NCBI GenBank assembly: GCA_964464035.1 | Contig: CAYXEN010000007.1 | Location: forward strand, 868 to 64,867 | Origin: an uncultured bacterium | GTDB lineage: Bacteria > Krumholzibacteriota > Krumholzibacteriia > WVZY01 | DNA: 64,000 bases | Direction of reading: 5' to 3' | Part shown: piece after piece, positions 1-64,000 of the stretch | How the letters are laid out: each line of letters starts with the position of its first letter | How positions within the stretch are numbered: position 1 is the first letter of the stretch | Made by a program: the position numbers and the translations under genes | Notes under the pieces: generated by a model | Told to the model about the DNA's origin: nothing | Databases searched by the model: none | The model's input: only the letters and a program-made list of their open reading frames with translations

Positions 1-263
1 TAGACGTCATACTGAACAACGGATCCGGGATTTTCGACACGGTGAACCCGTTCAGCGCCGACATCACGGTCCCCGCCTCCGCCATATCTTTCGCATTCCT
101 GGATCAGGATGCCGACATAGACGTCGTATCGGCGGGGAACACGGCCGGAAGCTTGTTCTCATTCGTACAACTCCCAACCAATGAACTCAATCAGACGGTG
201 AACTCACCCTTCCTGTCAGGGGGCACGGCTGTTCTCCTGCGGGTCGGAGAGATAGGCAATTAA
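1..263 (+). CDS. C-terminal fragment of an upstream gene truncated by the window start; function unknown, possibly pilus-associated given the neighbour
   Basis: Open frame runs from the window edge (phase starting at nt 3) to TAA at 261..263. A strong SD for the next gene follows immediately. Confidence 0.35.
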   Translation, partial: DVILNNGSGIFDTVNPFSADITVPASAISFAFLDQDADIDVVSAGNTAGSLFSFVQLPTNELNQTVNSPFLSGGTAVLLRVGEIGN

Positions 264-277
264 CAAGGAGGAGCAAA

Positions 278-2362
278 ATGTTGAGGGGCTTGAAGAAAAC
301 GATTGCATCCGAACAAGGATCAGCCCTTGTCATCGCGCTGCTTGTGATCCTGAGCTTGACCGTTCTCGTCACGGGCTATTCGCTCGTCACGAACACGGAG
401 ACGAACATATCGAGCTTGCAGCAGCGTGAGACCAAGACTTTCTACATCGCCCAAACGGCGCTCGATCGCTCGATAAAGCAGCTCATGGAGAGTCCCGGCT
501 GGAGAGACGGCTTCACGCAGCAGCAATTCGAGGGCGGCACCTACGACGTCAAGGTTTATGATTCGACTGATGACGGCGTCGGTGTTTACGACCCGAGCAT
601 CCCTGCGAACTATGTGAAGGTTGTGGCAACAGCGACTCTGAACGACACGAAGAAAGAGGTCGAGGCGCTTTGGGTGAATCCGCTTTCGGCTTTCAACTAT
701 GCATATTCCGCCGGCAACAGGATACAGCTCGACAACCATGGAACCCCGAGCGCCGTGGTGACGGCGGACATGCACAACAACTCATGGCAGGGAGACATCA
801 TCAAGCTCGATGAGGGAACCACGGTATACGGCAACGTCTCCGCGGTAGGCGACATCATAGTCGGCAATCCCATCGATGGGAACCCATGCTTGGTCTATGG
901 AAACGTCTGGGGGAATAACATCTCGATAACCAACAACAGCGAAGTGCGAAAGTACGAGAACCTGGACGAAATGACGGTGGGAAGGGATCTCAACGGCGAC
1001 GGCGACACCAACGACACGGGTTTGACCAAGGGATTGGCCGAAGTGCATGGAGCCACTTCGATAACATCCGGGGGGACCTCGCTCTCGGACGGCGACACGG
1101 ACGTTCGCATAGCGGGCGGCAGCCAGCCCGTTACCGTGGGCGGCGATGCTCCCGCTCCGATCATCGATCCACGGCCGGATTTCGGCCAGTATTACGAACT
1201 GGTGACCGGGACGACCAATTATCCCCCGGGAATGAACCATGTATCGACGCCTATCCCCGGCGACGGCGACGGTCACTACTTCGCTTCCACGGCCGCTTTC
1301 ACCAACTGGCTGAACAGCCAGGGTACTCAGAACGTATATTGCTGGAGATGCGCCGGCGACGGTTTGATCGGCCCGAGCAACTCGATCCCCTGCCCGACCT
1401 GCGGCGGTACCGGCTCGGTGGCTGCAGTGGTCGCTTCGGGTGTATTCTACATCGACGACGCGATGGTCGATTTGAGCACATACGACAAGAATGTAGTGCT
1501 CCACGGCTCGATCGTCGTGGCACAAGGGGATCCCAACAATTGGCCATCGAAAACCGTGTCCGTGCCGGGCGGAACCGCCACTATCGATCACTTTCCGCAG
1601 GACGGGCGCTTCATCTTGAAGGGCGCGGCACGAAAGAATTTCACCCAGACTTACAGGTCCGACCAGGAAGGCGGCCCCTACGCATGGAACATCCGCGAAG
1701 TATACACCGGGAGCGACAAACAGACCTTCCCCATCCCCGAGCCGGAGGACGGGCACTTCATGAGGAACTTCCCTTCGATAATCACTCCCATCAAGACCGA
1801 CATCCACCCGCGTGAGTCCGGAAGCGCTTACTACCAGGCGGACATAGGAGACGAGGTCATGACCATCCTCCAGGGAGTGATGTACTCCGAAGGCGAAGTC
1901 CACATGCACGGAAGCGGCGGCTCGAAAGGCACCACGACGTTCGACGAGACGAAGGACCGCAAGAGCGGAGACAAGCTGGACGAGAAGAAATTGGCCACCG
2001 ACCTCAACGGGGACGGCGACATGAGCGACAAGGTGAGAGTGAGCGACATCACCACCGTGCCCGTGATCCCCGCCGGCGGCGGCAAGTTCAACGTCGACAT
2101 CGACAGCAGCGGCACCCTGGAAGTTGTCACCCTGGGCATGGACTACAACGGGTTCTTCCGCGACAACGGGTACGAGTATCCGGTGCTGCTCTACCACGAG
2201 GGTATCCTCTTGGGCCAGAAGCTTCACACTTGTGAGCACTACCTCATTATCTTCGACCCGCTCATCGCGGCTTCAGGTATTCCGTTCGGATTCAACGTCA
2301 ATTTCGGTTCCGAGCAGGGATACAAGGGATTGGTGTCCTGGCGGGAAAACACGACTGAATAG
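278..2362 (+). CDS. PilX-like (type IV pilus minor pilin-like) large secreted protein with Asp-rich Ca-binding repeats and a Cys4 zinc-ribbon
   Basis: SD AAGGAGGA 8 nt upstream of ATG. The N-terminus GSALVIALLVILSLTVLVTGYSL resembles the PilX_N hydrophobic segment. Two DLNGDGDxxD thrombospondin-type-3-like repeats are present. CWRCAGDG...CPTCGGTG forms a zinc ribbon. Length is 694 aa. Confidence 0.55.
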   Translation: MLRGLKKTIASEQGSALVIALLVILSLTVLVTGYSLVTNTETNISSLQQRETKTFYIAQTALDRSIKQLMESPGWRDGFTQQQFEGGTYDVKVYDSTDDGVGVYDPSIPANYVKVVATATLNDTKKEVEALWVNPLSAFNYAYSAGNRIQLDNHGTPSAVVTADMHNNSWQGDIIKLDEGTTVYGNVSAVGDIIVGNPIDGNPCLVYGNVWGNNISITNNSEVRKYENLDEMTVGRDLNGDGDTNDTGLTKGLAEVHGATSITSGGTSLSDGDTDVRIAGGSQPVTVGGDAPAPIIDPRPDFGQYYELVTGTTNYPPGMNHVSTPIPGDGDGHYFASTAAFTNWLNSQGTQNVYCWRCAGDGLIGPSNSIPCPTCGGTGSVAAVVASGVFYIDDAMVDLSTYDKNVVLHGSIVVAQGDPNNWPSKTVSVPGGTATIDHFPQDGRFILKGAARKNFTQTYRSDQEGGPYAWNIREVYTGSDKQTFPIPEPEDGHFMRNFPSIITPIKTDIHPRESGSAYYQADIGDEVMTILQGVMYSEGEVHMHGSGGSKGTTTFDETKDRKSGDKLDEKKLATDLNGDGDMSDKVRVSDITTVPVIPAGGGKFNVDIDSSGTLEVVTLGMDYNGFFRDNGYEYPVLLYHEGILLGQKLHTCEHYLIIFDPLIAASGIPFGFNVNFGSEQGYKGLVSWRENTTE

Positions 2363-2369
2363 GCTCTCT

Positions 2370-3614
2370 CTAACCTGAGCCGGAAAGGGAGTGTGCCGTT
2401 CTCCCGAGAAGGGAGCGGTACACTCCCAAGTATTTCTTCCTTTCGCGGTTCCATCTGTAGGTCTCGTAGATTTCCTTCACTTTCACCATTCTCTCCAGGA
2501 CCTCTTCGGGATGCGCATAGACGTAAAAGATCTTCTCCGCCAAGTCCTCATGGTTTCCCGGCTCGAAATACACTATCGTATCCTCTGGAAAATAGGATGC
2601 AACCGAGTCGAGGCGGGAAGCGATCACCGGCTTTCCCATGGCGATGTACTCGTACATCTTGTTCGTGTGGACCAGGACGGAATACGGATTCTTTCGCATC
2701 GGGACGATTCCCACGTCGCATGAAAGTATCTCGCGCACCATCTCCTCGAAGGGAACGAAGCCGAGGTATTCCACGCGTTCCTTGATATCGATTTCCTCGC
2801 AAAGCCCGAGTATCTCCTCGAGGTAATCACCTTTGCCCAGGAAGCGGAACCGGATACCCGGGATCCGCTCCTCGAGAAGGCCCACGGCCCTCACGATCAA
2901 ATCGAGGCCGTAGCGTTCTTCGATGGCCCCGTGACAGAAAACGCGGAACTCCCCTCTGCGCTTCCCCTCCCTCTTGATCCTGTCGACTTCCTCACGCAGG
3001 CCGACGAATCTTTCCAGGCTGAACAGGTCGTCGTCGGGAACGTTCACTATCACGGTGATCTTGTTCACGTCCGCCCCTCTCTTGCCGAAATTGTCCCGCA
3101 TTTCCCGGGTCACAGTCAGGACCCTGTCGGCGAAACGCAGGCTGATCTTCTCGACCAGCTTGATGAGGCCGATGAACCATTTGTAGCGCCAGCCGGGGAA
3201 CATCGTGCCGAAGAGTTCCGGCATGGGCTCGTGCATGTGCAATATCACTTTCGCTCCCATGAGCTTCGGGACGAGGGCGGCGAAAACCAGCGCGTCGGGC
3301 ATCGTGTTGACTTGGACGACATCGAAACGACGCCGGAGATGCAGAGCGGCCGACTTCCACGCGGCAAGCAGGAAGAAGGCGTTGTACTCGAATATGTAGC
3401 GAAGGATTTTCCCTCTCTTGTGCCCCACCGGCATGCGGAAGACCTCCACGCCGTCTATGGTCTCCCTGGCTTTCTCACCCTCCTGGCGCAGGCAAATGAT
3501 CGAGACTTCATACCCCTCCTTGACGAGCGCCTCCGCTTCGCGTTTCACGTTGAGCTCGGATGGATAGAAGCTGTGCCTTATGAAACAGACTCTTGGAGGT
3601 CTTTCCGCGCCCAT
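2370..3614 (-). CDS. glycosyltransferase family 1 (GT4)
   Basis: Sequence reads as a GT-B fold GT4 enzyme (…EGYEVSIICLRQEGE…; C-terminal EX7E-like region), and the ORF is intact at 414 aa. Confidence 0.8.
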   Translation of the reverse strand: MGAERPPRVCFIRHSFYPSELNVKREAEALVKEGYEVSIICLRQEGEKARETIDGVEVFRMPVGHKRGKILRYIFEYNAFFLLAAWKSAALHLRRRFDVVQVNTMPDALVFAALVPKLMGAKVILHMHEPMPELFGTMFPGWRYKWFIGLIKLVEKISLRFADRVLTVTREMRDNFGKRGADVNKITVIVNVPDDDLFSLERFVGLREEVDRIKREGKRRGEFRVFCHGAIEERYGLDLIVRAVGLLEERIPGIRFRFLGKGDYLEEILGLCEEIDIKERVEYLGFVPFEEMVREILSCDVGIVPMRKNPYSVLVHTNKMYEYIAMGKPVIASRLDSVASYFPEDTIVYFEPGNHEDLAEKIFYVYAHPEEVLERMVKVKEIYETYRWNRERKKYLGVYRSLLGRTAHSLSGSG

Positions 3615-3619
3615 GGTTT

Positions 3620-4612
3620 CTACCGGCCTCTCCTTCTTCCGGCTACTTCCTCGTATATCTCAATGAGCCGCCTCGACGTATCGTCCAGCGAGTACTGCAT
3701 CATCCGGGACCTTGCCTCGATGCGGCACTTTCGTTCGAGACATTCAACCAGCTTTACCGCGATCTCCTCGGGATCCGGCGGAACGATGGAACAGCCCTCG
3801 ATGCCGGACAGAACCGCCGCGGCGTCACCGACGTCCGTGCTGATCACGGGAACGTTGCAAGCGAGAGCCTCGCGCAGAGTGACCGGCGACGCTTCGAAAG
3901 ACGACGTGAGCAACATGACATTGCTGGCGTTCATGTACAAGGGGACTTTTTCGTGCGGAACATTCTCCAGGCTCAGGAGCTCCACCGCGCCCGTCTTTTC
4001 ACGCGCGATTCTAACTGAGGCCTCGGCCAGTTCAAAGCGCTTTTCCACTCGCTCGCGGGTGGAAGGAAAGAGCACGTAATTCATCCCGATTTCGAGCCCG
4101 AGTTCCGCCCGCGCTTTCTCACGGTCGATCGGCTTGAACAGGTCGGTGTCGATGCCGCTCGGCAAGACGTAGGCGTCGCTGCGTCCCAGGTGATCCCTCA
4201 ACCACTCTGCGACCAGGATGACTGCGTCCACCCTCCCCGCCACCATCCTCTTGAAACGCTTCGAGTACGCCAGGATCTTGATCTTTGCGTCCTTGTCCGC
4301 GATCGATTCATCCCCGGCGATCTCACCCTCATGGAACGTCCAGACGACGGGAGGGCGCCGCGGGACCAGGCCTGCTATGAACCCGCAGTAGGAATGGTGC
4401 ACGTGAACGATATCATAATCCCCCTTGCGAAGTTTTCTCCCGAAGCTCAGCGGCGAAACCAGATAGTTGAACTTGGAGGCGATGCCGTTCACGAAGAACA
4501 CATCGACCTCGCACCCTCGCGCGCGAAGAGCTTCCACTTCGTCACGGACGAAGGAACCGTAGAAAGGCATCCCGGGGAATGGATACATATTCGTGAAAAC
4601 CAGGACCTTCAT
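3620..4612 (-). CDS. glycosyltransferase family 1 (GT4)
   Basis: MKVLVFTNMYPFPG… has GT4 N- and C-domains. Its start ATG overlaps the stop of the upstream gene (ATGA coupling at 4609..4612). Confidence 0.8.
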   Translation of the reverse strand: MKVLVFTNMYPFPGMPFYGSFVRDEVEALRARGCEVDVFFVNGIASKFNYLVSPLSFGRKLRKGDYDIVHVHHSYCGFIAGLVPRRPPVVWTFHEGEIAGDESIADKDAKIKILAYSKRFKRMVAGRVDAVILVAEWLRDHLGRSDAYVLPSGIDTDLFKPIDREKARAELGLEIGMNYVLFPSTRERVEKRFELAEASVRIAREKTGAVELLSLENVPHEKVPLYMNASNVMLLTSSFEASPVTLREALACNVPVISTDVGDAAAVLSGIEGCSIVPPDPEEIAVKLVECLERKCRIEARSRMMQYSLDDTSRRLIEIYEEVAGRRRGR

Positions 4613-6420
4613 GGCGTTGGATCCTTGGCGGGGCGCCACCTCCCCGGATTGACCTGGCCGGGGTTGGAAAGGAGCACCGCGTTGATCAAAGTTCCGTAAC
4701 GTGCATAGTACGCCTGAAGCGTATCGCGCGTCATGATCTCGTGGGTGTTTTCAATGGTTTCGCCGGGGGGGATCACCTGATGGCCTCTCCTCCCGGCGAG
4801 AGTCTTGAAAGCCTCCCTCGCCGAGACGAGGTGCGAGATATCGCCCTCCTCGGGTTTTCGCGCGAGGGCCACGTCCTCTTCGACGTCGAGCAGGAAGGCG
4901 CTGTCGGCACGGGGTGCCAGCCGCAGGAGGATCCCGGGGACGGCGGGCACTTTTTCGATCGGACGGCCGGAGGCGACGGCGAAGTCGACGATCGCATCCT
5001 CCACGTAGCGATCGCAGATCACCACCCTGCCCAGCAGCAAGTGCATCCTCGTCTTGACTGCGTATACCCATGCGACGTCCAGCGTCAAGATGGCCGCGTA
5101 CAGAAAGCGCATCAGCGGATTGGCCAGCATCCGGCGCCGGTAGCGTACCTTCCCGGCCTCCGTATCATCGCCGGCCTCGCCGGCTGCGGCTCTTCGCGTT
5201 AACTTCTTGGCCGCCGAAGTGAGAAAAGACATCAACCGGGACGAACCGCCGCGATACCATATGGTCGTCACCCGAAGATCGCACTTTTTCACGGCCCTCA
5301 GCAGCAGCTCCGCCTGCACGGTCTTGCCGCTGCCGTCGCACCCACTCAAGCTCACGAGCCAAGGCTTCTGGCTCTTGATCCTCATCTTCCACCTGACCGC
5401 CCATAGAAAGGTCTTGATCCAGTCGGCAGCGCGGGTGGAAAAGCGTCGAGAGGGATCGATCGAGATCTTGTGATAGTAAGCGGCCTTGTCGGCCAGGAAA
5501 GGGATCCGGGCCGGAATCCCCTCCATGTAAGTGACCCGTTCGAGAATGGCCGAGTTGAAGAACCTCTTGCCTTCGAGGGCCTTCTCCAGCCGCTCCCTGC
5601 CGTCACCTTCGATGAAACCGCTGCCGAAGAGATTCGACCACGCATCGTCGAACACGAGGAGGGCGGCGTGAAATCCTTGCTCCCATCCCATGGCGCGGGC
5701 ATCCACGGCGGCATCGAGGAAGGTCCCGCCCGAATCGGACAGGGCCTTGGCCGTGAGATACAAGTTCGACAGGTTCAGCTCCTTGTCCTCGTAAAACCAG
5801 TGGGCAAGGGTTATCAATAGGCTCTCGCGCGGGCCGGGAATCGAGACGCCTTCGTCGTCCGGCGCCTTCTGTTTCGAGGCCCAGACTTTCTCCCCGGCAA
5901 CGAACGGGACGCCCCAGCCTATTTCCTCGTGGAGGTGCAGGGTATAGCTGGTTTCGTCGCCCGCGAAGCGGCGAAAGAGGAACTTCCCCGGTTCCTCCGT
6001 GTTGATGAGCTCGACGTACCCGTTTTCATGAAGCAGTTTCCTCGCATCGTCCCCCCTCTCCCGTTCCACGAGCACATCCAGGTTGCTGCTCAAGTGGGGA
6101 AACGAGGGATAGAGTCCCGTCGACTTGATGAGTATCGTCTCGATGCCTTCCGCCGCGAACGCTCTTTTCACCCGCTCGAACTCGCGGCGCAGCTTCTCGA
6201 ACAATTCAGCTTCATGCGAGAGTCGATCCCCGAAGAGCCCTCGCACGGCGTCCTCGCCGTAGCGATCCGCCAGTGAAAGAAAGGACACCTTGTTTCGCTG
6301 GAGCGCCGCGGCCACCAGGGAGGCTGTTTCCATACCGACCTTTTCGAGGCACGGCTCCCCCCACGGATTCGACACCGCCGCCGCCAGCCTGAGAATCTCC
6401 TGTTCAAGAGGCATCTTCAT
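4609..6420 (-). CDS. fusion protein: N-terminal PF14907-type uncharacterised nucleotidyltransferase domain plus C-terminal thymidylate-kinase-like P-loop domain
   Basis: The N-terminal half carries SNLDVLVERE…YTLHLHEEI motifs typical of the NTP_transf_5 family. The C-terminal half has the P-loop LSGCDGSGKT and ICDRYVEDAIVDFA (Tmk-like DRY motif). Length is 603 aa. Confidence 0.6.
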   Translation of the reverse strand: MKMPLEQEILRLAAAVSNPWGEPCLEKVGMETASLVAAALQRNKVSFLSLADRYGEDAVRGLFGDRLSHEAELFEKLRREFERVKRAFAAEGIETILIKSTGLYPSFPHLSSNLDVLVERERGDDARKLLHENGYVELINTEEPGKFLFRRFAGDETSYTLHLHEEIGWGVPFVAGEKVWASKQKAPDDEGVSIPGPRESLLITLAHWFYEDKELNLSNLYLTAKALSDSGGTFLDAAVDARAMGWEQGFHAALLVFDDAWSNLFGSGFIEGDGRERLEKALEGKRFFNSAILERVTYMEGIPARIPFLADKAAYYHKISIDPSRRFSTRAADWIKTFLWAVRWKMRIKSQKPWLVSLSGCDGSGKTVQAELLLRAVKKCDLRVTTIWYRGGSSRLMSFLTSAAKKLTRRAAAGEAGDDTEAGKVRYRRRMLANPLMRFLYAAILTLDVAWVYAVKTRMHLLLGRVVICDRYVEDAIVDFAVASGRPIEKVPAVPGILLRLAPRADSAFLLDVEEDVALARKPEEGDISHLVSAREAFKTLAGRRGHQVIPPGETIENTHEIMTRDTLQAYYARYGTLINAVLLSNPGQVNPGRWRPAKDPTP

Positions 6421-7456
6421 CTTCCAGCTTTTCGAGCAACCTCGACGCCACGCTCTTCCATGTGAAATCTTCGAGATCCCTTATCTCCGGTCGCGGCGAT
6501 TTCCTGATCGCTTCGCTTCTCTCCCTGAGCTCGCCGCGATCGGACCAGTAGAGCAAGTCCGGTCCCTCGGGCAGGAAGTCGCGCAAGCCGCCGAACGGAG
6601 TGGCGAGAACCGGCAGCCCCGAGGCCAGCGCCTCGAGAACGCCCAGGGGGAACTCGATGCACCCTTCGGTGTCTTCGACCGGGAAGACGTAGCAATCCGC
6701 CATGCGCAGGTACTCCTCGACCTTTACGTATTCCCTTATGACCCGGATGCCGATCGCTTCCAGTTCCGAGCGCAGGCTCGCATCCTCGGGAGTGCTGGTG
6801 CTGCCTATCACGATCACCCCGGCTCCCGGTTGTTCGGCAAGCGCGCCGAGGGCGAGCAGGTTTCTCTTCCTGCTGATGTGCCCTACGTGAAGATACAGGA
6901 AAGTCCCCTCATCGATTCCGTGACGAGCGCGCAGCTCTGCGCGTTCCTCTCCGCGGGGAGGCCGGAAACACTCCGGGTCGACTCCCGGCGGAACGGCTTC
7001 GCCCCGAAGGCCCATGCGCTCGAAGTACAGGAGAGTCGCGTAGGAGGGAACGAATATGAGATCGGGGGCGGTGAGCCTGAGATAGGGCCTCCAGATCCTG
7101 CCGTGTTTTCTCGGGATCATCGCCACCATCGCCGATTTGGCTCTCGGAACGTGCCTGCGCAACGCCGCCGCCCGGAAGAAGCTGGCCTGGGTCGATGAAG
7201 GAGAAGGAACGTAAAGGACGAAGTCGGGATCGAACGCCCTCAGTCGACCGCGAAGCTCCGAAGAGAGAAAGGTTCTCGATCCCCCGACCCGCTCCGCGGC
7301 CTTCCCATCCACACCGCTCCGATCCACGTTCAGGAGGAGAACCGGCATCTCGCCGCGAAGAGCCTCGGCGACCGAGAAAGTGTATTTCTTGATTCCTTCA
7401 TCCCACGGTTCGGCCAGGTCTTCCGATATCACCGCTATCTTTTTTTCGCCATGCAT
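6404..7456 (-). CDS. glycosyltransferase family 1 (GT4)
   Basis: GT4-like N- and C-domains with a C-terminal E…E motif region; 350 aa. The start overlaps the end of the downstream gene. Confidence 0.8.
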   Translation of the reverse strand: MHGEKKIAVISEDLAEPWDEGIKKYTFSVAEALRGEMPVLLLNVDRSGVDGKAAERVGGSRTFLSSELRGRLRAFDPDFVLYVPSPSSTQASFFRAAALRRHVPRAKSAMVAMIPRKHGRIWRPYLRLTAPDLIFVPSYATLLYFERMGLRGEAVPPGVDPECFRPPRGEERAELRARHGIDEGTFLYLHVGHISRKRNLLALGALAEQPGAGVIVIGSTSTPEDASLRSELEAIGIRVIREYVKVEEYLRMADCYVFPVEDTEGCIEFPLGVLEALASGLPVLATPFGGLRDFLPEGPDLLYWSDRGELRERSEAIRKSPRPEIRDLEDFTWKSVASRLLEKLEDEDAS

Positions 7457-7501
7457 ATTCTCGTCGAGGGCGATTGCTTGCTCCCAGGTCGCTCTTTCCC
7501 G

Positions 7502-8761
7502 TCAGGCGCCCCGCAGGCGGTTGAGGAAATCCCAGATCGTAACCGCGTCGATATCACCGGTCACCGCGAGCGCACTCCTGTTGCCGTGAGGCCAGGTGCC
7601 GAACCTGACCAGGGGCCCCGGAAATCCGTCCAGCTCGGCCAGCGAATCGAGAACGTCGCCGTCGCCGAGCTTGCCGAGGTGGATGACATAGTCATCCGGG
7701 TCCGCGCCCACCTCTATTATGTATCCCTTGTCGCGGAGAAGCTGGACGGCCCTCCTGTCGCTCCCCGGGCTCACCCCGACGCACGTCCTCTTCCCCCCGG
7801 GCATGTCGATCTCGCCCGGCTCGACTCTTCTCTCGCTTCCGTTTTCGCGGATGAAGACCGTGGTGCCTTCGCAGACTTTGACTGTCACTCTCACCTTGTC
7901 GCCCATGTCGACCAGGGTCGCCGAGTTGTCGTGCTTCCGGTTCCACCAATCCGCTATCTCGCCGAGTGTCGCGATCCAGACCCCCGCCCGCCTGTTCCTG
8001 CAGTCCGCGAGCAACCCCCCGAGGGCGGATGCGAAGAAGTCGATTCTCTCAGGATGGAGCTGCAAGGTGAACAGTTCCCCTCTCTCATGGGAGCGATCGA
8101 GAATACGGGCCCATACTTTTCCGAGGGCCTCTGCATCGTGGATGTACATCCTGTCGAGCAGTATCTCGTCGTCCGGCAAGGATACCGGGATCTCCACGAA
8201 GCCCCGCTTCTTGAAAGGAAGCACGACGACTTCCTCGGCCCTCCATGGCTTGTAGAATTCCAAACCTCTGTCCAAGCCTTCCTTCTCCCTGGGAGAGAGG
8301 GCTTCCACGTCGAGGACGTCCCAGAAGACCGCCTGGTTGCTGCTGTAGAGAAATTGATAGGTTTCCACAACCCTCATGGTTTCCTCGTTCCAGTGAAGGT
8401 ACGGCGCGCGGAAACCGGTGAAGGGAATGCCGTGACCGCGGAACGTGTGCACCGCCAGCTCGATGTTGCGAGCCTGCTCCTCATAGGAGAGAGTGGTGAG
8501 ATCGACGTGGGTGTAGGCATGCACCGCAAGTTCGGCGCCGCGGCTCATGAGGTTCCGGGCGAAATCGGGGTGTCTCTTCATGGGAAGGGCGGTCACGGGG
8601 AACGTGGGGGAACAATCGAACTTCTCGAGCAGAGCGATGAACCGCTCGAACCTGCCTCCCATGCGCGTCGTGGTCGGGCCGAAGCGGGTGAGAACCTGCA
8701 CGGCTCTCTTCGCCAAGTTGGCGGCTCCCCGCGAGTTGTAGACGAACTTGAATACATTCAT
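7502..8761 (-). CDS. polysaccharide deacetylase (NodB-homology domain) with C-terminal extension
   Basis: The NodB-like region contains …AVHAYTHVDL… and …FRAPYLHW… His motifs; 419 aa. Confidence 0.7.
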   Translation of the reverse strand: MNVFKFVYNSRGAANLAKRAVQVLTRFGPTTTRMGGRFERFIALLEKFDCSPTFPVTALPMKRHPDFARNLMSRGAELAVHAYTHVDLTTLSYEEQARNIELAVHTFRGHGIPFTGFRAPYLHWNEETMRVVETYQFLYSSNQAVFWDVLDVEALSPREKEGLDRGLEFYKPWRAEEVVVLPFKKRGFVEIPVSLPDDEILLDRMYIHDAEALGKVWARILDRSHERGELFTLQLHPERIDFFASALGGLLADCRNRRAGVWIATLGEIADWWNRKHDNSATLVDMGDKVRVTVKVCEGTTVFIRENGSERRVEPGEIDMPGGKRTCVGVSPGSDRRAVQLLRDKGYIIEVGADPDDYVIHLGKLGDGDVLDSLAELDGFPGPLVRFGTWPHGNRSALAVTGDIDAVTIWDFLNRLRGA

Positions 8762-8811
8762 CCTTTATCGCCTTTCCGGGCCGGCACGCCGGCTCGACTA
8801 CGCGTGAAGCG

Positions 8812-9957
8812 TCACCGGCAAAGCAGGCTTGCGAACAATTCTTCCCGGCCCGCATTCATCCCGGCCAGAGTGAACCTCTCCTCCACGAGTTTCCTGCCCG
8901 TGTTCCCGAACTCCTTCATTCTCACTGTATTACCGAGAAGGTCCAGGATCGCCCTCGCCAGACCGGCCGCGTCGAGCGGGGGCACGAGGATCCCGTTCAC
9001 CCCGTCCTCGACCAGTTCCCGCATGCTTCCCACGTCCGTCGCCACAACGGGAAGCCCCGAGGCCATGGCCTCCAATACGGCGTTGGGAAACGCTTCCGTC
9101 CGTGACGACAGGACGAAGAGATCCGCTTCACGAAGAACCCCCGGTACGTCATCGCGCACGCCGGTGAAGACCACTCTGTCTCCGATACCTAGTCTCCCGG
9201 CGAGTTCCTCGAGCTCCCTCCTCTGCGGGCCGTCACCCACCACCAGGAACCTCGCGTCCCGTCGCTCGCGGGCCACGCGCGCGCACGCCTCGAGAAAAAC
9301 GTCTATGCACTTGAGCGGCTTGAGCGAGGCGACCGTCACGATCAATGTTTCGCTCCCGCCTATCCCCAGGGATTCCCTGATCCCTGCATCCGGTCCGTCC
9401 GGTCGGTACTCGCTCACGTCGACCCCGTTGTGAATCACCGTGATCCTGTCCCTGGGAACACCCTCGCGGGAGACGAGGTAATCGCGGTGCGAGTCCGCCA
9501 CGGCTATGAAACGGTCCGCTTTTCCGAGCCAGGGCTTGAGATACCACTTGATCAGCTTGCCGCCCTCCGGCGTGCCGGTTGCATGGACGGAAACGATCCA
9601 TGCCCGCACCTTTCCGCTCCTCTTCGCCAGCGAGGAAAATATCACCGTATTGGGATGAAGGAAAGAATATATGAGCTCGATCCTCTCCTTCGCAAGAATG
9701 CCCGCGAACCGCCGGTAAGCGGTGAAATCGTACTTGTGCCCGAGGAGGTTCTCGTAGAAGGCGAACCCCAGCTCCTTGAAAGCATCGCCGAAGTACCCGC
9801 CTTTCTTGAGACAGCACACGACGACGTCGAAATGGTCGCGGTCGAGTGAAGACACGAAGTCGAAGAGCTTCTTTTCCAGCCCGCCCATGTCGATGCTGTT
9901 GTCGAGCAGCATTATCCTGTGCTTGCCGCCGCATCTTTCTATTGTTTTTTCAGACAT
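8812..9957 (-). CDS. glycosyltransferase family 1 (GT4)
   Basis: MLLDNSIDMGGLEKKLFDF… N-domain and C-terminal EAFPNAVLEAMASGLPVVATDVG motif typical of GT4. Confidence 0.8.
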   Translation of the reverse strand: MSEKTIERCGGKHRIMLLDNSIDMGGLEKKLFDFVSSLDRDHFDVVVCCLKKGGYFGDAFKELGFAFYENLLGHKYDFTAYRRFAGILAKERIELIYSFLHPNTVIFSSLAKRSGKVRAWIVSVHATGTPEGGKLIKWYLKPWLGKADRFIAVADSHRDYLVSREGVPRDRITVIHNGVDVSEYRPDGPDAGIRESLGIGGSETLIVTVASLKPLKCIDVFLEACARVARERRDARFLVVGDGPQRRELEELAGRLGIGDRVVFTGVRDDVPGVLREADLFVLSSRTEAFPNAVLEAMASGLPVVATDVGSMRELVEDGVNGILVPPLDAAGLARAILDLLGNTVRMKEFGNTGRKLVEERFTLAGMNAGREELFASLLCR

Positions 9958-10042
9958 TTCTCATTGCCTACCAGATCGATCTTCGCTGTCGATTCCACGC
10001 CCGGGCGCGACCGGCCGGGACGAATCCTAGCATAAAACGGTC

Positions 10043-10067
10043 CTGAATATAATGCTAACATATTCAG
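10043..10067 (+). promoter_or_regulatory. perfect 8-bp inverted repeat CTGAATAT-N9-ATATTCAG overlapping a consensus -10 TATAAT (10048..10053) upstream of queF
   Basis: Seen directly in the divergent region between the GT4 gene (minus) and queF (plus). The TATAAT hexamer is perfect. The palindrome is a candidate operator. Confidence 0.4.
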
Positions 10068-10173
10068 CAACTTGCGCTTGTACACACCGGACGACTATTC
10101 TTGCACATTCGCAGGCAAGGGAGTAGATTATGGGGAAAACAGGGCGGGGTCTTGCAGAAAGAAACGGAGAGAA

Positions 10174-10545
10174 ATGCCGACGAAACCATCGAAATCCATC
10201 GAAACTTTCCCCAACCCCAATCCAGACAGGGACTACGTCATAAGCATGGAATGCCCCGAGTTCACCTGCTTGTGTCCCCGGACGGGCCAACCGGACTTCG
10301 CCACCATCCGGATCCGCTACGTCCCCGACGAGCTCTGCGTGGAGCTCAAATCCCTCAAGCTCTACTTGTGGTCCTACCGGGACGAGGGAGCCTTTCACGA
10401 AGCTGTCGTCAACAGGATTCTCGACGACCTCAAGGAGGCGTGCAAACCCCGCTTCATGGAAGTGACGGGTGATTTCTACGTTCGCGGAGGAATTCATACG
10501 AAGGTGACGGCTTCATTCGGTCGCCCACCGGATTCCAAGGCCTGA
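10174..10545 (+). CDS. queF: NADPH-dependent 7-cyano-7-deazaguanine (preQ0) reductase QueF
   Basis: SD GGAGAG upstream of ATG. The conserved catalytic-Cys region [17 protein letters not shown] and the whole-length match to unimodular QueF (about 120 aa) support the call. Confidence 0.85.
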
Positions 10546-10570
10546 TTTCGACCGGGACACGCGGTTTTTT

Positions 10571-11359
10571 TCACTCATCATCCCCGCCTACCATGGGCAC
10601 GAAGCGGACGCTCGTCACCGAGCGCTTTCTTATTTTCCCGCCCGTCTTCTCGAGAAGCACCAGCTCCTGAACGAACTTACCGACCGGGATCACCATCCTG
10701 CCCCCCTCGGCCAGCTGGTCGACGAGAGGCCGCGGAATCGTCTCCGGGGCGGCGGTCACGATGATTGCGTCGAACGGCGCTTCCTCGGGCCAGCCCTTGT
10801 AACCATCCCCTATTCTGACTTCTACGTTCCTGTAGCCCAGTCGCCCGAGGAGTTCCCTCGCCCTTTCCCCCAGAGGCTTCACGATCTCGATGGTATAAAC
10901 CCGATCGACCAGTTCCGCCAGAACGGCGGATTGATAGCCCGAGCCGGTCCCTATCTCGAGCACCTTGTCGGCGGGTTCGAGGGCGAGGAGTTCCGTCATC
11001 AGGGCCACGATGTACGGCTGGGAAATGGTCTGCTCGTATCCTATCGGCAGCGGAGTATCCTCGTACGCCTCCCCGGCTTCTTCTGGAGGAACGAAGAGAT
11101 GCCGAGGCACTTTCTTCATGGCGGCGAGGACTTTCGGATCCTTGATCCCCCTTTTCTCGATCTGCCTCTTCACCATCCCGAGGCGTTCGGTCCTCATTGC
11201 ATCCTCGTCCTTCCGCGGAACCTTCATGCCTTTCTCCTTTTCGATGCCGCGCTCGGTGTTGCATCGGCTTGATGCAACCGCGATGAAGAGAAAAAGAAGA
11301 GCACCGGCCGGCAGCAAGATCCCTATGTACCTGCATCTTCTCGACAATGACTTCGACAT
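10571..11359 (-). CDS. pcm: protein-L-isoaspartate O-methyltransferase with N-terminal membrane/signal segment
   Basis: [15 protein letters not shown]…[18 protein letters not shown]…[17 protein letters not shown] is the classic PIMT motif set. Confidence 0.8.
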
Positions 11360-11611
11360 GAGAACGGACGATGAGAATCTCGGCCAGGGTCAAGCTAACA
11401 CAAATCGTCTCCCGCCTCAACAAACCAAGAGAGATCCTCATGCAGCACGATGGGAGAAGCCCAGGGACCTTTTCACGGTGGGAGACGTATTTGTCGTCAT
11501 CACAACAGATTGCGCGGATGAACACGTACCCGAATCCCACTGCGTCCAATTAATGATAGCCTTGCCTGATCGATTTTAGTAGAATATTATGGAAAGCAGA
11601 GGGGGTGTTCC

Positions 11612-12307
11612 ATGCCGATGATTACTGATTGCAGGGATTGTCCCGCATTCAAGACTGGGATTTTCGCCGGACTGACAGTTGAAGAGCGCGAGAATGCCAT
11701 CTGCATCATGCAGAGAAGGGAATACAAGAAAAGGCGCCCGATCTTCGAAGAGGGCGAATCCTCACACCGAGTCTTCACCATCCGATCAGGCCTGGTCAAA
11801 GTCTACAAGAACGTAAGGGGCAAGCGGGCCCAGGTTCTCAACATTCACGGTCCGGGAGAGCTCCTGGGCATCGAGGCGATAATGGATTCGCGATACCGAA
11901 CGAGCGCCGAAGCCCTAACCAAATGCGAGATATGTGACTGCACCGGGGAGGATTTCAAGTCGATCCTCAAGAACAAACCTTCCGTCTCCATAAGAGTGAG
12001 CGACCTCCTGTACAAGGACATGACCAAGGTGCATTACTTTCTCTGCAATATCGGGACGAAGAAGGCCTACTCCCGGATGGCTTGCGCACTGCTGTTCTTT
12101 CATTCCAAGATGGAGGCCAAGTTGTCGCCTTCCTCGTTCAACCTGCCGGTCATGAGGCACGAGTTGAGCGAACTGATAGGAGTATCCGCCGAGACCATCA
12201 GCCGGCAACTCAAGAGAATGGTTGGCGAAAGAGTCATCAAACTCGAAAACAAGAAAGTAACCGTAATCGACCAAGAAAGACTGCTGGAGATAGCGAACGA
12301 AGACTGA
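11612..12307 (+). CDS. Crp/Fnr family transcriptional regulator (cNMP-binding domain plus C-terminal HTH)
   Basis: cNMP-binding beta-barrel motifs (GPGELLGIEA) and a C-terminal HTH (ELSELIGVSAETISRQLKRM). SD AGGGGG precedes the ATG. Confidence 0.8.
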   Translation: MPMITDCRDCPAFKTGIFAGLTVEERENAICIMQRREYKKRRPIFEEGESSHRVFTIRSGLVKVYKNVRGKRAQVLNIHGPGELLGIEAIMDSRYRTSAEALTKCEICDCTGEDFKSILKNKPSVSIRVSDLLYKDMTKVHYFLCNIGTKKAYSRMACALLFFHSKMEAKLSPSSFNLPVMRHELSELIGVSAETISRQLKRMVGERVIKLENKKVTVIDQERLLEIANED

Positions 12308-12458
12308 AGCCGGCGTCTTTTTCGCTTGTTTCGCTCTCCCCTCTGGCCTAACTTACCTATCACGGGTCATGGTACGCCGTTTCCCAGAACGGCGCCGTAC
12401 GCGAAAGAAGCGGCCTTCGCGGTACCTTCGACCCCGGAGTCTCCATTTCGAGCAACCG

Positions 12459-13595
12459 ATGAGCAAGAAAACCAGCATCGTAACAATAAGCAAATGTCCA
12501 AGTTATGAATATGGCCGGGTCGAGGCCGCCATCCATGCCGCACTGGAGCCCCTCGGAGGAATCAGGGAATTCGTAAGCCCTGGAGACGTCGTTCTCCTGA
12601 AGATAAACCTTCTGGCCGCCAAAGCCCCCGAAAGAGGCATAACCACGCACCCGGTCGTCCTCGAGGCGGTGGCGCGCGAAGTGATGCGCGCGGGCGGAAA
12701 AGTCGTCGTAGGCGACAGTCCCGCGGGAGTACTCAAGGGAATCAAGCGTTTCTGGAAGAACACCGGAGTGGGCCCGGCGGTGGAGCGCCTGGGCGGCGAG
12801 CTCGTAAAGTTCGAGGGATCCGGCACCAAGGAGTATCGTTCAAACGGCAGGACTTATCATCTCACGTCATTCCTGGACAGGGTGGACGTCGTGATCAACC
12901 TGCCGAAGTTGAAAACGCACGGCCTCACCCTTTTTACCGGCGCGGTGAAGAACTGCTTCGGTCTCGTACCCGGGTTCCAGAAGTCGGAGTTCCACAAAGC
13001 GGCCCCCAAGGTCGAGCCTTTTTCCAACCTGCTCGTCGACGTCTTCGGTTTCGCGCGGCCGAGATTGAACATCATGGACGGGGTCCTCGGGCTCGAGGGC
13101 AACGGGCCGTCCACGAGTGGATCGGCCAGGGAGGTCGGCCTGCTGCTCGCTTCCCCCGACGCCGTAGCCATGGACGCCGTGGCTGCGCGTATCATCGGCC
13201 TCGAGGAAGGCGTCGTTGCGACCACCCGGATAGCGGCTTCACGGGGTCTCGGGGAGGGGGAGCTTCGAGCCATAGCCGTCGAGGGGGCGGACCTCGACGA
13301 GATCGCGATCGGCGATTACAAGCTGCCCTCGAACTATTATCTCAACTTCATCCCCACCGCGCTGGTCAAGCTGTTGGGCCGTTTCGTCTGGGTCCGGCCG
13401 AAGGCGGAATCTTCCAAGTGCACCGGTTGCGGCATATGCATCAAGAACTGTCCGGTCGACGCGATGACTCCCAACCGGCACAGGATCCCGGAGATCGACT
13501 ACTCTCTTTGCATAAGCTGCCTGAGTTGCGACGAGTCCTGCCCCGAGGACGCAATCGAACAGAAGGTGAGCTGGCTGGCGAGAAAGCTCACCTAG
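12459..13595 (+). CDS. DUF362 domain protein with C-terminal 2x[4Fe-4S] ferredoxin domain
   Basis: DUF362-like body followed by CTGCGICIKNCP and CISCLSCDESCP cluster motifs. The start is chosen at MSKKTS; the upstream part of the ORF-track frame is Arg-rich junk. Confidence 0.65.
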   Translation: MSKKTSIVTISKCPSYEYGRVEAAIHAALEPLGGIREFVSPGDVVLLKINLLAAKAPERGITTHPVVLEAVAREVMRAGGKVVVGDSPAGVLKGIKRFWKNTGVGPAVERLGGELVKFEGSGTKEYRSNGRTYHLTSFLDRVDVVINLPKLKTHGLTLFTGAVKNCFGLVPGFQKSEFHKAAPKVEPFSNLLVDVFGFARPRLNIMDGVLGLEGNGPSTSGSAREVGLLLASPDAVAMDAVAARIIGLEEGVVATTRIAASRGLGEGELRAIAVEGADLDEIAIGDYKLPSNYYLNFIPTALVKLLGRFVWVRPKAESSKCTGCGICIKNCPVDAMTPNRHRIPEIDYSLCISCLSCDESCPEDAIEQKVSWLARKLT

Positions 13596-13700
13596 ACGGC
13601 TCCGCCGGAGGCCGCCCCCGCCCTCCCGGGCGCGGCGACGAACTAATCCCTTTCAAACAACCCGTTCCTTTGCTATAAGTGGCTGTAACCAGGAGGTCGA

Positions 13701-14728
13701 TCATGAAGGATCTCATAATAGCGGCTTCGATAACGGCCGGCAGCTTCATCCTCGGATTGATCATCGAGAAGATAGTGCTCGCCCGGATCGCCAAACTCAC
13801 GGAGAAAACCAAGTGGAGACTGGACGACGTGGTGCTCGGCTCCCTGCGCGGTGTCATGGTGACTCTCTTCACTCTCTTCGGCCTCCGCGCCTCCGTCCCT
13901 TACCTCCCCTTCTCCCCCGGGATCGAGTCGGTTCTCTCCAAAGTGGTGCTGGTGGCGATTCTCCTCGCCGTCACCGTACTGGGCATGCGTCTCCTTGGAA
14001 GACTGACCGTCATGTACGCGAACACAGTGCTTCCCGCTTCGACGAGCATCTTCAAGAACATCGTCAACATCATAGTTCTCGTGTTCGGGCTCCTCATGAT
14101 CTTTCAGACCCTCGGCATAAACATAACGCCGATGATCACCGCCCTGGGAGTGGGCGGTCTCGCCGTCGCGCTGGCCTTGCAGGATACGCTGTCGAACCTC
14201 TTTGCCGGCTTGCACCTGATAGCGGTGAAACAAATCCGCCCCAACGACTACGTGAAACTCAACACGGGAGAAGAGGGATACGTCGTGGACATCGGCTGGA
14301 GGAACACGACGATAAGGATGCTGCGGAACAACCTCATCATCGTGCCGAACACCGTAATCGCATCGTCGATCATAACCAACTACTTCCTTCCCGAGAAGAC
14401 TCTCTCTACTTCCGTCGAGGTAGGAGTCAGCTACGCGAGCGACCTGGATAAGGTTGAAAAAGTCACCAAGGAGGTGGCGAGGAACATCCTCGCCGAGGTT
14501 CCCGGGGGAGTTCCCGATTTCGAGCCCATCTTCAGGTACTATGCCTTCGACGACTCGAGCATCAACTTCAGGGTCATCCTGCGAAGCAAGGAATTCGTCG
14601 ACCAATACCTTCTCCGGCACGAGTTCATCAAGGCGCTGCACAAGCGCTTCAACGAAGAAGGAATAGAGATTCCTTTCCCCATCCGAACGGTCTACATGCA
14701 CGAAGAAGGTGTGACGGAGAAAGCTTGA
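13701..14728 (+). CDS. small-conductance mechanosensitive channel (MscS family)
   Basis: Three TM helices followed by the MscS beta domain (…TPMITALGVGGLAVALALQDTLSNLFAG…). Strong SD AGGAGG precedes the ATG at 13701. Confidence 0.8.
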
Positions 14729-14744
14729 GATTCCATCCCGCCGA

Positions 14745-15461
14745 TCAGAGTTTGTGGAAGAGAATCGCCTTCTTGACCCGCGCGATGCAGTCCGTCACGT
14801 CTATCTCCCGGGGACAACAATCCGTGCAGTTGAAAATCGTATGGCACCTCCACGCCCCGTCCCGGTCGTTTATGACCTCGAAGCGCTCGGCGGCTCCCTC
14901 GTCCCTGCTGTCCAGGATGAAGCGGGCCGCCTGTACCATGGCCGCGGGCCCTAGATAATCCTCGTTCGCCCAGAACGAGGGGCACGACGAGGTGCAGCTG
15001 GCGCAGAGAATGCACTTGGAAGGCTCGTCCACCTCGAGCCTGTCCTCGGGGCTCTGGATCCTCTCCCGGGTGGGCGGTGGCGACTTGGTTATGAGGTAAG
15101 GCTTTATCGACTCGTACTTCTTGAAGAACGGCTCCATGTCCACGACGAGATCCTTCACCACCTTGAATCCCCTGAGCGGCCTGATGTTCACCTTGCGGGG
15201 ATTCTTGAGGTCCTGCATCAGGATCTGGCAGGCAAGCCCGTTCATGCCGTTGATCTCCATCGCATCGGAGCCGCAGACCCCGTGCGCACACGATTTGCGA
15301 AGTGTCAACGTGCCGTCGATTTCGTCCTTGATCCTCAAGAGCACGTCGAGCACCCTCTCCTTGGGATCCACTTCGAGAGTGTATTCCTTGTATTGCGGTC
15401 TCTGATCCTTTTCGGGATCGAAACGCAGTATGCGAAAAGTCGTTTTCATTTCCTGATTCAA
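14745..15461 (-). CDS. sdhB: succinate dehydrogenase / fumarate reductase iron-sulfur subunit
   Basis: Carries the 2Fe-2S, 4Fe-4S and 3Fe-4S motifs (CAHGVCGSDAMEINGMNGLAC; CILCASCTSSCP; CHTIFNCTDCCP). Confidence 0.9.
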   Translation of the reverse strand: MNQEMKTTFRILRFDPEKDQRPQYKEYTLEVDPKERVLDVLLRIKDEIDGTLTLRKSCAHGVCGSDAMEINGMNGLACQILMQDLKNPRKVNIRPLRGFKVVKDLVVDMEPFFKKYESIKPYLITKSPPPTRERIQSPEDRLEVDEPSKCILCASCTSSCPSFWANEDYLGPAAMVQAARFILDSRDEGAAERFEVINDRDGAWRCHTIFNCTDCCPREIDVTDCIARVKKAILFHKL

Positions 15462-15520
15462 CCCCTTTCCAGCGCGTCGCGCCAGGGCCCTCGGGCCCGA
15501 TCGTGGTTACACCGCGGTTA

Positions 15521-17245
15521 TCAGTATTTCCTTTCCTTCGGTTGGAAGCGCGTGATCGAAACAGGCTTGAACCTGAATTCCACTTCTTCCCCCTTCTTGT
15601 AAGCCAGCGTGTGCTTGAGCCAGTTCGCATCGTCCCGTTTGGGGAAATCCTCGCGGAAGTGCGCACCCCTGCTCTCTTCCCGCGCAGCAGCGGAGCGTAT
15701 TATTACTTCGGAGAACTCGAGCATCGATCCCAGTTCGAAAGCTTCCAAGAGCTCGGTGTTGAATCTCCTGCCCTTGTCGTCGATGCTCACGGAATGGTAC
15801 CTGTCCCTGAGCTCCTTGACTTTCTCCAGTGCCGCGTCGAGCGACTTTCTTTGCCTGAAGACGGAAACGTTGTCCATCATCGTATCCTGGAGTTCTTTTC
15901 TCAAGACCGCGACCTTCTCCTTGCCGGTGCTCGTCCTGATCTTCTCCAGGTTCTCGGTGATCGGCGCGGCGCATTTCTCGTCGAGGGGATGGAAATCGAT
16001 CTCTTTGACGTAGGAACCCATGTGGCGCCCCGCCCGGCGCCCGAAGACGTTGATGTCGAGGAGTGAATTCGTCCCCAGCCGGTTCGCCCCGTGGACCGAC
16101 ACGCATGCGCATTCCCCCGCGGCGTAGAGGCCGCTTACGGGAGTGTTGCGCTCGTCAGATATCACACGTCCGTCTATGTCGGTGGGGATGCCCCCCATTG
16201 CGTAATGGCAAGTGGGTTGCACCGGAATCGGCTCGACCACCGGGTCGACGCCGAGATAGGTGCGCGCGAACATCGTGATGTCGGGGAGCTTCTCCTTTAT
16301 AGCCTTTTCGCCCAGCTGCCTGATATCGAGGTAGACATAGTCCTTGCCTCCAATGCCCCTGCCCTCCCTTATCTCCTGGTATATGCACCTCGACACCATG
16401 TCCCTCGGCGCCAGGTCCTTTATCGTGGGAGCGTATTTCTCCATGAAGCGTTCGCCCTTGTCGTTGAGAAGGATGCCGCCTTCACCCCTCGCCGCCTCGG
16501 TGATGAGGATCCCCAGCTTGTAGCATCCCGTCGGGTGGAACTGGACGAACTCCATGTCCTCCAGCGGAACCCCGCGACGGTAGAGAATGCTCATCCCGTC
16601 GCCGGTATAAGAGTACGCGTTGGAAGTCGTACGGTACGCCCTCCCGTAGCCCCCGGTGGCGAAGCAGACCGCCTTGGCTTGGAATACGTGCATCTCGCCT
16701 GTGGCTATCTCGACGGCCACGACTCCCTTGCACACGTTGTCCTCTATTATGCAGTCCACCACCATGAACTCGGGGAATATCCTCACGTTGTTCTTTATGC
16801 ATTGCTGGTAGAGAGTCTGGAGGATCATGTGCCCGGTCCGGTCCGCGCTGTAGCACGCTCTCTTGACCGGCACCTTGCCGAAATCCCTGGTATGCCCGCC
16901 GAAAGGCCTCTGGCCTATGAGTCCCTTGGCGTTACGGGAGAAAGGCAATCCCATGTGCTCGAGTTCGTAGACGATCTCGATCGCTTCCTTGCACATCACT
17001 TCGATCGCGTCCTGGTCGCCGAGGTAGTCGCTGCCCTTGACCGTATCGAACATGTGCCACTCCCAGTTGTCCTCCTCCTCGTTTCCCAGAGCGGCGCTCA
17101 CCCCGCCTTGAGCCGCTCCCGTGTGCGAGCGCACGGGGTAAAGCTTCGTCACCACCGCCACGTCGGCGTGCTTGGCCGCTTCCAGGGCGGCACGCAAGGC
17201 CGCGCCGCCTGCGCCAACGATCACCACGTCATGTTTGTGTATCAT
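15521..17245 (-). CDS. sdhA: succinate dehydrogenase / fumarate reductase flavoprotein subunit
   Basis: FAD-binding N-terminus VVIVGAGGAALRAALEA plus the covalent-FAD His region RSHTGAAQGG; 574 aa full length. Confidence 0.9.
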   Translation of the reverse strand: MIHKHDVVIVGAGGAALRAALEAAKHADVAVVTKLYPVRSHTGAAQGGVSAALGNEEEDNWEWHMFDTVKGSDYLGDQDAIEVMCKEAIEIVYELEHMGLPFSRNAKGLIGQRPFGGHTRDFGKVPVKRACYSADRTGHMILQTLYQQCIKNNVRIFPEFMVVDCIIEDNVCKGVVAVEIATGEMHVFQAKAVCFATGGYGRAYRTTSNAYSYTGDGMSILYRRGVPLEDMEFVQFHPTGCYKLGILITEAARGEGGILLNDKGERFMEKYAPTIKDLAPRDMVSRCIYQEIREGRGIGGKDYVYLDIRQLGEKAIKEKLPDITMFARTYLGVDPVVEPIPVQPTCHYAMGGIPTDIDGRVISDERNTPVSGLYAAGECACVSVHGANRLGTNSLLDINVFGRRAGRHMGSYVKEIDFHPLDEKCAAPITENLEKIRTSTGKEKVAVLRKELQDTMMDNVSVFRQRKSLDAALEKVKELRDRYHSVSIDDKGRRFNTELLEAFELGSMLEFSEVIIRSAAAREESRGAHFREDFPKRDDANWLKHTLAYKKGEEVEFRFKPVSITRFQPKERKY

Positions 17246-17351
17246 CTCGAAACTCCTTCTCTATCTTCATCGTTCAACAGATCTCAGCGATGAAAAATAC
17301 GTTTCATACTCCTGATCGCTTCGCCCGGACCCGCCTTCTCCTCTCCCGGCG

Positions 17352-17711
17352 CTACGACGCCTGGAAAGACAATATCGTCACGCTTCCCAGGAGGAAGAGC
17401 AGAGAAGCCAGGATGAAAGCGAAACTCACCCAGAATATCCTCGCACCGTTGGAACGAATGTAATCGTCGGCCACCATCTTGAAGCCGTAGAACCCGTGCC
17501 AGAGGGCGAGAATGAGAAATCCCTCGTCGAAAATCTTCCACAGAGGGTTGGAGAAGCGATCGGCGACCCACTTGTAGGTTATATCGCTGGATCTCACGTA
17601 GAAATGCATGATGAAGAAGTGAAAAAGCAGCATCAACAAGAGGACGACCCCGCTCACTCTCTGAAAGAACCAACTCAACAGCCCGCTGTTACTGCTTCCT
17701 TTGAAGCTCAT
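17352..17711 (-). CDS. sdhD: succinate dehydrogenase membrane anchor subunit
   Basis: 119-aa protein with three TM helices, positioned between sdhC and sdhA. Confidence 0.7.
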   Translation of the reverse strand: MSFKGSSNSGLLSWFFQRVSGVVLLLMLLFHFFIMHFYVRSSDITYKWVADRFSNPLWKIFDEGFLILALWHGFYGFKMVADDYIRSNGARIFWVSFAFILASLLFLLGSVTILSFQAS

Positions 17712-17729
17712 TTCCTTACTCCTTTATGC

Positions 17730-18065
17730 TTAAAAGAGCAGCAATCCCGCTCCGACCAGAAACAACCCGACAGTAAGAAGCATCGACACGGCGAAAGCGG
17801 CGCGATGGTATCTCGCCCCGCCGAAGAAGTCCACCAGTACGATGCGCACGCCGTTGAATGCATGGTAGAGAACGGCCCCGAAGAGCATGAGCTCACCGAA
17901 CTTGATCAACGGCTTGTCGAATGTGGCAATCACTTCGTTGAAGGCTTCCGGGCCTTTGCCGAGCATGTGCATTTCCCATATGTGCAGCACGAGAAAGAAC
18001 ACCAAGCCCAGGCCCGTGAGCCTGTGCAGAATCCAGGCAAACATGCCTGATTTCACCTTGTACAT
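17730..18065 (-). CDS. sdhC: succinate dehydrogenase cytochrome b subunit
   Basis: 111-aa protein with three TM helices and a His-containing RLTGLGLVFFLVLHIW motif; first gene of the sdhCDAB operon. Confidence 0.75.
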   Translation of the reverse strand: MYKVKSGMFAWILHRLTGLGLVFFLVLHIWEMHMLGKGPEAFNEVIATFDKPLIKFGELMLFGAVLYHAFNGVRIVLVDFFGGARYHRAAFAVSMLLTVGLFLVGAGLLLF

Positions 18066-18178
18066 GTCGCCTCCTTGTCCATCGATTCAAAAACCCGTTC
18101 TATGGGGGAGTCGGTCGTCGGATGAAACTCCGCGGTATCTCGATCGTTTCGCCTAGCCGCCTTGCGCAGCATTCCCCA

Positions 18179-18841
18179 TCACTTCCCAGGCATCTCGAAT
18201 TTCATGAAAGCCTCGTGGCTCCACGGCATCTTGGCCTTGAAGATCTCGTTTATCTTCTCGGCATAGGCACGAATCTCGTACTGGGCGTGAGCGTCCGTGC
18301 GCAGCTTCAGGAAATTGATCAATGACCTCGTGTTGACGGTCCAGTAGAACTGGGTGTAGAGCGACAGGGGAAGAACTATCCTGGCCAGTTCCTTGGCCAC
18401 GCCCCTATCGAGGAACTCCTCGTAAAGATCGTGAAGCTTCTCGTAGATATCATCCAGCTTGTCGCTCAGATCATCGGACCGGTCCTTGTCCATCTCGACG
18501 TACTTGTAATCCTTGTCCTTCTGAGTCCGCCACACTTCGGGCTTGTAGAACTCGTACTTCATCTCCGTGTATCGCCCGGAGATCTCGTTGAAGCTCGACC
18601 AGCGGTGCCGGAACCATTGCCTCGCGACGAATATGGGGCACTTGACGTGAAACTTGAAGAGGGAATGCTCGAAAGGAGTATGATGACCGTGCTCCATCAG
18701 GTAATTGATGAGCATGCGGTCCTTCTCTTCACCCTTGCTCCCCTTGCCGAAGGAAACACGCGCCGCCTGCACCACCGCGTCGTCGCCGCCGAGAAAATCC
18801 ACCAGCCTGACGAAGCCTTTATCGAGCACGTTGAATTCCAT
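18179..18841 (-). CDS. thyX: FAD-dependent thymidylate synthase ThyX
   Basis: ThyX RHRxxSxNExSxRY motif (RHRWSSFNEISGRY). The start is chosen at MEFNVLDKGFVRL, which has SD GGAGA; the ORF-track start is 12 nt upstream. Confidence 0.9.
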   Translation of the reverse strand: MEFNVLDKGFVRLVDFLGGDDAVVQAARVSFGKGSKGEEKDRMLINYLMEHGHHTPFEHSLFKFHVKCPIFVARQWFRHRWSSFNEISGRYTEMKYEFYKPEVWRTQKDKDYKYVEMDKDRSDDLSDKLDDIYEKLHDLYEEFLDRGVAKELARIVLPLSLYTQFYWTVNTRSLINFLKLRTDAHAQYEIRAYAEKINEIFKAKMPWSHEAFMKFEMPGK

Positions 18842-19068
18842 GATTGTCTCCATTCGGAAGTGCAGCGAAGTCGAGTGAGTTTATTGCAGGCGATGAAAAT
18901 TTGCAAGCCCGAAGAAGAACAACAACGCGAGAAAAAAGTGCTTCGCCGGTCTCACGCCGGCACCGGTGCCCTGCGCCCGGATGATTATCCATATAGCCAA
19001 TTGATAAATTTGATATTATCCTCTTGAAAGAAACCACGGACAAAGAAATCAGTCTCGAGGAGGCATAA

Positions 19069-19533
19069 ATGACTGCACTGAAACTGATCGGGGTGATCGG
19101 ATCGGGGGATTGCGACGACGAGACTTCCGCCCTGGCTTACGCGGTGGGAAAAGGGATAGCGGAGGCCGGATTCGCCCTGGTCTGCGGAGGGCTCGGGGGA
19201 GTGATGGAGAGCGCCTGCAAGGGGGCTGTGGCGGCGGGAGGGCTCACTGTCGGGATCCTTCCCGGCGAGTCGCCCGAACACGCGAACCCGTACGTCAAGG
19301 TGAGGATAGCGACGGGGATGGGGATCGCCCGCAACACGATCATCGTGAGGACGGCCTGCTCTATTATAGCACTGAGCGGCGGGGCAGGCACGCTCTCGGA
19401 GATGGCGTTCGCCGTCAAATCGGGCACTCCCGTGGTGAGCCTCAAGAGCTTCGCGCCGTTCCCCGAGATCGTCAAGGTCGAGAGCCCCGCCGAGGCCGTG
19501 GCCAAGGCGATCGCCCTGGCACAGCTCTCTTGA
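19069..19533 (+). CDS. TIGR00725 / LOG-like Rossmann-fold nucleotide-binding protein
   Basis: Small Rossmann protein with GGxGxMEA and GGAGTLSE motifs. SD AGGAGG precedes the ATG. Confidence 0.6.
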   Translation: MTALKLIGVIGSGDCDDETSALAYAVGKGIAEAGFALVCGGLGGVMESACKGAVAAGGLTVGILPGESPEHANPYVKVRIATGMGIARNTIIVRTACSIIALSGGAGTLSEMAFAVKSGTPVVSLKSFAPFPEIVKVESPAEAVAKAIALAQLS

Positions 19534-19600
19534 TGGCGGTGGAGCACCGGCAAGGGGGCGTATAGCCGCCACCCGCTTCTTGGGAGGCCGGCTGGCTCGA

Positions 19601-20587
19601 TCACCCGGCTGCGGTTCGCGCGATCATCCAGGCGCGGAGACCAGAAAGTCCCATGGGCACTAGGATGGGGTAGAGCGGCATGAGCAGCCTCACTTCCTTC
19701 CAGACGCCGAAAACCGCCAGGAGGACGAGATAAGGCAGGGCTACCAGGGAGAGTCTCTTCACGAAACTCGGGGCCATCGCGTACCCGGTCGCAATGAAGT
19801 ACCAGAAGATCCCCATGAAGAGAGTCACGTTCATGAGTGCATAGAACAGATTCCTTGGCTCGAGGTTCTTGCGCAGGATATAGGCCAGGCTGTGCACGTA
19901 GGGCGCCTCGCCTTGATAGAGCCGGACCAGAAGGTAGGCGGCGATCCACGCGAGCGAGAGGAGGAGAAAGATAACGAGCATCCTTCCTCGCCTCTCGGTC
20001 CGACCCGGCGAGAGAGCGATGTAGAAAAGAGGTATGAAAAACGACGTTTCCCGGTTGAACGCGGCCAGGATCGTGAGGACGGCCAGCGACCTGATCCTCC
20101 CCGCGTGAATGAGCGAAGCCGCGAGAGCGAAAGCGAGCGCATTGGCGAGAGACCACGGCTGAAAGTAGTGGTCACGCAGGGCGACCACCATGGAAACCAC
20201 CACCACCACGCCTCCAAGAAAGGCTTCCCACGGCTCGAAGAAGTTCGCGAAAAACGAGTAGAGAACGAGAACCGCGAGGACGATCGCCAAAGCCTCGAGA
20301 AGCGCGTAGGCGAAGAGAAGGGCTCGGTCGTAACCGAGTGCACCGGAACCGATCCTCGCGCCGCCTTCCGCCAGGAGCGGCACGAGGATCCTGTAGCGAT
20401 AGGGAGATGGAGCCGACTTCGCGATTATCTCGTGGTGGAGCTCGGCTCTGGCAGCATGCTTGGGGACGTCGATCTCCCTGAAATGCATGTACCAGACCGC
20501 CAGGGCGGCCCACGCCAGGACGAATTGGAAGGCTCTCTTTCGCGAAACGCTCATCCGAGCGTTCTCCTTTCCCCTGGAGCTTCCCAC
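19601..20587 (-). CDS. polytopic integral membrane protein, function unknown
   Basis: 328 aa with about 8 predicted TM helices; no recognisable catalytic motif. Confidence 0.5.
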   Translation of the reverse strand: MGSSRGKENARMSVSRKRAFQFVLAWAALAVWYMHFREIDVPKHAARAELHHEIIAKSAPSPYRYRILVPLLAEGGARIGSGALGYDRALLFAYALLEALAIVLAVLVLYSFFANFFEPWEAFLGGVVVVVSMVVALRDHYFQPWSLANALAFALAASLIHAGRIRSLAVLTILAAFNRETSFFIPLFYIALSPGRTERRGRMLVIFLLLSLAWIAAYLLVRLYQGEAPYVHSLAYILRKNLEPRNLFYALMNVTLFMGIFWYFIATGYAMAPSFVKRLSLVALPYLVLLAVFGVWKEVRLLMPLYPILVPMGLSGLRAWMIARTAAG

Positions 20588-20774
20588 TAAGGCTGCATCG
20601 CCGGGGGCGATCAGGCGTACTATAGATTATGACCGGCACGTGGTAAACAGATATTTACACCTGCCTTCCTCTCGTGTAACCTATGATCCATTTCGAGGGC
20701 AAATGTAATACACCGCGCATCACCAAGCTTGAACTTCCCACCTCGCTCTCGCAAGAAAGATCGGAGATCAAACA

Positions 20775-21776
20775 TTGCAAACCGACTTCGACATCGCCGT
20801 GATAGGAGCGGGACCGGCGGGGATAGGCGCCGCGCTCCAACTCAAGCTTCTAGGGATGAACCCGCTCGTGATCGAGAAAGCGACGCCCGGAGGCCTTCTC
20901 GCGTGCGCCCGAAAGGTTCGTAATTATCCCGGCTTCCCCGGCGGTATAAAAGGCCGGGACTTGGCGGCGGGCATGGCGAGACAACTCGAGGATTCGGGCG
21001 TCGACGTCGTGAAGGCCCGGGTGGAGTACGTGGAAAAAACACCCCGGGGGTTCTTCGTCCGGACCGACTCCTTCGAGTTCGAGGTCTCCCGTGTCGTTCT
21101 GGCGAGCGGGACCGAGCCCAGGCCGGTTCCTCCCGAGATCGCCGTGATCGACAATCGCCGGTGCGCGGCTGTCGACTCGTCCGCCGGAGAGGAAGAGAAA
21201 CGCCACCCGCAACCGCGATTGCACGACGACATCCGCGGGTTGTTTCCTCTCGTGGAGGAGGATGGGTCGGCGCGAATCCTCATCCTCGGAGGAGGAGACC
21301 TCGCCTTCGATTACGCGCTCTCCCTCCACGAGGCGGGCGCCCACCCGGTCATCATAAACCGGAGCCCGAAACCCAGGGCCTCCGCTCACCTGCAGGAAGA
21401 GATACGTGCGAGAGGCATCGAGGTCGTATGCAGTTTCGCCGTGGAGGCGATGGAGACAGGCGGGGAAAGCGTGACCATGAGAAGCGGCGATGACGAATGC
21501 AACGGCGATTATGTTCTCCTATCGATCGGCAGGATTCCGTGCATCGATTTTCTCTCTCCCGATCTTCGCAAGGAGCTCGAGACATCGTCCCGCATCGAGG
21601 GTTTCTACCTAGCAGGGGACGTGCATCGCGGGACATTCAGGCAGGCCGCGATCGCGGCCGGTGACGGCGTCCTAGCAGCCATGCGAGCCGCCCGGGAGAT
21701 TGCCGCCGGGGAGTCGATGCCGGATCGGCGGCCGGCCTCGAAAAACGAAAAATCGAAAGAAAGGATACTCGGATGA
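20775..21776 (+). CDS. FAD/NAD(P)-binding oxidoreductase (thioredoxin-reductase-like fold, no CxxC)
   Basis: TTG start with SD GGAGA. DIAVIGAGPAGIGAAL dinucleotide motif and a second GG motif (ILILGGGDLAFDYA). Its stop overlaps the next gene start (ATGA). Confidence 0.7.
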   Translation: MQTDFDIAVIGAGPAGIGAALQLKLLGMNPLVIEKATPGGLLACARKVRNYPGFPGGIKGRDLAAGMARQLEDSGVDVVKARVEYVEKTPRGFFVRTDSFEFEVSRVVLASGTEPRPVPPEIAVIDNRRCAAVDSSAGEEEKRHPQPRLHDDIRGLFPLVEEDGSARILILGGGDLAFDYALSLHEAGAHPVIINRSPKPRASAHLQEEIRARGIEVVCSFAVEAMETGGESVTMRSGDDECNGDYVLLSIGRIPCIDFLSPDLRKELETSSRIEGFYLAGDVHRGTFRQAAIAAGDGVLAAMRAAREIAAGESMPDRRPASKNEKSKERILG

Positions 21777-22696
21777 ATCTGCAAGTGTTGGAAGAGAGGG
21801 GCGATTCTTCTCTGGCCCAGCTCTACGTAGCCAGGGTTCCCCGTCTCAAGGACGGAATCGTGGAATTCGCGCAGAGCTTGTGCCCGCCGATCCCGGTCGA
21901 GGAGAAGTGGGTTCTCATCGTGTCGAGCTCGGCGGGTTGTCCCGTGCGATGCAGGATGTGCGACGCGGGGAGTTTCTTCAAGGGCTTTCTCACCGGCGAC
22001 GAGATGCTCGCGCAGATACACCATCTGGTGCGAAAGAGATTCGGGGGCGTGCGCGTGCCGGTAGCCAAGTTCAAGATCCAGTTCGCCAGGATGGGGGAGC
22101 CGGCCTTCAACCCCGAGGTCCTGAATCTGCTCTCGAGGCTTCCCGAAGAACTGGATGCCGAGGGTCTCATGCCATGCATCTCCACCATAGCGCCCGCCGG
22201 CTCGGAGAGCTTCATGAACCGTCTTACGCGGATAAAAAACCGCCTTTACGCCCGCGGCAACTTCCAGCTGCAGATTTCCATTCACACGACGGACGAGACG
22301 GCGCGTGACTTTCTCATGCCGGTGAGGAAACTCTCCTTCGCCGAGCTCTCCGAGTTCGGCGAGGCGTTCCATTCCAGGGGGGACCGCAAGATCACCCTCA
22401 ACTTCGCCGCCGCGAGGGGCTTCCCCATCGATGCAAGAGTCCTCGAGCGCTACTTCGATCCGGCCAGGTTCCTTGTGAAGATAACCCCCTTGAATCCCAC
22501 GCGGAGCATTTTCAGGCACGGGCTCAAGAGCCTTCTCAAGTGGCAGGACCCGATGAGCCACGCCGGCATCGAGCGGGAGCTCCGGAGGGCGGGATACGAA
22601 GTGATAATAAGCTACGGCGAAGAGGCGGAAAACGAGATCATGACCAACTGCGGCCAGTTCGCTTCGTGCGACAGGATACTCGAGGAGATAGTCTGA
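21773..22696 (+). CDS. radical SAM protein, RlmN/Cfr-like core
   Basis: CxxxCxxC as SSSAGCPVRCRMCDAG parallels the RlmN SSQVGCALECKFCST region. At 307 aa it is shorter than canonical RlmN. Confidence 0.65.
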   Translation: MNLQVLEERGDSSLAQLYVARVPRLKDGIVEFAQSLCPPIPVEEKWVLIVSSSAGCPVRCRMCDAGSFFKGFLTGDEMLAQIHHLVRKRFGGVRVPVAKFKIQFARMGEPAFNPEVLNLLSRLPEELDAEGLMPCISTIAPAGSESFMNRLTRIKNRLYARGNFQLQISIHTTDETARDFLMPVRKLSFAELSEFGEAFHSRGDRKITLNFAAARGFPIDARVLERYFDPARFLVKITPLNPTRSIFRHGLKSLLKWQDPMSHAGIERELRRAGYEVIISYGEEAENEIMTNCGQFASCDRILEEIV

Positions 22697-22699
22697 GCG

Positions 22700-23383
22700 A
22701 TGGATCCCTACGTCACTCCTGACAACATCGAAGACAAGGTGCAGGAATGGCGCCTGGCCCTCGAGCGCTTCGACCGCCCGCATATAACCCCGACACCCGG
22801 CCGCACCGCCCTTCTGATAGTAGACATGCAGAAGTACTTCACCAATCCCGGGGGCGGGGCGTTCCTGGGTGCGGTGCCCGCCATTGTACCTCGCATCAAA
22901 ACCCTGCTCGAGAGATGCAGGAGCGAGGCGATCCCGGTCGTATTCACCCGTCACGTTCACAAGCGCGGCGAAGACGGCGGCATGATGGAATCATGGTGGA
23001 AAGACCTGATCATGGCCGAAAACCCCGAGAGTGAAATAGACGAACGGCTCGAGCCCCGTCGAGCCGAAACGGTGATCGAGAAGAATCGTTACAGCGCCTT
23101 CTACCGGACCGAACTGGAAAAGATCCTCCGCTCGGCGAACGTGGACACGATCGTCATCTCCGGGGTGATGACCAACCTTTGTTGCGAATCGACCGCGCGC
23201 GACGCGTTCTTCAGGGATTTCAAGGTTTTCTTCTGCATGGATGCCACGGCTACGCTCAGCGAGACGATGCACTTCGGCTCCTTACTCAATCTCGCCTACG
23301 GTTTCGCGCGTATCACGACCGTCGCCGAATTGGAGGAGATGCAAGCATGGAAGCGAACTACAAAACAGGGACGACGCGGCTGA
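22700..23383 (+). CDS. isochorismatase-family cysteine hydrolase (nicotinamidase-like)
   Basis: ALLIVDMQKYF…, the catalytic Cys context ISGVMTNLCCESTARDA, and a conserved Lys region. Confidence 0.75.
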   Translation: MDPYVTPDNIEDKVQEWRLALERFDRPHITPTPGRTALLIVDMQKYFTNPGGGAFLGAVPAIVPRIKTLLERCRSEAIPVVFTRHVHKRGEDGGMMESWWKDLIMAENPESEIDERLEPRRAETVIEKNRYSAFYRTELEKILRSANVDTIVISGVMTNLCCESTARDAFFRDFKVFFCMDATATLSETMHFGSLLNLAYGFARITTVAELEEMQAWKRTTKQGRRG

Positions 23384-23910
23384 GGCTCGTTCGCGGCGAC
23401 ATCACGAAACAGGATACGGAAGCCGTCGTCAACGCCGCCAACTCCACGCTCATGGGAGGCGGCGGCGTGGACGGGGCGATCCATCGCGCGGGCGGGCCCG
23501 CGATTCTCGAGGAGTGCAAGGCGATAATAAGGGAGATCGGCTCCTGCCCGACGGGCGAAGCGGTCATCACCGGAGGCGGGAACCTCGAAGCCGAATATGT
23601 GATCCACACGGTCGGCCCCGTCTGGCGGGGAGGAAAGTCCGGGGAGGAAGAGCTCCTCGCCTCCGCCTACAGGAACTCGCTCGGCCTCGCCGCGGACAAG
23701 GGTATAAAGACGATCGCATTCCCTTCGATCAGCACCGGCGCCTACCGTTTCCCGATCGAAAAAGCGGCGGCGATCGCTCTTGCCGAGATCACCTCCTTCG
23801 TCCGCCAGCACCCTTTCGACGAAGTGAGATTCGTGCTCTTCTCCGAGGCGGATTTTGCAGCCTACAAGAAGGCGGCCGAGGATCTCGGCCTCGAAGCCGC
23901 GAGTGACTAA
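23347..23910 (+). CDS. macrodomain protein (O-acetyl-ADP-ribose deacetylase, YmdB/MacroD-like)
   Basis: VVNAANSTLMGGGGVDGAIHRAGG…FPSISTGAYRFP are the canonical macro motifs. SD GGAGGAG precedes the ATG. The gene overlaps the 3' end of the isochorismatase gene. Confidence 0.85.
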   Translation: MEANYKTGTTRLRLVRGDITKQDTEAVVNAANSTLMGGGGVDGAIHRAGGPAILEECKAIIREIGSCPTGEAVITGGGNLEAEYVIHTVGPVWRGGKSGEEELLASAYRNSLGLAADKGIKTIAFPSISTGAYRFPIEKAAAIALAEITSFVRQHPFDEVRFVLFSEADFAAYKKAAEDLGLEAASD

Positions 23911-24207
23911 CCAAGCAGCGGGTGGCGGCGATCTGGTTTCTTGCCTGCCTCGACATGCTCTCACGCTCCGGCGTCCTCGCGCGCCAATGTCTCAATCATA
24001 GCGCGCTGCGGAGTCGCGTTCGAGCATGTCGAGGCAGACTCGTCAATGGCCTGTCACTCGCTTCCTTGATCTTCGGAGACAATGGCAGCGGGTGGCGGCG
24101 ATTCGGGGCCCCCGCCGCGCGCAGCGCAAGCGAGCACGGTGGGGTGAGATCGCCGACAGGACCCGCGGCACTTCGGCAACGAGCCCAACGCAGCGGGTGG
24201 CGGCGAT
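23905..24207. repeat. three copies of an 18-nt direct repeat GCAGCGGGTGGCGGCGAT (23905..23922, 24085..24102, 24190..24207) in a convergent intergenic region
   Basis: Exact copies seen directly, with spacings of 180 and 105 nt, between the macrodomain gene stop and the helicase gene stop. Confidence 0.6.
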
Positions 24208-24231
24208 CCGGGCGGAGTGATGCGAGTGACA

Positions 24232-26739
24232 TCAGCGGCGCGCGTTGCGCTTGTACCTGCTCATGCGCTCGCGGAGCTTTTTCTCCAGTGCGATCGGGAG
24301 TTCCTTCATGTCCTTCGGGAAGACCGCGGCCGGCGCTTCCGCCGCCGGCACCCTGGCCGCTCCCTTGGCGGCCCTGGCGGGGACATACGGTTCCTTCTCG
24401 AGGAGATAGTGAAGAATAGATTTCGCCGCTTCCTTGTCCGGGATCATGCCCCGCGATTCCCCGTCAGGATCGTTCTGAGAGTAGGCGGGAATCGGAGAGC
24501 CCACGCACGAGGGGCATCCGTCCCCGCAAGGACACTTGTCGAGAAGCTCGAGCGAGCCTTCCATCACCTCTTCGATCATCTCGTAGACCTTGTGCGCGAA
24601 ACCCAGGCCGCCGGGATACCGGTCGTAGACGAAGAGCGCGGGCGCGTCGGCCGCCGAGGAATCGACGGACGCTCCCACGTCCATCGTGTCGCACATGACG
24701 AAGACGGGAATGACCTCCTTCATCACGTTCGCGACACCGAGGAGCCCTTCCCTCGGGACCCGGCCCGCCTCGCGCACGTAGCCGTACGCCTCCCGCGGGG
24801 GAACGATCCAGAAGCCCGTCGTCAGGAGCGTCAACGGGGGCAGGTCGAGGCTCCCGTATCCCAGCGAATCCCTGCTCCCGAACTTGATCTTCTTGAACAT
24901 GAACGTGACGGAAGTGACGGACAGATCCCCGAAGTACGCCTTGCTGCGGCGCCATTTCTTCTCGATCTCCTCCTTCTCTATCTTGATCTTCACTTCCGTT
25001 ATCGATTGCGTGTAGTAGTCGGTGTCCGTTTTCTCCACGAACGCTATCTTCTTCACCATGTCCAGGGAATTGACGAAATACGTCTCGCAATCGTGCATGT
25101 AGACCGCTTCGGGATGAACCTGCATGTGGGCGCTCGTCTCGTCGATGGTCCCTATGACCCTGTTCGCCTCGCCCTCCTCCACTATAGTATATATGTCGTC
25201 GCCGATGTTCCTGAGCTGCACGTCGGCCGAGGGGTACGATCCCCCGCACCAGTAATGCCTGCCCGCCTTGAACCTCACCTCGCGGTTCTCCTCGAGGAGC
25301 CTGAGCACCGCGCCGCAGTATTCGCCGAAGAGCCCCCACTCCTGCGGCTCGAGGGGGAGCTCGTAGGCTGCGGAGCGGAGATGCGAAAGGACTATGTGCG
25401 GATTGAAGGGATCGATCACCGCGTTCTCGGGAGACCTGCCGAAGAAATACTCGTGATGTTGCACCATGTACTGGTCGATAGGAGAATTGTGCGAGACGAG
25501 GACGGCCAGCGACGGCGCCTCTCCCCTGCCCGCCCTGCCGGCCTGCTGCCATGAGGAGGCGATCGTGCCCGGATAGCCCGCGAGCAGGGCCGCCTCGAGC
25601 GAGCCCACGTCGATGCCCAGCTCGAGGGCGTTGGTGCTCACGACCGCGTTCAGGCGACCCGAGAAGAGCTCCTGCTCGATCCTTCTCCTCTCCTCGGGAA
25701 GGTATCCACCCCGGTACGACTTCACCGCTTCCACCTTGGAAGGAGCCAGCCTGGCCAGTTCTTCCTTCACGTACTTCGTTATCACCTCGCTCACGACACG
25801 GGCTCGCACGAAGGCTATCGTCTGCACGCCGTCTGCGACGAGCTCCGCCATGAGTCTCGCCGCTTCCATGTTGCTGCTCCTGCGCTCCATCCCGCCGTCG
25901 TCCAGGAAAGGAGGATTCCAGAACACGAACGCCTTTTCCCCGCGCGGGGAGCCGTCTTCGTCGACGAGATGCATAGTGCGCCGCGTGAGTTTCTCCGCCA
26001 ACTCAAGGGGGTTGTGGATGGTCGCCGAACAACAGATGTAAACGGGACTGGAGCCGTAATGCCGGCATATCCGGTTTAGGCGGTTCAGAACGTGGCTCAC
26101 GTTCGATCCGAAGACGCCGCGGTAGGTGTGGATCTCGTCTACCACCACGAAGCGAAGATTGCTGAAGAATCGCGCCCACGTGCCGTGATTGGGGAGGATC
26201 CCGGCGTGCAGCATGTCCGGGTTCGTGAGAAGGACGTTTGCCTCGTTCTTGAGCTTCCTTCGCATGGAGGGAGGGGTGTCCCCGTCGTAGGTGCCGGTCT
26301 TCAGCGGAAGCAGCGGATCCTCCGCCTGGTAGCGCTGGAGCGTGCGTAGCTGATCCTGGGCGAGGGCCTTGGTCGGATATATATAGAGGGCGCACGAGGC
26401 GGGGTCCGCAAGCAGCGCCTCGAGAGCCGGAACGTTGTAGGCGAGCGTCTTTCCGCTGGCCGTGCCGGTGACGAGGACGACGCTCTTGCCTTCGCGCACG
26501 TTGCTTATCGCCTCGACCTGGTGGGAGTAGAGCGCTTCTATCCCTTCGCCGGCGAGGAGCGCCCGGATGCGTTCGGACAAGGGAGGGTCGAGAGCGGCGA
26601 ACTTGGCCTGCCTCGCGGGGATGGTCTCTATGTGGCTTATCTGTCCTTCGTACCAGGGGGCGGACTCGATCCTGGATATGAATCTCCGTACGTCCATACG
26701 TAGGATACTATCACTTCGCAGGCTCGCAAAAAAGATCAA
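24232..26739 (-). CDS. MrfA/YprA-like DEAD/DEAH-box helicase with C-terminal DUF1998 zinc-binding domain
   Basis: Walker A GTASGKT, DEAD-box VVDEIH, a helicase C domain, and a C-terminal CPCGDGCPSCVGSP Cys4 motif typical of DUF1998. Confidence 0.75.
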   Translation of the reverse strand: MIFFASLRSDSILRMDVRRFISRIESAPWYEGQISHIETIPARQAKFAALDPPLSERIRALLAGEGIEALYSHQVEAISNVREGKSVVLVTGTASGKTLAYNVPALEALLADPASCALYIYPTKALAQDQLRTLQRYQAEDPLLPLKTGTYDGDTPPSMRRKLKNEANVLLTNPDMLHAGILPNHGTWARFFSNLRFVVVDEIHTYRGVFGSNVSHVLNRLNRICRHYGSSPVYICCSATIHNPLELAEKLTRRTMHLVDEDGSPRGEKAFVFWNPPFLDDGGMERRSSNMEAARLMAELVADGVQTIAFVRARVVSEVITKYVKEELARLAPSKVEAVKSYRGGYLPEERRRIEQELFSGRLNAVVSTNALELGIDVGSLEAALLAGYPGTIASSWQQAGRAGRGEAPSLAVLVSHNSPIDQYMVQHHEYFFGRSPENAVIDPFNPHIVLSHLRSAAYELPLEPQEWGLFGEYCGAVLRLLEENREVRFKAGRHYWCGGSYPSADVQLRNIGDDIYTIVEEGEANRVIGTIDETSAHMQVHPEAVYMHDCETYFVNSLDMVKKIAFVEKTDTDYYTQSITEVKIKIEKEEIEKKWRRSKAYFGDLSVTSVTFMFKKIKFGSRDSLGYGSLDLPPLTLLTTGFWIVPPREAYGYVREAGRVPREGLLGVANVMKEVIPVFVMCDTMDVGASVDSSAADAPALFVYDRYPGGLGFAHKVYEMIEEVMEGSLELLDKCPCGDGCPSCVGSPIPAYSQNDPDGESRGMIPDKEAAKSILHYLLEKEPYVPARAAKGAARVPAAEAPAAVFPKDMKELPIALEKKLRERMSRYKRNARR

Positions 26740-27713
26740 ACTCCCCGCGCGATCGCGTTCATTATGACCGCCATGGCCAGCAGGTCCATGCGGTTGTGGT
26801 AGATGACGCCGCGGAGCAGGCGCGCGTCGCCCGTCTCTACGAAATGATGATAGACGATCGGGACGTATCTCCCGGGGATATCGCCGGTCCGACCGGTTCC
26901 GGTCAAGTGCTCGCGGACGGTTTCGAGTCTGCAGTTGGGCAGCCGCCGCCCGAATACCCTTCTCGCCGGAAAGAGCAGATCCAGCGGAACGAATCCGAAA
27001 TCGAAATCGACCCTGTTGACAGCCATTCTCGTTTTTATGAACGGAATGTCGAAAGAATCGCCGTTATAGGTGACGAGGTATTTGAACCCGCGGAGCTTCG
27101 ATTGCAACGCGACTAGCATGGCCTCTTCCTCCGAGTAATCGCGCGCGAAGACCTGTTCCACCGCGAAACGCCCGTCCTTCATGTACATGAGACCGGCGAG
27201 AAACACATACGTGGAAGGCGACAACCCCGCCGTTTCGATGTCGAAGAAACAGAATTCACCCGCGGCGGCATGCCGATCCGGGCGGGGCGCCCTGTTCCCG
27301 AAGATCCTTTCCAGAGCGAGAGGATCCGACAGTACGAGCTCGAAACCTTTCGCCGTTTCTTCGGCTTCCGAGTCGAAAGTCGAAGCATCGGTCTCTATCA
27401 AGTAATACTCCCCTCCTTCGCCGTCCACCACGACGCCGGGGACGGCCGCTTCCAGCGACAGCGGTTCCGAGGAATCGCTCGCAAGAGTATCGAACAGATA
27501 GTCGAGGTCGCTTGCCCGTTGGTTCATCAGGTGTGATTCCTCGTCTTTCGAAGATTTGCGTTCGACGCGGACTCGGCTCTTCTCCCCCAACCTCTTCGCC
27601 CTCGCCTTGAGCATTTCGAGCTTCTTTTTGAGACTATGCTCGGTCATGATCCGGTGCAATCCGCTCGATCCCGCCCGCATCGCGATCCGCCGCAGGAAGG
27701 GAAAACGCGTCAA
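26736..27713 (-). CDS. MrfB/YprB-like RNase H-fold (DEDDh-type) exonuclease
   Basis: The FFDIETAGL Exo I motif and YNGDSFDIPF (Exo II) are present. Its stop overlaps the start of the downstream helicase gene, so the pair looks like an operon. Confidence 0.6.
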   Translation of the reverse strand: MTRFPFLRRIAMRAGSSGLHRIMTEHSLKKKLEMLKARAKRLGEKSRVRVERKSSKDEESHLMNQRASDLDYLFDTLASDSSEPLSLEAAVPGVVVDGEGGEYYLIETDASTFDSEAEETAKGFELVLSDPLALERIFGNRAPRPDRHAAAGEFCFFDIETAGLSPSTYVFLAGLMYMKDGRFAVEQVFARDYSEEEAMLVALQSKLRGFKYLVTYNGDSFDIPFIKTRMAVNRVDFDFGFVPLDLLFPARRVFGRRLPNCRLETVREHLTGTGRTGDIPGRYVPIVYHHFVETGDARLLRGVIYHNRMDLLAMAVIMNAIARGV

Positions 27714-27764
27714 GCAGGAGGATTCATCCTCTCATGTTACAGCATCGCAGGGCTGCGGACAAAC

Positions 27765-27791
27765 GAAAAGCCCCGCCTCGCCCGGCGGGGC
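27765..27791 (-). terminator. Rho-independent terminator downstream of the radical SAM gene (minus strand)
   Basis: Minus-strand RNA reads GCCCCGCC-GGGCGA-GGCGGGGC followed by UUUUCGUUUGU. Confidence 0.5.
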
Positions 27792-27824
27792 TCCCTTCGC
27801 CGCCTGATCCTCGGCGAACGATCG

Positions 27825-29462
27825 TTACTGCAAGGGCTTGGAATACTCCCGCTCGATGCGTTCCCTGTACAGGGGACCCGAATTGTACGCGCAGAAGGGA
27901 TATATCATTCCATCGGGAGCCGCGTAATGAATGACGCATCTCTTGAGCCGGTCTATGTTGTAGTTGTAGACATCCTGGAAATGCATTCCCAGGAGAATGA
28001 GAAAACGCCATTTCCTCTTCTTGCCCACGTGGCTCCTGCTCCGAACCAGCGTCGGGCCGAGGGCTCCGAGGAAATCCGCGAAAGTCATTCCCGGAGGGGC
28101 ATCCTCCTGCCTGAAGTATTTCCGCATTATCCTCATCGCCTGGGCGAAGTAGATGGGCTTCTGGAGGAAGCTCCGAAGCTTGCCCGCCAGGTGATCGAGT
28201 TCCACCATGGCCGCCTCCAGGTCGATGAACTGGGTTATGGGGTAAGCCTCGCCTTTCGAATTGACGATGACGTAACAGCCGATGCCGCAATCGGAATGGC
28301 AGCTTATCGTCATCATGCTCTTGCCGCTGAGCGCCTCCATCAGCTTGGAGAGCGGCGAAACGAAAGACAAAGGATACCAGTCGCGCATCGGGTGCGCGAT
28401 CCCGGTCTGCTCGTATACTCCATACGCCAGGTCGGACAGCGTGAAGCGCTGCCTGATCCTCTCTTCGTACGAGATCCTCCCCGTGAATGAGACCGGCTGG
28501 AAACTCACGCCGTTCACGACGTCGAGGTAGTCGATCGCGGTGGATATGATCTCCCCGATCTGGTCCTCGTTGACGCCCCGGGCGAGCGTAGGGACGAGAA
28601 CCACCCTGATCCCAGCTTCCTTGCAATGCTCGAGGCACTTCCTCTTCAAATCCCAGAGATCAGCCGCCCTCGTCACCTTGTACACGTCATCGCCGGTGCC
28701 GTCGAACTGGAGATAGATCGCGTCCATCCCCGCCGCCTTCGCCTTTCTAGCGAAATCGAGGCTCCTGCCCATAGTGATACCGTTGGTGGCGACGAGGACG
28801 TAAGGAAATCCGACTCTCTTCGCCTCGCGAACCGCCCAGAGAAAATCAGGATGAATGGTGGGCTCGCCTCCGGAGAACTGGATCGTCTTGCAACGCCGGG
28901 GCTTGATCGCCCTCACGTTCGCGAGCATCTCGGCGATCTGTTCGCGGCCGACCGTATACTCGTAACCTGCGACATTCGCATTCGCGAAGCAATAGGGACA
29001 GGTCAGGTTGCAACGATTGGTCAGGTCTATTATCGTCATGCAGGCGGTGCTCAGATGCATGTTGCATAGCCCGCAATCCTCGGGACAGCTCACGGCACTC
29101 TGGACTCTGGGATTCGAGATGCCGTCCATGTCCGCAAAGCTCCACTTCTCCATCTTCAGGTACATCCGCACGTCGCCGTAGAACAGGTCCTTGAACTCCC
29201 CGTGCTTCGGGCAACTCTTGCGCATGAAGACCTTGCCTTCTTCTTCGTAGAGAGTGGCCGTTACATGTTCCCTGCACTCGGGACATATGGACGGGACCCT
29301 CTTGGGAAGTCCCTTCGGAGTGTTCTGCGTCGGCACTTCGACCGAAGAGACAGGCGGAGAAGCGATGATGCCTCTTACCTTGTCCGCCAGTTTTCTCGCA
29401 ACACCAGGTATTTCCGCATGCACCTCACGCATTTTCGAGCCTCCTTCTCCCGCAGCATGCAC
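27825..29462 (-). CDS. radical SAM protein with N-terminal zinc ribbon and C-terminal Cys-rich auxiliary-cluster region (Tes/MJ0619-like architecture)
   Basis: CPECREH…CPKHG zinc ribbon, CNLTCPYC radical SAM cluster, GGEPT SAM-binding motif, and a downstream CHSDCGIGCY cluster-like motif. Confidence 0.7.
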   Translation of the reverse strand: MHAAGEGGSKMREVHAEIPGVARKLADKVRGIIASPPVSSVEVPTQNTPKGLPKRVPSICPECREHVTATLYEEEGKVFMRKSCPKHGEFKDLFYGDVRMYLKMEKWSFADMDGISNPRVQSAVSCPEDCGLCNMHLSTACMTIIDLTNRCNLTCPYCFANANVAGYEYTVGREQIAEMLANVRAIKPRRCKTIQFSGGEPTIHPDFLWAVREAKRVGFPYVLVATNGITMGRSLDFARKAKAAGMDAIYLQFDGTGDDVYKVTRAADLWDLKRKCLEHCKEAGIRVVLVPTLARGVNEDQIGEIISTAIDYLDVVNGVSFQPVSFTGRISYEERIRQRFTLSDLAYGVYEQTGIAHPMRDWYPLSFVSPLSKLMEALSGKSMMTISCHSDCGIGCYVIVNSKGEAYPITQFIDLEAAMVELDHLAGKLRSFLQKPIYFAQAMRIMRKYFRQEDAPPGMTFADFLGALGPTLVRSRSHVGKKRKWRFLILLGMHFQDVYNYNIDRLKRCVIHYAAPDGMIYPFCAYNSGPLYRERIEREYSKPLQ

Positions 29463-29755
29463 GCAAGCATGCTTGAAACGCGATCATGCGCAATTCACGC
29501 ACTCGACAAGAATCTCCCTTCCATGCAAGTTCGAATGTGAACAGAATCAAAGATAAAAAGCCAGTATTCAGAAAAATCGGTGCCGGGTAAGATGCAACGA
29601 CCATCCCCGATCAGTCGGGACATGGATATGTATATAAGATACTACTTTTTTATCTTCCCCTGTCAAGACCTCCGAGCGATTTTTCCTCGGCCCGGTCGTC
29701 GCGCGCGCCCATCGTATGAGCACACACATAACTCGAATCATCTCAAATAGTTATC

Positions 29756-29784
29756 TTGCATATCGGCGGCAACTGTGATAAAAT
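29756..29784 (+). promoter_or_regulatory. sigma70-like promoter (-35 TTGCAT, 17 nt spacer, TGn extended -10 TAAAAT) about 40 nt upstream of the M14 peptidase gene
   Basis: Hexamers seen directly in an AT-rich island inside otherwise GC-rich DNA. Confidence 0.4.
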
Positions 29785-29825
29785 GTAATTCAAACGTCGA
29801 TTCTTCAATCCAGGGAGGCTGAAAA

Positions 29826-32129
29826 GTGAGAACCCCAAGATTGCTTCTACTGATTACGTCGCTCGCCTTCACGATCTCGATCGCGTCGCCGGCCCGGCCG
29901 GCCGGTTCTTCGTATCTCGTCAGGATACCCTACAAGGCGCCGGCCCAGGTCCGGATGCTCGAGGAGAACGGCATCCGCGTCCTTCACGTATCCCCCCGCG
30001 GCTACATCGACGCCGCGGCCCGCGAGCAGGATCTCACTTTTCTCTTCTCACTCGGTTACGGCATCTCGGTCATTGCTTCTTCGGACATGTCGCTCGCTTC
30101 TCCCACCCTGGGCCCGAACCTCGGCCTCTACCACACTTATGCCGAAATGGAGAGCACCCTCACGGCTCTGGAATCTGCCCATCCCGGCCTGGCCAAGGTC
30201 GAAGTACTCGGCACGAGCCACGAGGGGCGCTTCGTTTACGGGCTCAAGATCTCGGACAACGTGTCCGTAGACGAGGGCGAGCCCGAGGTGTTGATCGTCG
30301 GGAACCATCACGCCAGGGAGCTCATGTCCCTCGAGATTCCGCTGAAACTCGCCCAGTACCTTCTCGCCAACTACGGCTCCGATTCCACCGTGACCTACCT
30401 GGTCGACAACCGCGAGATATTCATCGTTCCAAGCGCCAATCCCGACGGGCACGCCTACGTGGAAGCCAACCACTCGGGGGCCTGGTGGTCCTGGTGGCGC
30501 AAGAACCGGAGGGACAACGGTGATGGGACCTACGGCGTGGACCTGAACCGGAATTACGGCTACAACTGGGGGTACGACAACTTCGGATCTTCTCCATATA
30601 CTTCATCGGAAGTCTACCGCGGTCCCAGCGCGTTCTCCGAGCCCGAAACCCAGGCGATACGCGATCTGGCCCAAAACCATTCCTTCAAACTGGCTTTGTC
30701 GTACCACAGCTACGGGGAGTTGCTGCTCTACCCCTGGGGCTATGCCTTCGCATATACTCCCGACCATGCGCTCTTCCTCGCCCTGGCCGACTCGCTCACT
30801 TCCACGAACGGTTACTATCCCGGCAATCCCGCGATGGGTGCGATATACATAACCAACGGTGACACCGACGACTGGGCCTACGGTGACGACGTGAACAAGA
30901 ACTCGTTCCCGAGCTTCACGGTGGAGGTCAATTCGGATGCGGAAGGCGGTTTCGCCCCTCCCGACACCCTGATCGATCCGACTTTCAACCTGTTGTTGCC
31001 CATGAACATGCAGCTCATCGACCTGGCCGGCGACCCGACCCGCGTCCTGGGACCGCAAAGACCAGTCATGTATCCCGCAAGCGGTTCTTCTTACGGGGTG
31101 TACGTGCTGAGCTGGAGTCCCAGCCCCCCGTCCGATTCCAACCCCGCCGTGAGCTACGATCTGGTCGAGATAAGGAACCTCGGCGCGGCGGTCGATCACG
31201 CAGACACGCTGTCCGACTCGTGGTCCTTTGCCGGCTTCACCTCGGGAACGAGGGCCTACGAGGGCCAAGCGAGCTATTATTCGGGATCGGGGAACAATCT
31301 GTCCAACACGATGACCACCGCTCTCTTCATACCCGTCACCACTTCCACCGACACCCTTACATGCGAAGTGTGGTACGACATCGAATCGAACTACGATTAC
31401 GCCTACCTCGAGTGCAGTACCGACGGGGGGATCACGTGGGAGACGGTGCCCGGGAACATCACCACCAACTTCGATCCCTACGGTTCCAATCACGGAAACG
31501 GGATAACCGGGAGCAGCGGGGGATGGGTTCAGGCTTCATTCCCGCTCGATGCCTATCTTGGGCAGGACGTGCTGCTTCGATTCCACTACGTAACGGACGG
31601 CGCCGTATCGAATGAAGGCTTTTACGTCGATCTCATCGATCCCGTTCCGGTTTACGATACACTGGCGACGGTGGCGGCCGGTCTTGCCGATACGACTTTC
31701 GCCGTCATTCCCGATCAAGTCGGCACTTTCACTTACCGTGTGCGAGGCCGGGACGCCGAAGGCCAGCTCAGCACCTGGAGCATATCGCAATCCTTTACGG
31801 TGGACCAGTTGACGTCGGTGGCGACGCAGCCTGCGATGGCCAGCTGGCTCGGATCCAACTATCCCAATCCTTTCAATCCCGAGACCATGATCCCCTTCCG
31901 CGTGGGCGGCGCCGCGGGAGCCCGCGTGCACGTGCGCCTGGCTGTCTACACGCCCACCGGGCGGCTCGTGAAGATCCTCGAGAATCGATCGCTGGAGCCG
32001 GGATTGTATCGCTCTTCATGGGACGGAACCGACGAGTCGGGAAGAACCGCGGCAAGCGGCATCTACATTGCACGCCTAATCGTCGACGGCCGAAAGCAGT
32101 TCACGAGGAAACTCGTTCTCCTCAAGTAG
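29826..32129 (+). CDS. secreted M14-family zinc carboxypeptidase with C-terminal T9SS-type sorting domain
   Basis: GTG start with SD GGAGG and a signal peptide. M14 HxxE motif (GNHHARE) with downstream zinc-His context. The C-terminus SGIYIARLIVDGRKQFTRKLVLLK resembles Por_Secre_tail. Confidence 0.8.
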   Translation: MRTPRLLLLITSLAFTISIASPARPAGSSYLVRIPYKAPAQVRMLEENGIRVLHVSPRGYIDAAAREQDLTFLFSLGYGISVIASSDMSLASPTLGPNLGLYHTYAEMESTLTALESAHPGLAKVEVLGTSHEGRFVYGLKISDNVSVDEGEPEVLIVGNHHARELMSLEIPLKLAQYLLANYGSDSTVTYLVDNREIFIVPSANPDGHAYVEANHSGAWWSWWRKNRRDNGDGTYGVDLNRNYGYNWGYDNFGSSPYTSSEVYRGPSAFSEPETQAIRDLAQNHSFKLALSYHSYGELLLYPWGYAFAYTPDHALFLALADSLTSTNGYYPGNPAMGAIYITNGDTDDWAYGDDVNKNSFPSFTVEVNSDAEGGFAPPDTLIDPTFNLLLPMNMQLIDLAGDPTRVLGPQRPVMYPASGSSYGVYVLSWSPSPPSDSNPAVSYDLVEIRNLGAAVDHADTLSDSWSFAGFTSGTRAYEGQASYYSGSGNNLSNTMTTALFIPVTTSTDTLTCEVWYDIESNYDYAYLECSTDGGITWETVPGNITTNFDPYGSNHGNGITGSSGGWVQASFPLDAYLGQDVLLRFHYVTDGAVSNEGFYVDLIDPVPVYDTLATVAAGLADTTFAVIPDQVGTFTYRVRGRDAEGQLSTWSISQSFTVDQLTSVATQPAMASWLGSNYPNPFNPETMIPFRVGGAAGARVHVRLAVYTPTGRLVKILENRSLEPGLYRSSWDGTDESGRTAASGIYIARLIVDGRKQFTRKLVLLK

Positions 32130-32261
32130 CCTGCGCTCGTTCTCGGCACGAGGGCACGAGAATCCCCGAGGAGAGAATCACCAAAAAAACGCTTGCGCTC
32201 AGTGCGTGCCTGCCCGATTATTTGCCGAACCCGGCCTCCCGGGCTCTGGATGGGAAACGAC

Positions 32262-33647
32262 ATGAAGAAAACTCTGCTCTTTGCAATCCTTCTATCCGCC
32301 TTTCTTCTCTACCTGGGAAGAAACGAGTTGCTCGTGTCTTCGGGGCGGCGGGCTCCGAGCGCAGCCGCTACCGAAAAGAGCGCTCTCCTGCACCCGCCAT
32401 CCGGGCTCGACCGCGTACGCTCCGAGGCGGGAAGCCGCGGCATATTGCCGATCGAAGTCGACTCCATCATCGATATTCCCTCTCCCTCCCGGAGCATGAT
32501 CCTCCGCAAGGGAACCATCGGCAGGCGAAGCTCCTTTTTCGAGGAAATGCGGCGCTCCGGCGTGTCCCCCGCCGAAATCGAAAGGATCGTCCGCGCCACC
32601 CGCGGGACTTTCAACCTGAGGAAGGTCAGGCCCGGCCAGGAATATACCGTGTATTCATCATCGCCGGGATTCGTGGACAGCATCTATTACCGCATGGATC
32701 ACGAGAAATTCCTGCGCATAAAGAAGGTGGACGGGAGATTCACCGCAGTCGTGGACACGGTCGCCTACAGGATCATCTACAAGCTCACCCACGGCACGAT
32801 AAGGCAATCCCTCTTCGCCTCTCTTCAAAAGGAAGGGGCGGAGACCGAGCTCGCCGGCTCGCTGGCGCTCATCTTCGGTTGGGTCATAGACTTCTTCAAG
32901 GACATCCGAAGCGGCGACACGTATACGATATTGTACGAAAAGAAAGAATACGAAGACGGCTACTCGACCCTGGGGAGAATCATAGCCGCGAGAGTCGTCA
33001 CCAGGGGCAAGCCCTATTATGCGTTCCGTTTCAAGACCGGCAAGGGAAAGACCGGATATTACGATCTGGAAGGAAAGTCCCTGCAAAAAACCTTGTTGAG
33101 AGCGCCGCTCAAGTTCACCCGGATAACGTCGAGCTTCAGGTCGAAGAGGCTCCATCCCGTCACTCATACCTATCGCCCGCACCTGGGCGTGGACTACGCC
33201 GCTCCCTACGGGACCCCCGTGCACGCCACGGGGGACGGCACCGTGATGACGGCGACGCGGAATCGCGCGAACGGCAAGTACATAAAAATCCGCCACAACC
33301 GCTCCTACATCACCTACTACCTCCATCTTTCACGTTTCGCCAAGGGAATAGCCCGGGGGAAGCGCGTCCGGCAAGGCCAGGTGATAGGCTACGTCGGATC
33401 CACGGGACTGGCCACCGGGCCGCATCTCGATTACCGGATAAAGGTCAACGGCCGGTTCGTCAATCCACGCACTATAAGACTGCCTTCCAAGAGCCCGGTT
33501 CCAAGATCGGATCTCGCTCTTTTCCGCAAGACCAGGGACGCGGCTCTCCGCAGGTTCCTCGAGATAAGAGACGTGAAGAACGGCGCCACCGTCGTGGTCG
33601 GGAAGCCGTTCTATCCGGGATCGATGAGGATGGAGATTCCGTTCTAG
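32262..33647 (+). CDS. M23-family (LytM-type) metallopeptidase with N-terminal signal/TM segment
   Basis: HLGVDYAAP…HATGDG…STGLATGPHLDY gives HxxxD and HxH zinc-ligand motifs. The start is chosen at MKKTLLFAIL. Confidence 0.8.
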   Translation: MKKTLLFAILLSAFLLYLGRNELLVSSGRRAPSAAATEKSALLHPPSGLDRVRSEAGSRGILPIEVDSIIDIPSPSRSMILRKGTIGRRSSFFEEMRRSGVSPAEIERIVRATRGTFNLRKVRPGQEYTVYSSSPGFVDSIYYRMDHEKFLRIKKVDGRFTAVVDTVAYRIIYKLTHGTIRQSLFASLQKEGAETELAGSLALIFGWVIDFFKDIRSGDTYTILYEKKEYEDGYSTLGRIIAARVVTRGKPYYAFRFKTGKGKTGYYDLEGKSLQKTLLRAPLKFTRITSSFRSKRLHPVTHTYRPHLGVDYAAPYGTPVHATGDGTVMTATRNRANGKYIKIRHNRSYITYYLHLSRFAKGIARGKRVRQGQVIGYVGSTGLATGPHLDYRIKVNGRFVNPRTIRLPSKSPVPRSDLALFRKTRDAALRRFLEIRDVKNGATVVVGKPFYPGSMRMEIPF

Positions 33648-33676
33648 CCTTGAGGATGGAGCGGGCGGGGGCGAAG

Positions 33677-34723
33677 TCACCTCACGATGACGGAAACGGA
33701 TTCGGGAGCAAGCACTTCACCTATCACGGCGGCTCGAGCGTAACTCTTCAGGAGCTCTTCGAGGAGTTCGTCGCACTTTTCCGGCGGAGAAGATATCAGC
33801 AGTCCGCCCGAAGTCTGTGGATCGAAGAAGGCGTGAATCAACTCCTCCTCGACGCCGCTCCCCACCCGCAACTTGTCTTCGAGGAACATGCGGTTCGTTC
33901 CACCGCCGCCGGTCAGCATGCCGCGGCGCACGTACTCCAGGCAACTTCGCATCAGCGGAACCCGGGCCGCGTCCAGTGCGAGGCTCACGCCGCTGGCTTC
34001 GGCCATTTCCAGCGCGTGCCCGAGCAAACCGTAGCCTGTTATATCCGTGCAGGCGTGCGCACCCGATGCGATCATCGCCCTGGCGGCGTCGCGGTTCAAC
34101 GAGCTCATCACCTCGATGAGTTCCTCGTACTCCGACGACTCGAGCTTCTCCGCTTTCAGCGCGGTGGTAAGGACCCCGGAACCGAGCGGTTTGGTAAGAA
34201 TGAGCTTGTCTCCGACCTTTGCCGAAGAGTTCATGACGATCTTGTCCGGGTGCACGAACCCGGTGACGGACAGCCCGTACTTCAATTCCTTGTCTCTGAC
34301 CGTGTGTCCGCCGACTATCGCAACGTTCGCCTGCTCCGCAGCTGCGGCGCCGCCGCGTAGTATTTCGACCAGGATCTCGTTCTCCAGATCACCCTCGGGG
34401 AAGGCCGCTATGTTGAGCGCGGTGACGGGCTCCGCCCCCATCGCGTAGATATCGCTCAACGCATTGGCGGCGGCCACCCGGCCGAAATCGAAGGGATCGT
34501 CCACCACGGGCGGAAAGAAATCGACCGTCTGCACGAGCGCCAGATCCGGGGCGATACGATACACTCCGGCGTCGTCGGCAAGCCCGTGACCTACGAGAAG
34601 ATCAGGGTCCGGCCGCGTCTCGATCTTGTCCAGTATGCCGCGCAGGCCCGCCGCGCTGAATTTCGAAGCTCACCCGGCGCAGGAAGCATACTGTGTCAGT
34701 CTTATTTTCTTTCCTTCGTTCAT
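33677..34723 (-). CDS. selD: selenide, water dikinase (selenophosphate synthetase) SelD, selenoprotein form with in-frame UGA at the Cys17-equivalent position
   Basis: The ORF track starts at GTG 34564. Extending the same frame upstream gives MNEGKKIRLTQYASCAG-TGA-ASKFSAAGLRGILDKIETRPDPDLLVGHGLADDAGVYRIAP…, which matches the E. coli SelD N-terminus (IRLTQYSHGAGCGCK…DPNLLVG…DDAAVY). The ATG at 34723 has SD GGAG. Confidence 0.8.
34670..34672 (-). other. in-frame TGA read as selenocysteine in selD; a GC-rich hairpin immediately downstream (about 34625..34660) is a candidate bacterial SECIS
   Basis: The frame is continuous across the TGA. The conserved SelD N-terminal motif spans the codon. Confidence 0.7.
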
Positions 34724-34910
34724 ATCTCTTACTCCGGCCCGAGCAATTAGATCTAAAGGCCGACATCCGATCCGCCGATTTAGATACATGCATCGGAGTA
34801 TACTTGCGGCGGCGGGAAAACCGTCCCGCCCGCGACTCGTTTCCTAGATTAAGCCAGAAGGGAGGGCCGGGCAAGCGAATTGTACGGCGGCCGAGGCCCT
34901 TCCGGGATTT

Positions 34911-35414
34911 ATGATGGCCGACAACCTCGTCGAACCCAAACTGGTCGTAGTCGGCCTCGGGGACATGAGAATCTCGTCGGATCCCGGGGTGAAGTTGATA
35001 ACCTACGCCCTCGGCTCCTGCATCGGTATATCCGCCTATGATCCCAGGATCATCCTCGGAGGGCTCCTCCACTATCAGCTTCCCAACCCGGCGAAACAGC
35101 AAAGGTTCGAGAAGCGGCCGTTCTTGTACGGTTGCTACGCCATACCGACCTTCTTCAGGCGGCTCATCCAAAAGGGCGCCTGCAAGAGAAGGCTCATAGT
35201 GAAAATCGCCGGCGGGGCGGACAAGTACGACCTCGAGGGTATTCTGCGGGTCGGTGAAAAAAACATCGAAATCGCCAGGAAACTGCTCGGCAAGAACAAC
35301 ATCGCCATAGCGGCATCCGACACCGGAGGAGAACACGGAAGAACGATGAGCCTGGCCATAGAGGCGGGTGTCACCGAAATCACGACGCCATCAGGAGAAA
35401 CCAGGATCTTGTAA
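34911..35414 (+). CDS. cheD: chemoreceptor glutamine deamidase CheD
   Basis: The conserved ALGSCIG catalytic Cys region and overall CheD length (167 aa). Confidence 0.85.
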   Translation: MMADNLVEPKLVVVGLGDMRISSDPGVKLITYALGSCIGISAYDPRIILGGLLHYQLPNPAKQQRFEKRPFLYGCYAIPTFFRRLIQKGACKRRLIVKIAGGADKYDLEGILRVGEKNIEIARKLLGKNNIAIAASDTGGEHGRTMSLAIEAGVTEITTPSGETRIL

Positions 35415-35425
35415 GGGACGACGGC

Positions 35426-36274
35426 ATGACGGAGACAAAGAGTCTTCACCTCACCGATTCGCAGTTCGAGCTTTTCAAGGAACTCGTAAAGCGCGAATGC
35501 GGCATCGAGCTCAAGGAATCCAAACGCGCCGTTTTCGTGCATCGCCTGACCAAGAGAATCCGGGAAAAAGGGCTGAGCTCCTTTGCCGAGTATTACGACT
35601 ACGTGATGAACCCGCTTGCCGGAAAAATCGAGATGGATTACCTCCTGGACGCCATAACGACGAACAAGACTTCCTTCTTCCGTGAAGAAGACCACTTCAT
35701 CTTCATGCAAAACGTCATCCTTCCCATCATGGAGCAAAGACGGCTTGCGAACCCCAACTTTTTCCTTAGGATTTGGTGCGCCGGGTGCTCCTCCGGTGAA
35801 GAGGCGTATTCCATCGCCATGACGTTGATCGAGTATTTCGGGCGCTTCCGGCCCAACGAGGGAAGGATCCTGGCCACGGACCTCTCGGAAAAGTCGATCG
35901 CCAAGGCCCTGAGCGGAACCTACAGGCGGAAAGACATCTCCGGGCTATCGAGTGTCAGGCGCAGGGCTTTCTTCGAAAGAATCGAGGAGAACGGAGAAGT
36001 CTATTACAGCGTGAGCAAGTACGTCAGAAACCTGATTGAGTTCCACCGTTTCAATCTTGTCGGCCGCGCGTACCCGTTCCGTCACAAGTTCGATATCATC
36101 TTTTGCAGGAACGTTCTCATGTTTCTCGACATCGAATCGAAAAAGAAGATCATACAGAGGTTCTACGACAATCTCAAAGTGGGCGGCTACTTCATAACGG
36201 GAATGGCGGAAAACTATTCCCGCCTGCATCCCGGCTTCACCCAGCTGAAGAACTCGATCTTCTTGAAAGAATAG
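35426..36274 (+). CDS. cheR: chemotaxis protein methyltransferase CheR
   Basis: CheR N-terminal all-alpha domain plus the SAM-methyltransferase motif IWCAGCSSGEEAYSIA. Confidence 0.85.
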   Translation: MTETKSLHLTDSQFELFKELVKRECGIELKESKRAVFVHRLTKRIREKGLSSFAEYYDYVMNPLAGKIEMDYLLDAITTNKTSFFREEDHFIFMQNVILPIMEQRRLANPNFFLRIWCAGCSSGEEAYSIAMTLIEYFGRFRPNEGRILATDLSEKSIAKALSGTYRRKDISGLSSVRRRAFFERIEENGEVYYSVSKYVRNLIEFHRFNLVGRAYPFRHKFDIIFCRNVLMFLDIESKKKIIQRFYDNLKVGGYFITGMAENYSRLHPGFTQLKNSIFLKE

Positions 36275-36300
36275 AGTTCTCTTCCGGGTGCGCTTGCCCG

Positions 36301-36549
36301 CTATTTCTTGACTATGAAATACCTGTAGACTCCCCCCTCCTCGACCCAGGATTTGATCTCGTTCCCCGTGCTCTTGCACCACGCAGGCATGTCGAACTCT
36401 ATCGCCGGATCGTCCGCGATGACTTCGAGAATGCGTCCCCGATCGAGCTTGCGCATGGCCTCGGAAGTCATGATTATGGGCGCGGGACAGAACAATCCCC
36501 TCGCGTCCACGACCAGATCCGGCTTGGCTTTGGATGATTCACCCTGCAT
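36301..36549 (-). CDS. TusA-like sulfurtransferase-fold protein (CPxP motif)
   Basis: An 82-aa protein with LVVDARGLFCPAPII. The long ORF-track N-terminal extension is Arg/Ser-rich junk. Confidence 0.7.
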   Translation of the reverse strand: MQGESSKAKPDLVVDARGLFCPAPIIMTSEAMRKLDRGRILEVIADDPAIEFDMPAWCKSTGNEIKSWVEEGGVYRYFIVKK

Positions 36550-36599
36550 TTCGAGTCCTTCCCGGGAGTCGGTTCGCAGATGCGGTATTCCGCGGCGAA

Positions 36600-37037
36600 T
36601 CAGGAGTCCGCTCGATCGTCCAGATCGAGAAGGTTGAGACCGGTGACCTGATCCCGGCTCCGCTCGAGCACGCCGGGAAGCACCCTGACGCACACTTCGA
36701 GGGTTACGCTGACCGTGGCCTCGAACAGGTGCCCCGCCTTGGCGTCGTGACGCCCGTCGGCGAGAACCGCGTGGAGGTGCAGCAAGGCTTTTCCCTCGAA
36801 CCGGGAAATCGTTCCGCTCAGCGAGGCCACTTCGAAGCTTCCGTCCAGGCGCTCCTTGTGGTACTCCTTCGAGTCGGGATCGAAATAGCCGAGCGTCGCG
36901 TCCCTGACGGCGCCGATGCCCGATATCATTCCCGCCTCTATATTCCTGCTTTCAACGAATTCGGTCAATTCGCCCACGACTTCTTCGCCTATCTCGAGTT
37001 TCAGAACGAAATCTTCCCCCAACCTCGTGTATTGCAT
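36600..37037 (-). CDS. PPC (DUF296) domain protein
   Basis: An internal start with SD GGAGGA gives a 145-aa protein. The upstream part of the ORF-track entry is low-complexity. Confidence 0.5.
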   Translation of the reverse strand: MQYTRLGEDFVLKLEIGEEVVGELTEFVESRNIEAGMISGIGAVRDATLGYFDPDSKEYHKERLDGSFEVASLSGTISRFEGKALLHLHAVLADGRHDAKAGHLFEATVSVTLEVCVRVLPGVLERSRDQVTGLNLLDLDDRADS

Positions 37038-37096
37038 GAATCCTCCTTTCCTTGTCCTCACCTGCGCGGCGGGGCTCCCGGCACCCCGGCACGACG

Positions 37097-39685
37097 TCAT
37101 TCGGCGCGAGGTCCTGCCACGGCGATCACGTGATCGTCTATCGGGAGGTACTTCGCGGCCGCCGCCCGCACTTGCTCGACTGTCACGCTCTTCACGGATC
37201 GTATGAAATCGTCGTCGAAAGCATACCCGAATCCCCTGTGCTCGTTGAGCCCCATGTAATAGGCCTGGTTCATGCGCGAAAGCCTGCGCATCAGCATTCT
37301 TCCCCTGAAGCCGTTCTTGTAGGACTCCACGTCGCCGGCGCTCGCTTTTTCCCTCACTTCCTTCATTATTTCGACGAGCCCTTTCTCGGCCTCGCTTCTT
37401 TTTTCCGGGGAAGTGCCGATGTAGACACTCATCCTGGCGTAGTCTTTCCCGAAATACACGGACGATCCCACGCTGTAGGCCAGCCCCCTCCGCTCCCGGA
37501 GAACTTCCCCCAATCTCCGTGACAGAACGCCGTTCAACACGGTTACTGCCGCCGCGTCCCGAGGGGAAACGGGCGGAAGGACGTTCCCCAGGAAAATCGA
37601 GGTCTGGGAGGCTTCGACGTCGACGCTCGCCCTCACGACCCCCTTGACGGGGATCGGCGTGGAATACGTGCACGGCGATTCGTCTCGCGGCGAGCCGGAG
37701 AAGAACTCGTCGATTCTCTTGCGGAGGCTCTTGGGATCCACGTTACTCGCAACCGTCAGGATCATGTTTGCCGGCGTGAAGTACCTGGCATGGAATCTCT
37801 TCACGTCGTCCAGTGTTATCGCGTCCAAGGTCCCCTCGTCCCCGAGGACACCGTTTTGGAAAGGATGCCCCTTGAAAAGGTTCGCGAAGAACAACTTCTT
37901 CGCGGCTTGCATCGGCTTGCGTGACTCGCTCGCCAGGACCGCTTTCATCTCGGACTTGGCCTCGGCGAGAGTCTTCTCTTGCAAGGCCGGATGCAGAATG
38001 ATCTCACTCAAGAGCTCCAGCCCCCTGGCATAGTACTTGTCGATGGTCTGGAAGCGGATGAAGGAGTAATCCTCCTTCGTGCGGTAATCGTCATAAGGAA
38101 TGTACGGGTTGTCAGTACAAACCACTTCGGCGCCGATCCGGTCGAGTTCCTTCTCGAGAGTCTTCTCGTCCATGCCCTCGGTCCCCTTCATGATCATCCT
38201 TGAGAGCAATTCCGTTATTCCATGCTTGCCAGGCGGCTCGCACGCCAGGCGGTTATCGAAAAGAACGTGGACGGCGAACACCCTCGAATCCTCGTTGTAT
38301 TTCGTGATCACGCGCAACCCGTTCTCGGTAGTCCAATCCTCGTATCGCGAACCGGTCTTCTCCTTTCCGCCGGAGTTCCGGCGCTCGGACGGCACCACCG
38401 CCGCCACCGCATACCGGGGTTCCCCGAGATACCGCTTCGCTACTCTTTCGACGTCCCTCGCACCGACCCTCTCGAGGTTCCCGAGCTTGCCGGCCAGGAA
38501 ATCACGCCCGCCCAAAGCCAGTTCGTCGGCCTTGAACATGCCGTAATAATGATACTTCTCCTCGTTGTAGATCTCGTTCGTCACGAGCGATATCTTGACT
38601 CCCTCGAGAAGGTCCCGGTCACACTTCCGGGACGCGGTTTCCTCGAGGGCTTTCACAGCTCGTTCCACCAGCCTGTCGACGTCATGGGACGACGCCGTCA
38701 ATTGCACCAAGGCCCGCGAGAAGCCGCGATGATGTTCGTAGTCGACCCGGCATGAAACGACACCCAGATCCGGCTCCTCCTTCAAGCTCCGGTTGAGGAC
38801 GGACCCCGAGCGGTTCATCATTTCGCAAAGCACCTGGAAAGCATAGAAATCGTCGGACAGCATCGCAGGCGCGTCGAAGGCGATATCGACGTACGTGTAA
38901 TCCCCTTCGGCGGCGCGGACGTGCACGGCCCCTCCCGGGTTGGGCGGTGCGGGTGGATTCCCGGGAGCGGGGACTCCCGGGGAAGACTTTCCGAAGCAGT
39001 CCTCCAGGACTCTCTTGATCCCGTTCCCGTCGAAATCGCCTACGATTATCGCCCGCATGTTGGACGGCGTGTAGTACCTGCGATAGTAATCGAGTATCCT
39101 CTCGCGCGGAATTGTCTCTATGACGTTCTTCTCACCCAGCACGCTCATCGCGTACGGAGTGCCGGCGTAGAAGACTCCGTCCATGAACTTGCCCCTCAGG
39201 TATTCGGGCGTCGAGGTATCCTTGTTGATCTCCTCGGTCACGACCTTTCTCTCCTTGGCCACCTCTTCGTCGGGCAGGATCGAGTGCAAGAGCATGTCGG
39301 CCTGGATCTCGCATGCCTTTTCGTACTCGTCCGACGGGACCAGGAACACGAAGGCGGTGTAGTCCTTGCGCGTGAAGGCGTTGAAATAGCCTCCGATGGA
39401 GCGCATCTCTTCGGTGAGTTTCTCACGCGACCTGGAGGCTGTTCCGTCGAAGAGAAGATGTTCGAGCATGTGCGAGACCCCGTTCACGTCCGGGGTCTCC
39501 AACCAGCTCCCCGCCGCTATGGTGATCACCCCGGCCACCATGGGGCTGGAATGGCTTTCGCCCAGGAGCACCTGCATCCCGTTCGAGAGCGTGTAATTCT
39601 CGAAGCTCATGGCGAGGCCGACGCATGGAAATGAAAAAGCGGCCGCCAGCCACGCCAGAACCGTCACTTTCATGAATGCTCGCAC
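37097..39685 (-). CDS. secreted M16-family (pitrilysin/insulinase-like) zinc peptidase, tandem active plus inactive modules
   Basis: Signal peptide followed by the inverted zinc motif HMLEH with a downstream Glu. The second half has the M16 fold without HxxEH. Length is 862 aa. Confidence 0.8.
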   Translation of the reverse strand: MRAFMKVTVLAWLAAAFSFPCVGLAMSFENYTLSNGMQVLLGESHSSPMVAGVITIAAGSWLETPDVNGVSHMLEHLLFDGTASRSREKLTEEMRSIGGYFNAFTRKDYTAFVFLVPSDEYEKACEIQADMLLHSILPDEEVAKERKVVTEEINKDTSTPEYLRGKFMDGVFYAGTPYAMSVLGEKNVIETIPRERILDYYRRYYTPSNMRAIIVGDFDGNGIKRVLEDCFGKSSPGVPAPGNPPAPPNPGGAVHVRAAEGDYTYVDIAFDAPAMLSDDFYAFQVLCEMMNRSGSVLNRSLKEEPDLGVVSCRVDYEHHRGFSRALVQLTASSHDVDRLVERAVKALEETASRKCDRDLLEGVKISLVTNEIYNEEKYHYYGMFKADELALGGRDFLAGKLGNLERVGARDVERVAKRYLGEPRYAVAAVVPSERRNSGGKEKTGSRYEDWTTENGLRVITKYNEDSRVFAVHVLFDNRLACEPPGKHGITELLSRMIMKGTEGMDEKTLEKELDRIGAEVVCTDNPYIPYDDYRTKEDYSFIRFQTIDKYYARGLELLSEIILHPALQEKTLAEAKSEMKAVLASESRKPMQAAKKLFFANLFKGHPFQNGVLGDEGTLDAITLDDVKRFHARYFTPANMILTVASNVDPKSLRKRIDEFFSGSPRDESPCTYSTPIPVKGVVRASVDVEASQTSIFLGNVLPPVSPRDAAAVTVLNGVLSRRLGEVLRERRGLAYSVGSSVYFGKDYARMSVYIGTSPEKRSEAEKGLVEIMKEVREKASAGDVESYKNGFRGRMLMRRLSRMNQAYYMGLNEHRGFGYAFDDDFIRSVKSVTVEQVRAAAAKYLPIDDHVIAVAGPRAE

Positions 39686-39713
39686 TTCTCCCTCCTTTAT
39701 CAGTTCCCGTTTT

Positions 39714-40862
39714 TCAAAACCGCGTCCCGTTCCCCATTATCTCGGCCACGAATCGCAGTCGCAGCATCAGGCTGCAGGGCTTTCCGAAAAAGGCCGAAAC
39801 CCAGTACGAAGGCGCAAGGACCACGTTCCACAAGACCTTCATCCGGCCCGCGAGCCTGTCGCTCTCGAGCATGTAGAACTTGAAGCCTCTTCTGGGCTCG
39901 ACCGAAGCGTCCCCCCGCTCCATACGGAGGCGCATCCCCGGGGTGGCGAGTGCAGGCACGGAATCGAAAGGGCGACCCATGCCCAGCGAGGAAAGAGCCT
40001 GGGCCAGGGAACGCTTGAAAGTTCCGGCCAGCTTCATGCGCCGGGTCCTTCCCAGCACGTAATCCCAGTCCATCCGCCCTTCTCCGCCCGCCGTCAGCAA
40101 CCCTATATCGACCAGCCGCGCCAGGTCCCGGAAGCGGGACATTCTCCACTCCAGGACCGAGTGGATCAACATGTCCTCGCGCCGCGGGACCGGAATCGAA
40201 CCCGGCGATCCCGGGCGGGACGGATCGCCCCACGATTCCTCGCGCTGCGTCGCGGGGCCGTAATCGAAAAGCCTGAACCTGAATCTCACGCTCGTTCCGT
40301 CTTCCTTTCGCAGGATGCAGGGAGCGACGTGGTGATGATATCTGACCACCTCACCGGGCGACTTCAGCACCGGTTCGTAGAGCGGCCGGGAGTAACCGAG
40401 CTTGGCCGTCGCCTTCACGACGCGGTCCCATTCCTCTTCCTTGACCATGAATTCGAGGCGCCGCATGCCGGCCGCCGCGCCGTTCCCGAAAGCGGCCCTT
40501 GCGAGCGCCGCCTCGCCGAAGAGCATGAACGCGACTCCCGCACCGGCCAGGGCTTCTCCCACGATTTCGGCCTCTTCGAGGAACCGCCGGTTCGACCGGC
40601 TCACTTCGTCGCCCTGGATCCGCAGCTTCTCCATGGTCAATCTCGAGAGCGGGGGTTCGAGGGACAACTTGGACAAGGAATCCAGGATCAGGGGCGCAAG
40701 ACCGTGCTCGGCGCAGCAATCCAGCAACTCCTTCTCGAAACCGCTTTCCACGTGCGCCGGAATCCCGGGAGGAGGGCTCTCATCCGCTTTCACGAAATGG
40801 GATATCGTTGCAAGGACGAAATCGCTCGCTCGCATCCTGGCGGTCTCCCCTGCTTTCCTCAA
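39714..40862 (-). CDS. PF14907-like (uncharacterised nucleotidyltransferase family) protein, possibly degenerate
   Basis: Weak but colinear similarity to the N-terminal domain of the 4609..6420 product. The canonical DxD is not obvious. Confidence 0.4.
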   Translation of the reverse strand: MRKAGETARMRASDFVLATISHFVKADESPPPGIPAHVESGFEKELLDCCAEHGLAPLILDSLSKLSLEPPLSRLTMEKLRIQGDEVSRSNRRFLEEAEIVGEALAGAGVAFMLFGEAALARAAFGNGAAAGMRRLEFMVKEEEWDRVVKATAKLGYSRPLYEPVLKSPGEVVRYHHHVAPCILRKEDGTSVRFRFRLFDYGPATQREESWGDPSRPGSPGSIPVPRREDMLIHSVLEWRMSRFRDLARLVDIGLLTAGGEGRMDWDYVLGRTRRMKLAGTFKRSLAQALSSLGMGRPFDSVPALATPGMRLRMERGDASVEPRRGFKFYMLESDRLAGRMKVLWNVVLAPSYWVSAFFGKPCSLMLRLRFVAEIMGNGTRF

Positions 40863-42664
40863 CCGATCCTTTTCTCTTGCTCCATGTATTGAAGCTCATA
40901 GAGCTTCTTGTACAACCCGCCCCGCCTCATGAGCTCGCCGTGGGTGCCCTGCTCGACTATCCTGCCCTTGTGCATGACTATTATCCTGTCAACGTACCTT
41001 ATCGTGGACAAACGATGGGCGATGATCAGCGAGGTTCTTCCCTTCATGAATCTCTTGAGGGCTTCCTGTATCAGGTATTCCGTCTCGGTATCGACGCTGG
41101 AAGTCGCTTCATCGAGTACGAGGATCTTTGGATCATAGACCAGGGCCCGGGCGAAGGCAAGCAATTGCCTTTGTCCGACGGACAGCATCGCTCCCCTCTC
41201 CCCCACCTGTTCGGCGTAGCGCGCGGGAAGCCTTTCTATGAACTTGTCCGCGTTGATGTGCCTCGAGACTTCCGCGATGCGCTCGGCTCCGATGCTCCGA
41301 TCGCCGAGGTCGATATTGTACGCGATGTCACCGGAGAAGAGAAAAACGTCCTGGAGAACCACCGCCACGTACCGCCTCAGGTCCTTCTGCGCGTACTCTC
41401 TTATATCGCATCCGTCTACGTTGATCGATCCCTCGTTCGGATCGTAGAAGCGCGAGAGCAGGTTCATCAGCGTGGTCTTCCCCGCTCCCGTGTATCCCAC
41501 GACCGCCACCCTCTCCCCTTCGTCCACCGTGAAGCTCACGTCATGGAGAACCGGCTCGCCGGGATTGTAAGCGAAACTCACGCGGTCGAAAACGATCCTG
41601 CCGGGCCCGCTCGGGATTCTCCTCGGGCGGGGCGGGTCCTGCACGCGAGGCTCCGTGTCCAGCAGGTCGAAGATCCGCTCGGAAGATGCCATGGCGGACT
41701 GGAGGATGTTGTACTTCTCGCTCAGGTCGCTTATGGGACGGTAGAAGCGCTGGGCATACTGGATGAAAGCAACGAGGGCTCCGATGGTAAGCGCACCGTT
41801 CAAGACGCCTCCGCCCCCGAACCAGAGGATCATGGCTATGGCGGTCGAACTGAGAATCTCTATGGCGGGATAGAACACGGCATAGGCGAGGATCGACTGG
41901 ATGTGGGCTTCGTACAATCTCCTGTTCTTGCGTTCAAACTTCTTCATCTGTTGCTCCTGCCGGTTGAACACCTGCACGACCGACATGCCGGTTATGTTCT
42001 CCTGCAGGAACGCATTGACCGAGGCCAGCCGTTTGCGGACGTTGCGATACGAGCTTCGGACTTTCGCCCTGAACACCAAGGCGGTGACCAGGAGCAGAGG
42101 AAGAACCAGGAAACTGACGAGCGCCAGTTTGAGGTTCAAGTAACACAACACCACGACGATTCCCACAAGAGTGAAGACGTCGAGAAAGATGCTGACCACG
42201 CCCGAGGTGAACAATTCATTGAGTACTTCTATATCGTTGGTGAGCCTCGTCATCAATCTCCCCACCGGGTTCTTGTCGAAAAAAGCGACGTCCAAGCGCT
42301 GCAAGTGCCTGAAAACCTGCATCCTCAAATCGAACATGACCCTCTGCCCTATGTAGCTCATGATGTAGATCTGCACGTAGCGGAATCCGAAACCAAGGAC
42401 GAGGACGACCAGGAACACGCCGGAGATCTCGAGCAATCCGGCGTAGCGCGAGCTCACGCTCGTTTCCACGCCGGAAGTGAAGTACCTGTCGACGGCGATC
42501 TTCACGAGCAGCGGGGGAGCGAGCTGGAACAGGGAAACGAAGAGAAGAAGCGCGACGCTCAAGATCACGAGCCCCTTGTAGGGCTTCAAGTATCCGAGGA
42601 GCCTCCGCATCAGGATGCTGTCGTAGGACTTGTTCAACACCTCGTCTTCATGGAAGTATTCCAT
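40859..42664 (-). CDS. ABC transporter permease/ATP-binding protein (type I exporter half-transporter)
   Basis: Six-TM exporter domain, Walker A GYTGAGKTT, signature LSVGQRQ and Walker B ILVLDEATS. The start at MEYFHE overlaps the stop of the upstream ABC gene (ATGA). Confidence 0.8.
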   Translation of the reverse strand: MEYFHEDEVLNKSYDSILMRRLLGYLKPYKGLVILSVALLLFVSLFQLAPPLLVKIAVDRYFTSGVETSVSSRYAGLLEISGVFLVVLVLGFGFRYVQIYIMSYIGQRVMFDLRMQVFRHLQRLDVAFFDKNPVGRLMTRLTNDIEVLNELFTSGVVSIFLDVFTLVGIVVVLCYLNLKLALVSFLVLPLLLVTALVFRAKVRSSYRNVRKRLASVNAFLQENITGMSVVQVFNRQEQQMKKFERKNRRLYEAHIQSILAYAVFYPAIEILSSTAIAMILWFGGGGVLNGALTIGALVAFIQYAQRFYRPISDLSEKYNILQSAMASSERIFDLLDTEPRVQDPPRPRRIPSGPGRIVFDRVSFAYNPGEPVLHDVSFTVDEGERVAVVGYTGAGKTTLMNLLSRFYDPNEGSINVDGCDIREYAQKDLRRYVAVVLQDVFLFSGDIAYNIDLGDRSIGAERIAEVSRHINADKFIERLPARYAEQVGERGAMLSVGQRQLLAFARALVYDPKILVLDEATSSVDTETEYLIQEALKRFMKGRTSLIIAHRLSTIRYVDRIIVMHKGRIVEQGTHGELMRRGGLYKKLYELQYMEQEKRIG

Positions 42665-44436
42665 CACGCACTCCCGTCCAACTCCCTGGCCAACGCCTGT
42701 TTCCTGTACATGCGCGCGTATATTCCGCCCAGGGCCACGAGATCCTCGTGGCGCCCCTGCTCCACGATCCGCCCGTCGTCGAGCACGAATATCCTGTCCG
42801 CGTCCTGCACCGTCGAAATCCGGTGGGAAATGATGATCGAGGTCCTCTTCTTCATCTCGCTGCGAAGAGAGGCGAGGATCTTGGCTTCCGTTTCCGTATC
42901 GACGCTGGAGAGTGCGTCGTCCATGATGAAGATCCGCGGGTCGCACGCGATCGCCCTTGCTATGGCCACGCGCTGTTTCTGCCCGCCGGAGAGGTTGATC
43001 CCCCTCTCGCCTATGAGCGAATCGAACTTGCGGGGGAATCCTTCGACCTCTTCTCTTATGGCCGCCGCTTCCGCCGCCCGCTCGACGTCGACGTCCTTCG
43101 TCGAGGAGACGCCGAAGGCGATGTTTTCGCGTATCGTATCCGAAAAAAGAATGATCTCCTGGGGCACGATTCCGACGAGTCTTCTCAGCTCGGCCAGAGG
43201 GATCTTCCGCACCGGCACCCCCCCCACATAGATCTCGCCGGCGTCGGGTTCGTACATCCTCACGATCAATGACACGAGCGCCGACTTTCCCGAGCCGGTG
43301 GGCCCCACGATCGCCGCCGTCTCGCCCGAGCCGATGCTGATGCTCACCTCCTCCAGTGCCGGCTTCCTCCCGGGAGAACCGGGATACGTGAAGCTCACGC
43401 CTTCGAAACGGATCGAAGAATCCACCGGCTGCTCGGCCGCCTCCGGAGACACCTCCACCGTATCAGTGGGGATATCGAGCACGGCCATGATCCTCTCCAT
43501 GGATGCCAGCCCCCTTTGCGTTATGTTCATCACCCAGCCGATCGCGATCATGGGCCAGATCAACATGGCGAGGTAACCGTGAAACGCAACGAACGCCCCC
43601 AGGCTGATGTTCCCGTCTATGACCTGCTTGCCGCCGTAACCGAGTATGATCAACGCTCCGAGCCCGGCGACGAAAGTGAGCATCGGCATCAACAGGCTCT
43701 GGACCTTGAAGAGCTTCATGTTGTGCTTCACGTAGGCCCGGCTCAACTCCTCGAACGCTTCCACTTGATGTTCCTCGCGTGCGTAAGCTTTCACGACGCG
43801 TATGCCGCTCAGGTTTTCCTGGGCGAAAGAGTTCAACGCGGAGAATCTCTCCTGGACCTTTTCGAAAAGCCTGTGGATGGCCTTTACGCTGTTGTAGACG
43901 ACCAGGGAAAGCAAGACCATCGGGAGGAGGGCGATCAGGGTGAGCTTGAGGGAGAGGACCACCATCAGGGTGACGGCGAAGCAGGCCGTGACGATCGTGT
44001 TCAACGAATACATGACTCCCGGCCCGACGAGCGACCGCACGGCGTTCAGGTCGTTGGTCGCCAGGGCCATGAGATCTCCCGTCCGGTGGCGGAGGTAGAA
44101 GGCCGGGCTCATCGCTTCCAGGTGTGCGAAGAAATCCCTGCGAAGATCGAACTCGATCTTGCGTGATATGCCGATCATGATTCTCCGCATGAGGAAACGA
44201 AAGATCCCGCTCATTACGGTCGATGCCACCAGCAAAGAGGCAAAAAGGAGAAGGTGCTCTCCCCGCCTTCCGTCACGAAGCGAATCGATCGCGAGCTTCA
44301 AGATCCAAGGGGTGACGAGCAGAAACAGGTTGGAAGCCGTCAGGCATGCCGCGCCCAGCAGGAGGCCGCGACGATACCTCGCCATGTAGGAGCGGATGAC
44401 GGCCACGGCGCTCTTTTTCTTTGCAGGCGTATTCAT
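42664..44436 (-). CDS. ABC transporter permease/ATP-binding protein (type I exporter half-transporter), partner of the downstream gene
   Basis: Walker A GPTGSGKS, signature LSGGQKQR and Walker B IFIMDDALS. The start is chosen at MNTPAKKK. Confidence 0.8.
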   Translation of the reverse strand: MNTPAKKKSAVAVIRSYMARYRRGLLLGAACLTASNLFLLVTPWILKLAIDSLRDGRRGEHLLLFASLLVASTVMSGIFRFLMRRIMIGISRKIEFDLRRDFFAHLEAMSPAFYLRHRTGDLMALATNDLNAVRSLVGPGVMYSLNTIVTACFAVTLMVVLSLKLTLIALLPMVLLSLVVYNSVKAIHRLFEKVQERFSALNSFAQENLSGIRVVKAYAREEHQVEAFEELSRAYVKHNMKLFKVQSLLMPMLTFVAGLGALIILGYGGKQVIDGNISLGAFVAFHGYLAMLIWPMIAIGWVMNITQRGLASMERIMAVLDIPTDTVEVSPEAAEQPVDSSIRFEGVSFTYPGSPGRKPALEEVSISIGSGETAAIVGPTGSGKSALVSLIVRMYEPDAGEIYVGGVPVRKIPLAELRRLVGIVPQEIILFSDTIRENIAFGVSSTKDVDVERAAEAAAIREEVEGFPRKFDSLIGERGINLSGGQKQRVAIARAIACDPRIFIMDDALSSVDTETEAKILASLRSEMKKRTSIIISHRISTVQDADRIFVLDDGRIVEQGRHEDLVALGGIYARMYRKQALARELDGSA

Positions 44437-44570
44437 CGTTTCGTGCTTCGTCCTTTCATGGAGCGGGGAGTTTCGATTCGACCTGTTTTCCTTGACTGGA
44501 CGGGGACAAACAGGCTTAAATATAGACAATAACGACGTAACTGGCAAACGGCGTTTCACATGGGAGAATC

Positions 44571-45128
44571 ATGATACCGACCAGGGAACAAGCTCTCGAA
44601 ATCCTGCACGAACACACGAAGAGTGAGAACCTTCGCAAACACGCTTACTCGGTGGAAGCGGCCATGAGAGCGTACGCCCGCTATTTCGGAGAGGACGAGG
44701 AGGTCTGGGGATCGGTGGGACTGCTCCACGACTTCGACTACGAAAAGCATCCGACCGCGGAGGAGCACCCTTACAAGGGTGCGGAGATCCTGAAGGAGAT
44801 GGGATGCGACGAATCCTTCGTCCGGGCCGTTCTATCACATGCTTCTTACACGAATGTCCCCCGAAACGACAATCTCTCCAAGACTCTTTTCGCGGTGGAC
44901 GAGCTCTGCGGCCTCGTCACCGCGGTCGCCTTGGTCAGGCCCTCGAAGAAGCTCGCCGACGTGACGGTGAAATCCGTAAAGAAAAAGATGAAAGACAAGG
45001 CTTTCGCCCGCAACGTCAACCGGGAAGAGATCAGGCAGGGTGCGGCCGATCTCGGCATCGAACTCGAGGATCACATAGCGAGAGTCATCGAGGCGATGCA
45101 AGGAATAAGCGATACTTTGGGCCTCTGA
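44571..45128 (+). CDS. HD-domain (HDIG-type) phosphohydrolase
   Basis: H…HD motif (LRKHAYSVEAA…LLHDFDY). SD GGGAGAA precedes the ATG. Confidence 0.75.
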   Translation: MIPTREQALEILHEHTKSENLRKHAYSVEAAMRAYARYFGEDEEVWGSVGLLHDFDYEKHPTAEEHPYKGAEILKEMGCDESFVRAVLSHASYTNVPRNDNLSKTLFAVDELCGLVTAVALVRPSKKLADVTVKSVKKKMKDKAFARNVNREEIRQGAADLGIELEDHIARVIEAMQGISDTLGL

Positions 45129-45187
45129 TCCGCATTCGGCCAAGCGGCGGCGCTCGTGGATCCTCCGCCCGGCACGGAGTTGAAGCA

Positions 45188-46633
45188 ATGACGATTCGCC
45201 ATCCAAGCACTGCATCGACCTGCTTTATCGTGATGTTCCTCGCGGCGGCCGCGGTGCTCGGTCCACCAAGCTCGCCGGCCCAGGAGGAGCCCGACACCGA
45301 GGGTGTCATCGACATCTCCTCCGAATTCCTGAAACAAATCGAACGCATCCAGTCACGCCTTCTCGCGAACCCGGACATGGACGCTGAAAGGCAGGCCGTT
45401 CTTCTCACCTGGCTGATCGAGCTCTATGACTCGACCTCGCGCTACGACGAGGTACGAAAGTGTTACGAAAAAATTCTCTCCTTCTTTCCGCAGGACGTGG
45501 GAGTCCGCAACCGTTACGCCGCTTTCCTGATGAGAAGGCTGCATGAAACCGAAAAGGCCCGCCGCATCCTGACCGACGCCCTCCGCTACGGAGAACTCAC
45601 CGAGGCCAAGGCGGCCGACCGTGGGAGCACGCATCTACTCCTGGGTGAACTGGCTTACGCCGGGGGCGATTACGTGAAGGCGATCGATGAATTCAAGAAC
45701 GCCGTTTTCATGTTCGAGGAACGGCCCGATCTCAGGGAAAAGGCGCTCGAGTCGCTGGCCTCTTCCTACGTTCGAATCGGCAAGTACGACGAAGCGTTCG
45801 AAGCGAAATTGAAGGTCATCGCGACAAGGGGCCGCTCTTCGGCTGAGGAGAGGAAGGAACTCGCCGAACTCCTCGACCGCAGCGGAAAGAAAAGCGGGAA
45901 AGACCTGGCTCGCCTCATCGAGGACGCCGTCAAGAAGGCGAAGGAGGGGAGAAAAGGCCGAATCGAAAGCAAGGGGGCGGAGCTGGTGAGTTTCGAATCC
46001 CTGGACGGTTTCCCTTTGGAAGGCACTTTCTACCGCACCGATGGGAAAAGGGCAGCTCTGTTCATCGCGCCGCCGGGACGTTCCCGGCTGGCGTTCGACG
46101 TGGCCGCCCAGCTCGTATTCGCCTCGGGCACGAGCGCCCTCACGCTGGACCTCAGGGGATCGGGGAACAGCAGGAGCCTTCTCCAGGACGATCCGCGGGA
46201 AAGGGACAGGGCAAGGATGAAAGACGACGTTCGGGCGGGGATCCGCTTTCTCGCGAAGCGGCTGGACGTCGCCGGCGATTCCATCGTGATCGTCACCGCC
46301 GGGGATGGAGCTGCAATCGTAGAGAGTGCGCTCGCGCGAAGCGGAATGAAGTCCCCGGTCGCTTATCTCTCCCCGGTCTTCGACCTCGAGGACGTCGTGA
46401 CGTTCAACGCTATTTCGTTCCGTCCCGATCTGCCGGTCTTGATCATATACAGCACCGAGGACAGAAGTTCCCTTCTCTCCGTCGAGTTCTTTCGCAAGAC
46501 CAAGAAGCTCTCCAGGCTGGACGTCCTCGAACTCCAGAAAAAGGGGCACGGAACCAATATCCTCTCCCGATCGCCGGCTGCGCTCAAGGCCCTCCTGGAC
46601 TGGATCAATGTTGCAACCACGAATCATCCCTAG
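45188..46633 (+). CDS. secreted TPR-repeat protein with C-terminal alpha/beta-hydrolase-like domain
   Basis: Signal peptide after the internal ATG at 45188 and TPR-like helical repeats. The C-terminal beta/alpha region has a non-canonical G-D-G nucleophile elbow. Confidence 0.5.
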   Translation: MTIRHPSTASTCFIVMFLAAAAVLGPPSSPAQEEPDTEGVIDISSEFLKQIERIQSRLLANPDMDAERQAVLLTWLIELYDSTSRYDEVRKCYEKILSFFPQDVGVRNRYAAFLMRRLHETEKARRILTDALRYGELTEAKAADRGSTHLLLGELAYAGGDYVKAIDEFKNAVFMFEERPDLREKALESLASSYVRIGKYDEAFEAKLKVIATRGRSSAEERKELAELLDRSGKKSGKDLARLIEDAVKKAKEGRKGRIESKGAELVSFESLDGFPLEGTFYRTDGKRAALFIAPPGRSRLAFDVAAQLVFASGTSALTLDLRGSGNSRSLLQDDPRERDRARMKDDVRAGIRFLAKRLDVAGDSIVIVTAGDGAAIVESALARSGMKSPVAYLSPVFDLEDVVTFNAISFRPDLPVLIIYSTEDRSSLLSVEFFRKTKKLSRLDVLELQKKGHGTNILSRSPAALKALLDWINVATTNHP

Positions 46634-46752
46634 ATTGCCAAATCGCATACGGGCGGGCCGAATCCCGGTCCGAGCCCGGTTGTGACTTCATAACTCATTT
46701 CGTAATAGCAGCTTAATCCCCGACCTGAAAGAACCGCTGGTACGGATGTTGC

Positions 46753-48165
46753 GTGAGCCGGTTCGACATGCGTCCCTACATCGCCTTCAAGTATCTCATG
46801 GTCGCGCTTCTCCTGCTCGCTCCGGCGGGCTCGAGGGGGCAGGAGGGTCGTCATCTCGGATCTCCAAGGAACGAGAATCCGGCTGGATCCTATGCCGGCG
46901 AACGCCCGGACTCCCTGTCGACGGAACAGTTGATGAGCCTCGCCAAGGAGGCACATGACGCCGGACGATGGGAGGAAGCGGAACAGCACTATCAGGACGT
47001 GCTGGTGAGACAATCGAGCAACATAGAAGCGATGCTCGAGCTCGCCGACATATACAAGCACATGCACAAGCTCGAGTACGCCCGGGGACTGCTCCTGCGG
47101 GCGGCGACCCTGGCGCCGAACAACGACAAGATCCTCCGCGAAACGCTTCTCATAACCGGCAGCTTGTCCCGCTCCCTGCACCGAACGATCGATTCGCTGG
47201 TGGCAGCCGGCGGATATGACCTCGCCGTCCCCAAGCTGTCGCTGTTGCAGACGCTGGAGCCGGAGAACCCGCACTTGTACTATCTCAAGGCGCTCTGTCA
47301 CTTCGAGTCGGATCATCCCGAGATCGCCTTGATAGAAGTGGACAAGGCCATCCGCTTGCGCAACGACGAATCTTTTCACGTACTCCGCGAGCAGATCCAA
47401 GAGAAGCTCAGGCGCGAGAAAATCCAGGCTTTGACGATCAAAGCCAAGCGCGCCCTGAAGACGGATGAAGAAGAAGCCCGAGAGAAAGTTCTGCCCATGC
47501 TCGGGAAGATCCTCGAGCTCGACCCCTCGAACGAGTGGGCCCGGCGGAAGTTCACCGAGCTCAAAGGCGGCGGGACGGCTCCCGCCGGAACGACCGCGGG
47601 CGACAAGGGGAACCTGCTCGAAGCCGGCACCGGCAAGCTCAAGGGGCTCTTTGCCTCCGCATTCGGACTCGTCCGCGCGGCGTCACAGTTTCTCTATCGG
47701 CGGCTCGACATTCTCCTGGGCATACTGGCGTTTCTTCTCCTTCTGCATTCGCCGCTCACCCAGGCGATTCTGAGGGGGCTGCCGCCCAGATTCCTGATAT
47801 CGGGGGATCTTTCAATCATCGGCATCAACGAGATACTGTCGATGCTCAATTCCCATTCGCGCTCCGGCATACTCATCGTCCGATCGAAAGCGATCAAGGG
47901 CGAGATATACTTCGAGGACGGGGAGGTTTATCATTGCAAGGCCGGAGGGATCAAGGGGAAAGAGGCCCTCAAGAAGATCATGAAGAACGCGAAACAAGGC
48001 TACTTCCATTTCCGCAGGACGCGTTCCTCCATGGAGAAGACGATCGAAACGCCGCTCAGCCTGATCATGATGGACCTGCCCGACAGAAAACCCGCCGGTG
48101 AAATCAAACCCAGAACCAGGCGCAAGAAGTCCAAGATAACGGAACTGCTCGACAGCAATAAGTGA
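46753..48165 (+). CDS. TPR-repeat protein with C-terminal DUF4388 domain
   Basis: N-terminal signal/TM segment, TPR-like repeats, and a C-terminal segment LSIIGINEILSMLNSHSRSGILIVRSKAIKGEIYFEDGEVYHCKAGG typical of DUF4388. Confidence 0.55.
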   Translation: MSRFDMRPYIAFKYLMVALLLLAPAGSRGQEGRHLGSPRNENPAGSYAGERPDSLSTEQLMSLAKEAHDAGRWEEAEQHYQDVLVRQSSNIEAMLELADIYKHMHKLEYARGLLLRAATLAPNNDKILRETLLITGSLSRSLHRTIDSLVAAGGYDLAVPKLSLLQTLEPENPHLYYLKALCHFESDHPEIALIEVDKAIRLRNDESFHVLREQIQEKLRREKIQALTIKAKRALKTDEEEAREKVLPMLGKILELDPSNEWARRKFTELKGGGTAPAGTTAGDKGNLLEAGTGKLKGLFASAFGLVRAASQFLYRRLDILLGILAFLLLLHSPLTQAILRGLPPRFLISGDLSIIGINEILSMLNSHSRSGILIVRSKAIKGEIYFEDGEVYHCKAGGIKGKEALKKIMKNAKQGYFHFRRTRSSMEKTIETPLSLIMMDLPDRKPAGEIKPRTRRKKSKITELLDSNK

Positions 48166-48187
48166 TCAAACGAGGAGAAAGGCCGAA

Positions 48188-48775
48188 TCAAACACCCGAC
48201 TTGGTCTTGATGGCCTCCAGCTTGTCGTCGACGAGGGCGATGAGACGATCCACGTTGCGCCGGCTTATGGTCAGGAGCCTCGCTTCCATCTCCGGTAATT
48301 TGTTCATCTCGGCGCACAAGCCGTCCAAGGCCAGCTTCAAAGAAGTAAGCGGCGTGCGGATATCATGGGAGAGTTGCTCGAGGTAATCCATCCCGCCCGC
48401 GGTCTCGTTGCCCCCTTCACCGAGCTTCAGCTCGATGGCTTCCGTAAGAAGGGTCAGATCCTTGAGGGGCTTTCTGAAAACCCTCGTGACTCCGATGGAC
48501 CGGGCTCTTTCTTCCAACTCGGCCGTGACGTTCGCCGACATCAGGAAGACGGGAACGGAAGGATAGACATCCTTCATCATCGAAGCGAGTTCCAAACCGT
48601 TCATGCCGGGCATGTTGACGTCGGACAGGACGATGGAGGGGGATTTTCGCTCGAGAACGGGGATTACTTCCTTCGGCGAGCAGAAGCTCTTCACTTCGAA
48701 CCCCTGCCTTCGCAGGTATCGGCTCAGGACTTCCCGCATCGAGCGATCGTCTTCCAAGAGGAATATTTCTTTCAT
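48188..48775 (-). CDS. response-regulator receiver domain fused to a HisKA-like dimerisation/phosphoacceptor domain (no ATPase domain)
   Basis: REC motifs (LLEDD…SDVNMPGMNG…K) followed by the H-box LSHDIRTPLTSL. SD GGAGGG precedes the ATG at 48775. Confidence 0.7.
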   Translation of the reverse strand: MKEIFLLEDDRSMREVLSRYLRRQGFEVKSFCSPKEVIPVLERKSPSIVLSDVNMPGMNGLELASMMKDVYPSVPVFLMSANVTAELEERARSIGVTRVFRKPLKDLTLLTEAIELKLGEGGNETAGGMDYLEQLSHDIRTPLTSLKLALDGLCAEMNKLPEMEARLLTISRRNVDRLIALVDDKLEAIKTKSGV

Positions 48776-48885
48776 TTTCCCTCCACCCCGGCGCCCGCAA
48801 TGGGCCGCCTGGTGCAATAACCTGATGTCTCATCCACAGAGCAAAGGGTGTTTCAACGATGCCAAAGGCAATCTCCATGCCATGG

Positions 48886-48917
48886 AAAAACCCCGTCCTT
48901 ACGCCCAGAACGGGGTT
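48886..48917 (-). terminator. possible Rho-independent terminator on the minus strand about 180 nt downstream of the 49096..49932 gene
   Basis: The minus-strand RNA forms an AACCCCGU/ACGGGGUU stem with a 13-nt loop followed by UUU. Confidence 0.3.
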
Positions 48918-49095
48918 CGTACACGGAAAGCCTGAGTCTCCTTCATACTAAACTGCACGCTTGGAGAAACAACGGGGAACAGGCTTTTTTCGACCATGCT
49001 CCCCCCTCCCCGGAGACGAGAAAAGCAATCTGCAAAGGCGACGATAATGTGCAATGCGCGCATTCAGTACCGGGAACTTCGGGCGATCGCCGTTC

Positions 49096-49932
49096 TCAAT
49101 AGAACACATCGACCCCGCCTCTCACGCCCATGTCGTATACCCTCTCCGCGGGCTCTCCCCCCTCGGCTTGAAATGAAAGAATCACATGCACCCGGGGGGA
49201 ATGGGCGTAGTTGAGGACCGCGAAATATATCTCGCGCGATCCTCCGCTCAGGACGATGTAGGCGGCTCCCCCAAAGCGTAAATCGACGCGCTTTCCCACG
49301 GGCAGGGAAAACCCCATGACGGCGGAAGCGAAATCGTCGTGACGCTCTGCGCGGTTGCTTCCTTCGTGCATGCGGTTGACCGAGACGCCCGCCGCTTCGC
49401 CCCACAGAGTGAGTTGCGCGAGAGAGTCGACGAAGGCAAGCCCGGCCTTTACATCCACGCTCCCGGAAGCGTAAGGAAAGACCGATGCCGTGCCCGAACC
49501 GGTCCTCAAACCGGCGACGAAATCGATGGTCAACGAACTGAGCCGCGCGAGCTCGGTCCTGCCGCTCAGTACGAAGTCGCCGAAACCGCTCGTGGATTCG
49601 CCTTTGCGCGAGACGACATAGTAAGAGACTTCCACCTGCAGGAGGAATCTTCGGCGCGAAGGATAAACGGCTTTCATGAGGAAGCCTGAGGCATCATGGT
49701 CGGATTTTTCCGAACGAATTATAGCGGCTCCGAGCGAGGGAGCAAACGGAGACGTCAAAAGGATGGAATAGCTTCCGTAATCCTCGTACAGGCCCAGCCC
49801 GACAACTTCAACGGGGATCAACAATGAAAGGAAAACGAGAAAGAAGGTCGATCGTTTCACAATGGAGTTCCAACCGACGCCGCGTCGACGGGCAGCGAGC
49901 CCCATCCCCGCCGGAGGGAAAAGGATCCTCAC
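49096..49932 (-). CDS. hypothetical secreted / outer-membrane protein
   Basis: Internal signal-like segment KRSTFFLVFLSLLIPV, alternating beta-strand-like composition, and an aromatic C-terminus. The exact start is uncertain. Confidence 0.45.
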   Translation of the reverse strand: MRILFPPAGMGLAARRRGVGWNSIVKRSTFFLVFLSLLIPVEVVGLGLYEDYGSYSILLTSPFAPSLGAAIIRSEKSDHDASGFLMKAVYPSRRRFLLQVEVSYYVVSRKGESTSGFGDFVLSGRTELARLSSLTIDFVAGLRTGSGTASVFPYASGSVDVKAGLAFVDSLAQLTLWGEAAGVSVNRMHEGSNRAERHDDFASAVMGFSLPVGKRVDLRFGGAAYIVLSGGSREIYFAVLNYAHSPRVHVILSFQAEGGEPAERVYDMGVRGGVDVFY

Positions 49933-49983
49933 CCTCCCGATCGCGCGGCGACCAGGGGCGAACAGGGTGGGATGAACGGTTAA

Positions 49984-50433
49984 CTACTTCACCCCTTCCA
50001 GAAGCTGCACCTTCCCTTGACGAAGGAAATGCGCCCATATGGTCCTGCGGTTTCCGGGCAAGGTATCCTTGCCTATCACCCGGCCGTAATCATTCCAGGA
50101 ACGATGATGAATGATCTCTCCGATCTCGTACTCTTCCCGTTCCGAATATTCCCTGGCACTCTCGATGTCGAGATCTTCGAGCGCTATCTCCTCCGTCTTG
50201 TCCGCGACCGCCTGCCGGGATTTTTCGCCGCCGTGCTCTTCGTCGAGCATGTGCGGAAGAAAACCCTGGCAGCCGGGACACTTCAACCAGATCGCGCTGT
50301 CACTGCTTCCCTGGTTGATCACCTCCATCTCGAAGTACTTCTTGCAGACTGAGCAGTACTGGTACATAGTCTCCTGGTTCGTCCCCTGCATATCGGACCA
50401 CCTTCCTGCTAGGTCATATCGACTTTGCAGCAC
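49984..50433 (-). CDS. hypothetical zinc-ribbon protein
   Basis: CSVC…CPGC motif with an acidic C-terminal half. Alternative starts at MQGTNQ and MYQYC both have an SD. Confidence 0.4.
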   Translation of the reverse strand: MLQSRYDLAGRWSDMQGTNQETMYQYCSVCKKYFEMEVINQGSSDSAIWLKCPGCQGFLPHMLDEEHGGEKSRQAVADKTEEIALEDLDIESAREYSEREEYEIGEIIHHRSWNDYGRVIGKDTLPGNRRTIWAHFLRQGKVQLLEGVK

Positions 50434-50591
50434 TCCTCAGCTTCGACCTTGGTTTGATAGCGCATTCCACACAGCATGCAAACATATTTCCCGTCGAGCC
50501 GCCCTTCTTCCTCAGCCTTCTTCAACAATTGCACAAACTTCACATACTCCTTATCCTTCACCAAGACCCCCGATTCTTCCTGTTTATCCAT
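50409..50591 (-). CDS. small (60 aa) zinc-finger protein
   Basis: Strong SD AAGGAGA precedes the ATG at 50591. The protein is MDKQEESGVL…YVCMLCGMRYQTKVEAEECCKVDMT with four Cys. It overlaps the next ORF by 25 nt. Confidence 0.45.
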   Translation of the reverse strand: MDKQEESGVLVKDKEYVKFVQLLKKAEEEGRLDGKYVCMLCGMRYQTKVEAEECCKVDMT

Positions 50592-50884
50592 GCCTACTCT
50601 CCTTGTTTGTGGTGGTTGAACCAAACCAACAAGATAGCTGGGATACACAGGATGCTGTGCTTGAACCTGGATCGCACACAATATCTTGTGGAAAATTAGA
50701 CGATCCCTATTTTCAAGTCAAGCATAAAATGAGAGTCAGTCCAAAAAAGCGGTGGATAAGGCAGCAACGAATCGTAATATAACACATGCTCCCCGCCTCA
50801 TCAACTTTTTTTGCAACGACGGGGCGCAAACAGTATCAGTTCGTTCAACGAAGCTCTTGCGTTCCGATTCGAAAGAGACAATCG

Positions 50885-52021
50885 TCAAAAAGCAAGGGCA
50901 TGTTCCAAATCCGCTTCGAGATCTTCCACGTCTTCTATGCCCACCGATATCCTTACCAGTCCATCCGTGATCCCGAGCGCTTCCCTGTCTTCCTTGGGAA
51001 CACTGGCATGCGTCATGGTGGCCGGATGGCTGATCAAACTCTCTACTCCTCCCAAGCTTTCGGCGAGCGTAAAGATTCTCGTGCGTTCCAATACCTTGCT
51101 CGCATTCTCCAGCGAACCCACGTCGAAAGATATCATTCCTCCGAACCCGCGAGCCTGCCTCTTCGCCAGTTCGTGGTGGGGATGATCTTCCAGCCCGGGA
51201 TAGTTCACGTGAACGACCTTCGGATGAGTCTTCAGGAATACGGCGAGACGCCTCGCATTGGCATCATGCTGGCGCATGCGAAGAGCCAGTGTCTTCGTCC
51301 CGCGTAGGGCCAGCCAGCAATCGAACGGCCCTGGGACCGCTCCCACCGCGTTCTGGATGAAGTGCAGCTTCTCGCTCAGTTCCTCGTCGTTCACCACCAC
51401 CACGCCGCCGACCATGTCGCTGTGCCCGTTCAGATACTTGGTAGTGCTGTGCACGACGATGTCCGCCCCCAGCTCGAGCGGGTTCTGCAGATACGGGCTC
51501 ATGAACGTGTTGTCAACGGCCATAAGGGCGTTTCGTGAGTGCGCCGCCTTCGCGACGGCCGCTATGTCGGTGACACTGAGGACGGGGTTGGTTGGAGTCT
51601 CCACGAACACCAGCCGCGTCGATTCCGTAATGCTCTTCTCAACGATATCGAGATCCGTCGTATCGATGAATCCGGCGGTGACGCCGAAACGCTTGAGCAC
51701 CTGATCGAAAAGCCTGTAGGTTCCCCCGTACACGTTGTTTGTAATCAAGATCTCGTCTCCCTCGTTGAAGAGACGAATGACGGCGTCTATCGCGGACAGG
51801 CCGGAAGCGAACGCGATCCCGAACCTGCCGCGCTCGAGAACGGCGACGTTGCGCTCGAACGCCTCACGCGTGGGATTCTGCGTCCGCGCGTACTCGTACC
51901 CTCTGTGCTTGCCCAGACCGTCCTGCTTGTATGTCGACGTCTGAAAGATAGGAACCATGACGGCGCCGGTGACCTTCTCCGGCTCCTGGCCGCCGTGAAC
52001 CGCATCCGTGGAAAAACCCAT
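50885..52021 (-). CDS. cystathionine gamma-lyase / gamma-synthase family PLP enzyme (trans-sulfuration)
   Basis: PLP-Lys motif HSTTKYLNGHSD, with Cys/Met-metabolism family motifs throughout. The start at MGFSTDAVHGG has the strong SD GGGAGGAG. Confidence 0.85.
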   Translation of the reverse strand: MGFSTDAVHGGQEPEKVTGAVMVPIFQTSTYKQDGLGKHRGYEYARTQNPTREAFERNVAVLERGRFGIAFASGLSAIDAVIRLFNEGDEILITNNVYGGTYRLFDQVLKRFGVTAGFIDTTDLDIVEKSITESTRLVFVETPTNPVLSVTDIAAVAKAAHSRNALMAVDNTFMSPYLQNPLELGADIVVHSTTKYLNGHSDMVGGVVVVNDEELSEKLHFIQNAVGAVPGPFDCWLALRGTKTLALRMRQHDANARRLAVFLKTHPKVVHVNYPGLEDHPHHELAKRQARGFGGMISFDVGSLENASKVLERTRIFTLAESLGGVESLISHPATMTHASVPKEDREALGITDGLVRISVGIEDVEDLEADLEHALAF

Positions 52022-52125
52022 TTCACTCCTCCCGAGTTCTTGCCCTTTACCCATGCTTCTTCCCGACTCCCCTGTGAAGCGATCACCGGGAAGACGACTA
52101 TCCCCGCTTCAGGGGATCAAGATCA

Positions 52126-53517
52126 TCAATCCATCTCCGAAATCATGTACTCTACGAGATCGTATTTCGTAAGGATCCCGACCACGTTTCCATCGTCGCG
52201 TACGAGGACCGCTGCGCTCTTCTGGGCGAGAAGCTTGAGAGCTTCCTGGTAGGATGCATCGCTATCCACGATCGGGAACGGTTTGCCCATCACATCGGCG
52301 ACCGGTTCCTCGCCGGATATCTTGCCCGAGAGGATCTTGTCCATCACTTCGCCCTCGATCACTCTCCCCACCCATTGCTCGCCCTGCTTCACGGGAAGCT
52401 GGGACACGTTGTAGGTCTTCATCTGATCAAGTGCTCTATGGATGGCATCCTCCGATTCGGCGTAGACCAGCGGGGGCAGTGCGGCCGCCTTGCCGTGCAG
52501 GAGATCACCCACGGTGAGGAGTTTGGCGTCCAGCATCCGGTTCTCTCTCATCCACTCGTCTGAATGGAACTTGGAGAGATATCTCTCGCCCGTATCGGGA
52601 AGCAAAACCACCACTACTTTGTCTTCGTCGAGATCGCGGGCCACTTTGAGAGCGGCTGCAACGGCGGTTCCCGCGGAACCGCCGACCATCAACCCTTCCT
52701 CCCGCGAAAGCCTGCGCGCCATGTTGAAGGATTCCTTGTCGGAGATTCTCACTACCTCGTCAACGTAGTCCATCTCGAAAGTCCCGGGAACTATGTCTTC
52801 CCCGATCCCTTCCACGAGGTACGGATGGGCTTCGCCCTTCTCTTTCGTGTAGAAGTAATCCTTGAGGATGCTGCCTACCGGATCGACGCCGATGACCTTG
52901 ACCGAAGGTTTCTTCTCCTTGAGGAATCTTCCCGTTCCGCTCACGGTGCCGCCCGTCCCGATGCCGGCCACGAAATAATCCACGCGGCCCGCGGTATCGC
53001 GCCAGATCTCCGGTCCCGTGGTTTCGTAATGGGCTTGCGGATTGAGCTTGTTGAAATACTGGTTGGCCAGGACCGCGTTGGGGGTCGTCTCGACTATCTT
53101 GCGCGCCACGGAGTAATAGCTCTTCTCCGAGTCGGGGGGAACGGCGGTGGGACAGGTTATCACTTCGGCTCCGTAGGACTTGAGCAGCCTGATCTTCTCC
53201 TTGCTCATCTTGTCCGGCATGGTGAATATCGCCTTGAACCCCATGACCGCAGCCACAAGGGCCAGCCCCACGCCGGTGTTGCCGGACGTGCATTCCACTA
53301 TCGTGCCGCCCGGCTTGAGCTTGCCCTGCCTGATCGCATCCTCGATCATCTTGACGCCGATCCTGTCCTTGACACTCCCGCCCGGGTTGAAGTACTCCAC
53401 CTTCGCCAGGACCGTAGCCTTTATGCCGCCGGTCACTTTGTTCAGCTTCACGAGGGGTGTGCCGCCGATCGTCTCCAGAATATTCTCCGCGTAACGCATC
53501 CCGTCTTGATTCGTCAT
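52126..53517 (-). CDS. cystathionine beta-synthase (PLP cysteine-synthase fold plus tandem CBS domains)
   Basis: PLP Lys in NPGGSVKDRIG, GNTG and GTGGT motifs, and a C-terminal CBS pair. The start at MTNQDG has an SD. Confidence 0.85.
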   Translation of the reverse strand: MTNQDGMRYAENILETIGGTPLVKLNKVTGGIKATVLAKVEYFNPGGSVKDRIGVKMIEDAIRQGKLKPGGTIVECTSGNTGVGLALVAAVMGFKAIFTMPDKMSKEKIRLLKSYGAEVITCPTAVPPDSEKSYYSVARKIVETTPNAVLANQYFNKLNPQAHYETTGPEIWRDTAGRVDYFVAGIGTGGTVSGTGRFLKEKKPSVKVIGVDPVGSILKDYFYTKEKGEAHPYLVEGIGEDIVPGTFEMDYVDEVVRISDKESFNMARRLSREEGLMVGGSAGTAVAAALKVARDLDEDKVVVVLLPDTGERYLSKFHSDEWMRENRMLDAKLLTVGDLLHGKAAALPPLVYAESEDAIHRALDQMKTYNVSQLPVKQGEQWVGRVIEGEVMDKILSGKISGEEPVADVMGKPFPIVDSDASYQEALKLLAQKSAAVLVRDDGNVVGILTKYDLVEYMISEMD

Positions 53518-53696
53518 TTCACTCCGCGGCTTCGACTTTCGCCGCTTCCTCCCTTCTCGAAATTGGTTCCGTCCTCCTCGATACTTCAATAGGCCCGATC
53601 CAACGGGGGAACACGTTCATCTTCAAATCATCCGTTCAATTTATATCACATCACCGGTGGGAAATCAATGAGGGCGGACGGACGTCGCAAAGCACG

Positions 53697-56075
53697 TCAA
53701 CGCAGGAGAACCAGTTTCTTGACCTGCACGCGGTCCCCGGCGGCGGCCCTGAGGAAATAGATTCCGGAAGAGACCGTTTCCCCGCGGTCGTTCCTGCCGT
53801 CCCAACTGGTCGTAACGACCGTCGAGCGAAGTTCATCCCTGTACACGATCTTCACGAGCCTTCCCGTCACGTCGTATATCCTCACGTCCACCCGGGTCGG
53901 AACCTCCTCCACCAAGGACGCCGATCGCCCCATCCCCCGAGAACCGCCCGTGGGCGGTCCGGTCTCGCGATAGCTTGGAGGGATGAAAATCGAAAAGCTC
54001 GTGGACCCGCTGAACGGGTTGGGAACGGCGTTCGAAACCAGCTCGCCGCTGTGCATCGGGAGCATCGCCGTTACCTCGACGGTTCCCGAGTCCATGGTGA
54101 AAACCTTCGTGCCGCCGTGAAAGTCAAGCCCGAAAGTCCCCCGCACGAAATAGCGATATTTCGTACCCGGAGTGACCGTGGTGTCGGTGAACTCGTACGG
54201 CGTGTAACCGTCACCCGCCACGCCGGACGGGTGAAGACCCGAGACGATGAGCGTGTCCTCGCCGGGCGAAACGGCCACCCTGTAGAGATCGAAGCGGGCT
54301 CCGAAAGTCTCGCCGAACATCCTCCATTCGAGGGTTATGCCCCGGTTCGCGACCTTGACTTCGAAGAGAGAATACTTCAGGCCGAGATTGTAGATTCTCT
54401 TCGTTATCACTCCGGAGGATATGCCCACCCTGGTTCGGACCTTGATTCCCACTTCCGTGAGCCCCACCGGAATCGATTTCAATTTCACGACCAGGTCCTC
54501 TTCCGGCTCGTCCCACTTTCCGTCTTCCGGCGTGAGAATGATGTTTCCCGAACCGCTCACACTGAGAAACCCGTCCTGGAGAGGGGCCGCGTAGTCGATG
54601 CGCGTTTCTTCGGGTTGGGCGGGATTGCGGTTCTCGACCGGCACGGACACCGCCTTGCATCTGACCGTGACGTCCGAAGCGAGCAGCGTCTCCGCGCTGG
54701 AATTCTCGAAGATGACGGTGGGCGTAGATTGGTAGAGATCCGGCACGCTGTTGTCGTCCGCATCCACCACGCCCATCATGCCCGCGGTGAAAAAGCAGAT
54801 GGGTCTTCCCAGGTCCTGTTTCGCCTGGGCCATGATGCAGTAATCCAGGTCCCTGCAACCCGTTGGACGTCCGTATGGGTCGACTTCGAGTATCTTGTTC
54901 TTGTTGTAGTAATCCAAGTAGCCGGAATGGGCGTTGCAATCTCCTATCGCCGACTTATACTCGTCTAGGGCCCAAAATATATGGCAAGTCTCGTGTTGAA
55001 ACACCTGCGAGAAGAGAAGGACCTGGTCGATGCCGTACGGATTGCTTCCCGCCGGGTAGGGGATCACGAGATAAGGGCCTCCCAGATATGCATAGGCCGT
55101 GTAGCGGGCATCCTTGAACAGATGGCCGGGAGCGTTGGCGCTGTTGGCCACGAAGGCGGTGAAAACCCAGTTCGTTCCGTAGTGTTTCCTCCCGTCCTCG
55201 TTGAACTCGTGCACTATCAATATGGGATCGCCCTTGCTCACGTCGTAACCCATGTTGGCCATCACGTCGTTTATCCAGACGTGGTCCGAATCGTCGTTGT
55301 GATCGATCGGTTCGAACTGGGTTCTCGCCCTTTGGAACAAACGAAAGGTGAGGTCGATGGGGTAGATCGAGTACTCCTCCTGGAAGTCGAGCATTGCTGA
55401 GTATACGCCGCTTATCGCATCAGAGAGCCGGGCGTCACTCCAATTTTCTTCGCCGCCGTCGCTCTCCGGAAAGATCACCTGCACTAGTATCTCGCCCATC
55501 ATGAACTCGCTGTTCTGGCTGGGATTGCGCATGACCTCGCCCGGGGACGAAGCGGCCGCCTGCGGTTTCCATTTCTTCATGACGCGCACGGGCACGCGGA
55601 GAACCTTGTCCGAAAACCCCGGATCCTCCGGTGGAATCCCCGGCTCGTGTGCTTTCGCATCGACGGATGCTCTCGGCGAATACGCCCTTCCGATCTCCCT
55701 CAATCCCGGGAAGAATCGAGAATCGGAGCCCGGGCCCGCCGCCTTGTCGAGCACCCCGGGCAATAGTTCCATGCCCTCGGCGGCCGCGAGCGCCGCTTCG
55801 CTCACCCCCTCGGGCAAATCACACACGATATACGAAGGGAGAAAGGCGTTCACGTGCACCGCTCCCGCATCCAGGAGCCTGGCCTTGAAGGCCAGGAGAT
55901 CCTTCTCCGTTCCTCCCCGGTTGAAAAAAACCGCGCGGTGATAATTCATCCCGCGCACCGGAATATTCCCCGTGTGTTCCAGCACGCCCACGCGACGGGC
56001 CGTCGTCACCGTCGCAGGGAGTGAAAAGACGGCGACCAGGCCGAACAACAAGGACCTCGCGAGCAGCGTTCTCAT
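53697..56075 (-). CDS. secreted HExxH zinc metalloprotease (metzincin-like spacing with Asp third ligand, possibly M6/InhA-like) with C-terminal T9SS-type sorting domain
   Basis: The start at MRTLLARSLLFGLVAVFSLPA (signal peptide) has SD GGAGG and overlaps the stop of the upstream gene (ATGA). Motif QHETCHIFWALDEY. The C-terminus SGIYFLRAAAGDRVQVKKLVLLR is near-identical to the M14 protein tail. Confidence 0.6.
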   Translation of the reverse strand: MRTLLARSLLFGLVAVFSLPATVTTARRVGVLEHTGNIPVRGMNYHRAVFFNRGGTEKDLLAFKARLLDAGAVHVNAFLPSYIVCDLPEGVSEAALAAAEGMELLPGVLDKAAGPGSDSRFFPGLREIGRAYSPRASVDAKAHEPGIPPEDPGFSDKVLRVPVRVMKKWKPQAAASSPGEVMRNPSQNSEFMMGEILVQVIFPESDGGEENWSDARLSDAISGVYSAMLDFQEEYSIYPIDLTFRLFQRARTQFEPIDHNDDSDHVWINDVMANMGYDVSKGDPILIVHEFNEDGRKHYGTNWVFTAFVANSANAPGHLFKDARYTAYAYLGGPYLVIPYPAGSNPYGIDQVLLFSQVFQHETCHIFWALDEYKSAIGDCNAHSGYLDYYNKNKILEVDPYGRPTGCRDLDYCIMAQAKQDLGRPICFFTAGMMGVVDADDNSVPDLYQSTPTVIFENSSAETLLASDVTVRCKAVSVPVENRNPAQPEETRIDYAAPLQDGFLSVSGSGNIILTPEDGKWDEPEEDLVVKLKSIPVGLTEVGIKVRTRVGISSGVITKRIYNLGLKYSLFEVKVANRGITLEWRMFGETFGARFDLYRVAVSPGEDTLIVSGLHPSGVAGDGYTPYEFTDTTVTPGTKYRYFVRGTFGLDFHGGTKVFTMDSGTVEVTAMLPMHSGELVSNAVPNPFSGSTSFSIFIPPSYRETGPPTGGSRGMGRSASLVEEVPTRVDVRIYDVTGRLVKIVYRDELRSTVVTTSWDGRNDRGETVSSGIYFLRAAAGDRVQVKKLVLLR

Positions 56076-56923
56076 CTCTTGCCTCCCCGCCCGGCGAACA
56101 GCGAACGGGCTCCCGATCCGAAGTCGATCAGCAGGAGCTCCGTTTCGGATTTCCTGACTCCGGCCACGGGAACACCCGGTATCGGCGGATCGATCTTCGA
56201 TTCCCTCGAGCAGCGGGATACGTAGCGCACGATATGAAACAGCGGAACCGCGCCGGCAAAGTAGATCTCGTGCACGTCGTCCACGCGCTTCAGCAAAGTC
56301 GACCGTCCCGCGGGGACTTTCTTCTCGTACGCTACGTGTTTCATCTTCTTCACACACCTGAAATCCCTCCCGGCGGCCCGCACCGAAGCTTTGCCCCCAT
56401 CCTCCCAAAGATCCCGGCGCCCTTTGCTCAACTCACTCTCGAGTCGGCCCACGAGCTCCTCGTCTCCGCTTTCGATCGGTCCGCTTCCATGTTTGATGAA
56501 GATCTCCAGCACGCGGGCCCCGGTGGAGTCCGCCGGATCGCCGGAGCGGACCGCATCCGACATGAGAACGCGCATGGCTAGTGTATCGCCGTGCCGTTCC
56601 TTTCCCTCGATCTCCAGCCAGAAACTTCCCGGCGACGGAGGATCTGAATCGCCGGGGATCGCTATGTACAGCTCCGATGAATCCCGCCTCGTCTCCGAGG
56701 ATTCCACCACGAGGTAGCGGCACCAGGCCCCCGCGGTAAGGCTCATTCCCTCGAACGCGATCGCCGGTATCAGGAGATCGTCCTCCGAGGAGGAGGCAGC
56801 GGCGGCAGGCGATACCGTGCCGACAAGAGAGATCGCATGGAAAACGAGCAGGACGACGGGAAATGCCCGTCGGGCGGTTGCGTGCTCGAAGGGTGACCGG
56901 ATCTTCTTCCCCTTCAATCTCAT
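56072..56923 (-). CDS. hypothetical secreted protein, translationally coupled to the downstream metalloprotease
   Basis: Signal peptide after MRLKGKK. Its stop overlaps the metalloprotease start. No recognisable domain. Confidence 0.45.
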   Translation of the reverse strand: MRLKGKKIRSPFEHATARRAFPVVLLVFHAISLVGTVSPAAAASSSEDDLLIPAIAFEGMSLTAGAWCRYLVVESSETRRDSSELYIAIPGDSDPPSPGSFWLEIEGKERHGDTLAMRVLMSDAVRSGDPADSTGARVLEIFIKHGSGPIESGDEELVGRLESELSKGRRDLWEDGGKASVRAAGRDFRCVKKMKHVAYEKKVPAGRSTLLKRVDDVHEIYFAGAVPLFHIVRYVSRCSRESKIDPPIPGVPVAGVRKSETELLLIDFGSGARSLFAGRGGKR

Positions 56924-57005
56924 GACATATTCACCGCTTGGATTGTGACTTCTCCCCGCCGGACCATCCGTGCGAGCGTGGAAAGGCGGCCCGGTCAAAC
57001 CGGCG

Positions 57006-58403
57006 TCAATGGGCTATCTTCCGCCAGGCCCTGGAAAAGTCGAATGTGGGGTCTTGTTCCTTAGTATGGCACTGCGTGCAACTCTCCGAGGCGCGGGAGG
57101 CGTAGGTGCCGTCCCTCTTGTGCTCCGCCCCCGGCCCGTGGCACGCCTCGCACTGGACCTCGACCAGATCAACGGGAGAGCCGATGATGCGTGATCCCGT
57201 GTATCCCCCGCGCTTGCCGTAACCCGTCGAGTGGCACGAGATACAGCTCGAATCACGCTGCTTGAATTGCGAGGCCAGGGTTTCGTACGCCCTGGCGTGT
57301 TTGGTGCCCGCGTAGATCCGGAAAGCGTCCGCGTGGCATCGGATGCAGTTGCCCAGGCCCAGGTAGATGTCACCGGGCCCGGCGTTGGAGGTGTTGCCCT
57401 TGAGCATCTGCTTGGCATAGAGTTCTTTCTGCTTCTTCTTGTTCTCTTCGTCGAAACTCTTGATGATGGCGGCCACCCGCTCGTCGTCGGGCACCCTCTT
57501 GTTAAGTGTATATATGTTGTTCCTCGTATCGGCGATCTTGCCTTCGGGGTCGAGCGCCACGCGCAGGACACCGACCGCCTGCCCGTGGAAGGTAACCTTG
57601 TAGACCGGCACGGTCCCCATCATGTACGGTTCCTTGGTTCTCTCCGTCTTGTCGCCGTGCCCCAGAACGGCGAAATCGAACTGCGGGAAGTCGGGGAGAA
57701 TCTTCTCCAGATCCTCCCTGTCCATGTGCGCGAGAAGTACCAGGATGTCGCATTTCCGGCGGACCTCGGGCACCAGCTTTTCGAGTATCGGGGCCGGATC
57801 CTTCAGCACGTAAGTGAGGGCTTCGACTTTCTTCGCGCTCCCGCGCCGCGGATTCCTCACCTTGGTGCGGGGGGAGAGAACGGCTATGAAACCTATCTTG
57901 ATCCCCCCGCGCGAGACGATTCTGTACGGAGGGAAGACCGGCTTCCGGCTCACGACGGTTTTCCCGCCCTTTCCCGCCTTCTTGCGGAACAAGTTCGCGC
58001 AGACGAGATTCAGTTTGTTTTTCTTGTAATCGGCGTAGAGCTTGTCGAGGCCTCGGCTCAGGTCCATTTCGCCGACGGCCACCGCATCGTAGCGGAGATA
58101 TGCAAGCATGCGGGCCACGAAATGGTCCTTCGGCTCGTTGTAGACGTTCCCCCCGCCGAAGAAATCACCGGCGGAACAGAGGACGAGGAAGCCGGAGAAG
58201 TCCGACTGCTCCTGCAATTGCTTTATCAGGGTCGCCCGCCGGGCGAAGCCGCCAGTGGCGTTGGCGTGTCACCCGCAAGGCTGATAATAGCCTCTCGTAT
58301 CGCTGTTGTACACCAGCTGAAAAGATCTGTATCCGGATCCGGTCTTGGGCGGAATGCATCCCGCGAAGAGCGCGGCCAGCACGAGGGCAAACGCGATTCT
58401 CAT
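57006..58403 (-). CDS. candidate selenoprotein: lipoprotein with degenerate calcineurin-like metallophosphoesterase domain fused to a C-terminal tetraheme cytochrome c domain, in-frame UGA in a C-G-U motif
   Basis: ATG at 58403 with SD GGGAG. Translation gives MRIAFALVLAALFAGCIPPKTGSGYRSFQLVYNSDTRGYYQPCG-TGA-HANATGGFARRATLIKQL-QEQSDFSGFLVLCSAGDFFGGGN…, continuous with ORF 57006..58217. Four CxxCH motifs are present (CIRCH, CISCH, CEACH, CTQCH). The only signal peptide is upstream of the TGA. Confidence 0.55.
58269..58271 (-). other. in-frame TGA (putative selenocysteine codon) within the 57006..58403 gene; GC-rich hairpin candidates lie immediately downstream (about 58215..58265)
   Basis: Frame continuity was checked codon by codon. 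The TGA sits 44 codons after the ATG and 18 codons before the ORF-track start. Confidence 0.5.
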
Positions 58404-58585
58404 ATTCGGGAACTCCCACTATAAAGCCGTCATCGATTTAACCTTCTGATTTATAAGCAAGATATCATATCGTCCGCCGCCGGGCAAGCATTGATTCCGG
58501 AGCGCGGGGCCCGGGAGGACGGCCCCGGCCACCGGAAAAAGAACTGAAATGTTCCTAAAGCCGGCCTCCAAATCCTCCGATAAGC

Positions 58586-58605
58586 AAAAAAAGCCCGCCG
58601 GGCTT
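58586..58605 (-). terminator. orphan terminator-like hairpin (minus-strand RNA AAGCCCGGCGGGCUU followed by UUUUUUU) in the divergent region between the selenoprotein gene and the MCP gene
   Basis: Six-bp GC stem with a 3-nt loop and seven U residues. No annotated gene lies upstream of it on the minus strand. Confidence 0.35.
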
Positions 58606-58670
58606 GAATTTGGGAACGGGCGGCGGATTTCGCACGCCCGGCAGTTGTATCGCCGAACCGGGAAGGACCA

Positions 58671-60299
58671 TTGATAATCCGAACCAAGCACATAGCCACC
58701 AGGCTTTTTATCCTGCTCGCCCCGTTCACGCTCGTTGCATTCGGCATCTACACCTTCATAGAAATCGGCCTGGTGAACAAGAACTTGACCGAAGTCTTGG
58801 TCAACGACGTCTACAATGCCGGCAGCGGGCTGGAACGCTCTTTCGAGAAAGAGATGGTTCACGGGAAAGGTTACGAGCTTTCGGAAATGGTCGATGATAT
58901 ATGCGAAGGGTTTTCGCTGAACGACGTGGATATCTACACGCCGAACGGCGAGCTCAAAGCTTCGACTGATTCGCTTCTTTCGACCAGGCAGCGCACCTCC
59001 GCCGAGCCACTCTGTTCCAACTGCCACGATCCGGAGATGAAACAAAAACCCATCCTCGGTGAGCGCAGGACGGTCATCGAGAAGGATGCCAAGGGGGACA
59101 AGGTTCTGAACCTCCTCTATCACGTACCCAACAAGCCCGATTGTTTCAACGCGGATTGCCACGTGCATTCCCCCGACAACAAGTTCAACGGTGTGATAGT
59201 CGTCAAAGCTTCGCTCGTGCCGATCAGGGCCATGACCGCACAAATAAGGAACAAGCTCATAATCGCGGCGATCATAATGATCACTCTCACCAGCTTCCTG
59301 GCGAGCTTTCTCATAAATAGAGTGCTCAGGCATCCCATGAAGCAACTTCTGGAAGGAGTGGAAACACTATCCTCGGGCAACCTCAAGGCGAGGATCAACC
59401 TGACGGACGAGCAGGACGACGGAAACAAGAACACGACGCTCGTCGAACGGCTGATCGCGGGAGGCAAGGAGGACGAACTGGCAAGCCTGGCCGATGCCTT
59501 CAACTCGATGAGCGCAAATCTCGAGCGAATACTATCCAGCATACGTGAGGTGAGCCTGCGCATAACGACGGCGGGCGAGGAACTGAGCGCAGCGTCCGAG
59601 CAACAGGCCCAGGAGAGCAGGATTCAGTATGCCAAGATATCCGAGTCCATAAATGCGGCCCTCAAGTTGAGCAAGCAGGCTGAAAACATCGCTGAATCGA
59701 TAAAGACAATCGAAGAATCGGCCGAGAAGACCCTCTCCGGAATGAAGGCGATGAAACACATCGTGGAAGGCTCGTCCCGCCAGATCGAGGACCTCGGCGA
59801 CGAGATGCAGAAAATCATCAAGATCGCCGAGTTGATCCACAGCATAGCCGACGAGACCAACCTCCTTGCGCTCAACGCGGCGATAGAGGCCGCCCATGCC
59901 GGTGAGCACGGTGCCGGCTTCGCCGTAGTCGCAGACGAGGTCAGGCGCCTTGCCGACAGGACGACCGACGCGGCCAGAGAGATAACGACGACGATAAGTA
60001 TCATTCACGGTGAAGTGAAAGCTACAATCCAGGACACGAACAACACCGTCAAAGAAGTGGCGGAGAAGGCCGACCTGGCCAGCAAGACTTCCTCTCTGTT
60101 CAAGCACATAAGCCAAAGCGTCAAGGAGCAGCTGGATGCGAGCAAGCACATCGAAGAAGCACTCAAGGAGGCAAACGACATAATCGAGCAATTCGCCGCC
60201 GGAGCCCAGCAGACATCCGAGGCGTCGGACGAACTCATGACTCTTGCTCTCAAACTCCAGTCTTTGTCCGAAGAATTCAAACTGGTCGAGATCCAATAG
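58671..60299 (+). CDS. methyl-accepting chemotaxis protein with periplasmic sensor domain carrying two c-type heme binding motifs
   Basis: TTG start with SD GGGAAGGA. TM1, a periplasmic region with CSNCH and CFNADCH (two CxxCH), TM2, HAMP, and an MCP signalling domain ([31 protein letters not shown]). Confidence 0.8.
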
Positions 60300-60302
60300 G
60301 AA

Positions 60303-60345
60303 AGCGGGACTCGAAGGTCCCGCTCTCCTTGATTCTTTCTTCCGA
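60303..60345 (+). terminator. Rho-independent terminator (bidirectional candidate) between the MCP gene and hup
   Basis: Stem AGCGGGAC / GUCCCGCU with loop UCGAAG followed by a U-rich tail CUCCUUGAUUCUUUCUUCC. The reverse strand also shows a U-rich run after the hairpin. Confidence 0.5.
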
Positions 60346-60347
60346 TA

Positions 60348-60641
60348 TTACTTGCGGATCCGCTCTTTCAGAGAACGTCCTGCGCTGAAGGCAGGAAAGC
60401 GAGTTGCGGGAATCGTGATGGGTTCTCCAGTCTGCGGGTTTCTGCCTTCACGCTTCTTCCTCTTCCTGGTCTGGAAGGTTCCAAAGCCGGTTATCTGCAC
60501 CCTCCTTCCGGCGTTGAGTTCGGAAGCGATGATGCCTTCTTTCGGCACGGTGCTGAATATGACATCCACCACCGTCTTTGCGTCCTTGAGCGTGAGACCC
60601 GTCTTGCGGGCTACCTTCTCGACCAATTGCGTCTTGTTCAC
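60348..60641 (-). CDS. hup: HU-family nucleoid DNA-binding protein
   Basis: MNKTQLVEKVA…GFGTF…RNPQTGEP is the classic HU/IHF fold signature; 97 aa. Confidence 0.85.
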   Translation of the reverse strand: MNKTQLVEKVARKTGLTLKDAKTVVDVIFSTVPKEGIIASELNAGRRVQITGFGTFQTRKRKKREGRNPQTGEPITIPATRFPAFSAGRSLKERIRK

Positions 60642-60791
60642 GAGATCACCTCCTTCCTGTTCTTATCAGCACTTTAGACCACTAAAAAAAATCCTGTCAA
60701 TAGAATTTCTCGAAAAAACCGATAAGGACGGGATCTTTCGGCCCTCCAAGAAATTCACCCCCAAGGGCGCATGCGCTCCGAGGCTCCCGTA

Positions 60792-63700
60792 TCAGTAGAA
60801 CGACGGCATGCCCAGACCGGATCCCAGCCCCCTTCTCCCGGATTCCGCGTAGACTTCGGGGTGGGCCTTGATGTCGATGCGGAAATAATATTGCCATTCA
60901 CTGCCGAGTTTCTGGCGGGCGAAAGACATCTCCCAGCAATGAAGATCCCTGTACACGGTGTAGTTCTGTCCCATGAATTTCCTGCCCTCGACGTCGTAAG
61001 TCGTTGAATACGTTATCTTCCAGTTTCTAGTCAGCTGGATGCTGCCGTTCAGGTTCAGGGTGGAACGCGCAGGTCCGGCCTTGGACTTGGAATAACTGAA
61101 CGCCATCGCCACGTACCAGGGGTCACCCTTGGGTTCAGCCTCTCTTTCCGGCCCGCTCTCTTCTCTCACGGAGGTCGACCCTGAAGTGTCACGGGCCGCC
61201 ACGTTGAGTTCGCGCAGGACCTCGGATCCCGAGACTCCGAACGGGTGATGCCCGCTCAGGCTGAGCGAAGAAGTGACCTGGGTGGAGAGGAGCTCACCTT
61301 GATAGGGCTCGATGGTCTGGTTGAAAGAAACGCTGGTCCCGAACAGCTTGAGGTTGACCCTGCTCGATACGGTGCTCCATCCCTTTCTCTCGGGAGCCTT
61401 CGGGTTGTAGCTGGCGCCGAGCGACCAGATGAAGATGCTCGGAATCTTCCTCGTCCCTTCGCCTTTCTTCACCTTGATGTCGACGGCGTTGGTGAGGTTC
61501 ACGTTGAACCCCTGGGACGAGGGACGCGAGCCCACCCTGGGATTGTACGAGTACGTCACCGAGGGAGTGATCGTATGCCTTATGCCCGCAAGCGGGCCGA
61601 TATCGGGATAGAAAGTTCCATAGAAATTCGTCCTCAGCGCGGCCCCCGTCGACCAGCGGAACAGGTTGTCGGTCGTAATCGTCTTCGACGATGGAACGAA
61701 AGTCGTATCCGTCGACCCGAAGTTGTTGGTTATCTCCTCGTGCTCCGTCACCTTCCGCATCGTCCTCGTGTAGGAGTTGCTCGCGGACAGCGATGGAGAA
61801 AAATTGAGAAAAAATATCTTCCTCGGACTCGAGAAGCTGAGCCCCGAGTTCTGAGTGATGGTCTCCTTGTACTCATAGCGACGTTCCTCGGTGGTGCGAT
61901 CCATGGAAACGCGGGGCGAATAGCGGATTCCCCCGAGGAACTTTTCCCAGAAGGATTTCTTGCCGCGCTTGGTCGCCTTGCCGAAATAGAGGTTCCGCGA
62001 CGGAATCGAGAGGGAAATACTGGGGAGCGACGTGCTCACCCTGATCACGTCGGGATCCTCGACGTTCAGTTGCTGTATCCTGCGCAACGACGCGCTGAAG
62101 CCGACGGAGTTCCACGATTTCCTGAGACTCAGGCGGGATTCTATCCTTCTCTCCACTACGTTCGCCACCTGGTCGATCCTGCTTATCGCACCGGGCGCCT
62201 TGTCGCTGCTGACGAACCGGAGATCACTCTGCAAGGAGAATTTCTCGCCCAGGGTCTGCTGGTGGCGCGACGTGACCATCCACTCGTTGGCGAACGAACG
62301 AAGATCGCGATAGAAAGAGAATTGAACGTTTCCGCTCAGGCGATAACGCAACTTGTAACGGTTCTCGATCAGCATCCTCAGGGATGCGTCCTCGTTGAAG
62401 TCGGCCAGAAACTTGAAGTCGGTGTAATCGTTCGTTGCCCAGTAGTAACCGAAGTTTCTTATGTAGCGCCCCGTGGATTTCGTGATGCCGAACTCGAACT
62501 CCGGCCTGAGAATACCTGACTTGCGCCCCCGGCTGATGTTGTTGGCGAGAAAAGGGAGATAGGCTATGGGCGTATTTCCTATGTACAGCCAGATGGGACC
62601 GGATATGACCTTGTCGCGCAGGAAAACCTTCATTTCCTTGCTCGCGAAATGATAATGAGGCACCTTGAGGTCGCAGGTGGTGTATGTGGAATTCCAGACC
62701 TTCAACTGGTTGTCTCCCACTTTGGCCACGTCTTCCCCGAAATAGTAACCCTGTTGGAACTTGGTCGAACCGTCCCGTACGAGCCCGACGCCCGATTCCA
62801 GGTCGTAGTCCATCCTGCTTCCATAGAACTTGTCGGTCCCCTCGATCAGGACGGGTGAGCCCCTGGCATCGAGGAGCTGGAGGTTCGAATTGTAGGTTAT
62901 CTCCTTTCCCGTGAGGGTCCGGTTCTGGTAGTAGATCCTGGCTCCGTCCTCGAGCAGGATGTCCTTCTTGTCGGCGAGGAATTCTATCTTGTCGGCCGAA
63001 TAAGACACCTTTTCGGCGTTCTTTGCGAAAGGGATATAAGTCAAGGAACTGTCCAAGACGGTCCGAAGACTGTCGCATGTCTGGCCCTCTCTTAAGTTGA
63101 CGTACTCGTATACGCCTTCCGCATTCCCGAAGATGGCCACGTGCGAAAGGGTATCGTCGGAGAAAGTGAAGAACATCGAATCCCCCCGCACGTAGTTGCG
63201 CTCCACCTTGTTCGTTCCGACCGGGTAGTACTCGCTCGTGCTGTTGCCTTTTACGGCTATCGAATCGAGATCATTGTCGCTCAGGTACAGGGTCATGGAA
63301 TCGCCTCGGATCCAGTTCTCCCTGCCCATTACCAGGGAATCGGCTTGTTGCTCGCTGATGAGGGCGTTGCCGAGGATCCTTATCCGGTCGACTTCGCTTC
63401 CCGAATAATGGAGAACCATCTCGTCACCCTGCATGGACGCCTTGCCCTGCCTGGCGAGGGGGTGGCCGTAGAGCTCGGCGGTCTTGGTCTCGTCGAATAC
63501 AGCCGCCGAGTCGCACTGCGTCACCGTCTCCCCCTTTATTATCTTTACCCGGCCGTAGGCCGTGGCCCGCCTGGTGTCCGGGTAGAAACGCATCGTATCG
63601 CTGACGACGGTGGCGGGTTCGTCGCTCCCGGGATCAACTATGAGATGCGGATCTCGATCCACTACTCCCTCCCCCCGCTCCCTGAAGTAGAACCCGTGTT

Positions 63701-64000
63701 TTCCCGTTACAGTGAAACCCTCTTCGGAATTGGTTATTTTCACTCGGCCGAATACTTCCGCCTTCATAGATTCGCGATCGTAGTAGAGACTATCCGCTTC
63801 CAGGGTCGTGGTGGAATCGGCGGCGCGCACATCGCCAACGAGCCATAATTCCCCCGTGCGGCGATGCATGATCGCCTTCTTGCATGTGATTCTCCACCCG
63901 CGGTCGTGAATGTGGACGTTGCCTTTCAACAGGGCGATGTCCTCGATGCGTCGGTATACCCCTTCGTCTCCTTCCATTAGGAGTTTATTCTGCCTTATCT
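60792..64000 (-). CDS. lptD: LPS-assembly outer-membrane protein LptD-like (OstA N-terminal repeats plus beta-barrel), 5' end truncated by the window edge
   Basis: Repeated OstA-like beta-jellyroll segments followed by a long beta-barrel region. There is no signal peptide after the first in-window Met (63977), so the gene probably starts beyond nt 64000. Confidence 0.65.
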   Translation of the reverse strand, partial: IRQNKLLMEGDEGVYRRIEDIALLKGNVHIHDRGWRITCKKAIMHRRTGELWLVGDVRAADSTTTLEADSLYYDRESMKAEVFGRVKITNSEEGFTVTGKHGFYFRERGEGVVDRDPHLIVDPGSDEPATVVSDTMRFYPDTRRATAYGRVKIIKGETVTQCDSAAVFDETKTAELYGHPLARQGKASMQGDEMVLHYSGSEVDRIRILGNALISEQQADSLVMGRENWIRGDSMTLYLSDNDLDSIAVKGNSTSEYYPVGTNKVERNYVRGDSMFFTFSDDTLSHVAIFGNAEGVYEYVNLREGQTCDSLRTVLDSSLTYIPFAKNAEKVSYSADKIEFLADKKDILLEDGARIYYQNRTLTGKEITYNSNLQLLDARGSPVLIEGTDKFYGSRMDYDLESGVGLVRDGSTKFQQGYYFGEDVAKVGDNQLKVWNSTYTTCDLKVPHYHFASKEMKVFLRDKVISGPIWLYIGNTPIAYLPFLANNISRGRKSGILRPEFEFGITKSTGRYIRNFGYYWATNDYTDFKFLADFNEDASLRMLIENRYKLRYRLSGNVQFSFYRDLRSFANEWMVTSRHQQTLGEKFSLQSDLRFVSSDKAPGAISRIDQVANVVERRIESRLSLRKSWNSVGFSASLRRIQQLNVEDPDVIRVSTSLPSISLSIPSRNLYFGKATKRGKKSFWEKFLGGIRYSPRVSMDRTTEERRYEYKETITQNSGLSFSSPRKIFFLNFSPSLSASNSYTRTMRKVTEHEEITNNFGSTDTTFVPSSKTITTDNLFRWSTGAALRTNFYGTFYPDIGPLAGIRHTITPSVTYSYNPRVGSRPSSQGFNVNLTNAVDIKVKKGEGTRKIPSIFIWSLGASYNPKAPERKGWSTVSSRVNLKLFGTSVSFNQTIEPYQGELLSTQVTSSLSLSGHHPFGVSGSEVLRELNVAARDTSGSTSVREESGPEREAEPKGDPWYVAMAFSYSKSKAGPARSTLNLNGSIQLTRNWKITYSTTYDVEGRKFMGQNYTVYRDLHCWEMSFARQKLGSEWQYYFRIDIKAHPEVYAESGRRGLGSGLGMPSFY

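Follow-up and report, generated by a model that had tools for sequence, protein, structure and literature searches.

SelD proteins that themselves contain selenocysteine (Sec) have been characterised in bacteria, among them that of A. aeolicus (2ZOD/2YYE; PMC1794560, PMC4561486), and only one bacterial selenoprotein is more widespread than SelD (PMC1794560, PMC13188914). Sec is encoded in 19% of the prokaryotic SelD genes, "always in the same position"; genes for selenoproteins are "usually misannotated" (PMC4561486). The general mechanism of bacterial Sec insertion has been summarised elsewhere (PMC1794560, PMC13188914). It involves a hairpin, the SECIS, for which a bacterial consensus is available (bSECISearch; PMC13188914). 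According to this consensus the apical loop has 3-9 nt and the stem 4-16 bp, a G occupies at least one of the first two loop positions and is usually followed by G or U, 16-37 nt separate the UGA from the apical loop, and the minimum free energy (MFE) is <= -7.5 kcal/mol (PMC13188914). Bacterial SECIS elements are nonetheless heterogeneous, and some of them lie outside the consensus (PMC13188914).

The selD gene described here is located in a stretch of 64,000 nucleotides from an uncultured bacterium, the whole of which was analysed and is called the window below. The gene belongs to the same family as the Sec-containing SelD of bacteria (TIGR00476) and shares with them the position of the single UGA, in the N-terminal G-U-x-x-K loop, a putative SECIS hairpin inside the coding sequence just after that UGA, and the truncation of the N-terminus in annotation (PMC4561486). 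It differs from them in that its product is only 57-62% identical to the nearest database relatives and in that the sequence of the hairpin is clade-specific. The comparison with E. coli SelD, the Cys17 form (PDB 3U0O), extends over alignable residues 5-338, and Lys20 and the AIRS/AIRS_C domains are common to both proteins. However, while the E. coli loop reads G-A-G-C17-G-C19-K, the loop of the window protein reads S-C15-A-G-U18-A-S-K, with Sec in place of Cys17, no Cys at position +2 and a Cys at position -3 that generates a CxxU motif. It is very probable that selD is a normal functional gene whose product is itself a selenoprotein, a SelD that contains Sec and whose gene has a functional SECIS. 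Such proteins are long known and ordinary; what distinguishes the present one is the uncultured lineage, the hairpin of its clade and the TusA neighbour.

Full extent and identity of the selD gene

The ORF listing of the window presents selD as frame 33677..34564 of the minus strand, 295 aa long and starting at GTG. Translation of 33677..34723 on the same strand gives MNEGKKIRLTQYASCAG*ASKFSAAGLRGILDKIETRPDPDLLVGHGLADDAGVY..., 348 codons with a single internal stop, which is a TGA at 34670..34672; the preliminary description had reported this frame and this TGA, and its coordinates and sequences are all correct. For the profile and structure searches of the 348-aa SelD the stop was written as Cys. 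The protein scored 382.7 bits with NCBIfam model TIGR00476 (selD; cutoff 125), with a match to profile positions 1-309 of 311, and 337.6 with NF002098 (cutoff 299). It aligned from residue 5 with E. coli SelD (E=4.9e-73), as well as with A. aeolicus SelD 2YYE/2ZOD, the characterised Sec-type protein. The first of these alignments pairs IRLTQYASCAG[U]ASK with IRLTQYSHGAGCGCK of E. coli SelD, in letters IRLTQYASCAG-U-ASK versus IRLTQYSHGAG-C-GCK, which places the UGA on Cys17 and Lys21 on Lys20. The match to 3U0O and TIGR00476 with the UGA on Cys17 is far beyond chance. An almost residue-for-residue SelD N-terminus across the UGA, and a UGA at the Cys17 position, had been claimed from the sequence letters; both statements hold, the former by the alignment to 3U0O from residue 5 and the latter by the family score, the same alignment and the codon counts in relatives given below. 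In an alignment of 28 SelD sequences 65 columns are invariant, including D50, D51, D68, D91 and D227 (window numbering).

The GTG of the naive call cannot be the true start, because it lies inside the invariant DDAGVY motif. The eight closest relatives all (8/8) have an ATG at the position of the start assigned here or no more than 2 codons from it, and their N-terminal peptides read, for example, MN(E/K)GKKIRLTQYASCAG. The public protein database holds the window selD only as P0001, a truncated call of 285 aa on which both PF00586 (AIRS) and PF02769 (AIRS_C) are found. The truncation that the preliminary description ascribed to naive ORF finding is thus general, since the database calls for this selD and for nearly all its close relatives range from 285 to 329 aa. 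A promoter scan of the selD-cheD intergenic region returned no sigma-70-like site. Two terminator-like matches in the selD-cheD scan, on the opposite strand and within the gene, were treated as chance.

Table 1. Features of the selD locus and of two other genes in the window (coordinates in the window)
Feature	Coordinates	Strand	Description and basis
Full-length selD coding sequence	33677..34723	-	348 codons plus TGA stop, Sec at codon 18 (probable); translation, TIGR00476, alignment to 3U0O and 2YYE (residues 5-343)
Shine-Dalgarno-like GGAG	34732..34735	-	8 nt upstream of ATG; read from the sequence, putative function
Start codon ATG of selD	34721..34723	-	sequence and N-termini of relatives
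In-frame UGA, probable Sec18, on Cys17 of E. coli SelD	34670..34672	-	translation, 3U0O alignment, relatives, assembly L083
Lys21 codon AAA, on Lys20 of E. coli SelD	34661..34663	-	G-U/C-x-x-K loop; 3U0O alignment
Candidate SECIS upper stem-loop GCGCGG-CGGGC-CUGCGC	34640..34656	-	6 bp, 5-nt loop, 17 nt; RNAalifold, pair counts, bSECIS criteria
Alternative register-shifted fold (predicted)	34629..34660	-	UUCAG/CUGGA lower stem, loop GGCCUG; MFE -12.2 kcal/mol, window sequence alone
GTG, start of the naive call	34562..34564	-	Val54 within the invariant DDAGVY motif; ORF listing, translation, alignment
Terminal stop of selD, likewise TGA	33677..33679	-	sequence, translation
Small TusA-family gene (CPAP motif)	36301..36549		only the cheD-cheR pair is inserted between this gene and selD
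UshA-like "PCGU" gene	57006..58403	-	TGA-interrupted frame, NF041198 match
In-frame TGA of the PCGU gene	58269..58271	-	second Cys of the PCGC motif in full-length homologues

Conservation of the UGA codon and of the peptide preceding it

Among the GTDB species genomes, 59 of 80 related genes carry TGA at the codon of Sec18 and 10 carry TGC or TGT. With 80 metagenome loci added, TGA was found in 123 of the 137 genes with an identifiable motif, the other 14 having Cys codons (TGC/TGT), and in the final set, which includes the closest relatives, it was found in 128 of 142. According to the record titles, selD of the TGA type occurs in Planctomycetota, Acidobacteriota, Chloroflexota, Bacillota, Desulfobacterota and others. 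A Lys at the position of Lys21 is present in every relative, a count to be read with the caveat that this K was demanded by the search motif. The CxxU motif (Cys15, Sec18) was considered as an unusual trait and rejected as such, for it is present in 67 of the 128 Sec-type relatives.

The closest relatives are eight proteins with 57-62% identity to the window SelD, and their genes occupy the same neighbourhood. All of them have TGA at the codon (8/8) and nearly the same peptide upstream of it, so that the clade including the window amounts to 9/9. Proteins from named genomes are about 50% identical or less, and among the matches listed in the metagenome scan none was closer than 56% identity. 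The best named matches are Latescibacterota, Chitinivibrionia and Krumholzibacteria, and by these names the organism may belong near Latescibacterota and allied candidate phyla. The locus itself was recovered in an independent assembly, L083 (JGI sample 3300023444), which differs by 12 mismatches over 2833 nt (99.58% identity) and has the same TGA and the same N-terminus. A TGA is one base away from the Cys codons, and could have arisen from TGC or TGT by a mistake in sequencing or assembly. Nevertheless, the recovery of the codon in this second assembly, and its presence in all eight closest relatives, which come from different samples, leave such an error a practically negligible probability.

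Along the 13 codons that precede the UGA, the window and the eight relatives differ by 53 synonymous and 10 non-synonymous changes. Therefore, this upstream stretch is translated and under purifying selection. The observation bears directly on the reading in which the UGA is a genuine stop, with SelD being either a pseudogene or a protein truncated to begin at GTG 34564 or another downstream start, and with the 17-codon upstream ORF being a separate leader peptide or meaningless. That reading agrees with the ORF finders and with the calls in public databases, UGA is the commonest stop codon here, and no Sec machinery was seen in the 64-kb window. However, a product started at the GTG would be deprived of the Sec/Cys17-Lys20 loop and of the invariant DDAG motif, the 35 codons between UGA and GTG fit the SelD profile from its position 1, and the selected codons upstream match the N-terminus of Cys-type SelD homologues (RLTQWASCAGCAAK). 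Moreover, the retention of TGA at the exact codon in the great majority of relatives across phyla is not what would be expected of a decaying pseudogene. A genuine stop is hence extremely unlikely. The preliminary description had set against its own reading the case of a true GTG start combined with a separate gene for the N-terminal domain; what was found instead is an N-terminal peptide in frame with the rest of SelD and kept by purifying selection.

A conserved stem-loop downstream of the UGA

The sequence 3' of the UGA had been described as GC-rich and palindromic, and it is: the stretch GCGCGGCGGGCCUGCGC starts 13 nt after the UGA. An ungapped alignment of the UGA plus 45 nt from the window and the eight relatives was submitted to RNAalifold, which returned exactly the hairpin 34640..34656 for the nine clade sequences. 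Counted from the UGA, the hairpin begins after 13 nt and the apical loop after 19 nt. Across the nine sequences all 54 of the 54 cells of the stem are standard pairs, compared with 18-61% of the cells when the partners were slid by 1-3 columns as a control. The GGG of the loop CGGGC is invariant in the nine members of the clade (9/9).

The innermost pair of the stem (G34651/C34645 in the window) is G-C in five sequences and A-U in four, and at each of two further pairs a single wobble change occurs. On its 5' side the swapping pair supplies the initial base of a variable codon (Ala GCG, Thr ACG or Lys AAG), and on its 3' side that of a Leu codon; in 9/9 sequences this Leu codon is CUG opposite G and UUG opposite A. 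Since the change between the Leu codons CUG and UUG is synonymous, the protein does not account for the correlation. The loci L164 and L169, which code for the near-identical N-termini of P0014 and P0011, differ at this innermost pair, which suggests more than one swap event. In a shuffle control 3 of 500 shuffles attained the observed covariation score, a result that is suggestive and not proof. The covariation expected of a SECIS is thus present in the hairpin at a depth of nine sequences, one doubly changed pair and two wobble changes, and it is real, if thin.

The candidate hairpin resembles the bSECIS consensus in loop, stem, loop G and spacing. It has a 5-nt loop and a 6-bp stem and lies in the coding sequence directly 3' of the UGA; its loop, CGGGC, has G at position 2, followed by G; the distance from the UGA to the apical loop is 19 nt for the conserved hairpin and 21 nt for the alternative fold discussed below; and the MFE, -7.7 kcal/mol for the isolated 17-nt hairpin and -9.1 kcal/mol in a 48-nt context, just passes the limit. 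It departs from the consensus in having a stem close to the minimum size, in matching no Rfam covariance model and, in the window sequence, in facing a shifted fold of greater predicted stability. The hairpin is nevertheless consistent with the SECIS-like element that had been anticipated, being conserved in the clade, with covariation, and in agreement with the four published criteria. In the clade the hairpin sequence is GCGCRR-NGGGN-YUGCGC, over the codons S-A-x-G-L-R, and is clade-specific. Other clades have a hairpin over the codons G-P-G-D-L, or about 14 nt further downstream over the codons L-A-Q-V-L-R.

When the best hairpin of bSECIS geometry was sought in all Sec-type relatives, the median free energy behind the UGA was -11.25 kcal/mol. 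Applied to three control positions of these genes, the search gave a median of -6.75 kcal/mol (Mann-Whitney p=3e-21), and behind the Cys codon of Cys-type homologues it gave -8.3 kcal/mol (p=9e-4, n=14).

Within the window selD, control sites treated in the same manner reached -13.5 and -14.0 kcal/mol. The 76-nt fold after the UGA had no added stability over shuffled sequence (z = +1.32), so that the region is not distinguished by its stability alone. In this GC-rich selD the thermodynamic stability of the hairpin is not exceptional. Folding of the region downstream of the UGA, which had been proposed together with a comparison with bacterial SECIS models, thus yields a conserved stem-loop that fits the bSECIS criteria, but a stability that does not surpass that of the 76-nt shuffles. 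The absence of a stable stem-loop, mentioned in the preliminary description, together with a lack of Sec machinery genes, as counter-evidence, was not the outcome: a conserved stem-loop is present.

An alternative register-shifted fold was obtained from the window sequence alone (Table 1). Its apical loop is located 21 nt after the UGA and it is not conserved in the relatives. In the computed ensemble of the window sequence this fold outcompetes the conserved hairpin, whose probability is 0.07-0.37, while in seven of the eight relatives the conserved hairpin has a probability of 0.9-1.0 (48-nt context). Both folds display a G-rich apical loop at a permitted distance, and for this reason the conclusion that the UGA is followed by a predicted stem-loop of SECIS type is robust, with two candidate folds for the pairing in the window organism. 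A model with an extended lower stem, AUUCA/CUGGA, around the conserved hairpin had a computed energy of only -0.5 kcal/mol and was dropped.

Rfam searches gave no match in the whole window at the gathering threshold, nor in 34560..34700 at E values up to 10. Such a match would depend on a curated library and would not reflect a defining property of SECIS elements.

Meaning of UGA in the window and a second selenoprotein candidate

TGA terminates 25 of the 36 domain-supported genes of the window, selD included. Hence UGA is not reassigned. ARAGORN found no tRNA in the 64-kb window, selC/tRNA(Sec) included, and Pfam and NCBIfam scans of approximately 60 of its ORFs found no SelA, SelB or SelU domains.

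A scan for TGA-interrupted frames with coding-like GC3 led to a second gene, an UshA-like "PCGU" gene (Table 1). Its product has a lipoprotein-type signal peptide, a 5'-nucleotidase/UshA-like domain and C-terminal CXXCH haem sites. The context of the TGA is ...YYQPCG-U-HANATGGFARRATL..., and in homologues of full length (466-488 aa) the sequence is ...YYRPCGC[N/S]xNSAGGLxRRxAL..., so that Cys occupies the column of the TGA; most database entries for close homologues are truncated at the N-terminus. The NCBI model NF041198 (UshA_like_PCGU, "UshA-like (seleno)protein") scored 267.5 bits (E=2e-79), just below its cutoff of 275 bits, and "UshA-like protein, NF041198, CxU" is listed among the known selenoprotein families (PMC13188914). 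Two UGAs, those of selD and PCGU, thus fall on the Cys columns of two unrelated families within 64 kb, and they provide good independent evidence of Sec decoding in the organism.

The same data weigh on the idea that the UGA of selD is read through but not as Sec, either by near-cognate insertion of Trp or Cys or by a lineage-wide reassignment. The lack of selC, selA and selB among the genes of the window speaks in its favour, as does the fact that Sec insertion is itself deduced from sequence. Reassignment is opposed by the use of TGA as the terminator of most genes, selD among them. Near-cognate insertion would have to be reconciled with a UGA that lies exactly on the catalytic Cys column, where the only alternatives in homologues are Cys codons, with a conserved and covarying hairpin of bSECIS geometry after it, and with the second UGA on the Cys column of a selenoprotein family modelled by NCBI. 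Read-through of a kind other than Sec insertion is accordingly very unlikely.

Proposed mechanism of Sec incorporation in SelD

In the Sec-containing SelD that we favour, translation would start at the ATG at 34723 and the UGA at codon 18 would be decoded as Sec by the Sec-tRNA(Sec) delivered by SelB. The factor would be recruited by the stem-loop 34640..34656 of the coding sequence, with its 6-bp stem and its 5-nt loop containing GGG, and the complex SelB-Sec-tRNA(Sec)-GTP would recognise this element, which lies 13 nt downstream, with the UGA positioned in the A site. Sec18 would then be placed in the flexible, glycine-rich N-terminal loop S-C-A-G-U-A-S-K, beside Lys21, taking the role of Cys17 of E. 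coli. The remainder of SelD has the standard PurM-like AIRS/AIRS_C fold. The enzyme presumably makes selenophosphate for Sec synthesis. Given that SelD would supply the selenophosphate for this synthesis, it would need some of its own product to be made. The scheme implies selA, selB and selC in the genome, and we infer their presence.

Gene neighbourhood and a putative selenium carrier

In the eight closest relatives the gene order is PCC - TusA - SelD, convergent with M23 and M14 peptidases. The small TusA-family gene, with a CPAP motif, is directly upstream of the Sec-type selD in all of them (8/8). The protein is sub-threshold to both the TusA and the YedF models. On the basis of gene order, the invariant TusA-SelD adjacency in the clade might reflect a partner in selenium delivery. 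Which donor provides SelD with selenium in vivo has been elucidated only in part (PMC13188914). A dedicated selenium carrier, which would hand persulfide- or perselenide-bound selenium to the C15-x-x-U18 loop of SelD, is a speculative and rather unlikely role for this TusA-family protein, suggested by the gene adjacency and the sub-threshold models.

Implications

Sec-containing SelD has long been known and SelD ranks second in distribution among bacterial selenoproteins, and for this reason the finding changes no open question. Its main value is in annotation: selD should be annotated as a 348-aa selenoprotein and not as a fragment of 285-295 aa, and the same correction applies to dozens of selD relatives. 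If the proposed role of the TusA-family protein were true, the lineage would relay selenium from TusA to SelD by a route separate from the YedE/YedF system. Together, selD and the UshA-like PCGU gene would mark this uncultured organism as a selenocysteine user.

Other in-frame TGA codons of the window

TGA closes 25 of the 36 domain-supported genes of the window, the others ending in TAG (9) or TAA (2). The GC content is 58.5% overall, with GC3 about 0.73-0.82 in real genes. Over the whole window, no tRNA genes were found and no Rfam family matched at gathering threshold.

A second candidate selenoprotein gene lies in the window (see table). Its product combines a UshA/5'-nucleotidase-like domain with a lipoprotein signal peptide and has multihaem CXXCH sites in its C-terminal part. 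The UGA of this gene sits within the motif QPCG-U-H, at the place where full-length homologues carry PCGC, and the product scores 267.5 bits with NCBIfam NF041198 (UshA_like_PCGU), below the cutoff of 275. For the hairpin 3' of this UGA the folding energy is -23.4 kcal/mol (z = -1.0). The sole public-database form of the protein is a truncated 403-aa call (P0121). Two pairs of genes also flagged by the TGA read-through scan are adjacent and in the same frame, and look like ordinary neighbours sharing it by chance rather than selenoproteins.

Coordinates of the genes discussed
Feature	Locus	Position	Strand	Remark
TusA-family gene	window	36301..36549	-	CPAP motif
TusA-family gene	L081	9503-9733
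TusA-family gene	L082	385-618
TusA-family gene	L164	2546-2773
TusA-family gene	L165	2656-2883
TusA-family gene	L166	2565-2798
TusA-family gene	L167	2578-2805
TusA-family gene	L168	2458-2724
TusA-family gene	L169	2539-2766
cheD	window	34911..35414	+	opposite strand, between TusA gene and selD
cheR	window	35426..36274	+	opposite strand, between TusA gene and selD
cheD + cheR block	window	34911..36274	+
Candidate selenoprotein gene	window	57006..58403	-	in-frame TGA at 58269..58271
Radical-SAM-like + isochorismatase-like pair	window	21773..23383	+	TGA at 22694; read-through scan
Polysaccharide deacetylase + glycosyltransferase pair	window	6404..8761	-	TGA at 7504; read-through scan

Hairpin position in Sec-type selD

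Comparison of the selD region from UGA+13 to UGA+50 among the related loci L001-L163 showed that the hairpin appears to occupy two alternative positions, differing by clade. At the first, it spans G-P-G-D-L, S-P-A-V-L-D or S-A-x-G-L-R codons, beginning 13-15 nt past the UGA and placing the loop 17-21 nt downstream; at the second, a hairpin of the GGCGCAG-GUN-CUGCGCC type lies over L-A-Q-V-L-R codons, with the loop 34 nt downstream. Some Sec-type selD genes have both.

Gene neighbourhood of selD

Gene order is kept at length between the window (about 22700..44559) and relative L081 (1..20969; alignments A1/A2; GCA_964654695.1), running from two ABC exporters through NTP_transf_5, M16 peptidase, PCC, TusA and SelD to convergent M23 and M14 peptidases, an HMPTM-type radical SAM gene, an RNase_H_2-like gene, a DEAD/MrfA-type helicase and an isochorismatase. 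The blocks are 65-72% identical (blastn), and despite this long shared order the SelD proteins are just 57% identical.

In all eight closest relatives the Sec-type selD is immediately preceded by a gene of the TusA family (about 75-88 aa), whereas in the window cheD and cheR intervene, apparently through a local insertion or rearrangement peculiar to this genome. The window TusA-family product reached 63 bits with the TusA model, where the cutoff is 78, and 48 bits with YedF, where it is 79; since both scores are below cutoff, neither curated equivalog fits. This TusA-family protein could act with SelD as a carrier of selenium or sulfur.

Follow-up and report, generated by a model that had tools for sequence, protein, structure and literature searches.

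A gene mis-split at an in-frame UGA probably encodes an UshA-like PCGU selenoprotein with a C-terminal tetraheme domain

The selenoprotein family 'COG0737, UshA-like, CxU' was catalogued in 2008 by Zhang and Gladyshev, who counted 76 selenocysteine (Sec) forms and 92 homologues with Cys in GOS data (PMC2398784), and the UshA-like selenoprotein family also figures in reviews of 2022 and 2026 (PMC9312934, PMC13188914). The NCBIfam profile NF041198 (UshA_like_PCGU, 'UshA-like (seleno)protein'; 519 positions, curated cutoff 275 bits) describes proteins with an N-terminal P-C-G-U motif, a 5'-nucleotidase fold, a tetraheme C-terminus and a hairpin that follows the UGA inside the open reading frame (ORF). 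Members of a second profile, NF049981 (UshA-like selenoprotein family 2; 262 positions), are likewise selenoproteins and have a homologous N-terminal phosphoesterase-like region, with a CxxU motif in place of CxU. UshA, CD73 and the TTHA 5'-nucleotidase (1ush, 4h2i, 2z1a, 3ive) have in common an N-terminal dimetal phosphoesterase fold with a GD motif and two downstream His residues. SoxB (TIGR04486; 2wdc, 4uwq) is periplasmic, has the same fold and acts on a sulfur-compound substrate; it contains neither Sec nor a heme domain. The tetraheme domain, for its part, resembles cytochrome c554 (PF13435; 1bvb, 1ft5), which is a free electron carrier. In the literature searched, we found no reported function for the UshA-like PCGU family and nothing on a nucleotidase or metallophosphoesterase combined with a multiheme domain.

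The locus described here lies on the minus strand of a 64-kb window, by which we mean the whole stretch of 64,000 nucleotides that was analysed. The annotated ORF (57006..58217, 403 aa) begins with TTG (MQEQSDFSGF...) and has no signal peptide. An ATG at 58403..58401 opens, in the same frame, a run of 44 sense codons 5' of the annotated ORF; it is preceded at a distance of 9 nt by a Shine-Dalgarno-like GGGAG (58413..58417, read from the sequence) and starts a lipoprotein-type signal peptide, MRIAFALVLAALFAG (58356..58403), whose F-A-G-C lipobox places Cys16 at 58358..58356. The signal was recognized by sequence inspection, with no dedicated predictor. Between this ATG and the annotated ORF, the frame is interrupted only once, by a TGA at 58269..58271 directly after Cys43-Gly44, in the motif P42-C43-G44-U45. 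A preliminary description had drawn attention to the TTG-started ORF that lacks a signal peptide yet carries four C-terminal CxxCH sites, to the in-frame upstream ATG with its ribosome-binding site and lipoprotein signal 44 codons away, and to the single TGA after Cys-Gly as the only break in the frame, and all three elements were found in the sequence. Read through the UGA, the gene spans 57006..58403 and comprises 465 codons, one of them UGA for Sec, followed by a TGA stop at 57008..57006. The JGI gene caller splits the locus into 44-aa and 403-aa ORFs. Judged from sequence comparison, 57006..58403 is a single gene that gene callers have mis-split, and its 465-residue product is probably exported and lipid-anchored. 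The four CxxCH sites require export, for which the 403-aa ORF alone offers no signal; homologues of the 465-aa protein have either lipoboxes or type I signals at their N-termini.

The identity of the residue at the UGA was addressed by comparison with relatives. Full-length homologues (P0042, P0043, P0045, P0049 and others) contain YESDTRAYYRPCGCN, with Cys at the TGA column. Homologues align either Cys or TGA at this position, and the Cys forms are continuous, with signal peptides of their own upstream. The codon at the Sec45 column is TGA in 58 and a Cys codon in 7 of the 65 parsed species-level loci. A chance arrangement can be dismissed, because the TGA falls at the same aligned codon in 58 other species-level loci and is identical in a second, independent metagenome sample (L082), and because the JGI caller broke the gene into the 44-aa and 403-aa ORFs.

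Three other explanations of the TGA were weighed. If it were a true stop, the locus would be a pseudogene or would comprise two genes, one for a 44-aa lipopeptide and one for a 403-aa protein with TTG 58217 as its start codon, as the automatic callers' annotation and the length of most database homologues, about 400 aa, would have it. We regard this as highly improbable: conserved coding sequence, including an invariant GG..RR, is located between the TGA and TTG 58217, the frame and the TGA are kept in 58 species while the Cys forms read straight through, the 403-aa product would bear four heme-c sites without an export signal, and a SECIS hairpin behind the UGA co-varies. A true stop or split gene was rejected as contradicted by these comparative data. 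A sequencing or assembly error, with TGA standing for the TGC or TGT of an ordinary Cys form, draws some plausibility from the Cys forms that do exist in the family, in 7 of 65 parsed loci and in about 20 full-length sequences among the database homologue matches. Against it, the TGA and the sequence are identical in two independent JGI metagenome samples (3300038380 and 3300023503), TGA is also the codon in each of the nearest relatives, L001-L005, and the hairpin linked to UGA is present; an error is exceedingly improbable, and the recurrence of the same TGA in both samples led us to reject it. UGA could, finally, be reassigned globally to Trp or Gly in this organism. UGA reassignment occurs in Patescibacteria, and one related locus (L009) is labelled as such. 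However, the selenoprotein gene itself ends in TGA, as do at least five other identified genes in the window (lptD and the genes for a T9SS protein, cystathionine gamma-lyase, an M16 peptidase and a helicase), and the homologue residue at the TGA is Cys rather than Trp or Gly. On both counts global reassignment was rejected as next to impossible, and since the gene's own stop is TGA, recoding of the internal UGA would be local.

Behind the UGA, a SECIS-type hairpin was delineated in the family register from alignment A3, pair counts and RNAalifold. It occupies alignment columns 23-43 and has a GGN triloop. In the window copy it lies at 58229..58249 (minus strand), 22-40 nt downstream of the UGA and inside the ORF; the core stem UCGCCC/GGGCGA pairs 58246..58241 with 58237..58232 around the triloop GGC (58240..58238), and the loop begins 28 nt past the UGA. 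In the hairpin register 86.6% of cells are paired, compared with 38-50% when the register is slid. Compensatory changes occur in six of the nine hairpin pairs, covariation is 0.344 versus 0.165 in shuffled data, and RNAalifold recovers the core. The hairpin is missing in six of the seven homologues with a Cys codon. The window copy forms seven of the nine family pairs, of which only six are contiguous consensus pairs, and the minimum free energy structure of its post-UGA RNA is an overlapping alternative hairpin that competes with the family hairpin. Single-sequence folding of the post-UGA RNA gave z-scores of -1.0 to -1.7, which are not significant, so the evidence for the hairpin is comparative. 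A scan of the whole window against Rfam at gathering thresholds returned no match. Taken with the other evidence, this co-varying hairpin of SECIS type, which goes with the UGA forms, lends strong support to a selenoprotein.

The window also contains selD, the gene for selenide, water dikinase (33677..34723, minus strand), with 382.7 bits on TIGR00476 against a cutoff of 125. It has an in-frame TGA of its own at 34672..34670 on the minus strand (LTQYASCAG*ASKF), as the preliminary description had noted. Such a gene points to an organism that decodes UGA as Sec, and selD with its own UGA would itself need the Sec machinery. ARAGORN found neither a tRNA nor a tRNA-Sec in the 64-kb window, and motif scans of the same window found neither selA nor selB. 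The proposal that one gene encodes an exported protein whose UGA codon specifies Sec is thus borne out by the Cys-containing full-length homologues, the conserved TGA, the conserved hairpin and the Sec-type selD in the window. We hold it very probable that the protein is of the UshA-like PCGU kind and that its UGA is recoded to Sec; for the whole reading, in which one gene specifies a 465-residue selenoprotein of this described family that is exported and probably lipid-anchored, we estimate a probability of about 0.85.

The preliminary description had also suggested an unrecognized selenoprotein family, and this suggestion found no support. With U entered as C, the best NCBIfam match of the protein is NF041198 (267.5 bits, E=2e-79), a profile named for the motif that spans the multiheme C-terminus as well, and whose family is listed in the 2008 catalogue (PMC2398784). 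The match comes in two stretches, and profile positions 348-519 align to residues 291-457, the heme domain. The defining features are present: P-C-G-U in the window protein and PCGC in homologues, a fold of the UshA/5'-nucleotidase type (weak Pfam Metallophos, SoxB and UshA NCBIfam matches, and a CD73 alignment at 1e-18) and a multiheme C-terminus. Strict equivalog membership does not follow, because the score falls 7.5 bits short of the curated cutoff, and at 465 aa the protein is also shorter than the profile. NF041198 is nevertheless the best match for all ten reconstructed homologues from several clades, at 199-356 bits. Scores are 290-356 bits in Deltaproteobacterial, Rokubacteria and Eisenbacteria members, about 200-270 bits in the branch of Krumholzibacteria, Latescibacteria, Fibrobacterota-labelled and Gemmatimonas sequences, and 246-270 bits in the nearest relatives. 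On NF049981, by contrast, the protein reaches just 51.7 of the required 140 bits, with a match confined to residues 29-113. These profile comparisons assign the window gene to the described UshA-like PCGU family, as a member of a divergent Krumholzibacteria/Latescibacteria-like branch just below the curated cutoff; a new selenoprotein family or category is not supported. With the family on record since 2008, what the locus presents is not a novel class of selenoprotein but a gene-calling error to be corrected.

The family is widespread, with 480 relatives confirmed among GTDB species representatives, and is dominated by Sec forms. Most homologues are deposited in databases as proteins of about 400 aa. 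For the branch below the NF041198 cutoff, nearly all entries are truncated to this length and bear the name 'multiheme c-type cytochrome' or 'hypothetical protein', so that its Sec forms are systematically missed. The practical consequence is to annotate one 465-aa selenoprotein in place of two ORFs.

The C-terminal part of the protein, approximately residues 345-465 (57009..57371), is a tetraheme domain of the cytochrome c554 type, with 51.8 bits on PF13435 against a cutoff of 20.8 and a match to PDB 1bvb at E=7e-13. Its four CxxCH sites are at residues 353-357, 387-391, 418-422 and 442-446 of the read-through product (57347..57333, 57245..57231, 57152..57138 and 57080..57066), and 64 of 65 family members have all four. 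Unlike cytochrome c554, this domain is fused to a larger enzyme.

Residues 29-330, approximately (57414..58319), form a metallophosphoesterase-fold domain of the 5'-nucleotidase/UshA/SoxB type, as judged by NCBIfam matches, alignment with CD73, Foldseek and family conservation. An AF2 model of the Cys homologue P0043 matched 3ive, CD73, 2z1a, 1ush and 2wdc in Foldseek (E ~1e-17, TM ~0.5); its C-G-C loop has pLDDT <50, and the heme domain is also of low confidence. The active site of the window copy is remodelled. It retains D80 of the GD motif, H226 and H249, whereas D35-T-R stands in place of DxH and G-E112-M113-D114, without the catalytic His, in place of GNHE, and the canonical 5'-nucleotidase motif set (DxH, GD, GNH(E/D) and two His) is therefore incomplete. 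Pfam 5_nucleotid_C gave no match at E<=1, the cytochrome domain being found at the C-terminus instead; in addition to the tetraheme domain, the protein differs from UshA and CD73 by the Sec loop. Within the family, G44, U45, G51, G52, R55, R56 and G79 are invariant, every one of the 65 members having G44 and either U or C at position 45. Conservation of the canonical dimetal ligands reaches only 63-74%, with D80, H226 and H249 missing from 20-24 of the 65; no member retains the catalytic His of GNHE, and only 9 retain the His of DxH. The CxU redox motif proposed in the preliminary description is present in the window copy; as a family trait it stood only in part, for the Cys is replaced by Ala or Val (A-G-U or V-G-U) in 6 of 65 members. 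The invariant element is therefore Sec and not the Cys-Sec pair, which for the A-G-U subclade suggests a chemistry that has no need of a resolving Cys two residues away.

How such a protein would work can be sketched. SelB would read the hairpin and Sec would be inserted during translation; the Sec pathway would then export the chain in an unfolded state, and four c-type hemes would be attached in the periplasm. Sec45 could serve as a reactive redox centre on a decayed phosphoesterase scaffold, helped in most members by Cys43, and exchange electrons with the four hemes. A Sec-centred redox role seems likelier to us than hydrolysis, because the dimetal ligands decay in a family that never varies its G-U…GG-x-x-RR loop; even so, we would give a redox enzyme rather than a phosphoester hydrolase somewhat less than an even chance.

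The competing assignment is an UshA/SoxB-type dimetal hydrolase, such as a SoxB-like thiosulfohydrolase or an esterase of S- or Se-esters, in which Sec45 and Cys43 would be metal ligands or a structural selenenylsulfide and the heme domain would only dock or relay electrons for a partner. The window copy keeps D35, D80, E112 (a carboxylate for Asn), H226 and H249 and may therefore retain a metal site; the Sec loop directly follows the first metal-ligand motif, and in CD73 the matching place is occupied by the Cys51-Cys57 disulfide loop. SoxB, moreover, is the second-best NCBIfam match and is represented by 2wdc among the Foldseek matches. That match, however, amounts to 61.4 bits against a cutoff of 550, and sox genes are absent nearby. 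The universal replacement of the GNHE His, the rarity of the DxH His, the loss of D80, H226 and H249 in a third or so of members that all keep G-U...GG..RR, and the missing 5_nucleotid_C domain likewise count against hydrolysis, which we consider unlikely.

Extended to the whole PCGU family, including the branch below the cutoff, the redox reading would describe a Sec-centred periplasmic oxidoreductase derived from a gutted dimetal 5'-nucleotidase scaffold, its Sec loop wired to four c-type hemes. We offer this broader version more tentatively, as doubtful but worth stating; sulfur, selenium or metalloid species are candidate substrates. If true, such a repurposing of the scaffold would be biochemically undescribed, and the invariant Sec loop, the eroding metal ligands and the always-attached tetraheme module together provide a starting hypothesis for characterization.

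Gene neighbourhoods of 80 loci showed housekeeping synteny only, with lptD in 45, hup in 35 and a DnaQ-like exonuclease gene, and conserved redox or sulfur-metabolism partner genes were not found among them. Among the neighbours, genes for cystathionine beta-synthase and gamma-lyase recur in close relatives only.

The minus-strand interval 57006..58403 is a single mis-split gene whose product is, strictly, a near-threshold relative within the known UshA-like PCGU selenoprotein family. Reading of the minus strand (56900..58600) and the ORF table confirmed the gene structure set out in the preliminary description. The annotated ORF, 57006..58217, encodes 403 residues from a TTG start (MQEQSDFSGF...) with no signal peptide. 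In the same frame, an ATG at 58403 is preceded by GGGAG at 9-nt spacing, a Shine-Dalgarno sequence, and its product starts with MRIAFALVLAALFAG followed directly by CIPPK..., a lipobox-type signal. A single TGA (58271..58269) interrupts this frame immediately past ...YYQPCG, after Cys-Gly; the translated interval comprises 465 residues and contains a single internal stop, its four CxxCH sites lying close to the C-terminus. The JGI gene caller splits it into two genes of 44 and 403 aa. Because an invariant GG-x-x-RR peptide sits between TGA and TTG, the annotated start cannot be right.

When the read-through product, with C substituted for U, was used as a database query, 332 relatives were retrieved in two length classes. 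Those of ~395-405 aa start where the annotated window ORF starts; those of ~470-488 aa span the whole query, begin upstream of the TGA site with signal peptides of their own, and have Cys precisely at the TGA column, in the sequence ...YESDTRAYYRPCGCNxNSAGGLxRRAAL.... In a GTDB scan with one genome per species, 480 relatives were confirmed and 80 loci kept. Among the loci that could be parsed automatically, the rest of the 80 being refractory, the aligned codon was TGA at 58 sites and TGC or TGT (Cys) at 7; this predominance of Sec over Cys forms in the family is new here, if modestly so. The loci carry labels of Krumholzibacteria, Fibrobacteraceae-labelled MAGs, Gemmatimonas, Eisenbacteria, Acidobacteriota, Rokubacteria, Deltaproteobacteria and Desulfobulbaceae. 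One locus (L075) holds two paralogues ~4 kb apart, a UGA-Sec form at 3612 and a TGC (Cys) form at 7813, the two differing in this codon of the motif. The identical gene, TGA included, is present in L081 and L082, which come from independent metagenome samples. By locus-table arithmetic, window position 1 would lie ~26.5 kb ahead of the first base of the 153-kb JGI contig of L081, Ga0434945_000204; the window thus seems to derive from a separate assembly of the organism behind L081, or of one nearly identical to it. Global reassignment of UGA was rejected, as TGA serves as the stop codon of this gene (57008..57006) and of several further identified window genes.

The 63 nt from the UGA, aligned without gaps across 59 sequences (A3), contain a SECIS-type hairpin with arms at columns 23-31 and 35-43 and a GGA or GGC triloop at columns 32-34 (consensus GnnUGGCCC-GGA-GGGCCACCU). 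Standard pairs occupy 86.6% of cells in this structure, against 38-50% in slid controls (3' arm moved by 1-3 columns), and six of nine pairs are changed on both sides, against 2-5 when slid. The covariation score is 0.344, compared with 0.165 on shuffling (0/500 reach 0.344) and at most 0.106 on sliding; RNAalifold independently found the 5-bp core. This formal covariation support for the family hairpin is new here, if modest. Loop position and G-rich apical loop would fit the bSECISearch criteria. The hairpin overlaps the codons of the conserved G-G-(L/V/F)-A-R-R-A peptide, and since it is missing from six of the seven homologues with a Cys codon, although these encode that peptide too, it is tied to the UGA and not to protein sequence. 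The exception, L051 (6046..6108), retains a full hairpin, CUGGCCC-GCA-GGGCCGG, beside TGC, which would fit a recent Sec-to-Cys conversion. In the window gene the core is UCGCCC-GGC-GGGCGA (58246..58232) and seven of nine family pairs form. Folded alone, the sequence gives unconvincing z-scores of -1.0 to -1.7, and its MFE fold is a different, GCUU-looped hairpin that overlaps the family one; the SECIS call for this gene is thus based on comparative evidence, not on single-sequence folding. Taken with the Cys homologues and the 58 TGA loci, the conserved hairpin leaves the proposed reading of the UGA as Sec45 well supported. The selD gene previously reported with an in-frame UGA is present on the minus strand (33677..34723; 382.7 bits on TIGR00476), the UGA falling at the catalytic position; searches of the 64-kb window for tRNAs and for selA or selB signatures found none.

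The suggestion that the protein founds a new family proved wrong. Its best NCBIfam match is NF041198 (UshA_like_PCGU, 'UshA-like (seleno)protein'; E=2e-79), at 267.5 bits against a curated cutoff of 275. The match falls in two stretches, one of which pairs profile positions 348-519 with residues 291-457, so the curated family already takes in the heme-binding C-terminus. Zhang & Gladyshev 2008 (PMC2398784) listed 'COG0737, UshA-like, CxU' with 76 selenoproteins from 20 GOS samples and 92 Cys homologues, and 'UshA-like protein, CxU' appears in 2022 and 2026 reviews (PMC9312934, PMC13188914), the latter citing NF041198. From model, listing and reviews, the family is known, computationally only; a literature search for a functional study of it found none. 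NF041198 was also the top match for all ten reconstructed homologues scanned against NCBIfam: 356 bits in Rokubacteria (L062), 348 and 346 in Deltaproteobacteria (L049, L056), 316 and 270 in uncultured bacteria (L078, L007), 290 in Eisenbacteria (L019), 249 in Gemmatimonas (L028), 246 in both Krumholzibacteriia (L001) and Blastocatellia (L070), and 199.5 in an A-G-U-type Krumholzibacteria member (L013). These scores place the window protein in a divergent branch just under the threshold. Deposited proteins of this branch are mostly truncated and labelled 'hypothetical' or 'multiheme cytochrome'; that the curated model misses this whole branch is one of the modest new points here.

Pfam assigns residues 353-423 to a cytochrome c554-type domain and matches Metallophos weakly. 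In an AF2 model of a full-length Cys homologue (P0043), confidence is high over the N-terminal domain (pLDDT ~90) and poor over the C-G-C loop and the cytochrome domain, modelled heme-free. Foldseek groups this N-terminal domain with the 5'-nucleotidases 3ive, CD73, 2z1a and UshA, and also with SoxB (E ~1e-17 in both cases). Canonical motifs were mapped by profile alignment to CD73 and conservation was counted over 65 members. At DxH the window has D35-T-R (Asp in 48/65, His in only 9/65); at GNHE it has G-E112-M113-D114 (Glu in 43/65), the catalytic-His position never being conserved. D80 of the GD motif (45/65) and the downstream H226 (45/65) and H249 (41/65) are kept. G44, U45, G51, G52, R55 and R56 of the G-U...GG..RR loop, with G79, are invariant (64-65/65), and four CxxCH heme sites, as in the window, occur in 64/65. 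The CxU motif described earlier holds for the window copy (Cys43/Sec45) and not family-wide: the Cys is found in 59/65, with five Ala (P-A-G-U; L006, L009, L013, L018, L027) and one Val (P-V-G-U; L030). Because this subclade lacks the Cys, the pair is not universal, and Sec is. Its members have the lowest NF041198 scores. The Cys-less A-G-U subclade is new here, as is the evidence for a decaying ancestral active site across the family, both modestly so.

From these patterns we infer that selection maintains the Sec loop and the heme chain as the functional centre, in place of the ancestral dimetal hydrolase site. We tentatively favour a redox enzyme over a hydrolase, at a probability of roughly 0.45; the protein would most likely be periplasmic and membrane-anchored, with Sec45 as the reactive atom and a Sec45-Cys43 selenenylsulfide possible, not obligatory. 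The main mechanistic rival, a SoxB-like hydrolase using Sec as an extra ligand, appears less likely yet credible, given the five potential metal ligands that the window copy retains.

Upstream on the same strand lie hup and lptD (60348..63977). The order lptD, hup (HU), selenoprotein, with all three genes on one strand, is shared by 35-45 of the 80 loci across the superclade labelled Krumholzibacteria and Fibrobacterota (L001-L074 upstream regions), and probably reflects synteny, not a functional link. No neighbours other than lptD (45 loci) and hup (35) are widespread, and when all neighbours of the 80 loci were clustered, no conserved redox partner emerged; the gene thus seems to be solitary, in a context uninformative about function. 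Between the selenoprotein gene and hup/lptD, a divergent plus-strand chemoreceptor (58671..60299; methyl-accepting chemotaxis protein with HAMP and MCP signalling domains) bears two motifs in its periplasmic part, CFNADCH and the CxxCH-type CSNCH, which point to a sensor that binds heme c; this gene adjoins family members in 1/80 loci. Downstream are a 283-aa protein that matches no family, a 792-aa protein ending in a T9SS sorting tail and, ~3.4 kb away (50885..53589, minus strand), a reverse-transsulfuration pair of cystathionine beta-synthase (TIGR01137, 530.6 bits) and an adjoining cystathionine gamma-lyase/gamma-synthase family enzyme, shared by close relatives only (8-11 loci).

Elsewhere, a minus-strand radical-SAM protein (27825..29462) matches NF045702, 'tetraether lipid synthase Tes', at 522.5 bits (cutoff 450), and gives a partial match to the model for TrsS, a radical SAM (seleno)protein, at 338 bits, short of the cutoff of 490. 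Bacterial Tes homologues are candidates for the synthesis of membrane-spanning (brGDGT-type) lipids. The host looks like an FCB-group bacterium, and an FCB-superphylum origin of the window fits two large secreted proteins with T9SS C-terminal sorting-domain signals (53697..56075, minus strand; 29826..32129, plus strand; TIGR04183, weak PorU-tail match).

Follow-up and report, generated by a model that had tools for sequence, protein, structure and literature searches.

Organization of the locus

In the 64-kb stretch of DNA analyzed here (the window), the forward-strand open reading frame (ORF) at 58671..60299, delimited by the ORF list and domain matches, starts with TTG and encodes 542 residues. 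It is a genuine methyl-accepting chemotaxis protein (MCP), as already recognized in the preliminary description: the protein has two transmembrane (TM) segments and matches in Pfam both MCPsignal (PF00015, E=4.3e-34, 118 bits, cut-off 34.6) and HAMP (E=1.2e-06). An identical 542-residue protein (P0001/P0268) is recorded in NCBI and JGI. All MCP features given below are on the forward strand. A basic N-terminus precedes TM1 (58704..58772, residues ~12–34, Kyte-Doolittle windows above 1.6), and TM2 is at 59253..59321 (residues ~195–217, from Kyte-Doolittle hydropathy); with hydrophobic segments at these two positions, residues ~35–195 should be periplasmic. The sensor domain in this region (58773..59252, residues ~35–194, about 160 residues) has two predicted heme c motifs. 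Pfam places the HAMP domain at 59313..59525 (residues 215–285) and the MCP signaling domain, with its hairpin tip, at 59754..60218 (residues 362–516).

The MCP gene converges with the gene for HU across a 48-bp gap that holds a GC-rich hairpin, AGCGGGAC-CTTCGA-GTCCCGCT (60303..60324). This hairpin, found by sequence inspection and not listed by the consensus scanner, is likely a terminator shared by the MCP and HU genes. On the other side, a spacer of 267 bp (58404..58670) separates the MCP start from the start of a divergent gene having four CXXCH motifs, an arrangement that had been described correctly.

The divergent gene (57006..58403, reverse strand) encodes an UshA-like selenoprotein with a metallophosphoesterase core and a C-terminal tetraheme domain having the four CXXCH. 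An in-frame TGA at 58269..58271 (reverse strand) lies in a PCG-U motif, with QPCG-TGA at codon 45 of the read-through translation. Its signal peptide includes a probable lipobox, LFAGC, and the protein matches Cytochrome_C554 (E=3.8e-13). The 403-residue part following the TGA matches NF041198 with E=6.5e-66 and 223 bits, to be read against a cut-off of 275 set for the full-length protein. The neighbor is a member of this known UshA-like (seleno)protein family; it had earlier been designated a candidate Sec-cytochrome lipoprotein, and the family was already curated as NF041198.

Signaling domain and possible output

The canonical MCP hairpin tip reads EAARAGExGRGF. In the present MCP Arg is replaced by His and the second Arg by Ala, a combination that, of about 93 MCPs whose tip could be read, only this protein and P0002 have. 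Since the tip deviates from the canonical one, the output may be a non-flagellar Che-like pathway. It is conceivable, if on balance unlikely, that the receptor does not serve swimming, and that it either feeds a Che-like pathway (twitching, biofilm formation, gene expression) or is a decaying orphan. Such a reading would fit not only the atypical tip but also the HAMP connector, into which an acidic stretch of about 20 residues is inserted (a 20-residue gap in the alignment with P0002). The window has a lone orphan CheR gene (35426..36274, 22 kb from the MCP) and lacks genes for CheA, CheW, CheB, CheY or flagella, although the absence of che genes from the genome cannot be inferred from a 64-kb window. 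The reading frame, however, is intact, the signaling domain is well conserved, the MCP has methylation consensus sequences (one full site at residue 299, plus half-sites), and the window includes the CheR gene. The same tip variant is also kept in a second genome at 43% overall identity, and therefore appears to be under purifying selection. P0002 was separately considered as an MCP lacking a sensor; this was rejected because its ORF is cut off by the end of the contig.

Heme motifs of the sensor domain

The preliminary description credited the sensor with two CxxCH motifs. The first, C115-S-N-C118-H119 (59013..59027), is CXXCH (CSNCH, residues 115–119) and lies in a short inserted helix between strands b2 and b3, but the second, C158-FNAD-C163-H164-V-H166 (59142..59168), located before the last strand, is CX4CH (CFNADCH, residues 158–164) extended to CX4CH-x-H. 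Met62 in the N-terminal helix (58854..58856) is a candidate distal heme ligand, as suggested by the family alignment and the alignment with GSU0935. When six-frame stop-to-stop segments of at least 80 residues were scanned throughout the window, CX2-4CH motifs were present only in the MCP and the neighboring gene.

Homologs of the sensor surfaced only in an exhaustive HMMER search, in which phmmer with the sensor domain alone gave at least 137 proteins at E<=1e-3. A word-indexed search with the sensor alone yielded no match at this threshold, and a word-indexed profile search with the family alignment (A2) gave 10 short matches only. Identity between the sensor and its homologs is 22–33%, and even with its nearest relatives it amounts to just 22–29%. 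Conservation of the motifs in homologs, proposed earlier as a check, was found: both are kept in 125 of the 137 distant homologs, and the commonest distance between them, 43 residues, is also that of the MCP (115 to 158). Motif 2 has the CX4CH form in 119 of the 125 two-motif proteins, and CH-x-H is present in 115. Columns C115, C118, H119, N154, C158, C163, H164, H166 and G174 are invariant in the family alignment, with M62 nearly so, and the MCP sensor carries every invariant column, N154, H166 and G174 included. The pattern of the putative di-heme subfamily may be written as CXXCH, ~38–40 residues, CX4CH-x-H, plus the conserved Met.

Judging from these comparisons, the two heme motifs are not explained by chance, because they are unique to two ORFs in the window and are kept in 125 of 137 homologs. 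We take it as very probable that the domain senses through covalently bound c-type heme. The earlier prediction of covalently bound heme thus finds agreement in the (near) invariance of the motifs and histidines, and in the homology to heme-binding structures 3b42 and 3b47 described below.

Tertiary fold and relation to Geobacter heme sensors

The AlphaFold2 model of the sensor domain (pLDDT 86.3, pTM 0.81) has a five-stranded sheet. The sCache domain of WalK (TM 0.65–0.72), KinD, GSU0935 (3b42), DctB and CitA were among the best matches of a Foldseek search against the PDB. According to this model, the sensor domain is a Cache/PAS-like fold, probably heme-carrying, and not an alternative to Cache. 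The heme motifs had been described as standing in place of a Cache or 4HB fold, which holds for 4HB but not for Cache; the confident Cache-like prediction for the periplasmic domain goes against that contrast, and the heme motifs are carried on this very fold. A four-helix bundle (4HB/TarH) was ruled out by the five-stranded sheet and by the absence of any 4HB_MCP or TarH match to the MCP in Pfam, and a multiheme-cytochrome fold was rejected since the fold is Cache-like and no Pfam cytochrome matched.

Identity between the sensor and the solved Geobacter structures in structural alignments is about 13–16%, and single-sequence phmmer of the sensor against the PDB gave nothing up to E=10. The sensor matches PF21563 (Mcp40H-20_sensor, 'sCache_heme'), to which GSU0582 (3B47) and GSU0935 (3B42) belong, with E=0.0012 and 19.5 bits, under the gathering cut-off of 27; 40 of 51 family sensors match PF21563 at E<=0.01. 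With the family profile, E-values of 2.4e-08 for 3b42 (GSU0935) and 1.8e-06 for 3b47 (GSU0582) were obtained. The comparison with Geobacter heme MCP sensors suggested in the preliminary description was therefore fruitful at the level of the family profile, the MCP sensor alone staying below the PF21563 threshold. In the profile alignment (chain offset 34; GSU0935 numbering from PMC8396549), M62 corresponds to Met60, C158 to Cys140, C163 to Cys143 and H164 to His144. Motif 2 aligns with the CQSCH heme site of 3b42 and 3b47, and the region of motif 1 has no counterpart in GSU0935 or GSU0582.

The Geobacter sensors and the MCP sensor are alike in being periplasmic, in between two TM helices, with a heme c motif whose short helix immediately precedes the last strand; GSU0935 additionally has its distal ligand, Met60, at the position of the N-terminal-helix Met. 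They differ in the heme site itself, which is CXXCH in GSU0582 and GSU0935 and CX4CH-x-H in the MCP sensor, and in an insertion of about 20–25 residues in the latter, where a further CXXCH of canonical form lies. The domain belongs to a known heme-sensor family as a divergent member, in a little-studied and putatively two-heme form.

One may ask whether both motifs bind heme. We consider it rather improbable that only the CX4CH site does so and that the inserted CXXCH is a structural disulfide or metal (Zn/Fe) site. Only motif 2 aligns with an experimentally proven heme site, motif 1 is in an insertion of lower model confidence (a short helix, block pLDDT 75–82), and it is missing in P0122, P0147 and P0167 among the 137 homologs, all of which would suit a single heme. 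Motif 1 is, however, a canonical CXXCH complete with His; it does not vary across the 51 aligned sequences and is at least 90% kept in the 75 full-length proteins, and the short helix in which it is predicted to lie is typical of heme-binding CXXCH. The invariant His166 would be a spare axial ligand, superfluous for one heme, and published surveys credit such proteins with two heme-binding motifs (PMC8396549; PMC3831638).

Known relatives and their genomic context

On reduction, GSU0582 and GSU0935 turn from high-spin to low-spin via Met60, and they bind CO and NO (PMC8396549). The sCache_haem domains fused to signaling modules act as NO sensors (Deshpande et al. 2026, PMC12889525). By analogy with these Geobacter and sCache_haem relatives, for which it is documented (PMC8396549; PMC12889525), the redox or gas sensing put forward in the preliminary description would be a reasonable function for the present receptor.

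Two-motif proteins were noted between 2006 and 2021, namely GSU0599 (a sensor kinase), GSU0591 and the Anaeromyxobacter proteins Adeh_2011 and Adeh_3383, with a periplasmic heme-PAS-like domain plus an additional CX2-4CH motif (PMC8396549; PMC3831638). Londer et al. (2006), as cited in PMC3831638, mention heme-PAS-like proteins with the additional motif. By the published descriptions of these four proteins, the MCP sensor would fall into their class (PMC8396549; PMC3831638).

The DUF3365/Tll0287 sCache_haem sensors (PF11845) resemble the MCP sensor in having an extracytoplasmic c-type heme on MCPs or kinases; they sense NO or redox state and have a single heme, versus two motifs here. PF11845 with a single CXXCH is present in many of the top MCP matches, and the MCP itself has no significant match to PF11845. 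DcrA of Desulfovibrio is also an extracytoplasmic c-type heme sensor with a single heme. To our knowledge, the periplasmic heme sensors studied so far (GSU0582, GSU0935, Tll0287 and Pseudomonas sCache_haem proteins) are single-heme only, and we know of no two-motif protein that has been characterized biochemically.

Most of the 137 sensor homologs are HAMP-HisKA-HATPase kinases, and just one of 75 full-length representatives of the sensor has an MCP output, which is rare. Like the present protein, the metagenomic P0099 (loci L008 and L009) is a chemoreceptor with a predicted di-heme version of the sensor, matching the family profile with an hhalign probability of 91% (E=1e-06) over both motifs and CH-x-H. 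It differs in that both of its motifs are CXXCH, in a larger insertion before motif 1, and in the location of its gene, which is directly downstream of NiFe-hydrogenase subunit genes, whereas the MCP gene adjoins the UshA-like gene. Elsewhere in the family, a 9-heme cytochrome is found nearby in L002-4, NADH-dehydrogenase-type genes in L005, and in L007 NrfD/4Fe-4S genes, a sigma54 response regulator and an ORF with 25 CXXCH. When metagenomes were scanned with the MCP aligned to its closest relative, 80 loci came back, all of them generic MCPs of 24–41% identity; they included no ortholog and no di-heme MCP, and the source contigs were missed.

Pairing with the UshA-like gene

The preliminary description took the MCP and the divergent tetraheme gene for a co-regulated redox-sensing and electron-transfer module, and one might add that the two proteins exchange electrons, with the receptor reporting on the activity of the enzyme. 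The two genes are indeed divergent and close together, they are the sole two ORFs with heme c motifs in 64 kb, and other members of the sensor family are also near multiheme cytochrome or hydrogenase genes. We nevertheless regard a module of this kind as unlikely, mainly from what is found in two related genomes. In the first (L001), where the UshA-like protein is 63% and HU 87% identical, the block LptD-HU-UshA(Sec)-DUF-CBS-CGL is intact and in the same order, with a gap of 183 bp and no MCP between HU and UshA; the UshA-like ortholog has the same TGA. In the second (L010), a relative of the MCP adjoins HU-LptD, and its contig stops short of any UshA gene. In one of these two genomes, then, the pairing of MCP and UshA is not kept, and the check on divergent pairing in relatives, suggested in the preliminary description, went against a module where it could be applied. 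Orthologous LptD-HU-UshA blocks are present in CAZZKJ010000007.1 and JGI Ga0434945_017115. Over the 33 residues of its periplasmic part that can be read ahead of TM2, moreover, the L010 relative is free of Cys and His; therefore the di-heme sensor seems to be no fixed feature at this locus.

The spacer gives a similar picture. The element GATATGATATCTT (about 58458..58470), on the UshA-proximal side, is shared with the MCP-less L001 block and lies at an equal distance from the UshA ATG in both genomes, and the UshA promoter region would therefore be independent of the MCP. A terminator-like hairpin followed by a T-run (58591..58605, reverse strand) is on the UshA strand within the spacer, and no shared operator or palindrome was found. 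A sigma-70 scan of the spacer gave no convincing promoter for either gene. Two weak promoter-like matches (58261-58312) fall inside the UshA-like coding region.

Proposed mechanism

We think it probable that the protein is a transmembrane chemoreceptor whose single-Cache (PAS-like) periplasmic module would have two covalently attached c-type hemes. Maturation of c-type cytochromes must be within the capacity of this genome, given the four CXXCH of the neighboring gene. Heme B, the predicted counterpart of the Geobacter heme, would occupy the CX4CH site; His164 would be its proximal ligand and Met62 an exchangeable distal one, like Met60 in GSU0935. Heme A would occupy the inserted CXXCH helix, its proximal ligand being His119 and its sixth possibly the invariant His166, and it may act as a redox relay or tune the redox potential. 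The distal ligand could be displaced or restored when the heme changes its redox state or when NO or CO binds, and this would move the N-terminal helix, continuous with TM1, as well as the strand and helix at the C-terminal end, continuous with TM2. The signal would then pass via HAMP to the MCP hairpin and modulate a CheA-type kinase, the outcome being redox, energy or gas taxis. A di-heme module that is mainly found on NtrB-type histidine kinases would here be joined to an MCP output, and its position beside the UshA-like gene is most simply read as a lineage-variable gene placement rather than an obligatory functional pair.

Very unlikely, in our opinion, is a variant in which the sensor would be poised not by a free ligand but by electron exchange with a periplasmic partner, here the tetraheme UshA-like lipoprotein, with the CXXCH heme as entry wire and the Met-ligated CX4CH heme as switch; if true, energy taxis would here take a protein-to-receptor 'electron-wire' form, in which swimming tracks turnover of a specific extracytoplasmic (sulfur or selenium?) enzyme.

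Implications

For the gene at 58671..60299, the main outcome is an improved annotation, together with the withdrawal of a gene pairing that had been read too strongly. For the family, the putative two-heme sensors form a coherent, strongly conserved subfamily with no curated model of its own in Pfam or NCBIfam, in which most members are NtrB-type kinases located by respiratory gene clusters and occasional members are chemoreceptors. Periplasmic c-type heme sensors are among the few known bacterial readers of redox state or NO outside the cytoplasm. The pertinent question posed by a second heme is then whether it serves as an electron relay or widens the range of potentials that is sensed.

Chemoreceptor gene and its signaling region

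The MCP gene proposed at 58671..60299 (+) is a real one. It is the longest frame at the site, with a TTG start and 542 aa, and an identical protein is found in both the NCBI and JGI databases (P0001/P0268). The product matches the Pfam MCP signaling domain PF00015 (E=4.3e-34) as well as HAMP. Hydropathy locates TM segments at approximately residues 12–34 and 195–217, flanked by basic residues where they face the cytoplasm, and residues ~35–195 are therefore periplasmic. The MCP hairpin tip (59880..60000, residues ~404–443) is a rare variant departing from the canonical EAARAGExGRGF, and its His/Ala combination is shared solely with P0002, the closest MCP relative, among ~93 top MCP matches with a readable tip. 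The HAMP connector (59380..59450, residues ~238–262) has an acidic insertion of ~20 residues that is absent from P0002.

Residue 299 marks one methylation consensus site, and the window also carries an orphan CheR methyltransferase gene at 35426..36274 (+; PF01739, 2.4e-50); both are compatible with adaptation. The cheR gene has no adjacent che genes, the ORFs flanking it have no Pfam match, and neither cheA nor cheW occurs in the 64-kb window. Separately, a 209-aa ORF at 48188..48817 (-) has a receiver domain followed by HisKA, with no ATPase domain within the ORF, and might encode a hybrid kinase that has been truncated or split.

Probable heme-binding motifs and sensor fold

The periplasmic motifs are C115-SN-C118-H119 and C158-FNAD-C163-H164-V-H166. 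Both strings quoted in the preliminary description as CxxCH motifs are thus present, but the second is CX4CH. In all six frames of the window, CX2-4CH motifs were found only in this ORF and its divergent UshA-like neighbor. The periplasmic region alone gave no significant Pfam match, no word-indexed homolog, and no PDB match. HMMER, run exhaustively against 1.84 billion representatives (cut-off E<=1e-3), collected 137 sensor relatives, and it is in these distant sequences (22–33% identity), with no close ortholog among them, that conservation was measured. Both motifs are kept in 125 of the 137, and the objection that they are not conserved, which was looked for as a refutation, therefore decisively fails. 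The motifs are 37–45 residues apart, most commonly 43 as in the query; among the two-motif relatives the second has the CX4CH form in 119/125 and a trailing CH-x-H in 115/125. In a 51-sequence family alignment C115, C118, H119, N154, C158, C163, H164, H166, and G174 are invariant, and M62, G93, and S98 are conserved at >=90%.

The profile of the 51-sequence alignment matches two heme sensors of Geobacter MCPs with solved structures, 3b42 (GSU0935, E=2.4e-08) and 3b47 (GSU0582, E=1.8e-06). The Geobacter CQSCH aligns under the CX4CH motif, with C158/C163/H164 falling on Cys140/Cys143/His144 and M62 exactly on Met60 (numbering of PMC8396549; chain offset 34). Met60 is the distal ligand in GSU0582/GSU0935, and its binding accompanies heme reduction (PMC8396549). 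In contrast to the query, the Geobacter domains lack the stretch holding the first motif, C115–H119. PF21563 (Mcp40H-20_sensor) is matched by 40 of the 51 family sensors; the query itself scores 19.5 bits (E=0.0012), under the 27-bit cut-off. Given the conserved motifs and this profile homology, the domain is likely a covalent heme sensor, as had been proposed.

AlphaFold2, given the family alignment, produced a confident model (pLDDT 86.3, pTM 0.81) in which a long N-terminal helix and a second helix accompany a sheet of five strands. CSNCH occupies a short helix that links strands 2 and 3, and CX4CH occupies another short helix preceding the last strand. Foldseek matches are the WalK single-Cache domain (TM 0.65–0.72), KinD, GSU0935, DctB, Tlp3, and CitA. 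The model and its matches therefore identify a predicted Cache/PAS-like fold with heme, not an alternative to such a fold. The earlier view of a heme domain instead of a Cache fold does not hold, and taking a standard Cache fold as evidence against heme was a false dichotomy; for the same reasons, a 2026 preprint regroups GSU0582/GSU0935 together with DUF3365 under the name 'sCache_heme' (PMC12889525). Architecture, modeled fold, homology, and conservation of the candidate ligands were all demonstrated for this sensor.

Outputs and gene neighborhoods of the sensor family

Most full-length relatives (68/75) are HAMP-HisKA-HATPase kinases with AtoS/ZraS-like cores, and an MCP output occurs in the query alone. 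A separate metagenomic MCP, P0099, carries a CXXCH/CXXCH version of the sensor (hhalign probability 91%). Just 4 bp separate the start of its gene from the upstream genes for the large and small subunits of a NiFe hydrogenase (L008 191..4432; L009 1..3198), which suggests a hydrogenase-coupled chemoreceptor for hydrogen or redox taxis. In locus L007 (3051..11626) a di-heme-sensor histidine kinase and a sigma54 response regulator lie between NrfD/4Fe-4S genes and a multiheme ORF, which spans at least 810 aa and contains 25 CXXCH motifs. In loci L002–L004 (2434..5879) a 292-aa member without an output domain adjoins a 9-heme cytochrome, and NADH-dehydrogenase-type genes neighbor another member. 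Thus, the family is generally tied to respiratory modules.

The UshA-like neighbor and the intergenic region

The divergent gene at 57006..58403 (-) encodes a metallophosphoesterase core followed by a C-terminal part with four CXXCH motifs. It reads MRIAFALVLAALFAGC...YQPCG-TGA-HANATGG..., the in-frame TGA (58269..58271) lying within a PCG-U motif. The gene, described earlier as a candidate Sec-cytochrome, is not a new candidate: its NCBIfam match is to NF041198, 'UshA-like (seleno)protein' (E=6.5e-66), named in recent selenoproteome reviews (PMC13188914), and it therefore belongs to a known family. The stretch of ~45 nt that follows the TGA recurs almost unchanged in the UshA-like gene (~5791..7185, +) of L001, a related locus from an uncultured bacterium. 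As would fit a bacterial SECIS element, it folds in both as a GC-rich hairpin (-23 to -24 kcal/mol, z ~ -1.7 to -1.9).

The spacer between the two genes is indeed 267 bp (58404..58670; the UshA-like gene begins at 58403), but the co-regulated module proposed for it is unsupported, nor is the divergent pairing conserved in one of two related genomes. L001 has the order LptD - HU - UshA-like (same PCG-TGA) - DUF - CBS - cystathionine lyase, with UshA-like and HU proteins 63% and 87% identical to those of the window; its HU-UshA gap is only 183 bp and the MCP is absent. A 13-nt motif, GATATGATATCTT, is kept ~55–67 nt upstream of the UshA-like start in both (window ~58458..58470, -; L001 5723..5735, +) while the remaining intergenic DNA differs, making it a candidate promoter or operator element of the selenoprotein gene. 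In a third genome (L010; HU 88% identical) P0002, 43% identical and with the same unusual tip, is placed as the query is, facing HU and LptD convergently. Its sensor is cut off by the contig end, and the 33 visible periplasmic residues have no Cys/His at the CX4CH-x-H site. Thus, the LptD-HU locus does not always have the MCP, whose sensor type apparently varies too, and the UshA-like gene has no need of it.

The spacer also has a strong terminator-like hairpin on the UshA strand, AAGCCCG-GCG-GGCTT + TTTTTGC (58591..58605, -; T-run to ~58581), which ends 66 nt short of the MCP start. No minus-strand gene that it could terminate is obvious upstream, and it might be left over from the HU terminator or insulate the UshA gene. 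Elsewhere in the block, a 903-aa protein (53697..56408, -), encoded between the DUF and CBS genes, shows a single domain, FlgD_ig-like and C-terminal, that may serve in sorting for secretion; its gene is missing from the otherwise syntenic L001 and so marks a second indel.

Possible mechanism and relation to known sensors

GSU0582/GSU0935 are high spin in the oxidized state, turn low spin on reduction with Met60 as ligand, and reversibly bind CO and NO (PMC8396549); sCache_heme NO sensors act similarly (PMC12889525). By analogy, we infer that the CX4CH heme, with ligands His164 and Met62, would be the switch. The inserted CXXCH heme, with His119 proximal and the invariant His166 as a possible sixth ligand, might relay electrons or adjust the range of potentials sensed. 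An exchange of ligands would shift the terminal helices that run on into TM1 and TM2, and the HAMP domain and MCP hairpin would then control a CheA-type kinase. The rare tip, the HAMP-connector insertion, and the lack of cheA and cheW in the window are caveats to this scheme.

Except for the type of the second motif and the statement on the fold, the preliminary observation was in essence correct. Its interpretation was partly so: a heme sensor is likely, and the shared module is unsupported. Single-heme members of this sensor class are already solved and studied. Surveys mention two-motif members with the signature CX2-4CH, among them GSU0591, GSU0599, Adeh_2011, and Adeh_3383 (PMC8396549; PMC3831638, citing Londer et al. 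2006); we found no characterization of such members in the literature and no dedicated two-heme model in Pfam or NCBIfam. The query is therefore not a new category, being a divergent member of a known two-motif kind whose MCP output is uncommon. What the analysis usefully yields is a di-heme Cache subfamily, uncharacterized but sharply delimited.
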